Positions 1 to 64,000 of a stretch of DNA of 64,000 bases are shown here, piece after piece. The translations under genes were made by a program, and so were the position numbers. This DNA is from Lama glama (taxonomy: Eukaryota). A model generated the notes under the pieces. It ran no database searches and had not been told where the DNA came from. It saw nothing but the letters and a program-made list of their open reading frames with translations. Location: contig CM052829.1 of NCBI GenBank assembly GCA_028534125.1, forward strand, positions 1,426,001 to 1,490,000, read 5' to 3'. The stretch's first letter is position 1; each line of letters opens with the position of its first letter.

Positions 1-1529
1 GAGTGAACGACCCCCTCCCACCCTGCCACATCCCACCTGCTCACTTGGGCGTCTGTCCGTCTTCCCAGTGTCTGCTCCGTTCCCAGAGGTCTTGCCAGGT
101 GACTGGCTCTAACTGGATGAACTGGACCCTAATGAGGGGTGCTCCACGTGCCTCCCCACAGGTCACCCCGCCCACCCTTGACCCCCCGACCCCCGTCTGA
201 GGGCTGCGCCTCTCCCAGAGGTGGGAGGCCGTGTCCAGATGCACCTCAGTTCTGAGTCAGTCGAGAGTTAACTGTGGTGGTTCGTCCTTCGGGTTCTGGA
301 AAGGACAGTGTCGTGCTAGACCCTGAGACGGGGCTCTCGGGGTAGCGTCTGCGTGCCACCAGGACATGGAGGGTCCTCAGAAAATAACCAGGGTTTGGAG
401 AAACCAGACCTGCGTCCTGAAAATGGGACGGGGCTGTTGGCTGGGGTGACTGGTCATCACCTGCCGTTTCCCGCCCCACTTCTGGCCTCGCCCCTTAAAC
501 TAGTGACGTTTCACGAATGCTGGGGGGTGTGTGTGCACGTGTGTTTAAAAGTTCAACCTGATACTGTTGGATTGCAGCTCACACGTATGTGAAATTGTTC
601 TTGATTCTTTGTCATTCCCAACAATGTGGATCCATAGCACGTTTGAAGCTGCTCGAGGCGCAGACGCCCCGCTGCCGCTTTCCCTGCTTCTGAAGTCAGG
701 CGCCAGGCTCAGCTCCTCGGCTGGGCCCGGGCTGCGTCAGGCTCCGACGAAGAGTGCTCAGGGCTCTCTGCTTGGGGCCCGCGCCCCCTCAGCAGAGGGA
801 GGCCAAGCAGAAGGGCCCGGTGTCGGAGCCGGGAGACCGGCCACCTGGGTGCCCCGTGTGCCGGCTCCCACAGAGGGAGGTGGAGGTCGGCTGCAGCTTG
901 GGCCAGTCTGACCTGCGGTTCAGACTCTCCTCCGGACCGTGCTTTCCGTATTGTGGGCTCCTGACTGCTAGAAAGCCCAGTTCAGGTTTTTATCTCACTG
1001 ACTCAGTAAGCAGTTGGCAGGGCAGCTCTGCAGCCACATGCCTGGGCGGCCAGCTGAGCAGGAGGACACTGCTGCCCCCGCAGGAGACGTCCCCTCTCCG
1101 AATCGGCGAGCAGAGGAGGACCTGATGTGGGCGCTTCTTCCACCGGGTGCCTGGCCATCCGTGGGCATCTTAGAGCTTAGTCCACACTTTTCCTGCTGCT
1201 CAGAACCCCTTCTCCGGGTTTTGACCCTTGGTTTGTAAATTCATAACATCAAGTCCAGAAAAACCGGCCACTCTCCCCTTGCATTAGGCTCGCCTTTTGT
1301 TCATTCTCTCTGCTGCTTCAGGGGCCAGAGACGCGCTGCCGCTCTGTGTGCCTCGGTGGGTCAGCGTGCAAGCCGTCTCTGGTCCCGCGTGGGCCCAGCC
1401 CCCTCAGGCCAGGCGTAGGGCCTGCGCTGGGTGTCTGGGTTGGGAGGCCCCTGGCCTGTTAGAGACAGCACCGCAGCACTGTGGGGAGGGGCGGGGGTAC
1501 GTGCAGCCCTGGCTGGTGCCTTGGTTCTG

Positions 1530-1670
1530 GTCTCAGAGATGGTTCTGTTCCTGGGCAATTCTCTTGTCCCTTTTGGACCTCAGTTTTCCCCAGCTGTAAA
1601 AGGGAAGTCACATGAGCCTCCTTGTCTTATGGGATTGCGTATCTGAAAGCATGTGGGAAAGTTTAAAGCA
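1530..1670 (+). mobile_element. MIR SINE remnant
   Basis: Core ctgggcaattctcttgtcccttttggacctcagttttccccagctgtaaaaggg. Confidence 0.7.
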
Positions 1671-2699
1671 TAAATACAAAATATGAAAGCGAAATGTGAA
1701 GTGCACTATACTCAGAGACAATGTGGAAGGACAGACACAAGGTCATAGCCAGGCTCCCCAGGTGCTGAGCCCGGCTGAGAAGGACAGGCGGACGTAACAA
1801 GGGAAGGTCAGGCTCTGCTGAGCTCTCAAGGGCCGCCAGCCTGGAGGAGGTAACTAGTTGCCACGGCGGCCTGCTAGCAGGTGGCTGGGGGGATGCGGGT
1901 CTGCAGAGCACAGGTACCCCTAAGCGGGTCCCTCACTGGACGACAAGCTCTGAGGTCACTGTTTAAAGTCACAGCACACGACACAAGAGGTGTGGACACA
2001 CGGGCAAGGCCTATGGTGGACACGGGGACGCTCGGCTCTGCGTGGACTGGCCACCCCAGACACAACCTCCTGGTGACAGCACGCCTGCCTGGAGTGAGGG
2101 AGACAGGCAGGGACAGGCCTGGGCCCTCGAGACAGTCAGTCCGAGACTTGGGGGTGCAGCTCAGAGCCCGCTCATCTCCGAGCCCCCTTTGCACTGCAGT
2201 GAAATCGTAGAGGCACGGCCCCTCCGTCAGGTGGGGGCGCCTGCTGGGCCTGCGCGTTGCTCTGGGACGCCGGTTCTCTCGCGGCGCTGGACCAGCGGCC
2301 TCAGCGGCACCAGGGAACTAGCTGGAAAGGCAGTCATCCTGCTGGGCCTGCCCCAGGCTTTCCATACATCAATAACCAGGGAGAGAGTGTGGGATGTAAC
2401 TCTGTCTTTTCCACCAAGTCCTTGAATTTGTGACAGTGACCCCTGTGGTTCTTGGGGCCCCTTTCCCTTAGAGCCCAGGGCAATGCAGGACCTGACCTGC
2501 GGCCCCGGGTCCACCTGGGAGAGGCTGCGGCTTCTTTGGGGCCTCCCCCTCAGCCTTGGGTAGAAACCAGGAGACCTGATTCCAGAGCCAGATGATCCTC
2601 AGTGTGCAAGTCTGGGAAATGGAGATACAGCCCCCGTGCGAGGATTGCTAAGGATCAACCTGGCAAATGTTCCTGGCATGTGGTGGGTGTTTTTAACTC

Positions 2700-3370
2700 C
2701 ACATGTGTGGCTGGGGACATACAGTGGGCCGTGGGCTGCTCTGGGCAGGGGGTGAAGCACTGGGGAGACTGCAGTGACCAGGTCTGTGAAGCTTCCTTCC
2801 GGGGGAGAGAGACAGACAACACACATGCGAGTGGTGAAACCATGCCCAGAGCCAGGAGCTGGGACAGGCGTCCCCCGTGATGAGACGTGTGAGCTAGTTC
2901 CTGAGCAGTGCGGGGACAAGACAGGAAGATGTGCTGGGAGGAGCATGTGCAAAGGTCCAGGGGCAGGAAGGTGGGGAGGCCAGAGAGCAAACAGGGCCAC
3001 CCTTGGAGGGGCTTGAAGGCCAAGATCACACTCAGGACTCCAGCTTCTCCTGCACAAGAGATGCAAGCGTCCTCAGACCCTGAGCTGGAGGGCAGTGAGC
3101 TGCCCTGTTTTAGCAGAGAATGGCAGGTGGGGGTGGGCCGGAAGAGGAGACTGGGAGCACTGGAGGTGAGTGCAGACCAGGTGGCAGAGGCGGGGGGCGC
3201 TATCGGAAGGTGCTGGGGAGTTTTGAAGATAAAACCATGAGGATTTGCTGCTGTCTGGACTTGGGGTGGGAGGGAAAAGAAACGAGGTGGCTCTCCAGTT
3301 TGCTGCTCTGAGCGGAGGGGAGGGCGGAGCGCTGGAGCTGAGCTGCTGTCTCTGTTTCCCAGTGACAGGG
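2700..3370 (-). mobile_element. LINE-2 remnant
   Basis: gcactggggagactgcagtgacca; agcatgtgcaaaggtccaggggcagga; ttttgaagataaaaccatgaggatttgctg. Confidence 0.65.
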
Positions 3371-4739
3371 ACACACCGGGCAGCTCAGCAGTGGGCTTGG
3401 TGGCGCCTCCAGAATAAAGGAAGGAATGGATGCCTCCAGTGCCAGGGTGACCGGTCCCCCCGCCTGGCCGGCACCCCGTGTCCCGAGTCTCCACGGCTCT
3501 GCCGTCCTCTCGCTTGTCTGAGGGCAGAACCCCACCAGCAGTAAGCCGGAGGCGCCCTGCTGGCAGCGTGGCTGCGGCCGCGCCCTCCTCTGGGCCCCCC
3601 AGGGCCCGTGGCGTCTAGGGACCTGAGAACAGGGGGTGGGGTCTGCCCGATGCAAACGGGAAGGGATGCCTGATGGGTAGAGGGCTCAAAAGCAACAATA
3701 AAGTGCACTTAGCCAGCCTGTGTTCCTGTGCAGATTGTAAACTGCGTTTGTGGGAAAACACCCCCCTTTCCCTGTGGGTGCGGACCACCCCTCTCCTGGC
3801 TCCCCTACTCCACACACACCAGGCCGCTTATCCCACGGTCTCCGGCACACAGCTGAGGATGGGGAGGCCTAGGGACCGCTCCCCACGTTGCCCAGCTGCC
3901 TGTAGCCAGTCCGGGTTTGCACCTGCAGCCTGGGCGGCTTCCTGCTCGTCACAGACTCGTAGGTGAGTTGCGGCCCCAGCCTGTGGCCCTGGCACTGGGG
4001 CTGCCTTTTGCCAAAATCCGTTTTACTTTCCAAAGTGTGTCTCTCTCTCTGGAGCTATGGCTCCAGTGTCCCTGAGTCGGCACAGGGACAGCTCGGGTTC
4101 CGAGTGAGGGTGGGGGAGGCCTCAGGGGTGGAAATGCGTAACCCAGCAGACAGACAGACAGACAGACAGCTGAATCCCAAAGCCCTTTGGGTAACTAGCT
4201 CACATATTTGGAAGCACTAAACTTTGCTGAATGGAGTTGAACGCTCGCGCAGCGGAGGTGAGGGGTGGAAGGCCCCCTGTCTGGGCTGCCCCCCCAAGCC
4301 TCTTGCCCCGGGCCCCAGGGCTCAGTGCAGGTCAGGTGGTGGGGGCAGGGGTTGTGGGGGCAGGAGTAGGGGAGCTCCATCCTAAACTAATAGTCGTGGC
4401 AAATTGAGCAAGGCTAGCATTTGTGCGCAGAGGGGAGGAGGCAGGGAGGGAACGCTGAGCATCTGCTCTCCGGGCTGAAAGGGGAGTTGGAGGGCAAGAG
4501 GGGCGGGGGCCTGGGCCACGGAGGCTGCAGTCAGCTGGCTCACTGCTTCCCTTTTCTGCAGCTCCCTTCTCCCGAACTGTCCTGTCCTGTCCTGCATTTC
4601 ACCTCTCTCCTCAGGAGCAAGGCCGAGGTTGATCCTAGGGGCCCTCTGTGTCCAAGTCAGGGATCTAGTGACCGTGACTGGAGGGCAGTGGCTCGAGCAG
4701 CACAACCCCGTGTCCCCAACTGGAGCAAACGCCGATTTG

Positions 4740-4870
4740 TCCCACCAAGTAACAGCTGCAGGCTTCAGACAAGCGCCAGCCCCTCCCGCCTCAGAGTTCT
4801 TATCTCTGCAGTGGGGACGATGATGTCTTTGTCCCCGGCTTGTTGTAGGATGAGGGGGGCCCTCCATGTG
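4740..4870 (+). mobile_element. MIR SINE remnant
   Basis: gcctcagagttcttatctctgcagtggggacgatgatg...ttgttgtaggatga. Confidence 0.55.
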
Positions 4871-7539
4871 ACTCAGAGCCAGCTGTCCCTGGGACCCCCA
4901 GCCCTGCCATCCTGCAGCAAACACCAAATTCTGTACATGCTGCTGACTCTCTCCGTCTGGGCTTCTGACCCACGCACGCCCCCTCCCCAGTCCTGGCTTC
5001 CCAAGCCTGCGCTCTGGGCGCACAAAGCCCTGTGCAGGAGAAGCGGGGGCTGGGAGGGGCTGGGAGGGGGCCCGGGCCTCCGTCCACGGGGGTGCCCTAA
5101 CCAAAGTGGGAGGTGGGGGACACAGACAGTGTCTTGCTCCACCCCTTTAAATGAAGGGTCCGGAGGAGCACTGGTGTCGGGGGAAAGTAACCAAGGGCCT
5201 CAGGACGGGACGTTCACGTACCTCCCAGGCTGGTCCAGTCAGCACGGCCTTGACTGGGGTGTGGCTCTAGGTGGTGGGTGAAGGGCCTCCCCCGCCCCTG
5301 TGCTGTGGCTCTGTGCTCAGAGGGGGTGGCCTGGGGCGTCCACGCGTCCGGGCCTCCAGCCCTGATTCCTGGCAGGAGTAACACCGGTGCACCGCCAGTG
5401 CTCCGGGAGCAGCTCTCACAGTGAAAGGTGAGTGTCACGTGTGACAGGTGAATTGATTTATATTAAAGGCTGGAAAGGGCTGGGCCTCAGAAAAGGGGAG
5501 ACGCTCCACTCTGCTGCTCCCGCAGTCTGCTGACCCCAAGGGGCCCAGGCCCGTCCCCGTCCTTGTGCGAGTGTCCACACAGGGTCCTGCTGACCCTGGG
5601 CCCTGGACTCTGGGCCCCGAGCGGCCCTGCCCCGTCCGCATCCCACCAGCAGGCAATTACGCATTCCTGTGTCTCAGCGAATTCTTCCAGCTGCGTCTTT
5701 GTGCCTGGGGACGCGAGGGCGAGGGACAGCCCATCCCACGTTCTCACAGTTCCCCTGTACTTCTCAGATGCCTTTCTTGTTCGGGTTAATTAATTTAATT
5801 TAATTTCTTATTCAACTAGATTGGCTAATTTTTTGACTTTGTAGCATTTTGTCCACTATGATCCATTTCTCTGAAGCAGAAACTTTTCCACTAGAACACA
5901 CACAAAATGCGCACGGCATTGAGATGCATGTTTCTTCTCTACCCCAAGTTCTTGTTCTTGTGCCCCTTTGTCAGCTGCATGGATGCTGAAAAGGCAGGTG
6001 TCCCTTGACTGGACAGTCAGCTCGGGACTTTGTCACACTGGCATCTGGTCCTGGTGGGCGAGCCCAGAAGTGGGTCCAGACAAGGACCAGTAGCTTCGCT
6101 CTCTGCAGCTCCCAGACTGGACTGATGGGGCCGGGGCAGCAGGGGCAGGGCGGCTGATGGGGTGGGGCTTGGTTTTAGGATGTCACGTGAGAGGGACGTT
6201 GGAGCTCGGCCTAGGGGCACTGGTCGCCACTGTGTCCGGCTCATTCCTGTCCCAGGGCCCAGAGGCCTAGTGTGCCCTTGGCCGCAATGTTCATGGACCT
6301 CGTCCTACTGAGCCTACTCACATGGTGCCTGTGGCTTCCGCGAGTCCCTTGGCCCCATTCCTTTCCTTGTCTGTCACTGCTGTGTCCCTGAATCTTAGCC
6401 TGATGGTTGCACCCAGAGGTGCCCTGTGGCTGTCCTGTGGGTGCCAGGTGAGCCTAGGAGCCCCGCTTTCACCGGGGTGGTGGTGGGGTGGTGGGCAGTG
6501 CTTGCTGCAGATAAAGAAGGAATCAGACTGCAGGTGCTCCCTGCAGGGCGTCACTTTGGAACCTCAGCCAAAGGTCAGTTTGAGGAAGAGCAGCGCGTGC
6601 TGAGAGGGCTGGGCCACGGGCCTGGGTGCGCCGGCCCTCCCACACCTGCTCTTGACTTTGGGTTTTAACTGAGGCCAAGAGGCGGGAGCGGGTGGCAGAC
6701 ACAGCCCGGCCTGCCTGCGTGGCCCGCAGAGAGCCCTCCAGCTGCCTCTGCCTTTCCTCTGGGAAGCAGGCCCGGGACCCCCACAGGGTGACCCCTCCAG
6801 TGTCCATGGTCTCTGGGCTGGGGCTGTGAGGGGTCCTCAGCTCCCTCCCACTGCCAGGCTGAGGCACGTCCGGGCTGCCCCAGCCTCCGCACTCACCCGC
6901 GTCTCCGGGCGGCCGTCAGACCCCAGCGCGTCCCAAAATGCTGACATCTATCGGCCCGGGACACCGGAGTTACGCTGGGCAGGTCCACGAGAATGAGCAG
7001 TTCCCTAGAGGGTCTCTGGGCCTGAGAGATGGCAGATCCGGGGCTGGACAGCCCTTGGCTTCTCTGGGCCTCGTGCTCCCTGCGGGTACAGTGCGCGAGC
7101 TGGTGGCATCCAACCTCCTTTCCAAGGCAGGTGAGGATGAAAGAAGCACAGCAAGAAGCGGCGTGGCGAGCGTGGCCGTGGGGCGCGGCCCGGCTCTTCC
7201 CCGGTCGCCGGGGTCCAGGCGTGCGGGGCCCCAGAGGGGGCGGCAAGCGCGCGCTGGGTGGTGGGGGCCGGCGGGAAGGCCTCTAGCGATGCAGCTCGGC
7301 CTCCGGACTCAGACCCCCTGTCCCCAGAACGTGTCACTGTGACCCTCAGGGCTGCCTCCAAAGGGCAGGTGGGGCACACGGAAGGGCCCACACGCTCCTG
7401 ATGGTGCAGGAGAGGCCGGCTGCCAGCGTCCTCTGTCCCCAGGGCACGCGCGCACTCACGCTCGTGTGCATACACAGCCACGCGCACACACCTGCCGGGA
7501 AGTTGAGTGACTTTCTGTGATTTTCCAGTATTTTATAAC

Positions 7540-7790
7540 GTGTTTTAATAGAGTTATTGAGGTATGATTTACATGCTATAAAATACACTCGCTTTAAGTG
7601 AACAGTTGAGTGTGTGTTAGTAAGTTTACAACATGCAGCCACCACTGTCCGACTGTGGGACGTCCCACACCCTGGGCGGCGGCCTCCAGCCCGGGCAGTG
7701 CGGGCCTGCTCTCTGCGTCTCTGCGTGTTGTTGCCTTTTCTGTGAGTTCATGGAATCTGGACCCAGACGTGTGTCCCTGCAGTGGCACGG
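7540..7790 (-). mobile_element. Old LINE-1 (L1M) 3' fragment
   Basis: ttattgaggtatgatttacatgctataaaatacactcgctttaagtgaacagtt is a typical L1M 3' end. Confidence 0.75.
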
Positions 7791-8002
7791 CTTTCTGTTC
7801 CCTGTGCCCGTATCAGGGCCACGCGCCTTTGTTGCTGAGTGGCTCTCCTGCCTTGTTTTGTGAAGCCTGTGCTTTCTGGAATTATGGTTCAGAGGCTTTA
7901 TTTCTAGAACATTCTTGGCAGGCCCATTTGGTGACAGAGGACCAAGACTAAGTATCCAGAGTCTTCACTCCTGTGCCCCTCCCTCCCCCGCCTCAGGGCT
8001 CC

Positions 8003-8082
8003 TGCGTGTGTGTGTGGTGTGCGTGTGCTCGCATGTGCGCACGTGTGTGTGCTCGTGTGCGTGTGTGCACATGTGCGCGTGC
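8003..8082. repeat. Degenerate (TG/CG)n alternating purine-pyrimidine tract
   Basis: tgcgtgtgtgtgtggtgtgcgtgtgctcgcatgtgcgcacgtgtgtgt... Confidence 0.85.
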
Positions 8083-9478
8083 TTTGCGGAGGTGCGCTGC
8101 CCCCTCGAGTCCTCCCCGTGTGCTCGGACATTCGTGGAAAGGGGCAGTGTCCTTCGTCAGCAGGAACGCCAGTGACCTTCAGTCATGGGTCCCAGGCCAG
8201 TGACTGGAGCAGCTCGGGCGCACTTGAGGGGACAGCGGGGGCCTGGTACCTGCTTTCCGGCTCTTTGGACATTTCAAACAGTCACTCAGTGGCCAGCTGC
8301 AAGGACACGCATGTTGGATGAGAACAGTGTTGCGTCCACCCCTGGAGAGAGAAGATGGCAGTGTTGTCCTGGACTCACGTGGGGCCTGGAGAGCTGGGCC
8401 GATGGGGGGTCGCAGGCAGGCAGAGCCAGGCAGAGACCTCCTTGTCACTCTGCTCTCCACGCCTTCTGACCCCACAGAGGGACAGCGGGAACCCAGTTCC
8501 CTGGGAGCTGCCCAGTGGCGCCTCACACAGCCTCCTGTGTCTGTCAGATAAATGCCTCCCCAGTCCCTCCCAAGGGGGACAGCTCAGGACCCCTCCTGGC
8601 TCACCCAGTAATGGGCACACCCAGGGTGCTGGCTGGGCCTTCAGGCTCCAAAGCCCCTGGAAGGGGGTTGTTCTCTGGTTCTGTGGCCAAGTGAGGACCT
8701 CGCCCTTCAACACGCCTTCCCAGGGGGGTCACAGTTCACCGGCTCAGCTTACCCTCTGTGGTGGGAGATGGTCCCTGCCACCCCCGCCTTCACCTGCAGC
8801 AGGTGTTCGCAGGCCGGGCAGGAGGCAGTGGCCACGGCCCAAAGGGGCTCAGAGCAGGTCTGAACTGGGCCTTGTTTGGGGTCCAGCACTGCTGCTGCCT
8901 CTGGACGGGAGGAAGGGTGCAGTGGGGGAGGGAGGCCGCTCTGCCAGGCATCCTCTGAGCTCTGGCGGCCCCTCCAGCTCCTGCAGGGTCCTCGGTGGCA
9001 GCCCTGGGTCTGGGATCCGGGTAATGGGCTTTGGGCACCTGACATTCAGTCCCTGAACCAAGGAGATGAACAGGGAGGCTGCGGCCGGAGCCTGCAAAGG
9101 GTCCCTGGGTGGTTGGGTCGGCTGGAGGCCGGGCGGTGCCAGCCTGGTGTTTATTTGCGTTCCAGCCACCTGCACACGGCCCGCTCTTTATGACTCTGGA
9201 CCTTGTCCGGGCACCGCCGCCGGGTTTCCCAGCCAGGAGCTCAGCCAGGCGCCCGTCCCCGGGAAGCCCACAGCTGGGTGAATTTGGGGGTACAGCGTCC
9301 CACCTGTGGATGGATGGCAGAAGAGGGTGGTGACATGTGCACCTGTCCCTCCAGTGGCATGCAGGCTGTTGGCTGCCCGGGCTCGGTCCCCAGTGAGTTC
9401 TCTCCCGCAGGAGGCGACGAGGGGATCCTGCTCCTGAGATCCCACGTGCAGCCAGCGGGAGCGACCCCGGGACGGGAG

Positions 9479-22446
<12,968 letters not shown>

Positions 22447-25400
22447 ACGCCTGGCGGCGCCGCTCCACCCACACCGCACAGCTCCGCCCACGTGGGGCTC
22501 CAGCCACGCAGGGCCACACCTGCCCGGGAGGCTCCCACCGCCCACCACCTGGTTGACTGAGGCGTCTGGCCCATCTTCTATACCTGGCGCTTCCTCCTGC
22601 GTCCTCACCTGTCGGAGGTGTGGAGCCCGCTCTGACGTGAAACCTGGAGTGATGATCGTGTCCCACTTCCTGTGCCGTGTGGACTGTGGTTGGTCCGAGC
22701 TCCTTCCATACTGGTCTCCAGGAGACAGAAGCCGGGTCTGGCCGTCCAAACTCCAGGCAGTGGAGTGAGGCCTGTGCTGGCTGTACCCTGGGAAGGAAAG
22801 TGTCTTAGCTTCTTCTGGGCATTGAAGAGACCCCTGGGGGTCCCCCGCCACCGACCCAATGGATGGTGAGACCAATGGAGCAAGCCTTCCAGGAGTCCTT
22901 GAGCTCAAGGTCACCATCACTGTCACCTCCCTGGCCACAGGCTTCCCCGGACCACTCCCTTTGCAGCTCCTGCTGCTCAGTCCTGGGTGCACGGGACAGA
23001 GGCCCCTGTGTGGGGCGTCGGCCCAGCTCCTTCACCCGGGACCCCAGCAGAGCCCACCCTATCTGCCACGTGTACACAGGCGGCACCTGGCCTAGAACAG
23101 CACGGCTACGTGGCCACATGGTCCCATGAAGTGGGTGTCCTCAGCAGGAAGTGGGAGAGGCAGGCGAGAGAGGAAATGATCCCGTGCTGAGCACATCAAA
23201 GGGTGTTCCCAAAGGAAGCCTGCCAGCACAGGTGCCCGAGGCTCAGAGCCCGAGTTCCTCCTTTCCAGTCACAAGGCCAACTTTAAAGCAGTGTCCCTTT
23301 TCCTGCCAGTGCCCATCCAGTCAGAAGGGTGTCTGTGCACGAGGGAGCCATGGCCTGTCAGCAGCGGGACGTTGGGGCGCTCAGCCTGCGTCAGCGCTGG
23401 TCACCCTTCCGGGCCTTTCACTGCCATGGTCCTCCTCCCCGAATCAGAAGACTGGACGGGAGGTGTGGGCGGAGGTGGGGCTGCACCGCCCCGCCCTCCA
23501 CGTCTGCACCCTGTCTCGAGCAGGCCTCACAAGCGGCTGAATAGCTGAGCCAAGTTTGCAGTGATTTCTGGAGAAGCGTGTTGAGGGACTTTGACCTTTG
23601 CTGGAGGCTGTGCTGTCGGAGCGCTAAGAGGCTAGTGAGCAGCCAGGTGTCCTTCTAACAGGGGACGCACCGGGGGCAGGAGCGCCAGGGCAGGTCCGCG
23701 GGTGGGAGGGCTGGCTGCTGTAGTTGTGCTGTGCTGTCCCTTCCAAGTCAGGGCAGCTTCCCCTCACCCGTCCCCACGTCCAGGGCCCTGTGTGCAGGGG
23801 GCTGTCCTCGAAGCCATCCACCTCGTGGACGGGGCGGAGTGGCTCCAGCTGGTGGAGGGAGCCAGCATCAGTCTGGCTTTGTGTCCCCAGATGGAGAGAC
23901 AGAGCTGGCGCTGCATCTCACCTGCCTCCTGACCCCAGGTGGGACTCCTGCCTCGTGCGCTGCAGAGGCTCCGAGAGGGGCCGCTCCGAACAGGTGGAAC
24001 TCCGTGGGTACCACCACCCTCCAGCCCGAGGCTGGTGACAGGCACCTGGGCGTGGTGAGACTCTTTCCACCTGTGGGTCCTCTCCCCTCACACAAGATCC
24101 GCACCCGCACGCCTGCTGCCGTCTTCGCCTGGACGCGCTGACCTGCGCCTCACTGTCGGAGAGCCCGAGACATCGTCCCCTCCCTGTCCTGCTCGTGCTG
24201 TGAGGACCCCGTGGGGCCGAGTCACCTCAGGCTCATGTTGGCGCCGGGCGGAGCCTGAGTCCCGGGTTGGGTGGGGCTGCAGCCAAGCTGACGCTGCTGG
24301 CCCTTTCTATGAAGGGAAGCTTGTCCGTGCGCGTGTGACAAGAGCTGGACACACATCTCTGTCTGCACCTGGGCGGCCCCTGTGCGCACCTGTACGCGGG
24401 GAGGCCACGCTGGCCCTCAGTTCACACAGGGAGGGCTCCTGGCCACTGCGGGCCTCCCCCTGTGAGGACCCTCCATGTCCCAGCGCTGTGTGGACAGAGG
24501 GACTTGGGGGGTGACAGCCCCTGCCCCCTGGAGCTCAGCTTTATCTTACTTGTTTTTTAAAAGGTGGCAAGAAACCTACCTTCATCTGTGGTGTGGCGTT
24601 GCCGAGGTCAGCGCCGCCGTGGGGCTGGGCCAGGCAGGGAGGGCCAGGGGTCGGTGGAGGCAGCCTCATCTCCCCAGCGCCCCCTCACTGAACAGACTCC
24701 CCACAGGCAGGTCGGGTGCCGGCACCGGGTAGATGGCAGATGGGGCAGCACTCCCAGCATGGAGCACGGTGAGGGCAGGGTCAGCAGCCGTGGTGCTGGA
24801 CTCCTGGGCTGCCCTTCGGTCCCCCCCACAGGAGGTACCCACGCGCCCGGGGCTGCCCCGGGCACCGAGCCTGGTGCCACAAGGGCAGGTGGCGAGGGAG
24901 GGGAGCCTGAGTGTGGTCTGGGCCTGGAAGATGGCGTCCGGAGGTGTGGAGGCCTGAGCCCTGCTTTCCCGCAAATTTCCAAAATCATGCTGAGACAGGC
25001 CCTCATGGGAAAAAAAAATGAGGTTGCATGTGTCCTGATCCAGGGTCCAGGATGACCTTTTCCCCTTTAAAGGAATTTTGTGAGCAGGAGCCCAGCCCCA
25101 CAGGCTGCTTTGCTGTTGCACAAAGCAGGTGTCAGGGAGGGGCGGCGGGCGTCAGGGTGAGGCTGAAATAAGCTGTTTGGGGCCGCGACCTACACACACC
25201 CATACACGTGCACACGCAAGCATACGTGTGCACACGGATGTGGGCAGACGTGGAAGTCAACGTGGGTTGGTGGAAGGACACTTCCACCGGATGCCCGCGT
25301 GGAACTCCTAGCGGGGACTGAGCTGCGCTCCCGCCCCCGGCCCCGCCCGTCCCTCGGCCACCACGAGAGGGCGCTGGCTGCACGCTCTGGCTCCTCGCAG

Positions 25401-28400
25401 GGCGGCTGCCGCGCCTGCAGGACGTTCAGGGACAGACCTGGGTGTGCGGGTCAGGCCTTGAAGCGGGGGGTGGGGGTGGACACGACCTTGCGGCGAGCCT
25501 GCTGGGGGGCGGCATGGGGCGTGCCTGGGATGGCCCGGTGCTCACCCGTGTGGTTTCCGACTGGCCTCCCGGTGAGGTCAGAGTCCCACGTCCAGGCTGC
25601 CCTTTCTTCTGTCACCCGGATACAGCCCATCTTGAGGGTGGCCAGCGCCCTCTGTCCTTGGCAGATGAGAGGCAGCAGGGACCTCTGGCTGACCCCAAGA
25701 AACCACCAGGGCGAGGTTGGGGGTTCCGTTTCTGCCCTTCCTCAGCGCCTGTGGAGACACAGAAAACTGTGCCAAGTGTGAGTCACTCCGGTGGTCAGGG
25801 CACGTGGAGGACAGTCAGAGGCCAAGAGGGACCTCGCGTGGTCTCCAACCCCTTCCCCACGGCCCCCTCCCCACCCAGAGGAAGCGGCAGCCTAGAGGGG
25901 GCAGCCCCTCTCCAGGAGAGGAACATCAGACAAAACACCTTCTCCTTTGGCATCAGTTAGGCCCAAAGGTCTCTCAGGCAAAGCAGATACCAGGAGACAC
26001 CCGGGAAAACAGGTGTCAGCTGGCAGGGAAAGGGGTTTGTGAGAAGGGCCATCATGGCTGGTGGGGGGCCCACTCACCTTGTCCGGGACGTGTGGCCCCA
26101 GGGCTGTGGGGGGGTGGGAGCCCCCACACATCTCCCTCCCCATTTGTCAGGGCTAAGAGGGACACCCACCCAGGTTTCCTCTGGACCCCAAAGAGCGTGC
26201 AGATGGCTCAGGAAAGTGTCGGCTGGACAGACGTGACCACCAGCTACCCTAGCCGGGCAGAGGGAAGAGGAGGCCAGAGCTCATGCTGGCGGGTCTAATT
26301 CACAAGAACCTGCGGGCTTGTTTGGAGCTGGGCCGCCCGCCAGGTCTTGCTGGGACCCGGGAACCTGCGCTTTGACGGTACCCGCCTGTTTGCCCTGGGA
26401 CCTGGTGCAGTGGAGCAGCAGCCTGCGGTGGAGACCGCCCCTGTGGGCGGTTGCGCAGGACATGACAGCTGACCTGGGAGCGGTTCTGTCGGTGGCCTCG
26501 CCCTCACAGTCGTGGACCAGGAGTCCAGGGCTCCGGTCCTGCCAGCCACCTTTGTTCCATGAAGTGTTTTGCACCCTGTGGTCGTGTCACCCTCCCACTC
26601 TCCCTCTTGGGAGACAGAATCCGTGTCCAGGGCGTCCTTTCTCCAAGGACGGCTGCAAGTGGTTGGAGACTCAGAGGAGAGGAGCGGGGTGGCTGAGGCC
26701 GGGGCGGGGGTGGGAGTTGCCCTTTCACTGCTGACCGGGCACCCCAGGGGCAGGCTTCACCGGAGGCTCTGATGGCGGGGACTCGGAGCTGGGCCTCTGC
26801 GCTACACTGCACCGGGCAGGGTGAACTGACCACGAGGCCATGACGCGCAGGCGCTGGGCCCCACTGGTGGTGTTCACATGGTTACAGCCTTTCAAAAAAT
26901 GTGCATAACTAGGGCTTTTTAACCATAAGCAGTTAAGATCGCCATCTCTCCACTCAGCATTCACTCCACACCCTCCCCGCGGTCGCGGGCGGAATCTGCG
27001 GGCATGTCGGGCCCTGCCAGCGGGGAGGTCAGGTTTGGTGGGAGACAGCCAGGAGGTTCAGTCACTGCCGGCTGGACGGGGGCAGCAGGGGCCTCCAGGA
27101 GGACCCCTGCAGCCAGAGGTCACGTCTCTGGGGACCCGGACCCCCAGTGCAGGCAGGACGTGGGGACAGGAAGGGAAACAAAGCTGGCACAGGGCCAGGG
27201 TTGGGGGCAGAGGGGCCTGCAGCTCAGGAGCCCCCGCACCCCCTCCCCGGGCCGCGCTGCGAGGGGAAGCCGGCGCCTTAAACCTCAGGATGAGGAGGTG
27301 CTGGGGGAAAGTGGGCGTGTCTTCCCCAGTCAAGGGCCTGTCGAGGACGCAGCGGGAAAACACAGGGGGTGCGATCGGAAGAACTGACCGAAGTGCCTCT
27401 CGGAGTTCCGTGGCGGTCTGCGCTATTCGCCAGCTTTTTAAAGCTGTGACTTGATGGTTTTTAAGTTTTCCTCTAAGTGTTTTTCTGCATACCTACTTTA
27501 GAATGTATAACATTATTTTTCCTGCAGGAGGGCCCCCATCACCAACTATGTACATAAGGTTCAGGTCTCAGGCCCAGCCCGCCCCCGGGACTCTGCTCCA
27601 GGACCTCTGATCACAGGCGGGGACGTGTCCCAGGCCCCCTTTGTTCTCTGCTTCCTCCACAGGACATGGGGTTCCTGTGAACACAAAACAGCTTTCCTAT
27701 GAGAGCAAATGTAGGAGCATTAATCATTCATAGACTTCAGCCATGGGAAAAGGCCACGGCCTCCCGGGAATCTCCTGGTGTGGTGGGGGAGTCAGGGTGG
27801 GGGGGGGTTGTAGCAGGAGGACTGGGCTGTCCAGGGTGGCAGCTCGGCCGGGCACTGGGGGAGCAGGTCTGGGAGGCAGGTTCCCTAGGTAGCCACAAGG
27901 CCCCGAGGCAGCGATCTGCCCAGCCTGGACAAAGGCCAGGTCCTCCCCTCAGCCGTCCCGGGACAGCAGAACGTGGGCGCTGGTCTGAGAGGTTCTGGTC
28001 CACACTCCTGCCCCGTGTGACCCTGCTGTCGCTGTGTGGATGTGGGAGCAGACGCGGGGGTGCCTGGCGGGCAGGCTCCAGCACATCTAATCCTTGTCCT
28101 GGTTTTGAAGTCTTCAAGGGCGGGCTGTGCCACATTTATGGTAGTATCCCCCATCTCCCCCGAGGAACGGCCCCGTGCTCAGTGGGCCTCCAAGGGGTGG
28201 CTGAGCAAGTGAGTGGAGGGCGGACTCCCTGGTGCAGGCGCTCAGGGACCTCAGCGGGTGGTGCCAGCTCCCTCTAGGCCCCGTGCTCTTCCTCCCCAGG
28301 AGCTGCACACATCCGCCCCCCCCCCACCAAGCAGATGTGTGGAGCAGATGTACACTGTGCACAGACCCAGGGGCCTAGGATGAGCAGGGAGGGCCCAGGA

Positions 28401-30671
28401 ATCCAGGGCTCCCCACAGGGACACCCACGGGGAGGCTGAGACCCAGTGGCTCCCTCCTCCACAAACGAAGTGTTTTCTGTCTCTGCCAACAATGCCAAAT
28501 TGGAGACCACAGACCACCAGCCTTGGGGCTGACCCTTGGCCATTCTGAGGGCTGGAGGCTCCAACAGCCACAACAATGTGCTGACACAGCCCTGGCCGGT
28601 CCCCTGGGACACCTGACCCCGCCACGTGCTGGCCTCGGCGTGTGGACAGCTCCCTCCTCCTCAGTGCCCCTGTGACTGGGCTGTCAGGGTTCGGCCAGCT
28701 GTTCCCGCCCTGAGGCTCACAGTGACCATCTTGAGTGCTGAGGGGGCGTCCAGGGCAGCAGGCAGTGCCTCCTGGGCAAGTCCTCACCTGCAAGAGGACA
28801 CTGGGCTAGGGGGGGCAGAGAATGTGAAGGGGGCCTTCTGAATACAAAACACACACACGTTCACTTGGTCCTTATTTTGCTGCATCTGTCTGCTCATCAA
28901 CCCATCATCTAACTCCCTGCACCAAAACCGTGAGTGCAGACAGGTTCCTGCAGTCCCAGCCCAGCCCTGCCATTTAGGAGAGCCCCTTCTCCCACCGGGG
29001 GGACCCCGTCCCCACTGTCTCCCTGCATCTTTGTTTGCTCACTGCCCCGAGGTGCCCAGGCTCCTGGCCTCGCTGGGCAAATGCACAGCCTGGAGAAGCA
29101 GCAGGAGTGGCAGGAAGGCCAGTCAGGGGCCCTGGACGTGGACTCATCCCTCCCCAGCGCCGGCCTGTGGGTTCTGGGGGGCATCTGTGGTGAGGCTGGG
29201 AACTGGAGCAGGCCGGTGGCCTCCCATGCTGAGTAGCTGTCCCCTCTCCAGCTGTGGACACCCGGAAGGCAATCGAGGGAGGTAGGGGCCCGATGGGGTG
29301 CAGAGCACCCAGCCTGAGGCACTGTGGCCACCGAAGTCCCTTGGGCTTGGACCACCTGTCCCCTGAGGTGCTGGCTGTGCGTGGGGTGCTCTGTGGACTT
29401 GCTCTCTTAGCCACGCACAAAATCTCTGCCAGAATCCAGCTTTTCACCGTATTTTTGGATATTAAAGCTTTCACATCCCAGTGTCGAAGAGTCCATTCTG
29501 ACCTAAACCAAAATGTTAACCTTCTGCCTGGTTCTGAGGTTTCTGCTTGCCCCAAGCATGGCAGCCCTTGGAGGGGTGGGGGCTGCATTCCCCACTTGCG
29601 AACCCCCGCCTTGCCCGCAGGTCCTCCTCCTTGCCCGGCCTCACTGATCAGGTTACTGGAGGCTGGGGTCATGCCCTCAGCGACACGGATGACCAGATGC
29701 TGGTCCTCTCTCGTGGGGACCCTGCATTTACAGGTCTCTTGGGGATCCCCACTCGGCCCCCATGCTGTGGGACTGCAGACTGTTCCTGCCAGGACGGAGG
29801 TGGCCGCGCTGGCCCCAGGGACACCCGAGCAGCCGACACCTCCACCCCTGCCTGCTGGCTCTGCACGGTGCTCCCTCCCGGGGACTGTCCCCTCTGTCTG
29901 GACACACTCTGTCCCTCGGAGCAACGGGATGACACGGAGAGAACAGCGTGGACAGCCCACCCATTGTGGATGGCCCTCTGTGGCCGAGGGGCCTGGGGGC
30001 CCTTCTCAGACACTTCAAGAGCCAAAGGAAGCATGGTCACTGCGCTCACACCGTGAACTGGCCCTTCATGGACACACTCGGCAGCAGCTGGGGTGGGTGG
30101 AGGAGCCCACGTCTCAGAAGGGACATGGGGCTGGGTGCCCCTGCACCGGCTGGGGTGTCATGGCCAGAAATAGCCATGTGGTATGTCCCCCCACCCGTGG
30201 CTGCCAGATGTCAGTGGAAGCAAACCTGCCCTCTCTCCTTCTCCCAAGTTCCCGGAGCCCCCAGTGCTGAGGGCCCAGGTCCCACTACATGTCTGCGTCG
30301 TGCCCATGGGCAAGCATGTGTCCACGTGGGGGTCCTCATGGGGGGCCCACACGAGGAGGACTCAGGACGCCTGGCCACCTGCCCTTTGTGGGGGGTGTGT
30401 GCCTAGCACCCCAACACAGACTCTTTTTACGGATGAGGGAACGGACTTCAGGGGCCAAGTAATCTGTCGGGGACACACGGAACCACCACGAGACCCCAAG
30501 TCTGCTCAGATCCTGCTCACGGACGACTGGCTCTGGTGCTGGTCCCCGGGGAGCCCCACCCCCAAATTCTCCTGCCCGGGGGGCTCCCCTGACGCACCTG
30601 CTTCTCCCAAGCGCCTGCTGCCTCGGTGGTCCATGCAGGCTTGTGCTGGGCTTTACAAGGTCCAAAGTGCA

Positions 30672-30677
30672 TTTATT
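30672..30677 (-). terminator. KIF25 polyadenylation signal AATAAA
   Basis: tttatt on the + strand, about 75 nt after the KIF25 stop. Confidence 0.8.
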
Positions 30678-30752
30678 TCCAGGGCGCACACATTGCCAGG
30701 CGCCGCTGGGAAGCACGTTAAGGGAGGAAAGCCCACGGTGCACCCACCACCT

Positions 30753-30892
30753 TCACCTGGGTTTTCTGGGGGCTGGACGGCCCCGCTCCACTTGCCGCAC
30801 TCGGGCCCCAAATCCCAGGCTCTGCAGTGTTTCTGCCACGTGCTTCTGGCACGGGGACACGCACACGATCACCTGCAGCTTGGCGTCGCCTC
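30753..30892 (-). CDS. KIF25: KIF25 terminal coding exon (GDAKLQVIVCVSP...ETLQSLGFGARVRQVERGRPAPRKPR*)
   Basis: Acceptor ttctttccttaag; TGA at complement 30755-30753. Confidence 0.95.
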
Positions 30893-33800
30893 CTTAAGGA
30901 AAGAACAACATGCATTTGGAAGGAATTCCAGTGAAAAACTGGCATCTCTAAAATCCCCAGAGCCCAGGTGGCGGCCACACGCGCCATCTCTGTGACACAC
31001 CTGCCAGGAGACGCCGCCCCAGCCGCGCTCCTCCCCGGCTGCACACCAGCCCCGGGCCAGGGCGTCCCCTGGAGGCGGCAGCCAGAACAGGCGAGCCTGG
31101 GCGCGGAGTCAGACCCGGGCCTGGGACGCCCGCCATCCGCCACCCCGGACAGGCCGCAGTGCCGAGCAGCGCACACTGTGCCCTCTCCCTCCCAGCAATG
31201 CCCTCCTCCTCCCTCGTGTTTTCCTCCATGGAATGAGCGCCACTGGCTTCCCATGACTTAACTGTCATCGAGCTTGGCAGGAGACCCTGGGGTTGCCCCC
31301 GGCCCCTCCCCTCCAGAGCTCCCTGTCCTGTGGGTTCAAGAGCCCCCACCTTCCTCTCTGGGCGTGTGCCTTGAGCTGGGCCAGGGCTGCCTCGGGGGAG
31401 GTCGGGCAGAGAGCTCAGCGCGGGAACCTGCCTGCTGGGGCGGGCATCTCGGTGCAGGACAGAGCGCCCCGTCCGCTTCCACTCCATCGCTCTGGAACTT
31501 GAGTGGGCGAGGGCCAGCGTAGTCAGGCCACCCCAAGCCCCAAACCCACAGCCTGGTGATTCCGTACCTCCAAGGGTCACCTGCACTTACTCGAACTTAC
31601 TTGGGTTCCTGGCACCAGCAACCAAGAGTCCCCACCTACAAGTGCAGAGCCCAGCTCGCAGGCATCGTGGGGCTCAGAGGGTCCCACGCCTTGGGGACCC
31701 CTTGTGTGCCGCAAGGAGGCAGACCTGGGGAAGCCTGGAGCCCAGCTGGGGGAGCAGGTCGTGCATGCGCTGCGCTGCGCTAACCAACCAGTGCACGTGG
31801 CACCGAGGATAGCGAGGAGGTCGGCTGCTAACGAGCGCGCTAGAAATACTGAGGGAGGGGACGCAGTGACCCAGAGAGCCAGCAGTTCCCCGGGAGGTGT
31901 GGCCTGGGGCAGGGGGACAGTTTCCCCTCTTTGGGGGCGGTGGCGGGGGCGGCAGGTACCGAGTGCGTCCTGGAGGAAGTGGGTGAGCGTGCTGTTCCGG
32001 TACGGGATGTGGCCTCTGCCCTCCGACAGCGCCCCCAGCACGTCCGCGAGGGCCGCCAGGCTCCGGTTTATAAGCGACGTCTCCCGCAGGGCCGATCCGG
32101 TCACTCCAGACACACCTGGGGAAGCGCAGAGACCCAGTCATACATGGGATTTGCACAAATGTGGGTGACATCCAGGTTAATCAGCAAAGCAAAACAGAGA
32201 CCTCCCAGGAAGCGTGGAGGAGACCCCCAATCATATTTATGTCCCCGACCACCTCCGTGGCAGGGGAGGCACTGGCTGGACCTGGGGCCCCTGCGCTGCC
32301 AGCTGCCCCCAGACGACGTGTGTTGGATTGACATGCACTCTGTGGTGGTAAGACAGCAATCCACAAGGACAGACATGGGGGGGAGAGCATCCGCCTGGGG
32401 CTCCCCGTCCGCTCACGGCCTGGACCCTGCATCCCCAGGTCACCCGAGGGGAAGGCTTCACATCTCACCGACGCACTCGCTGCCCGCCAGGTCCACCAGC
32501 TGCAGCTTGGAGAGCACCTGTCCGCCAGGGCCCTGGGACCCCTGCCCGAGTCCTCGGGTCCTTGGGGACACGGACGAGACTGTGCGGGCTGCTCCTGGTC
32601 TCCTCCCTGGGGCCGGCCGCCGGGGCGTGGGGCCACGGAGCTCCGCGGGGGGGGACTGGTCTGACTGCCGGTCTGCTGTGGAGGTAGGGGGGGGTGGCAA
32701 GAGACACAAGAAGAGAGACGGTCCCCCAAGCTCCCCGATGCCTCCCACCTGTGCTGAATGCTCCCAGCTCCGTCCCGGAGGCCCGTACGGCGTGGGGTGC
32801 GAGACCCCAGTTGGAGTCCCCAGCTCAAGTACGGGATGGCGGGGGAGGGGGCCCTCGGACCGTGAGGGGCTCCTCTGGGTAAAACACAGGAGAGCAGTGG
32901 GGAGAGACCGTTGTTCGTGGTTAAAAGGTGAACCAATACCTAGTTAGTCCCAGGAAAACGATACGGTTCCCTAGATTTGGTAACGACATTGATTAACAAT
33001 CCCCGTCTGAAGAATCTGTTCTCTCCTACACAAATCAGCTCAACAGTTTCTGTTTTTAATCCTCCACAAAAGCCCGACACAGTGTTTTTCACGTTGACAT
33101 CTGTATCAATTTCATCATGTGTTATTTCTAAACAGAGGTTTTTAAATGATTAAAAAAAACCCAGAATAGTGAATATCCCCTGTAGAAAGCAAAGAAAATG
33201 CACGTAAGTCAGTTTTAAAAAGAACATGAAACGCCTCTGGCGCGCACTGCCCACGAGTGCGCAGACTTTTCCTTTGTGGATCTGCGTGCCGGGCAGGAAG
33301 AGCCAGGCCCCGGCGCACGGCCGCGCACTGCCCGGCCCTCCCTGCGCGCCGCTGGGTCCCGGGCTGCTGAGGGTGAGTCCCGCAGGCGGGCGGTTAGGGG
33401 GCCGGGCGACCCTGCTCCTCCCCTCCACTTGCCTGGGCCACCTTGGAGGCCGTGACAAGGCGGACTGAGTGTTAGCCCCACTGGCCTGAGGGGGCCTTTC
33501 TAGGGTTAAAGCCCCCGGGGCCCAGGGCTGCCCTGCGGTCTGCGTCACTGAGAGCAAGGCTGAGGCCCCAGACCTCACCCTGGAGGTACTGGGAGGTGCA
33601 CGGGGCCCGATCACAGTGGGTGGCGTCTGAGCTCCCACTGCCCCAGGTGGCCTGACGTGCACTGCCCTGGACTTTCTGACCCATAAAGCCCCAGGAACCC
33701 CAACTCTCCCGTAACAGGAATCATCTCATACACTGGTCTGTAACCTTCTAACCTCAGCCACAAAGAGAGTGTCACTCCTGGTGATCGCGTCAGGTTCCAA

Positions 33801-36800
33801 AGTGAAAACATGCATCTGATGTAGCAAAGCGCCTTCCTCCATCCCACCCACCACCCTTTCTTCTCAGCCCAGATCCCCATGGCTCTTGGGTTTGGGTTCC
33901 AGACCGTCCAACCACGTGACTGCCATTCCTCCCTCGGTCCCGCATGGTGCCTCAGAGCCTGCACGTCCACGATCCTTTTCTTCTCGTGTAGATTTCTATT
34001 TGGGCAACTGACCGGGCACTGGGGCCACTCACCGGTGCTGCAGGAGGAGGCGGCTGCAGTCAAAGTCACCGTGATCACCAGGTGAGACCTGGACGAATCA
34101 GCATGCACTGCGGTGGCCTGCTTGGTCCGGAGCCGCAGAGCTGCAGCCACGAGCGTCATCAGCTCCACGGCTCTCTGGACAGACCTGGCAGAGGGGACAC
34201 AGAAGTCCCAGTGACGGCAGAGGGCACCCGCCTCACAGAAACCCCTTGTACAAACTGAGTGTACCCTGCTCAGGAAAGCAGCTCTTAGACAAAATTCAAC
34301 ACGCTGAATCAAACGTTGCAGTTTCATGAGGCCTGACTGACTAGCTGCGTCCCTAACCGCTTTACCCGGACATAATCAGCTGCTCTGGGACCAAGTGGAG
34401 ACCCCAGAGTTTTCAACTTGGGGATTCTCTTATTTACAGTCCCCTCAGGACCCCAAGACTTTTAAATATTTTGTCTATCAAGTCAAATTTCATCAAATGC
34501 AGGAAATCAACATTTAATTTGCTTTCCTGCGTTAATCGATGAGCCATGACAGCCAGTCAGAGCTCCGGGCCTGCAGGAGGCAGGATTTCGGTCCCGCCGT
34601 CCATCAGTCAGAAGCTGACAGCTTTGGTTAACGTGTATAAACTCTCACGGCGAAACGCATGAGTTCCCTGAGGTTTTCTCAAATGTTACAATCAGTCTGT
34701 GGGACTCCGAGACCCCGGGACAGGCCGTGCAGCTCCTCCCTGTGCTGTCGTCAGGCGGTCCCTGCTTGCGGCAAAGCTGACCCACAAGGGCGGATTTAAG
34801 GACACAGAACTCCAAGGAGTGTATCGAATCAGCACAGGAGCTGTGGTTTCTCACAGGGTGATTCAGGGGCGTATTCTGTGAAACCTGGACATCACAGGTG
34901 GGAAGCAAGGACGCCTGTGCTCAGCCGCGTCCCCCGGGGCACACAGTGTGACTTCGCCACAGCTGTCTCATCAGCCGGGCTGCGGGGATAACACCTGTCC
35001 CATCGACCCTTAAAGGAGAGATTCTGACGGAGTAACTAGTCTGTGGTGCTTGTGATTTTACAGAGGTCATCTCCAGGGGGGTGAGAACAGCTCAGCAGCA
35101 GAGCACGTGCGCAGCATGCATGAGGTTCTAGGTTCGATCCCCAGCGCCTCCATTAGAAAAAACACACAGCAGAAAGCGAACTGAAAGCTGCAACGCGCAC
35201 ACTCCGCAGTGCGACACCAGGAGCCGCCTCTCGAGGAGCGCCGGCTCAGGCGGCCGGCTCCCTGGGGCCCCCGGAGGTGCCGCTGCCCGGGAGCGTGGCA
35301 CCTGGACTACTCACTCTCGGGTCAGCCCAGAGACCTCCTTCCTTCCCTCCGTGGTTGTCAGCACCTGGCACTTCGCCCTGGACACCACAGCACAGCTGTC
35401 TTTGGCCAGAAGGTCACAAATGTCATTATTATAAACTTCCACTACGGAAACGTCCACCTCCGGGTGCCTGGAGGGGTTTTCTGCAAGAAGCCTGGAGGAG
35501 GGGTGGGGAGGGACACACAAGAGACTCAGCCACCAGGGGAGCTCAGATGACCCCGCAGAGAAAGTGGTTAATCAACTGGCTTTGAACGCGAGGGGACTGC
35601 AGTGCTAGAAAACGCTCAGCAGAACTCGTGGCCCAGCGGCACCGGGCAGCATCTCACTGACCAAGGCCTTGCAGGAGGAAGGGGCACCCTCGTTGCTTGT
35701 TTTAATTCTTACTTTTTAACTGAAGTGTAGTCGACTTACAACGTTAGTTTCAGGTGTACAGCAAAGCGATTCATTTACACATACACATTCATATATACGT
35801 ATACTTTTTCATATTCTTTTCCATTACAGCTCATTACAAGAAACTGAATATAGTTCCCTGTGCTACCGGTAGGTCCTTGTTGTCTACCTGTTTTGTACAC
35901 AGTAATACGTATCTGTTCATCCCAAACTCCTCATCTATCCTCTTTAAACTGCAGAGTAAATCACTGTCCTGGGAACAAAGTTATTTTATCTGAGTTACGT
36001 CTAAGTCAACGATTTCGGCCATCGGTACCCTTCTCATTCCAAACGTACTGGGTAAAGAGGCTTGGAGGCCGCACAGCCGTGACTCAGAAGTCACCATGCC
36101 GAGCGCGATGCCCGCACGGAAGCCCAGAGCGGACCGCAAAGACCCTGAGAGCCGTCCCAGTAACCGCGCTTGTTTGTTTTAAAACTTGTTCCGTTTTAGG
36201 GAGGACTGAGTCAATTCCATCCGAATAACGCCTTCCGACTAAAGCCTGACCATGACCTCTTTAAAACCCACCCGGGCTCTCAGGAAAACAACTACATGTC
36301 TTATTTTGCTTCAAGTTTTAAAATACAACATGCGGACTGTAGACCAGCTTGAAAACAAAGATACTACACACTCAGCGCAAAACCCCAAAATCCCGCCCCA
36401 GGGAAGAGGCGCCCACCGACGCCAGGCTCCCCCACTGCCCCGCCTCGGTACCTGAAGACTTCTCCAGCGGCTCTGGGGATGATTCCTAGGTGACCGTGGG
36501 GTCCTGACGGCAGGGCCGGGTCCTGCTCGGGACGCGGGCCCAGCATGGTGAAGCTCTTCCCGCTCCCCGTCTGCCCGTAGGCCATGATGCACACGTCGTA
36601 CCTGAAATCCAAGCCAGACTTCAGTGCAGAGAAGAACACGCAGGTCTGGCGCCGCGCCTGGTGCTGAGAGACCGTTCCCTGGGGTGAGAAGCCTTAACGC
36701 ACTCCACTTCGAGGCCCTGGAAACCAGCCGTCGGCGACTACCGCTGCTTCTGCACAGTCCGCCCGCGCTGTTCGGTCACACACTGGATTAAGCCACATCC

Positions 36801-39800
36801 ACGTTTACACACATGCGCGGCTCAGTGACGCCCACTTCTCCTCGGTGTCCCCCCGCCCCTCAGGGGCGACCCTGCTGGGACCCCAGCCTGAGCCAGGCTC
36901 CTAAATCCCACTCATTCCAACACTCAGCTTGGTGTCGGGGTTGCCTGAAGGGAGTTCCTCTTCAGAACATCAGGCTAAGTAAAGCCTGTGTGAAATGATA
37001 AAACAGTCCCCATATTTTCTCTCGCTGTTTGAAAACCACTTCCCCATCACGTTTATGATCGCTGGCACTGCCGACTAGGACACGCTTAAGGCTGTAACGC
37101 GTTCTCTCACTCTGTTTCTCCAAGGGCTTGGGGTGTTCATTTCAGCCAGACTGTGCGGACGCCCCCCCAGCCCCCCAGCCCCCTGCGGTCCCACAGTTTG
37201 GGGTTATTTTAGTGCAACTCACTTCACAGAAGACAAGGACCCCTGGAGGGTCCCTGAATTTTCCCCAGTTGTGCTATTTAGTCCAAAACGTCAGTGAGAA
37301 GATGCAAAACACTGAAGACTATTTGAAAGAGGTTTGCAACACACACTGATAATCTTGGCCGTGAAGGTGCAGGCGAGCCTGGCCCACGGGCGGCTGAGCT
37401 GAGCCCAACCATCCCCTCTTACTGTCACCTGGGAGATTAAGATCCAAGCACAGGCCTGCCCTTGGAGATTCGGATTCTAATCAGACTGTTTAACCCAGGT
37501 ACCGCCACCTCTGTCCCCCGGGCAAACCAGGGTGTCACTCTGGCAACGTGGCCCTGACAGTATCCGATGGGTTCACACCTCGAGCAGGACGCAGAAGCCC
37601 CGGAGATCCGGGAGGCCTGGCCCCGAGGCAGGCTGTTCCATCCAGACAGAGGAAGACAGAAACCACACGGGGGGCAAAAACCCAGCAGGCCCCTCAGCTA
37701 GCACCCCGCGTGCTTTTCCTTGCAGAAGTAAAAGGTCTCAGCGCTTACAACAGAGTCTCCAGCAGTGCAGCTCTCACGCCCTCCCTGAGACGTGGAGGCA
37801 TTTGGTGGGCGGGCCGGGGGGTGTCCGGCTGCAGAGGACAAATTAGCCTTTACCGGGATCCCTCAAACCACCTCCGAGTGCAGGAAGAAGGCAGCCGGGA
37901 CTGAGAAAATGCCACCTGTTTCGTATTTGTGGTGGAAAAGCGGCTCGGGCAGCGGTCATCTTAACCACGATGCCACTTTTTATTTCTGGAATCTGCTTCC
38001 TGCAGAGATGCCTACTTTGAAAAAAGAGAGAATCTCCTATCATTTCCACTGGAAGAATTTTCTTGGGTGGATATAAAAACCCCAGTATCCTGGAAGCAGA
38101 GTTGAGGCAGAGACTTGATCGTAGCCGGCGGGGGCAGGGGTGGGCATGTGGGTGTGTGCAGAGAGCGACGCGCGTCCCCTGCTGACCCGACCTCTGGGGC
38201 CACGAGCCCCGGCCGCACCCGTGGTGTCAGACGCCCGAGCCCTGGGGCTGGAGCGCAGCGCTGTAATTACAGCTCCCAGCTGGCTGCAGCCTCTGCTGGG
38301 CAAACACAAACACGCCTTCTCAGGACGCTTGATGTCGGCATCTCCAACCAAACCATACTCTTCGAGTCACCCTGAGGTGGAAAGTCCTGGCTGTGTCTTA
38401 GTTAAGTCCCAGACCTGTTCACTTGATTGCTAAAAAGTGACTTTCACTCCTTGGTTACAACCACTGCCTTAGAAAGCAGGAGTCGGTTCCAGGGGTGGAA
38501 GGCTCGTTCCCAACGGGACAAGCCCCTCGGTCGGGTGTCAACATCCTTAACAGGCTTTAGAAAATCCAGGATGTGCCAGGAATCCCAGAGAGGAGGAAGC
38601 GCTGCCCCCTCAGCCTGAGGTCTGCGCATCACGCACCTCAAGTACCACCTGCACCCAAGGTGCCCGTGCTCACCTAACAATTGTTCCTCGCACCATGCTT
38701 CCTCCTTCCCCGCCACAGGCCTGCTCCACACTCACAGCAGACACTCAGACGCGGATGCCAACCTCTCAGCCTGCAGCTCAAGTGAAACCCACTGACATCT
38801 ACACGTGACGGTGATAATCGACCTTGAAGACGCCTTCACTCACCCGTCTAGGAAGGACACGAGCAGGGGGCGCACGTCTTCAAACACTGCTCCCTGAGAC
38901 TCTGCTGGGCCATAGACTCTGAGAGGCAAAGGGAAGTGATGCAGATTAGAAGAAAGCGAGTTACGTCCGTGTCCCGAGAAAAAGCGTCCCTACGTGTTTC
39001 TCATGTGAACCTCCCGGTGCAGTCAAGACTCACGTTTTTTGAACAGAGAAGGATTAATTTATTACTTTTCAAGCTGACGGAGGTTAAGGAAGAGTGAAAA
39101 GTGGTTTCCTCTGCTATAGGAATGTAGCAAGCACGAGCAAAGTTACAAATGCTTGCGAAGCAGAAAGAAAAAGCAAGAAGAGGAGGAACAAAAGGCACCA
39201 TGTAATTAGCCCATAACGGAGTTAACGCCGCCCAGCGGGTCCAACAACAACGACGCGGAAATCACACTCAGGCAACGTTTGATACGTGACACTTACCTGT
39301 TACCTTACGCTCCTAAGAATACCACTCTCCCAGACCCCAGGCTGGCTGGCTGAACACTAGCACGCATCACGGGACGGGAATGCCGGCTCTGGGAGGGGCC
39401 CCCGGCGCCGTCTGTGCTTACAAACACGTACATGAACCCAAGTGGGAAGTAACGTCCAGAAGCTGCAGGTCACGGCACGGCGGGAAGCGAGACTGGGCCT
39501 CCACTGGGGGGCCGGGGCCAGGGCCGGGCCACGCTGCCCAGCTCTGACAAAGCCGGTGGTTAGTCACGTTCCAGTTGAATGTGCTTTGATTCAAGCTCAG
39601 CTTTCTGAATTGCAGGTTTTTGTTCAGCTGGAACTGAATTTTTCTCTCCTGTCATCTTCAAAATGTGTCCTGACAGCCCGGAGATCCAGCTCATCTCTAG
39701 AAGCAGGACTGACATCAAGCCTCCGGGCTTTCCTTACAAAATGCTGCTCCACACGCGGCTAGAGGGCATTTAGAGCAAGTGGGATGGAGCTGAGCTCTTA

Positions 39801-42800
39801 AATACTGTAACTTTTCACCCAAAAAGTCCCACCAAAATACCAAAGCAGGAAGGACAGTGAATGAGTCCAGCTGTGCACCACCAGCTCCTGTAATCGGGCA
39901 CCACCTCCTGACCTCACCCGGAAGCCCTGGAACCGACCTCACGCCCAGGTCATCCGTGAATGTCTGCTACATATCTCTAAAGGATGTGACTCTTGTAAAA
40001 ATCATCACCAGGTTACCACTGTCACACTTGGAAAAATGAACAGCACTTCCTTAGCATCATCCAGGAGAGGGGAGGGCCCGCGTCTCTCCTGTTCTCCAAT
40101 GCGCTTATTCTTCCCATCAGCTTTTAAAAATCATCACAGCTGAATGAATGTATGAGACACACAGGGACAGCAAACTTCTGAGCAGTAAATATTCCAGGCT
40201 TCGTGAACATCTTACTTAAAGAGACACTGGAGCCTTTCTCAACATGAAGGAAAAGATCCAAGTCCTGCCGCCTGCCGCGCTGCTCCACATCGTGTGGAGT
40301 CCCCATTAGCCAACACGGTGACGTGAAAGTCACAGAACAGAAGGTCCGACTGGCTACTTGGAGGTCATATGGCCGGACCTCGCGGCAGTCCAAAACCAAA
40401 TATGAAGGGAACTACGAAACCAATAGGAGAATTTAGTCAAGTAGCAGGATGCAAAATTCACGTACAAAAATCAGTAGCTTTCACATATGCAAACAAAATG
40501 AGTTCACCAATGTGATGGGGAACAGATCCTCTACCTGCTAGGGAAAAAAGTGTCTAAATCCTTTATGAAGAAAACCAGGGGAAAAAGCCCTGAAAGACGT
40601 AGAATTAAATGAGTAAGTGAAAAGACAGGCAGTACTGTGTTCTTGGATACGAAGACTCAGCTCCGTGAAGATGATAGTTTTTCCAAAGTTAGTTTATAAA
40701 CTGACCTGAATCCTCCCCTAAAATACCACATATACTATCAGTATTTTTCTGGTGCTAGACAATTTGATTTTAAAATGTATTTAGCAAAACAAAGGAGCAG
40801 AGCACAGAGGAGGCCCCTGGGGGGAAGGGCAGCAGGGTGGGTCTCAGGCAGCTGCGAGGCCGGTGCAGGGGCAGCGTGGCCAGGACACGTGGGCGGACGG
40901 ACCGGCCACGGGCAGGAGAGAGAACCGGAAACTGACAGGCGTGCACGCGGCGAAGCCCTCACGAGAAAGGGGGCTCCCCAGATTAGTGGGGAAAAGACAT
41001 GTTTTAACAAGTGGGGTTGAGGTAACTGGACAGATTTGGGGGAAAAATAAAGCTGGGTGCCTTCCTCAGCCTGTACTCAAGGACACACTCCAAACGGGTC
41101 ATGAGATTGGCTCCTGTGAAAAATCAATCCACGGAGCACTGACACACGTGGCTACATGCACCTACCACCTGGTAGCCTTGCTAACTATGACTGTGTTAAA
41201 GGGAAAAGAACTTTTTTTTGCACGGCTAAAAGATATCACAAGCAAAGAAAAAACCACAGATGACAACCTGGGAAAAGTAGCTGCAGCTTACATCGCAGAC
41301 AAAAGGTTGCTACCCCAGCACACAAAGTGCCCCAAAAATGGAGAAGAAAAAATGAGCACAGTACACAGAGCGCGGCGTGCACGTCCTCGAGTTTCTTACC
41401 TAGTCCTTGCATGAGAAGTGCTTTCCACGCTGTTACAGAAAAACAGCTGGAGGTGCGCGGAGCTGGCCCCACCGCGTGAGAAGACGCGGAGCCTCACCCA
41501 GCCGGGCGGCCGCGTGGAGACGCCGTCTCTCTTCCGACCTAAAGGCCCGAGGGCTCTGCCCAGACAGCACGCAAGACATGGGGGTCACCCGCGGGCCCCT
41601 CGCCACGTCGGAGGGGCTGGTGACCTCTCAGCGTGAGTCGAGCCTGCCTGCTGAGCACACGTGTCCTTACTGGCTCCCGCGCTCTCGTCCGTCAGTTGCT
41701 GAGAGAGGAGGGCTCCCACCTCCGACTACGGCTGGGGGTTTGTTCGCTTGTCTCCTGGGCCCAGTCAGCACTTGTTCCATGTGCGCTGAAGCTCTGTGAT
41801 TCCCTCTGGGCTGTTACTACTCTTAATACTGGTCCCCGGGCTGTCAGGATGCGACCCTCTTGCTCCTTGGTAACGTTATTAATCTGAAATCTACTTTGAT
41901 ATTAATAGAATGACTCCAGCACTGGCTTTTTAAAAATGGTTTAGCAGTTTGTCTGATTGAATCAGGGTCCACATATCACAACTGATTGATAGGTATCTTA
42001 AAGTCTCTTTGAAAAATGCAAGGTATTTTAAAAGGTTCTGTGAACAAAAACAAGCCATGCCAGTCAACAAGGACGCTGCGGCCGTCACATCATCAGCGGC
42101 GACCGTCGCCCCCAACCGCGAGCAGAGGGAACTCAGCATGCAGACCAGCAGGCAGCCCGGCTCTGTGGTGGCCCCAGCGGTGCCCCCTGAGGGGGCTCAG
42201 GATGGGGAAGAACAGGGCGCTGGCCCTGGACGGCCAGGTGCACGTCAAAGGAGTGATTTCAGGGGCCCAGACCTTTGCACCTTCCCACACACAGAAAAGT
42301 GCTAAATCCCTTAACCTGAGATGTCTGGACTTCTATCATTAACACTAATCTTTTGATGTTCCAACTACCTGGCCTTTGTTGCCAGAAACTCCTATATATC
42401 CTGGCCCCTCCCTTGCTGGGCAGAACTGTCTCTACCACGAGAGGCTGTGTCCTGGGCTCGAGTCCCCAGGAGGCCCACCAAATAAAACAGCTCTCAGCTT
42501 CTAGATGTGCCCTTTATTTCCGTGACAGTACTTAGGGCTCAGTCTTCTTGCTGGCGCTCCGTCCTCACCCAGAATTCCTTCGTGCAGCCTCCTTGCAGAC
42601 CACACCCTCCCAGCCCCACCGCTGGTAGCTGCTAGAGTTTTGTCTTTTCCAAAATTTCTGTAAAGGGATGAATCCGAATGAACTTCAGGTCTGGCTTCCT
42701 TTGCCTGAGGCCACAGTCCGTCCTCCCTGCAGGCTGCAGCCCCCAGACACCCTCCCACTGAAGGACACTTGCGTTGCTCCCAGTTTTTGCCAGTTACACG

Positions 42801-45800
42801 GGAGGCGGCGTGAGCGTGCTGGGGAAACACCCGGGGTGGGGGGGGCTGCCGGGCAGGCGGTCTGTGTTCACCGCACCGCCTAAAGGGCGGGCGCACTCGG
42901 CCCGTCCGCTTTGGGGTTTTTCAGCCACTCTGCTACACGTGTAGCTGCATCTTGTGCTCTCAGGGGCATTTCCCGAAGTTTCCAAACAGCCACCATCTCG
43001 GCCTCGCTCTCTGCCCCAGCGTCGGTGCAGGGACTTGTGGTGCTTCATGCCCTTGTTTTCAGGAGAGCTCCGTATCCTCTGGGTCCGGTCCTTCATAAAC
43101 CGTGCGACTTCCAAACACTCCTTCCTGTGTGTGGCTCGTCTTCTCATACTCCAGGTAATACCATAAACAAAACGAGGGCTTTTCATTTTGATTCTTTCAT
43201 GGATTATGCTTTTGGTGGTGTTTCTCAGAATTCTGTGCTTAACCCAAGGTCACAAAGACTTTCTTCTGCATCAGCTTCTAAAAATGAAATGGCGTGAGAC
43301 TTCACATTAGGTCTAGTTTTCATCTCAGTTAATTTTTGCAAAAGGCATGACATGTGGGTGACCCTTCACTCCACTTTTGCCTCTGGACGTCCGACTGCTC
43401 CAGCACCACTTGCTGAAACACTGTCCTTTCTCCACCAAACTGCCTCTGCCCCTTTGCGATTGGCCAAAATGACAGGACAACGTGTACCTCTGACCAGCCG
43501 AACCCTGACACAGCGCTTACATTTGCGTTACTTTGCCTCACCTGCCACCGTGAAAGGCACTCACCTTTCAAAGGTGTATGTCTTATTAATCAAAGGGCGA
43601 CCAGGCCGACTGCATTCCACCAGGATGGTTTCCTAGTAAAAAAGAGTAAACAAACAAACAAACAAAAAAATGGTCATTCTGTGCCAGGGCTGCATTCATA
43701 ACACTGAGCAGCGGCTGGCGGAGCACAGCCCCGGGCCAGTCCGGCGGCCACCTCCTCTGTGACGAGCTTTGCTGGGACACAGCCCCACCGCGCGCACACA
43801 CTGCCTGTGGGGTTCAGTCAACAGTTTGCCGAGTCACTGAGACAGACACCATACGGCCCCAAAAACCACGGAGTTCACTCCCCGGCCCTTCAGAGGGAGA
43901 GTCTGCCAAGCCCTGACCAACAAGTCAGACCAGCAGAGAAACACAGAGGTCCCACCTGTAAGTTACCCGGCCAGGCAGCCCGGGTGGCCTGACCTTCCCA
44001 GGACGGCTCAGATGTTCATAAGGCAAAAGGGCTCCAACTCGGACACCGGTGTAATTATAACTGGTGGAACTAAAGGTTTCTTTTTCAAAAGCATCAACGT
44101 TTGATCTTGCTAAACTATTTCTTCAGTGACATCCTATGCTAAGAGAAGCAAAGGAAATTTCAGCAAGAAATGCACCTGGGTTTCACCAAGCAAAGGGAAA
44201 GAAATCTGAGCGGCTCCAATTCCAAACAAAATGCCAATCGTGAAGCAGAGCCCCGGGCAGAGGAGGATCTCCACGCCACGCGGCCGCAGCGCCGCGCAGC
44301 CTGCAGACGCCTGGCTGCTCCACAGTCGTAACTGCCCCGTCGTCACCTGCCTGACATCTCTCTCTGCAAAATAAATACATGTCCCAAAACTGGCGTATCT
44401 GGGTTTTGTGGACAAAAAACTGTTGCCTGCCATTCTAGTAAAGAACGAACGCTGCCTGCCTTCAAGGTGTCAGCCACTGCAGCCCCGGGCCGTGCCCCCG
44501 CGGGGACTCAGGATGGAGAAAGAGGAGGACACCGGCCCTAAACGTCCAGGTGCGCAGAACGCAGTGATGTCAGCGAGCTGAGACTCTTGCGTCTCCCCAT
44601 ACACAGAAAAGCACTAAAATTGTTAACTTGAGATGCTGTTTTTGTGATCAGCAGTAAGTTTTTGATGTTCGACTACATTTTTTTCAGTAAAACTACGTAC
44701 CCACCCCACGCACCTCGCCTCCCCAGAGCAGCCCCTCCTGAGAGGCTGTCTCCTGGGCTCGAGTCCGCAGTAAGGCCCCCGAATAAAGCGTAACTTGCAA
44801 CTTGGAGGCTGTACGCTTGTCTTCAGGTGGCAGTTTTAAAGGCACGGGCCGTGGAGTCCGCACCGGCTTGTTCTGAGGCTGCGGCTGTTAGTCAGTTACT
44901 CGCCGCAGAAAGCCAGCCGGGTCCTGGGCAGCTGGGGGAGAGGATGCGGCTGCACTCGGACGCTGCAGGGCCGCCTGGTGCTCTATGCTGAATCACCGGC
45001 GAGGTGAGCCTCCGCCGTCTCACGATCAGAGGTCAGTGCTCTAGGAATCGTTAGCCTTGGCTGCAATCGATTTTCAACTCAGCCTTTTCCCTGGAGTGTC
45101 TCTGCCTGGTGCCCCCTCCACACCGGCCGCCTTGCCTGCCAGGGGCCTTGTCAGCGAGCAAGCCAGTGGAGCGGCCCCAGCCATCCGCCAGCGAGTCTCT
45201 GCGCCCCCAGCCTCAGGCACGCCTGGCTTACTCCTGACATCACAGCCTTAAAAGTATTTCCAAAATGCAAACTCAACAAGAGGGAGCAGATGAAATCACT
45301 GAGGCCGGAGGGGAAGTTTAAGAAGGCGTGAGTGAGGCGGTGTGTGCAGTCTTAAGCGAGGGGTCACTTACGTCCTGATTTCAAGTGACCCACCGGACGT
45401 GTCCCTGGGGGTCCTTGGCTACCACAGCAGACAGTTTCAGGGGAACAAATGGGGACAGACACCAGTCACAGTGGCTTTGGCCTCTTGGGTGTGGTAGGGT
45501 GAGTGGCCAGGTCATGGATCGTGGCACACGGCTGCCATGACCGACTGGGACGGCCCTCTCTGACGACCACGGGAGGCCGTGCCTGTGCCCCAGTGTGGTA
45601 GTCCCCCAGGGGGCTGACTCTCTGGGGCGTCACTGACCTGGAGTCCATTCCTCCCCGGAGCCCTGTCACGCACAGGCAGCTCTCCCGGGAGCCGCAGTCC
45701 CGGGGCACTATCTCCCACCACAGGGAACACGTCGATCCAGCCACAGGCTCTGGCCACAGCTGCAGCCACGAGGACTCCGGTTTGGTGGCAGCTGGGCACC

Positions 45801-48800
45801 AGTGCATGGTTGGCCAGGCTGCCTCTCCTGAGGACCACCTCCCAGGAAGGCTCCCCGCGACTGAACCTGCACTTCCCCTCTTTCACGTCCGCGTGCCTGG
45901 AACAACGTGTGAGTCGCCTCACTTGTTTGGAAGGTGTCCCTTCTTTCCTGGGTTTTTAAGCGACGTTACCTTGCATGCTATTGACTTACGGGATTATTTC
46001 CATTCCCAGTGAACCTGGGTTAAGTAAATTACTGGCAAAAGCAGTCAGTCTCTGAGGATAACCTGCCCCCAAACAAACAAGCTAGAAGTGCGTGTGTCAC
46101 CCTTTGGTCGCTCACACGACAGATGCGTAGGGAGAGACGTCTGTGCCGCATCCAGAACCGAGTCTCAGGGCCAACAGAAGGACACACACCTGCCCGGCCA
46201 AGCACAGCCCAGCGATGCCGACAGTTTCAACAAATAAGTGACAGAGAACGACAGGGAGTGCCACTAAGGACCACGAAGAAGGACACAGATGTGGCGAGAC
46301 CAGTGAGACAGCGGCCCCCGTTGGACGGACACCAGGAAAGGCCCTTCTGAGGCCGCGGCGCGTACGCTGAGCGCGGAGGACGAGCAGGTGAGCATGTGCG
46401 GGTGGAAGAGCGCCTGGGTGGGGGAAGGGCACGTGCTGAGGCTCGGAGGCAGCACAGGGCTTGTCGGGTTCAAGGCCATCAGAGGGGACAATCGGGACCT
46501 CGTCCTGGGAAGTTTACGTTTGAGGTCCGAACGTGCTGTCCCAGAGGCAGTGCAGCTGAACCAGGAACATGTTCTTCCGCATCTGATTATCAAACCAGCG
46601 GATGTAAGTGAAATGACAGACACAAATGGGCGACCAAGGCTACAGTCCCCGAGAAGCAGGGCAGAAGCCAGACTCTCCATCTGAGGCTGATGTGTTCACA
46701 GGCTGAATCCAAGACTCGTAAGTGTGGAATTAGATTACAAACTGAAATGAAGTGCTGACTTACACATCCATACAAACTCAAACTCTCTTTAGACTTTTGG
46801 AAATAAAAACACAACGCAGAAGCCAAGGGTTAGAGTGTCCCAGAACAGGCCCTCGCGTTTTCAGCAGATCAGCCGACAGGAAGCCCTTCAGCAAACAGGT
46901 CTATTCAATTATAAAATGACTCAGATGCTGCTGGTTTTCCGCAACATAATCCAGAATGCCCCAATCAAAAGAAATTTTATCTTATTTTGATGGGTGAAGT
47001 ATTTTTTTAAACTCTCAAACTTCTGAGTTTGAAGACGCAGTGGAAATTTGACAGGGAGGGTGCAGACTGTCGGTAACAGAGAACCCCGGGGCTCAGCCCC
47101 CGGGGCGTCCTCCGGCGGACGGTTCCCGCAGCGGCCAGGTGCTCTCAGAGCTGGGGAACGTAGAAAAGGCAGGAACTTGACCACAAATTCTCCACGTCTT
47201 CACCCATAAAAGGCGAGGGTAGTAAAACGATCTCAAGGCCTCCATTTAATGAGGCATCTCAAGGCATCCCTAATAATGAGAATTAACTGGCCTCCTCCTG
47301 CTCGGCTCAGTCATCCCAGTCCTCCAGGCAACACACAGGGTATCGAACCATAGGAGGAAAACTCCTTTAAAGCGAGATTTTAAAGTGCTTATTTCCAGAG
47401 ACTCTGCCATAGGGATTGTATAATAAGCAACAACAGTTTTCAAGGCTTCTTTGTTTAAAAAAAAAAAATACAGCCATCACTCCATCCACTGACACTACTT
47501 CAAAAAGAGCTGCTGAAGTTTCCGACATGTCACCATGAGACTGACTCAGACGACAGGCCTTGGGGGAAAGTGCACGGGACTCGGGGGGCAGCTCGACGTG
47601 AGGGCACCTCAGAACCGTCACTGTGCTCCAGGGGCCCGCCACCTCCGCGTTCAGCAGAGACGACCAACATTCACTCGGAGGCCGGCACCCCCGTGCTCTC
47701 TACACTCACTCTGTGGCAGGCACCTCAAGGCTAGAATGCAGCCTCCGCCCAGCGCCTTACTGAGCTTTTCCTTACGGACACGCCCAAACACCCGCCAGGA
47801 GGAAGCAGCTGAACGCGCCGTCCCCCAGCCTTTCGACTCTCAGCCAGTCTTGTCCGGGATACGCTCGTACTCAGCCCGCCTCCGTGCGCTCTGGCGTGTT
47901 TTTAATTAAATATCAGACAACGCATCGTTCGATCTCAGTCTGTACATCTAACCAGTAAGGACTTTTGTTTTCCTTTTTGAAGTTTTTATTTTTATTGAAG
48001 TATAATCGGCTTACAATGGTGTGTCAGTTTCTGGTGTACAGCACAGTCACTCAGTCACACCCGCATGTGCACGTGCACGTACATAATCCTTTTCATGTTC
48101 CTTTTCACTATAGGCTATCACAAGGTGCTGAATATAGTTTTCTGTGCTGTGCAGCAGGACCTTGCTGTTTACCTATTTTCTATATAGCAGTTAGTGTCTA
48201 CAAACCCCAAACTCCCAACTTAACCCCCACCTCCTCTCTCCCCCTGGTAACCACAAGTGTGTTTTCTTCATCTGTAAGTCTGTTTCTGTTTTGCAAATAC
48301 GTTCATTCGTGTCTTTTCCTTTTCTTTTTTTCTTTTAGATTCCACATATACATGACATCATATGGTACTTTTCTATGTCTGGCTAACCTCACTCAGTATG
48401 ACGATGTCCAGGTCCATCCAGGCTGCTGCAAATGCCATCATCCTTTTTCATGGCTGAGCAGTATTCCACGGTATATATATACCACCACTTCTTTATCCAG
48501 TCTGTCGATGGACACTTAGGTGGCTTCCATGTCTTGGTGATTGTAAATAGTGCTGCTGTCAACACTGGGGTGCGTGTGTCTTTTCGGATTAGAGTTCCCT
48601 CTGGATATAAGCCCAGAAGTGGAATTGCTGGATCATATGGTAAGTCTATTTTCAGTTTTTTAAAGAATCCATATTGTTTTCCACAGTGGCTGCACCAAGC
48701 TGCATTCCCACCAGCAGTGTAAGAGGGTCCCCTTTCTCCACAGCCTCTCCAGCATTTGTCATTTGTGGACTTTTGAATGATGGCCATTCTGACTGGTGTG

Positions 48801-51800
48801 AGGTGATATCTCAGTGTAGTTCTGATCGCACTTCTCTGATGGTAAGCGATACTGAGCATTTCCCATGGGCCTCTTGGCCGTCTGTGTGTCTGCACTGGGG
48901 ACTTGCTTGCTTAGGACTCCTGCCCATTTTTGGATTGGGTTGTTTATCTTTTTGTTACTGAGTTGTGACAGGACCTTCCTCTGGCTGGTGGTGAGGTCAC
49001 AGGGTGGTGTCCTGGGAAACTCAGTCATCAGCCTTCTGCTTCCAGCCAGTCTGGCCTCTGCCTGCCGTGGTCAGCATGTTGTCACTGAGAAGGAACCGCT
49101 CCCGACTCCCTTTCTTCCCCTTCCTCCTCTTCTGGGCTTCCTCCTCGGGCAACGTGAGTCTTTAGACGTCAGTTTGAAAGTGGGAAAGATGCTGCTTTAA
49201 TGCTGAGAATCAGCACTCCCTCCCTGGGCCACAGCCACACATTTGGGGAGCCCTCACCATGGGCAGCAGACGGCCCGCTGCCACCCACAGGAGAGACTCA
49301 GGACAGGAAACCCCTACACAGACCAGCAGGGAGTCTCCCCACTGTTTCTTCAGATCGCAACCCCTCCCCCCGAAGCCCTCACACCCTGCAGCAGGGGCAC
49401 CCAACAATCCCCTTCAGGACACCTGGGGCTTTTTTTTAACATAGCTCTGTGCCATTAATCTTACCTTATAAAGTTGATACCAGCCAATACACGTGACATT
49501 TCCCTGGTGGTCTCCAGAATGCCTTTCCAGTGGCTCCTCCAGGTCAAGTTCAAAAGAGGACCAGCCCTGGTGGTCCGAGGCTTGTCAGCCCCTCTTGTCT
49601 GAGGCACCCCCACTCCCGTCCACTAAGGTTACTCATCGGCTGAAGGGACCAGGTCCTCTGTCCCGTGAGATGTCCCTCACTCTGACTTGGCTGCCTCTCC
49701 TTTAAAATGATGGAGGCCAAGGCTCGACTGGCGGCAGGGTCAGCCACACAGGGCTGCGGGTGGCCTGCTGCACCACGTCCAGGCCCCAATGTCCCCGAGG
49801 CACACTGTCGGTGGGTTGAGAGGGGCCCCCGCCCCCACTGTAAAGACCTCGTCAGCCCCTGGGGTCTAACACCTGCTGATGGCTGTTATCTAGAGCCATG
49901 AGGGGTTTCAAACGGGGTTTTCCTTCTTTTTTTATAAGCAACAGAAATTTATTGCTCACAGTTCTAGAGGCTGGACGCCCGAGATCATGGTACCAACACG
50001 ATCGTGCTCTGCTGAGCGTCCCCTCCAGCCGCAGATGGCTGGCCCTGGCTGCCCCCACCGCTGGACAGAGAGCCACCCTGCTCTGCTCTCTCCTTATAAG
50101 GGCACTGCCCCGCAAAAGGCAACTTTCTACTCTTATCATCTAGTCTGAATTTATTCTAGAATCTGCTCCTTAGAAAAACTCCCTCAACGGCTCATTTTCC
50201 CTGAAGTGCATTTCATACGGGAAGAACCGCGTAACGTTTAATTCTTTCTGTATCGTTCTTAAGGCTAACGGAGGGTGCTCTAGCAGGCTCCAAGGGAGAC
50301 AGTGAGGTTTACAAGTCATGACAATTACGAACCGAAGGCCTACACGAGTGTGTGTGCCAACCTGCCTCGGCCACCTCCTCAGCCCCCCGTCCTGCCCACG
50401 CCGCGGGCGTCCCACTAGGTGGGTCCGCGCTCTGCGACACGACCCCTGCCCCCAACGCCCCCTCGCTGTCTGGCACAGCCATGTCCAGGCCCACCCGACA
50501 CATGCGGACCCATGATGACCCCCGTGTCTAGAGACCACGTCTGGGTCCTCACTGCTGCTCCGAAGCCTTTTCAACAAAGACGAGAAGCGTGTGAGTTCCA
50601 GGGGGGCACGGAGCCGCGGCTCCCAGGAGGCGGGCCTGCTTCGGTCCGAAACCGCAGAGCCCTGCTTGGCCTGGTCAGACCTCACCTGTGTTTCCTTCCC
50701 TGGGCTCCAAGTTGAGGGCTCAGTCCTAGGGGCCCGGGCTGATTCGGGGGCCGAGCAGTGAGCGAGTGGAGTGACCGTCCTCACTCTTATGGCGGCGAGG
50801 CCCGGTGCGGGGGTAGCGCCCCGGGACCCGCGGGGCTGGAGCGGCCACGCTGGCCAGCAGGCCGTGCGTGAAGGAGGAGCTGTTCTATACCCGTTCAGAC
50901 CCAGAGCCGCTCTCAGGGGCGGAAAAACCGGGGAAACAGTTGAAGCACCAGACGGAAAGGTTTCAAACAGAACCTGTTAGGGGAGTCACTCACGTCGTCC
51001 ACGGCGTGGGCCACTGCTCCAGACACAGGGCTGCGGGGACAAAAAGACATTCAAACTGCGCGTCCCGGCAGCCTTGCTGCCCGCATCCACTCCCTCCCCG
51101 TCCCCTGACACCGTCTCCCACTTCTCTGTTTTCCACCCCTTTCTTATCTTCCTCTCCCCTCTCCCTGTTACTTTCTCTTGAGACTTTCTCTTTCTCTCCC
51201 TCTGGTGTTTTCTATCCCCCAGCGTGTCGTGTGGGAGGGGTGCAGACATCCTAGTCCCCCCTGCAGGCACAGCCTGGGTCAGAGTCTTGGGGGCGAGAGA
51301 TGCAGAAGGGAAGTTTTACCATGGACCTGGGCCTCTGAAGGCAGCCGTGAGTCCAGAAAGAGGCAACAGGTTTCCAAACTAAAATCAAATAATGTAAATG
51401 ATATGAGGGCATATAAATAGTTCATGAAGCCTCACGTGCACTTGTGAGAGGTTGAACAGCCCCGAGCAGCGCACCGTCCGTCGTGTCCCGTGAACTGCCC
51501 AGCTCCGCGCCTGAAGTGCGGCCACTGCAACTGGGGAGGCCACGCTTCTAATTTTGTTTAACTTTTATTCATTTAAAGCCATGTAACCACACGTGGCGGG
51601 AAGCTGCCTTATCAGGCAGCACACAAGGAGTTGTTTTTCTTTAATTTTTTACTGAAGTGTAGTTGGTGCACAATGTCAGTTTCAGGTGTACAGCACAGCC
51701 ATTCCTTTGTACATGTATGTAACTTTTTCAGATTCTTTTCCATTACAGTTCATCGTAAGAAACTGAATATGGTTCCCTGTGCTGCGCAGGAGGCGGCTGT

Positions 51801-52737
51801 TCATCTGCTTCGTGCAGGGCCGTGGGTGGCTGTTAACCCCCAACTCCTACCCCCCGCCCCTCCCCCGCTGGTAGCCACAGTCCGTGCTGTGTGTCTGTGA
51901 GTCTGGTTTTGGCTGGCAAATCAGAAGCAGATAAATAGTGTGACAAGGCAGCCTGTGAATACCACACTCACAAGAACATCACACTCCTGCCCCGCTGACC
52001 GTGGGCTCCCCTGCACCCGGCTGTCAGGGCTGGTCAACGGGGCACGCTCGGCACTCAGGCAGCAAAAAGAAAGTCTTGGAGGAAGAAGTTCCCAATCGCT
52101 TTCTGTTGGCTACAAAGGTTTGTTTCACACCAGGCTGACCAAGGGCTTCCTAAAGACCTTCCAAAGGCAAGTGTTAACTGTACTGCAGGAAGGTGGGCGA
52201 GACGCGGGCGAGGCCCTGAAGAGGAGGGGGGTGTGGGCAGGATGTGGGGAGGCCCTGGGATAAGCGTCAAGCCCCACGAGCAGAACTATGGGGGCAGGCG
52301 TGGACCCCCAGGGGCCCGCCTTGGGGACGCGGAGCATGGAGCCGGCGGTGGACTGCAGACTTCTGTGGGGGGTTTGCTTCACTGGGGAAAGAAGTGTGAT
52401 TTTTCAAGTAAACGGATTTCAGATAGTTGCGTGTTCTTTGTCAATACCATCAAAGCTTCCTCTAAGTCAGAAGTACCAGCCGAATCCTTAATAGTCCCCT
52501 CCGGGCAGCTGGGAGGGTCTGGAGCAAACCAAGAAAAATGCTCCCCGTCCAGGGAAAGGGCCGCCAAGAGCCTGGCCCTGCCAACCCCAGAAAGGAGCCT
52601 GACCCCCAGGCAGCAGACCCCGCATGGCACCCCTTTCTTGCTCCGACGTTTTAGCCACATTGTAGCCACGTTCCAGAGCGTCTGCTACCTACCCCACTTG
52701 TCATGACCAAGGCGGCTGCACCAGGGAGAGCGGCCCC

Positions 52738-52778
<41 letters not shown>

Positions 52779-55700
52779 ACACACACACACACACACACAC
52801 CCCCCCCAAAAGCAAATTACCTGTTCTGTGAACCTGGACCACGGAACTCGTCATCAAAGGGCAGCACAGGGCGGAGCCGGCAGTGCACGCGGATGCTGCC
52901 TCTCAGCTCCTACGACGGTGAGACGTTGTCCCCTGAGCACACGGGCCCGCAGACCCGACCCGCGAGGGCAAACCCGAGCAGCGCCTCCCCCGAGGTGTGA
53001 CCGCCGCGCTTCCTGCCACACCTCCACTTGTGGAAAACTCCCTACGCACTAGCGTCAGTATCCTGTTAAGCTTTTTAAAAATTCACCCTTAAATGTGTTC
53101 ACATGGCAAATAGTATCACTCGACCATAAGCACCAAGACAACAGCTTTTAACAGCACCCGAGGCTCCGTCTCCCGGGCGTTTCAGAAGGTCTCTGAAATC
53201 TGGTGCCAGGGCTCATCATCCAGTCCTTCCAGAGGGCCCGTATGAGCGGCGGCGAATGGGACGTGATGCTGTGGGGGTGGAGACAAAGATTAGGAACCGC
53301 CAGACCCGCTACATGGCACCGGGATGGCACCTCGCCCGGCCTGCACGGAGGGAGGGGCCTGACAGGGCGAGGGCTCACACTGCTTAGGAATACACATCAA
53401 AGTCACGTCCACGTAAGTAATGGTTACGTTGCTGCCCGGCGGTGCTCGGACGCCTGTAATGACGAGGAGGTCACCACCTCCCGACTGAGACTTGAGTCAG
53501 GGCTACACAGCTCCCCCGGGACCGTGCAGACCGCTTCCACCCTTTATCACTTCAGGGCCACACTGAAGAATTCTGTTCCTCTTCCGCAGGCCAGCTTGTC
53601 GGCCACTCCGCCCCGGCGTCCTCTGGAAACCAGCCTGTCCACGCATGCCCCCCGGCCCTCGCTGTCAGGGTGTGTCCTCCTTGGTCCTGAAATGGCCAAA
53701 ATCGACCCGGCCTGTTTTATCCTCCCTGAAGCGCTATGTCCGGAATGAGAGGCACATCCCTGGATGTGGGTGACAGCATGGCACAGAATGAGGCCACCTG
53801 CTTCTCTGACCTTCAGATCTTCTTCTGTCAGTGCAGCTGGACCAACCACTGGCTTCCTTGGCAGCCACTGACACACGTGACTGGGCCTGCTGGGGCTCCA
53901 CAGAAAACGCTACATCCCTGGTGCCCAGGGGACCCGCCCAACAGAGCATTGGCTCCTCTCAGCCCCTCGGACTACGGAAACGTCTCCGGGAAAGCACGGC
54001 AGACACCAGCGCGGATCAAACTGTCAGAGGTCCAAGCCCAAGCCAGAGCGCAGAGTTCTGTGGGAGGAGACCTGGCCTGCGGCGGGGAGACTGCACCGAG
54101 TCCCAGGACAGAAGAGGGGCTTGCGTCACAGAAGAGGGTGGGACGAGGCCAGAGAAACTGGGAGGAAGTGGGGGGAGGGGAGACGTCCGGTGACCTGGAG
54201 TGACCAGCAGACCTCACAGGGAGGGGTGGCCGTCTTCACGTTGTCTGTACCTGGGCCACCAGACACGGGTCAGGGAAGTCTGGAGGGTGGGGGCCACGAC
54301 CCCAGGCCAAGCTGGTCACCTGAGCTTCTGAGCACCAAGGCGGGCACCAGGGTCCACGAGAAGTATGGTGACAACGCAGACGATGGTGATGTCAGCTCCA
54401 ACACCCTAGGCTGTTTCCACCTAAACACTGACTTCTGCCCACTGGGGACCATGGCTGCCGGCAATGACTGTCACCTTCCGCACCTTCCCAGACACCTGTG
54501 CACCTGGCGCTCTGTGCACAAGGCAGGTTGAGCCTGCCACTCCAGCCTGCGCAAGTATTCTGGGACACTCTTTGCTATTCAAGGTGTTTGCTCTCAATTC
54601 CTTCCAAACGTGTACCCGTAAGTAAAACAAACATGCCTTCTTACTTCTGTCAAGTCACTCGTAGTTAAGACCCAAAGAGGCAGGAGCAGGGCCCAGAGGA
54701 CGTCCCCGGGAGCCTCACCCCGTTGTCACCCATGCATGGACCGCGGGCCTGGTGGACGGGGCTCCTTGCGGGAAGGGATGCGACACCTCGGGTACCCTGT
54801 CTCCACTGACGCGTGCTCCACTGCTGAGGGCTGCCCTCAGCTCTTATGCTGATGCTCTGTCCATAAATATCTCCCGGGAGGCTCTTTCTGAGGCTGAACG
54901 AGGACCAGACACACCGCATCTCCAATGTCTGTTTCATTTAATACCAGAAGAGGAGACAAGAGCATTTTTATTCTCAGAGCCCCTGCTGCTTCCAGTGAGC
55001 ACCCCCCTCAGAGGCCCCACTGAAGTCTCCCCCTTGGCTCCCGGCAAGGTTACCCCACGAGTCTGGGAGCGCGGCCCCTCCTACTGTTTGAAAACTGGGT
55101 AAATGGTCTACACTGACCTATTCACGGGCCTATACAGCTTCTCCAGCCTCGGGTCCCACAGGAGTGAGGGGGCGGGGGCGGCAGTCTCGTCTGCAGGTTT
55201 TCCAAGGGCCACGGAGCTCAGAGCACGAGGCGCACTGTCATTTGGGGCAGGGAGTCTCCCCCGGGCCATCAGTCCACTTTGGACCTGGCTCCGTCTTGGG
55301 AAGCCCTGCTGGTGAAAGCTGCAGCCCCTCAGCACTCTGGGCCCCTCCTGCCTCGCCTGGTCTGGACACAGATCGGGGGCAGTGCTGCCATGACGAGCAG
55401 GTAAGGCCACGCTGCGAGAGGCCAGTGCACAGCCGGCGCTCAGCCACGTCATCACTGTCAGAGGGCTGGGCCACAGGAGCACAGGAGCCACGAATGAGGA
55501 CCCGGGGACGGTCAGCATGGGGACGGGAGGGACTCTGAGAAAGCAGGCTTCTCGGGCTTCAGAAAAACGGAACGTGGAGGCACCGGCCAAGGTCCTCCCT
55601 TTTCACCGTGGGTAACAGTTCAACCCCATGGAAGCAAACTCGTCAACTGAATCTTCATCCCCAGCAGCCTCGGGCTGGCAAGTGGGAACCAGAGTCTCAA

Positions 55701-58700
55701 CTTTAAACGTCAACAGGGTCTCAGATCTCACTCCTTTAAGTCAGCAGGTGAGGGCGTAGCCCAGAGGAGGAGCGCGTGCTTGGTGTGCATCAGGTCCTGG
55801 GTTCGATCCCCGGGACCTCCGTTAAGTGGAAAAAATGGCTCAAAAAAAAGTCAGCAAGTGAAAAAAAGAGAAGCAGCTGATGAGAGCTGGCAAGGAGGGG
55901 CTGCAGCCCCCTACCACCGGCGTCTCAGGGGCACCTCAAGCTCCGAACAGCTCCTGGACCCCCGCTCCGGCCTCTCCCTCTCTGCCGGTCTCCCTTTCCC
56001 GTCTGCTGCTCACCCTCACACCCCCGGCCCAGCACGTCCGGTCAGGGGGTCCCACAGGCGCGGCTCTGGTCACCTCTGCCCCTGTGCACACCAGCCTGGC
56101 CCGGGCCACCGCCCCTCTCCAGCTCACACGAGGCCTCCCGCCCTGATGTGCGGTCCCCGGCCGTTCCCTGCTGCTTCCTCTGAACCATGGGGTAGACAGG
56201 GTCTCCGGGGACGAGGGGCACCTACCACCAGAGTGTTGTGCAGCCGCCTGCGCTCACGCCTCTCCTGCTGGTATCGCTCGGTCATCTCCTGCAGGGACCG
56301 CTCCAGACACCCTGCCTCCAATGGCCCCGCGGCTGAAAGAGCCAGTCCACCCACAGTTGGAGCAGCTTCCCCGACATGGGTCCCCAGGCCACGGCCACTC
56401 CTTCCTGCCCCCAGCACTGGGAACATGGGCCCTGGGCACTTGGGTCACTCAAAACAAAGTATCTGTCAGCCTCCTAGAAAGACATGTGTCTCAGGGTCGT
56501 GGCAGAAAGGACGTCCACTACGTTCCCGACTTCATAGCCCGCTTGGTGTGCAGACGAGGGGAGGACCAGGGGAGGAAGGGGGATCTAGGGGGCTGTCAGG
56601 TGGGGAGTCACCCCTGTGGGTTCCAAGGACCAGAGCTTAAGGTGATCAACGATCCCCCAAGTAGAGGAGGAGGCTGTGAAATGAAGGGAGAGCTCCAGAC
56701 TTCAGGAAAACCTGACACGGGCTCAGCTTGAGGACAGGGTCAAGGTCAAGAAGGTGTAGTGAGGTTAGCAGAGCAAAGGAGCACCTCCCTCGGGGCGGCA
56801 GCGCCGGAGAGTGGAGGCGCTGGGCCATCTGGGACCTGCTTCTGCCCTCGGGGTCAAAGGAGATGGACTCTGAAACCAGACCGGCTCTTTGTCGGTCAGG
56901 GCCACCGTCTTACGTGGCAGGGCCTCGTGGCAGAGTGGAGCCCTCTGGACGGCCGTCACTATTTCAGAAAGACAGTCCCGCTGAGCATCCTGGTACCTCC
57001 GGAAAAGGCCCAGAGACCAGGAGTGAAGCACCTCCACATCTCGTTTCAGTCTCTGCAAAACAGGAGCAGACACAAGTGATACGATGACTGTCACCACTGG
57101 TCATCACGGCGCGACCACACGAGCGCTACGGTAACGCAGGAGCTCGATCTGTCCTTAACCAGAGGCTCTGGCCGCTGTCGCGGGCGGAGTGCTTCCACGG
57201 TGCTCCTGCCCAGGCTCCCTTCCCGACGTTCTGATCCAATAGACCAGGGGCCAGCTCTTCCCAAAGCAGCATGTGTGACTGTATGTTTTACACATCGGAC
57301 GTATTTCAGAAAATCGAGCCCCCCGCCCGCTCCTCCAAGCGAGGACAGCTCGCTCGCTGCAGGTGGAGAAGCACTCCCCGTGGACGTTTCTCCGTGGGCT
57401 GTTTACTTCCCTGTGACTCTGGCACCATCCCACGGTCTCTGCGTCACCCGCCTGCCTTTCACGGGAACGAAAGCTCTGATGTGCTCTCCAGACCACCCCC
57501 TGGAAGCCGTGCTATCCGGAGCCAGGGTGCGAACAATGCAGGGCGGGGTATAAACGTGCAGAATGGAATTCCAGGTCCACAAACACAACAGCGTTCAGAG
57601 AACTTTGGGAACAATGCAACTGATAAGTCGTATCTTACACGTAAGGCCCCATTTTTACTTCCTGAAATTACTTGCAAGTTTTTTGGCTTGAAGACACGTC
57701 CACAGAACGAAAGAACGCAGGTGCTACTGTTTAACGCCGCTATCAAATGCTCAAGTCACAAAACTTAACTGGACTCAAACAGATGTTCTTTGTCTCTTTA
57801 GTTAAGTCTTTTTTGCTATAAAATGGAGATAATTTCATTTGTTCGGGGAACATTTTGATAAAACATCAAAACTACATTGAATTTTAAAGTATTTTTTATT
57901 ATATGACATGCAGATAAAGTTATATACTTTATTCAACGATGGACTGACTTCACTCAGTTGGAAGAGAATAAAGAATTAATTCCATATAAACCCATTCTAA
58001 ATACACTTACGCAGTTCATGGCTGGGGGGCACACAAACAAACCGCTCCTAAGGGCCAGCTAATCTTGTCTGCAGATGGAGGTATCATTGTTGTAATGATG
58101 ACCTTTTTCCTTCTACATTGTTTGCAACAGAAGGTGAACAAAGCTCTTAATCAGCGGTGTCCACCTTGGAGAAGGGGGTGGGTGTGTGGAATCCGGCTTC
58201 CCAACGTCTCTCTGACGAGCCCCACTTCGCCAGACACGTACAAACCAGGTTTCCACCACTTGACAGCAGTGACAGTGAGAGCAACTGTGACAGAACATTC
58301 GACAACCCTCTAAGTGCAGCACGGCCTTGGGAAACGGACGTGATGCATCGTGGCCAAAACGCCTCTGCCTGTTTCTGCACAGGCTCCCCATCATTTTTTG
58401 AGGTTTGACCTTCTATTTACTGTGGATGAAAAATACTGCGGCCACATCAGCAAACAAGGATGCTGTGCTATCACGTCATCAGCCGCTGCCACTGCTCCCG
58501 ACAGCGAGCGGAGGGAACTCAGCACGCAGACCAGCAGGCAGCCGGGCTCCGCAGCGCCCCCAGCGGTGCCCCCTCAGGGGGCTCAGGATGGGGAAGAACA
58601 GGGCGCTGGCCCTGGATGGCCAGGTGCACGTCAAAGGAGTGATTTCAGGGGCCCAGACCTTTGCGCCTTCCCAGGCCTAGAGAAGCACTAAATCCCTTAA

Positions 58701-61700
58701 CTTGAAATACCTGGTTTTCTATAATTAACAGTCATCTTTTGATGTTCCAACTACCTGGCCTTCGTTGCAAAAACAACGCCTACATCTCCTGGCTCCTCCC
58801 TTGCCGCTCTGGAACAGACTCTTAGAGCCATCCGAGAGGCTGTGTCCCGGCTCCCGTCCTCAGGAAGTCACCGAATAAAACAAAACTCTCAACTTCCAGG
58901 TTGTGCATTTATTTCAGTCAATATTGTCAGAAAGCACAACTCCCAGAGTGAAGACCATCTGCAACTGATTATGAAAACGGTGATAATTTTATTAATGCAC
59001 AAGACCAGGTCAGTCACCTGTGATGGAAAATCCACGCCAGCTACACTGAGCGGCTTTGCTTCCTTAAACTAAGGCTGCTTTTCACTGCATAAGAGAAGAT
59101 CTATTCTGACAGGCACCGCATACAAAGTCCACGGGGAAGTGGCCCCCGCCAGCGACTGAGCACAAGCAGTTGCCATGTCTGCGAGGATGGACCTCGGGGG
59201 CATTTACCTGAGCGACGAGGCGGAGTCGGCTCGCAGCCAGGGGCCCAGGTCTCTGCAGGGGCTTCTGGTCCCCGCACTGCACGTGCACCTGGGTGGTCTC
59301 GCCGCCACTTTTCTTGATCATTTCTTGGTACTGTTGTGCAAGAAAAAAAGAAGATGATTCAGAGTCTTAAATCCTCGGAAATGAAACAGGTGCTTTTTCT
59401 CTTGGAGGAGAACACTTACCGACTGTCCACTGGGCCCCAGTCTGCACATCAGGGGCTGCTGACCAGGCTGCAGGCAACTTCAGACCCACCCTGCGGGGGC
59501 TGTGTGGGCACCAGGGTCCCAGGCGGGGTCTGAGGGCACGAGAAGGGCCGGCGCACAGGGAACAGCAATGGACAGGCCCAGAGGGTGGGGGGACCAGCAG
59601 CTGGACAGAAGCCTAGAGGCTCCCACCGGCTTTGGTGAGAGGGGTGAGACACGGGGGTTTAAAGACAGGACTGAGGCCGAGGGAGACACTCAGTGCAGGT
59701 CCATGTGCAGAGATCCCCCTGGGTGCTTCAGGGGGAGGATAGGTGTGGAGGGACAGACCTCACAGCGAGGCGGGAAGCCCCATAAAAAGACAGGGAGGAC
59801 CCCCAGGCAGGGCCACTACTCTCCTGCCAGCACCATCCAGTTCCCTGGCCCAGAGGCTCTATCTCAATTTTTGCCTTTGAACCGGCTTACTTACCCCTAA
59901 AATTCTATTGGTTCCCTGAGCTCACTTCTGATTGGTTATTTCCTTTACTCCTGATTGGTCCATTTGTAGTACTTCATTTGCATGGAGCTCACGCCTGATT
60001 GGTCCAACTTCCTCACTCCTGATTGGTCCATTTCCCTCACTCCTGATTGGTCCATTTCCCTCACTCCTGATTGGTTATTTCTCTCCCTCCTGATTGGTCC
60101 ATTTCTACAAAGCTTGTTCCTAATTAGTCAACTTTCGTTACGTATCATTTGTATATCATGTTGCAAAGTGTAAACTGGCAGCCTCTAAAAGCCTGTGTAA
60201 AGCTACAGACGGGGTCCAGAGCTTGGAGCGTTAATTCCTCTGGGCCTGCTGGCGTAATAAACCTGAGTTCTCCAACTCTCCGAGTGCTGGTTGGTCTCTC
60301 ACCCAGATCCAGGTTGCTGTCACAACTGAGCTGTAACACCGGGCTGTAACACATATTTCCGCAACAGCAGGAAGCCAGGGGGTGGTCTGGACGTCAGACC
60401 GTCACAGCAGGGACAGATGGATGGGTCCACACACACTCAGATGACCCTGACAGGACAGGACCGTGGGGGCATGAGACAGGCCCCTTACAGCTCCTGGGAG
60501 GGACACTGGCCCGAGCTGCGGCCATGGAGGGGCCAGGAGGTGCCCCTGTCCTGTGGCAAAATTAACAAGCTGGGATTTCTGCTTTGTTTGGCTGTGTTTC
60601 CCACGGAGTTTATTTAGGTGTCTGTGTTGTCACACTGTTCTTAAAAGCCAGCAACCACCGCCAAGAGTTTCTCCCTCTGATCGGCATCCCACGCCTCCAC
60701 CCAGTGAAAACACAGGTCAAACAACGGCTGGGGGTCAGAGTGGGAACACGTCACGCAGACACAGAGGATCCGCTTCTAGCGGCTCGAGGGGCCGAGCTAA
60801 CCACGTCGGACCTCGAGTGGGAGCAGGAGATGTGGGCTACAGAGACGAAGATGCTCTGTCTCTTACTTATTGAAAAAGACTGCAGGGGACTTAGTACAAG
60901 TGCCCCACAATTCACAGGCTTTATTGGACGTGGCATGTCTGATGGCCTTAAACGTAAAAAGTTTTTTCACCTAAATGATGCTTAGCAAGACAGCTGGTGT
61001 TCCCCAAACTGACAGCACATCACAAACAGATCTAAGCGGCGCTGCTCTGTGCGCTGACCCTGCAGGCGGCCTGCGGCCCCCACAGCACTGGGCTGGACAG
61101 CCACTCCAGCGGTTCGGCAGCCACAGTCCCAAGGGACACCTGCGGTGACCCGAGCAGCACAGGGGGCCTGTGTCCAGGACGCCGGCCTCACCAGCTCTGT
61201 GAAGTGCAGTGGAGACAAAGAGGGGTCAGCTTATGGAAGCTCAGGCTTAGACGGGCCGGTGTTTGAGACAGGCCACCTTACACAGGTGCCGGGATGTGCC
61301 AGTAAATCACCAGCTTAAAAATGAGCCAAGAAACCCATATTCCCTTAATTTAAGAGGCGGTACAGATAGCCCTACAGTAATCAGCAAATTTAGTGCAACT
61401 GTTTTCAATGAACCTGAAGGGGAGTCAAGAGTCTGCAGACGGCTCCCACTGAGGGGCTCAGACCCCACAGAGGTGGAATTTAAGGATGACACTCCAGCAT
61501 CGGTTATTTAATGGGGGCATGTGTGTCCCTAATCCGCTGTGATCAAGTACCACACACAGGGGGTAAAACAGCAGAAATGTTCTTTCTCCCTCCTGGAGGC
61601 CAGGCTTCCAGAATCATCGAGGTGTGGGTGGAGTTGCATGCCCCTGAGGCTGAGGGGCTCCTTCCCACCTCTTGCGGCCTGTGTCGGCGTCTCCCGATGT

Positions 61701-62523
61701 CTCCCTGCTTTCCTTCACATCACTGCCACCTCCCTCTTATCAGGACACTTGGGGGCATTGAGGGGCCCCCAATAGCCCAGCATCACCTCCCACCTCAAGT
61801 TCCACCATGCCTGCCGAGACCCTCTCCCCAGACAAGGTCACATCCACAGGGTCCAGAACTGGAACCTGGCATCTTTGGGGCCACTTTTCGGCTCACCAAA
61901 GGCAGCAACGGCGAATCACACAGGAGTAAGACAAGTCAGCCTCCACCTAACATTCTCCACTTGTTCTTCACTGTTCCTTCCTTCCCACCGTGAGGAGCAC
62001 GCCTGCGGGAGACGTGGGACAGAGGTGTCTGAGGGCCCCCTTCTCTGTCTTGGCGAGGCAGGCAGATGGTGTGGGCAGGACTGCTCAGAGGCTTGTCTCT
62101 CGGGCGAAGGACGAGGCCGCAGTGACCTCAGCGCAGGCTGCAGTGGAAGCGCCCCGCACGCCGACGCCTGCACTGGGATGGAGTGAGCCCGGACCTAGGT
62201 CATCCCCAGGACAGCCGGCCAGATGGCGCCGGCACCTCACTAAATTGTCACTAGTGCCTCTGGGCAGATGAGCAACAGCCAGGAGCCAAGCCCGGCTCGA
62301 GTAAGAAGACACATGAAACATCAGCGAAAGCGTCCCCACTGGACGGAAAACAGCAGGAGCATGAGCCCCCACCCCTCCCCGGCAGAGGCAGACTGGGCTC
62401 TGCAGCACGGCGGCCGGCCCCGGCCCAGCTCAGCCCCAAGACGGCTGAGCGCCTTACCTGCGCCAGCCTCAGGTGGAGAACAGCATTTTCTGTTTCTGCT
62501 TCCACTAGTCTCTCTTCTTTCGC
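30753..62523 (-). CDS. KIF25: Kinesin-like protein KIF25 (kinesin-14), 5'-partial; complement exons 62523-62458,59330-59208,57052-56914,56332-56226,52909-52821,51030-50994,43632-43565,38918-38844,36601-36452,35491-35315,34184-34033,32675-32469,32115-31960,30892-30753; 1686 nt, 561 aa
   Basis: Consistent GT-AG phases and no stops. Neck RRRLHNTLVELRGSIRVHCRLRP, P-loop AYGQTGSGKS, switch I HADSSRSH, switch II DLAGSE, HIPYRNS-x-LT and GGDAK. VYGPAESQ and EVYNND are KIF25-like. Adjacent to FRMD1. Confidence 0.94.
31960..32115 (-). CDS. KIF25: KIF25 exon (VSGVTGSALRETSLINRSLAAL...HIPYRNSTLTHFLQDAL)
   Basis: Acceptor gcttccccag; donor G|GTACCT, phase 1. Confidence 0.96.
32469..32675 (-). CDS. KIF25: KIF25 loop-10 insert and switch II exon (DRQSDQ...SKLQLVDLAGSECV)
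   Basis: Acceptor cctacctccacag; donor G|GTGAGA, phase 1. Confidence 0.92.
34033..34184 (-). CDS. KIF25: KIF25 switch I exon (SVQRAVELM...HADSSRSHLVITVTL...CST)
   Basis: Acceptor ccctctgccag; donor G|GTGAGT, phase 1. Confidence 0.95.
35076..35162 (+). mobile_element. Short tRNA-derived SINE (camelid-type), diverged
   Basis: GGGGGGTGAGAACAGCTCAG (A-box-like), GCATGCATGAGGTTCTAGGTTCGATCCCCAG (B box), A-rich tail. Confidence 0.8.
35315..35491 (-). CDS. KIF25: KIF25 exon (LLAENPSRHPEVDVSVVEVYNNDICDLL...VSGLTR)
   Basis: Acceptor cctcctccag; donor GA|GTGAGT, phase 2. Confidence 0.95.
35700..35940 (-). mobile_element. LINE-1 3' UTR fragment
   Basis: tgaagtgtagtcgacttacaa...gtttcaggtgtacagcaaag...tgaatatagttccctgtgct, homologous to the L1 3' end near 48000. 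Confidence 0.85.
36452..36601 (-). CDS. KIF25: KIF25 P-loop exon (YDVCIMAYGQTGSGKSFTMLG...GIIPRAAGEVF)
   Basis: Acceptor atttcag; donor AG|GTACCG; Walker A motif. Confidence 0.96.
38844..38918 (-). CDS. KIF25: KIF25 exon (VYGPAESQGAVFEDVRPLLVSFLD)
   Basis: Acceptor tttgcctctcag; donor GG|GTGAGT, phase 2. Confidence 0.95.
40410..41350 (+). mobile_element. Degraded old LINE-1 ORF2 fragments
   Basis: gaatttagtcaagtagcaggatgcaaaattca...aaatcagtagctttc; tgttcttggatacgaagactca; ctgggaaaagtagctgcagcttacatcgcagacaaaagg. Confidence 0.7.
42039..42527 (+). mobile_element. Solo ERV LTR (ERV1-like), copy A
   Basis: TGT...ACA termini, CCTATATA TATA-like box, AATAAA at about 42481, flanks gttc/gtac (4-bp TSD with one mismatch); homologous to 58421 and 44407. 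Confidence 0.85.
42560..43480 (-). mobile_element. Degraded old LINE-1 fragments, GC-shifted
   Basis: ggattatgcttttggtggtgtttctcagaattctgtgcttaacccaaggtcacaaagacttt; ctccagcaccacttgctgaaa. Confidence 0.75.
43565..43632 (-). CDS. KIF25: KIF25 exon (ETILVECSRPGRPLINKTYTFE)
   Basis: Acceptor tcttttttactag; donor AG|GTGAGT, phase 2; K-x-Y-x-F-[DE]-x-V motif continues into the next exon. Confidence 0.9.
43709..43915. mobile_element. MER58-like hAT-Charlie MITE
   Basis: gggccagtccggc...ggacacagcc...acggcccc...ggcccttcagagggagagtctgccaagccctg follows the MER58A layout. Confidence 0.65.
44407..44832 (+). mobile_element. Solo ERV LTR (ERV1-like), related subfamily
   Basis: TG...CA termini, perfect GTTT 4-bp TSD, AATAAA at about 44782; shares ctcaggatgg, cacagaaaag and gagaggctgt blocks with copy A. 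Confidence 0.85.
47965..48960 (-). mobile_element. 5'-truncated LINE-1 (ORF2 C-terminus plus 3' UTR)
   Basis: Minus-strand translation RYHLTPVRMAIIQKS-x-x-x-KCWRGCGE, LPYDPAIPLLG and AALFTITKTWKPPKCPS-x-x-WIKK; frameshifted; T-rich tail. Confidence 0.95.
48965..49085 (-). mobile_element. ERV LTR fragment abutting the L1 5' truncation
   Basis: ggtggtgaggtcacagggtggtgtcctgggaaactcagtcatcagccttctg resembles artiodactyl ERV1 LTRs; family not assigned. Confidence 0.45.
49932..50110. mobile_element. MaLR LTR fragment
   Basis: tataagcaacagaaatttattgctcacagttctagaggctggacgcccgagatcatggt...ccttataagggcact. Confidence 0.75.
50994..51030 (-). CDS. KIF25: KIF25 37-nt micro-exon (PVSGAVAHAVDD)
   Basis: Acceptor tctttttgtccccgcag; donor GAC|GTGAGT; converts phase 2 to phase 0 as required. 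Confidence 0.85.
51465..51625. mobile_element. MER3-like hAT-Charlie MITE
   Basis: ctgaagtgcggccactgcaactggggagg...taattttgtttaacttttattcatttaaa...ccacacgtggc. Confidence 0.65.
51635..51915 (-). mobile_element. LINE-1 3' UTR fragment
   Basis: actgaagtgtagttg...gtttcaggtgtacagcac...aactgaatatggttccctgtgctg. Confidence 0.85.
52739..52800. repeat. (AC)n microsatellite, about 31 units with one interruption
   Basis: Read directly. Confidence 0.98.
52821..52909 (-). CDS. KIF25: KIF25 neck/beta-1 exon (ELRGSIRVHCRLRPVLPFDDEFRGPGSQN)
   Basis: Acceptor gtcgtag; donor AG|GTAATT, phase 2; IRV-x-CR-x-RP motif. Confidence 0.93.
55747..55847 (+). mobile_element. Short tRNA-derived SINE (camelid-type) with 9-bp target-site duplication
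   Basis: GGTGAGGGCGTAGCCCAG...GTCCTGGGTTCGATCCCC, A tail; AAGTCAGCA at 55738-55746 and 55848-55856. Confidence 0.88.
56226..56332 (-). CDS. KIF25: KIF25 neck coiled-coil exon (LERSLQEMTERYQQERRERRRLHNTLV)
   Basis: Acceptor ctctttcag; donor GTG|GTAGGT; kinesin-14 R-x-x-LHN neck motif. Confidence 0.93.
56914..57052 (-). CDS. KIF25: KIF25 stalk exon (RLKRDVEVLHSW...EIVTAVQRAPLCHEALP)
   Basis: Acceptor ctcctgttttgcag; donor C|GTAAGA, phase 1, matching the next exon. Confidence 0.8.
58421..58923 (+). mobile_element. Solo ERV LTR (ERV1-like), copy B
   Basis: Colinear with copy A over its whole length; AATAAA at about 58874; 3' end approximate. Confidence 0.85.
59208..59330 (-). CDS. KIF25: KIF25 stalk exon (YQEMIKKSGGETTQ...RLRLVAQ)
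   Basis: Strong polypyrimidine acceptor cttctttttttcttgcacaacag; donor CAG|GTAAAT; 123 nt, phase 0/0, open. Confidence 0.75.
59744..60366 (+). mobile_element. Solo ERV LTR with tandem CCAAT-box array
   Basis: Eight ATTGG motifs in ~24-nt units, octamer, TATA-like ctctaaaag, AATAAA 60256-60261, duplicated GCTGTAACAC, ends ...GCAACA; 5' boundary uncertain. Confidence 0.75.
59900..60105. repeat. Tandem ~24-nt repeat (CTCACTCCTGATTGGTCCATTTCC)
   Basis: ATTGG at 59907, 59931, 59954, 59998, 60022, 60046, 60070 and 60093. Confidence 0.92.
61525..61900. mobile_element. MLT1 (MaLR) LTR remnant
   Basis: caagtaccacacacagggggtaaaacagcagaaatgttctttctccctcctggaggccagg...aggtcacatccacagg. Confidence 0.75.
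62458..62523 (-). CDS. KIF25: KIF25 stalk exon (AKEERLVEAETENAVLHLRLAQ)
   Basis: Acceptor ggttgcag; donor CAG|GTAAGG; phase 0/0; coiled-coil-like composition. Confidence 0.82.
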
Positions 62524-62834
62524 CTGCAACCAAGGGTCCAGACAGAAACAATCATCAGTGATACTGCCCAGCGGTCCCTTCCTTCCTCGGAACCAACACC
62601 GCATCCCCGGGTGCAAGGATGCACCCACTGCAGAACGACGGAGGTGACGGGCTGGAGGGGCCCCGGACCCTGACAGGCACCCACTCATGCCGTAGCTGCG
62701 ACCCACCCCCACCCCAGGCGTGGGCCCCAGGCCAGCAGCCTCTGGGAATTTCAGAAACACAGAATCTCGGAACTTCCCAACCAGTATGTTCTCTGGGTGA
62801 CCTCTGTGCAGGCTCCAAACTCTACCATTTCTTT

Positions 62835-63140
62835 CCTTTCATTCACATATTCAAAACACATGTTAGAAATCTATTCGTGCCAGGTGCTTTTCCAGGTGCT
62901 GGGGACAGAGCCGTGTACAAAGCAGGCCTGGAGGCCGCATCCCAGTGGAGAAGCAAATGAGCAAGGGGAGGGGGCAAATAACCACGGCGGCTCCGCCAGA
63001 ATCAAAACAGAGTGATGTGAACCCAGGACCCATGGCTCCCCAAGGCGGGAGGCAAGGGGGAGCCTCTGCAAAGGCCCTGTGGCAGGAACGAGCTTAGCAA
63101 CTCAAGGAGCAGAGAGAAGGCCAGGCAGCCTGGGGCTCAG
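62835..63140 (-). mobile_element. LINE-2 3' remnant
   Basis: ttcattcacatattcaaaacacatgttagaaatctattcgtgccaggtgct...gtgctggggacagag; tgcaaaggccctgtggcaggaacgagctt. Confidence 0.75.
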
Positions 63141-63476
63141 GATGGGGCTTTCCTAAGCCAGGGAAGCAGCTGTGAATGGTGGGGAAGGCACGGCAGGGTT
63201 TTCAGCAGAGGAGCTGAAGTACTGGCCACGTACCATTACTGCAGAGGATGCACCAGATTCCAGGAATGCGGGCTCAGGTGTGGTCCTTTGTGCTGGGTAG
63301 TTGTCCTCCCCCCAGTCTGCTGACAGGTGGCTCACAGAGAACTGTGCTCATTTTAGGACAACAATCTCTTTGTGATTGGTTAGAAAACCAGAAACCTGGG
63401 AGTCGGCTAGACTTCTCTTACCACGTTCAGTCAGTCTTACCTCTTGAAAAATAATCCCTCGAAGCAACCAAGTGCC

Positions 63477-63495
63477 TGGATAAAGAAGTTGTGGT

Positions 63496-63529
<34 letters not shown>

Positions 63530-63675
63530 GAACACTACTCAGCCAAAGAAAGAATGAACTAATGCCATTCGCAGCAACATGGACGGACCTAGAGAACGTC
63601 ATTCTAAGTGAAGCAAGTCAGAAAGTGAAAGAAAAACACCATATGATGTCACTTATATCTGGAATATAAAAAAGT
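63477..63675 (+). mobile_element. LINE-1 ORF2 3' fragment containing a (CA)n tract
   Basis: ggataaagaagttgtggta-(CA)n-ggaacactactcagcc...atgccattcgcagcaacatggacggacctagag. Confidence 0.9.
63498..63527. repeat. (AC)n microsatellite, about 15 units
   Basis: Read directly. Confidence 0.97.
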
Positions 63676-63689
63676 GAATCAGAGCATCA

Positions 63690-64000
63690 TTTCCGTGTAC
63701 AAGCATTGCCCTGCTCTGGTTAAATTTCTTCCAAAGTAATCTGTTTTCTCTGGTGATGCTGCCTGTGCCGTGGAACAGAAGAGCAGTTATTTCTGCATGC
63801 AGGCCGCGCGCCCCCAAGCCCCACTGAGCTCACTCAGTCGTGCTAATAGATGGTTTTTAGCGTGGTTTTGTTTTTTGTGTTTTCGGTGGAGTCCTTAGGA
63901 TTTTCTGCACATCAGATGCTGTCATCTGCAAACAGAAGTAGTCTTACTTCTCCTTCTCTGACATAGATGCCTCCCCCGTCATCCTGCCTAACCGCCCTCC
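63690..64000 (-). mobile_element. Old LINE-1 ORF2 fragment
   Basis: gtggagtccttaggattttct...tgtcatctgcaaacagaagtagtcttacttctcctt. Confidence 0.75.

Follow-up and report, generated by a model that had tools for sequence, protein, structure and literature searches.

The KIF25 gene in this 64,000-nucleotide stretch of Lama glama DNA (the window) is very probably the normal, spliced, full-length version carried by a South American camelid. It would encode a 586-residue kinesin-14 with stalk, neck and C-terminal motor that is predicted to travel to microtubule minus ends and to cross-link microtubules. By the same reading, the human reference protein is a derived remnant whose start lies eight exons further downstream. 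Loss of the stalk, the neck, the RxRP-bearing strand and the motor's small N-terminal lobe, together with a leucine-to-serine exchange in switch II, makes it likely that the human protein is no conventional minus-end motor. The gene in the window is ordinary and has an existing annotation, and the human truncation was described in 2019. To that description (Mudge et al. 2019) the analysis adds that the lost exons encode not the stalk alone but also about 60 residues of the motor core. The remaining value of the analysis lies in this structural reading of the human loss and in a hint of repeated decay among primates.

Gene model, transcripts and genomic setting

All 14 KIF25 exons found in the window lie on the minus strand, are intact and carry canonical splice sites. 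The most upstream, U1 (62458..62523), is the second coding exon and encodes a well-conserved N-terminal helix (consensus fraction 0.79 in 48 orthologues). It is followed by U2 (59208..59330), a stalk exon that is proline-broken in camelids and was spliced to the next exon in three of four RNA runs, and by U3 (56914..57052), a stalk helix with heptad periodicity supported by frame and RNA contigs. U4 (56226..56332) holds the distal stalk and the kinesin-14 neck helix, and was joined to U3 in three and to U5 in all four of the RNA runs. The neck-motor junction and the first motor strand with its RxRP motif are encoded by U5 (52821..52909; frame and structure alignments), the N-terminal motor lobe by U6 (50994..51030; frame and match to the RefSeq alpaca model), and the lobe as far as the second strand by U7 (43565..43632; frame), which is kept in bonobo models. 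Further downstream, M1 (38844..38918; frame and BLAST to human) is the VYGP exon, the first one common to the human protein. It is followed by M2 with the P-loop (36452..36601; motif and frame), M3 of the motor core (35315..35491; frame), M4 with switch I (34033..34184; frame), M5 with a long low-complexity loop and then the switch II sequence DLAGSE (32469..32675; motif and frame), and M6 with microtubule-binding helices (31960..32115; frame and BLAST), an exon skipped in human isoform 2. The last coding exon, M7 (30753..30892; frame), encodes a short basic tail and a TGA stop, and the letters AATAAA 76 nt past the stop (30672..30677, minus strand) form a candidate poly(A) signal.

A sequence-only reading of this DNA had described seven in-phase, stop-free upstream exons encoding about 210 residues, and the count held: U1-U7 comprise 629 nt or 209 codons, with AG acceptors, GT donors and compatible phases on all seven, and together with M1-M7 they form a stop-free frame of 561 codons. 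The motifs of the neck, the first strand and switch II (DLAGSE) were likewise found where that reading had put them, and the P-loop, switch I and switch II are all intact in the camelid model. The crude chance of 209 stop-free codons is 0.00025; stronger evidence for the exons comes from RefSeq identity and spliced RNA contigs. The 561-residue product is identical at 554 of 561 positions (99%) to the 586-residue Vicugna pacos KIF25 isoform X7 of RefSeq (P0002), through which U1-U7 are already annotated, and this match and the spliced contigs led to rejection of U1-U7 as chance open frames. Exon U3 as a query matched eight proteins, all of them camelid KIF25. The named top matches of the long-form search were KIF25 or hypothetical proteins.

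The RNA evidence comprises contigs, rather than reads, from four runs of three studies among the 24 runs listed, and derives from a close relative that differs at 4 of 139 nt in U3 and 2 of 107 nt in U4. Within the portion compared, namely U3-U4 with the adjoining exons U2 and U5, the U3-U4 intron was skipped exactly in three of the four runs. The loose ends of the contigs corresponded to the start of U5 in all four (1 mismatch in 30, by eye) and to the end of U2 in three (2 mismatches in 27-30, by eye). U2, U3, U4 and U5 are thus joined in the RNA of the relative, which connects the stalk and neck exons with the exon of the first motor strand. One contig of 2141 nt contains U3, U4 and 1770 bases on the motor side; judged by length only, 1251 would suffice to arrive at the stop. 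Use of an alternative U3 donor at 56785 lengthens the stalk by 43 proline-rich in-frame codons, and the same extension occurs in a Camelus model (P0007). In all four runs contigs also run into the intron between U4 and U5 (56225-52910), where a stop is met 33 codons in, so part of the RNA may not encode the full motor. Retention of this intron would yield a product of stalk and neck only.

The N-terminus within the window is not complete, contrary to the sequence-only reading, as the eighth upstream exon, which carries the ATG, lies on an unplaced contig. This exon, U0, spans 72 nt (24 residues) with a phase-0 GT donor (G000:C479702:4607-4678; L005 1501-1572), bringing the upstream exons to eight; no match to it was found in the window or in the adjoining 40 kb of upstream chromosome sequence. 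As judged only from phase, identity and an overlap of 7 nt at the ends, contig C479702 probably belongs in a 500-N gap just past the window, about 1.2 kb beyond its end (L001 3210-3709). The ATG exon sits in a CpG-rich stretch of this 9.1-kb contig. A repeat in intron U6-U7 (about 47980-48970), which resembles a LINE-1 end, has a copy on the same contig (77% identity over 1 kb). An LTR-like stretch that contains a poly(A) signal and short CCAAT-box-like tandem repeats can be seen by eye in intron U1-U2 (about 59860-60370).

The gene order in human is AFDN-KIF25-FRMD1. Downstream of KIF25, FERM_N and FERM_M exons were detected on the plus strand at 13-18 kb of the window, within a FERM-domain gene (about 9300-22500) that stands tail to tail with KIF25 and is presumably FRMD1. 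Upstream, a 15-residue match to the afadin PDZ domain (E=0.011) lies on the minus strand about 39 kb from U1 (L004 9400-9528). KIF25 is thus placed between an afadin match and a FERM-domain gene, consistent with the human order.

Structural elements lost from the human protein

The camelid motor occupies residues 172-575 of 586 and is therefore C-terminal. The best single-sequence structure match was KIFC3 (5wde), followed by KCBP, and the alignments begin in the neck, from residue 161 for KCBP, 144 for Kar3 and 147 for Ncd. With a profile of 50 long orthologues, kinesin-14 structures stood in the top 15 rows, and the alignment with the stalk-neck of Ncd and Kar3 started at profile position 111-122. 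These structure and profile alignments place the neck in U4. The strands are named here after established kinesin structure. U5-U7 encode the first strand with its RxRP motif and the rest of the N-terminal motor lobe, about 60 residues of the catalytic core. By spacing, the neck-motor junction corresponds to G347-N348-I349-R350 of Ncd, as given in a figure legend of PMC3266953, and minus-end motility requires the neck and its link to the core according to an excerpt of PMC9474454. A fold search returned kinesins at about 20 Å rmsd and was uninformative; designed repeat proteins, obtained as PDB matches of the neck exon alone, were rejected as chance.

The stalk had been described as coiled-coil-like, and long helices are predicted for it. 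Heptad periodicity was significant in one of four camelid segments (residues 85-123, p=0.007, uncorrected) and in two of four profile segments (also uncorrected); prolines break the camelid stalk, and the U1 helix, conserved as strongly as the motor (0.79), has no simple heptad period. By analogy with kinesin-14 biology, the stalk helices would oligomerise as a coiled coil and the neck would act as a lever arm, with the full-length protein most likely moving to microtubule minus ends and cross-linking microtubules. Without the parts needed to oligomerise and to set direction, and with some of the core sheet gone, the human product would probably not be a working motor, and may keep a microtubule-binding or other role.

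Comparison with human KIF25 was based on two records, Q9UIL4-2 / NP_005346.3 (isoform 2, 332 residues) and EAW47476.1 (305 residues); the 332 residues plus the 52 of the skipped exon give 384, the length of human isoform 1. The BLAST alignment begins at human residue 31, opposite camelid residue 234, and the 30-residue human leader had no significant match. Both human records begin at the VYGP exon, in agreement with the sequence-only reading, which placed the human start just before VYGP after a short unrelated peptide, and both have serine for leucine in switch II (DSAGSE for the canonical DLAGSE). Coverage of PF16796 extended over its positions 2-155 in the camelid and 64-155 in the human protein; this family and BLAST were used since the best-stretch coordinates of the Pfam Kinesin domain fail to separate long from short forms. 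The proposal that the human protein is a truncated derivative is borne out, and was published in 2019. The relevant parts of that report (Mudge et al. 2019, PMC6886504) describe eight upstream human KIF25 pseudoexons that are conserved across vertebrates and called untranscribed in higher primates, at least two of the eight being clearly pseudogenic, and infer that the human molecule is truncated or possibly a pseudogene. Its section 11 and one row of its supplement file 3 do not name the structural elements lost, about which supplement files 1 and 8 may say more. A literature search that covered few subscription papers and was judged from listings yielded no paper on the timing of the KIF25 loss or the elements lost.

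The truncation is still under-appreciated, as judged from part of a 2025 review (PMC12439720) which lists KIF25 as the sole kinesin-14 member with an N-terminal motor (N-kinesin), a label in keeping with the truncated human reference and not with the vertebrate protein. Excerpts of human-cell screens report knockdown or knockout phenotypes and antibody signals for KIF25 (PMC10917660, PMC11784366), so the short human product may do something. Given that part of the catalytic core is lost in human, knockdown phenotypes and the reported tetrameric tether need a check of which form was studied.

Retention of the long form is not a special property of the window species, an idea that was rejected. 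Among the best 120 of 2159 matches, long KIF25 is annotated across amniotes, in ungulates, carnivores, bats, rodents, xenarthrans, marsupials, birds, turtles and crocodiles, as well as in orangutans and Old World monkeys, macaque included. A strict motif of neck plus first strand was present in 141 of 237 retrieved records, many of which are isoforms or fragments. Leucine occupied the switch II position in 229 of the 237 and serine in two, both human; one further record (capuchin) was degenerate and five lacked the motif. Among the best 120 matches of each search, KIF25 of hamster, vole, deer mouse and gerbil appeared and none of Mus or Rattus, which is a lead and not a loss.

Possible primate decay, camelid divergence and oligomeric state

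The 384-residue human form might in principle reflect an annotation gap, with humans also making a long KIF25 whose upstream exons were missed. Short models do coexist with long ones in orangutan (373 residues) and macaque (323-374 residues), so shortness alone is weak evidence, and a long human record could hide in the main primate cluster, 15 of whose 60 members were listed. This explanation is nevertheless highly improbable, as the GENCODE curators examined the eight exons and, in the part of their report used here, found at least two clearly pseudogenic (PMC6886504), the bonobo RefSeq models join U1 directly to U7 in frame and skip the neck and first strand, and no long record of Homo, Pan, Gorilla or a gibbon occurred among the best 120 of either search. 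The records of gorilla, gibbon and capuchin are also short, several of them having been projected from the human model. Of the motor columns that are conserved in non-primates, macaque departs at 3 of 132 and orangutan at 4 of 132; human and bonobo each depart at 6 of 97, gibbons at 9 of 127 and 10 of 131, and capuchin at 21 of 126. Except where a change is shared with macaque or orangutan, the positions affected in gibbons differ from those in African apes. A protein tree of 16 rows put Old World monkeys and orangutans on terminal branches of 0-0.02 and gave gibbons, African apes and capuchin longer paths; in this tree the motif used had cut two gibbon rows shorter than the others, and capuchin was misplaced. 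The capuchin and gibbon models (P0161, P0155, P0219) have changed at many conserved positions of the motor, capuchin switch II included, which in these predicted sequences suggests pseudogenisation outside the human line. More generally, the bonobo, gorilla, gibbon and capuchin models combine a short form with a motor that changes faster, and the orangutan model is intact; these predicted proteins and gene models suggest relaxed constraint in short-form primates, perhaps more than once. A far-reaching version of this idea holds that KIF25 decayed repeatedly and independently in gibbons, in African apes with humans and in capuchin, with the full motor kept in orangutans and Old World monkeys. 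The human product would then be a non-motor remnant, the 'N-type kinesin-14' of reviews would not exist, and the functions credited to human KIF25 as a tetrameric motor would be those of the full-length form or have some other source; this version is possible and on balance rather doubtful.

A different concern is that the camelid gene is itself decaying, or encodes mainly a weakened cross-linker, given its broken stalk, changed neck junction and an intron U4-U5 kept in many transcripts. The camelid stalk contains 7-8 prolines, where the median for 50 orthologues is 0.5 and 25 of the 50 rows have none, and its predicted helix breaks at 64-75 and 124-135. In addition, the camelid branch of the protein tree measures 0.48 against 0.15 for horse, and 17 departures fall on columns where conservation in other species reaches 85% or more. 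The junction (52909-52890) reads G-S, where asparagine is found in 138 and serine in 7 of 148 records and Camelus keeps asparagine; the G-S junction may affect lever-arm coupling. All of this could point to decay, as could the intron-retaining contigs, but all 14 exons are intact with canonical sites, and the camelid motor departs at only one of 132 columns at least 90% conserved, the camelid row having helped to define those columns. Moreover, the stalks of pig and carnivores are proline-rich too, and serine is also found at the junction in loris and squirrels. Decay of the camelid gene is thus unlikely, and a normal full-length gene remains the preferred reading. The claim that this species keeps the ancestral motor stands for the exons and fails for the stalk, which with its 7-8 prolines is not ancestral; such a proline-broken stalk makes a poor ancestral model.

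Compatible with a normal full-length gene is the further proposal that full-length KIF25 is a bipolar tetramer, tethering antiparallel microtubules and tetramerising through its N-terminal helices, instead of a dimer of the Ncd kind. The dimeric state put forward in the sequence-only reading is not supported by the present data. Kif25 is termed tetrameric in the title of Decarreau et al. 2017, while solved kinesin-14s with such a neck, for example Ncd, are dimers in the portion of PMC3266953 consulted. The macaque stalk is predicted as continuous helix over residues 9-125 and 129-169 (pLDDT mostly 70-90), although the AlphaFold models are of low confidence overall (mean pLDDT 55 and 58, poor in the motor) and the stalk helices alone were used. 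The well-conserved U1 helix without a simple heptad period would suit a different packing. A complex prediction with four copies of residues 1-180 scored 0.04. A macaque cDNA was reportedly used in the 2017 study of Decarreau et al. Taken together, the tetramer is a serious possibility, if somewhat short of an even chance.

Comparison with known KIF25 proteins and kinesin-14 motors

Relative to isoform X7 of Vicugna pacos, the eight upstream exons, the neck and the motor are alike; the window model has seven substitutions, and its ATG exon is off the chromosome on an unplaced contig. With human KIF25 the motor exons M1-M7 are orthologous, and the human protein differs in lacking stalk, neck and first strand and in having serine for leucine in switch II. 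The eight upstream exons in the consulted parts of Mudge et al. 2019 (PMC6886504) agree in number with U0-U7 of the present model; they are described there as untranscribed in higher primates, whereas RefSeq has intact long models for orangutan and Old World monkeys. Full-length KIF25 of macaque, orangutan or horse set against the human form would offer a direct comparison.

Among solved structures, KIF25 resembles KIFC3 (5wde), KCBP (3h4s), Kar3 (4etp) and Ncd (2ncd) in having a C-terminal motor that follows an LHN...ELRG neck helix joined to the first strand. It differs from the solved kinesin-14s in being almost devoid of an N-terminal tail, in carrying about 50 low-complexity residues inserted ahead of the switch II strand, and in being reported, in the title of Decarreau et al. 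2017, as a tetramer.
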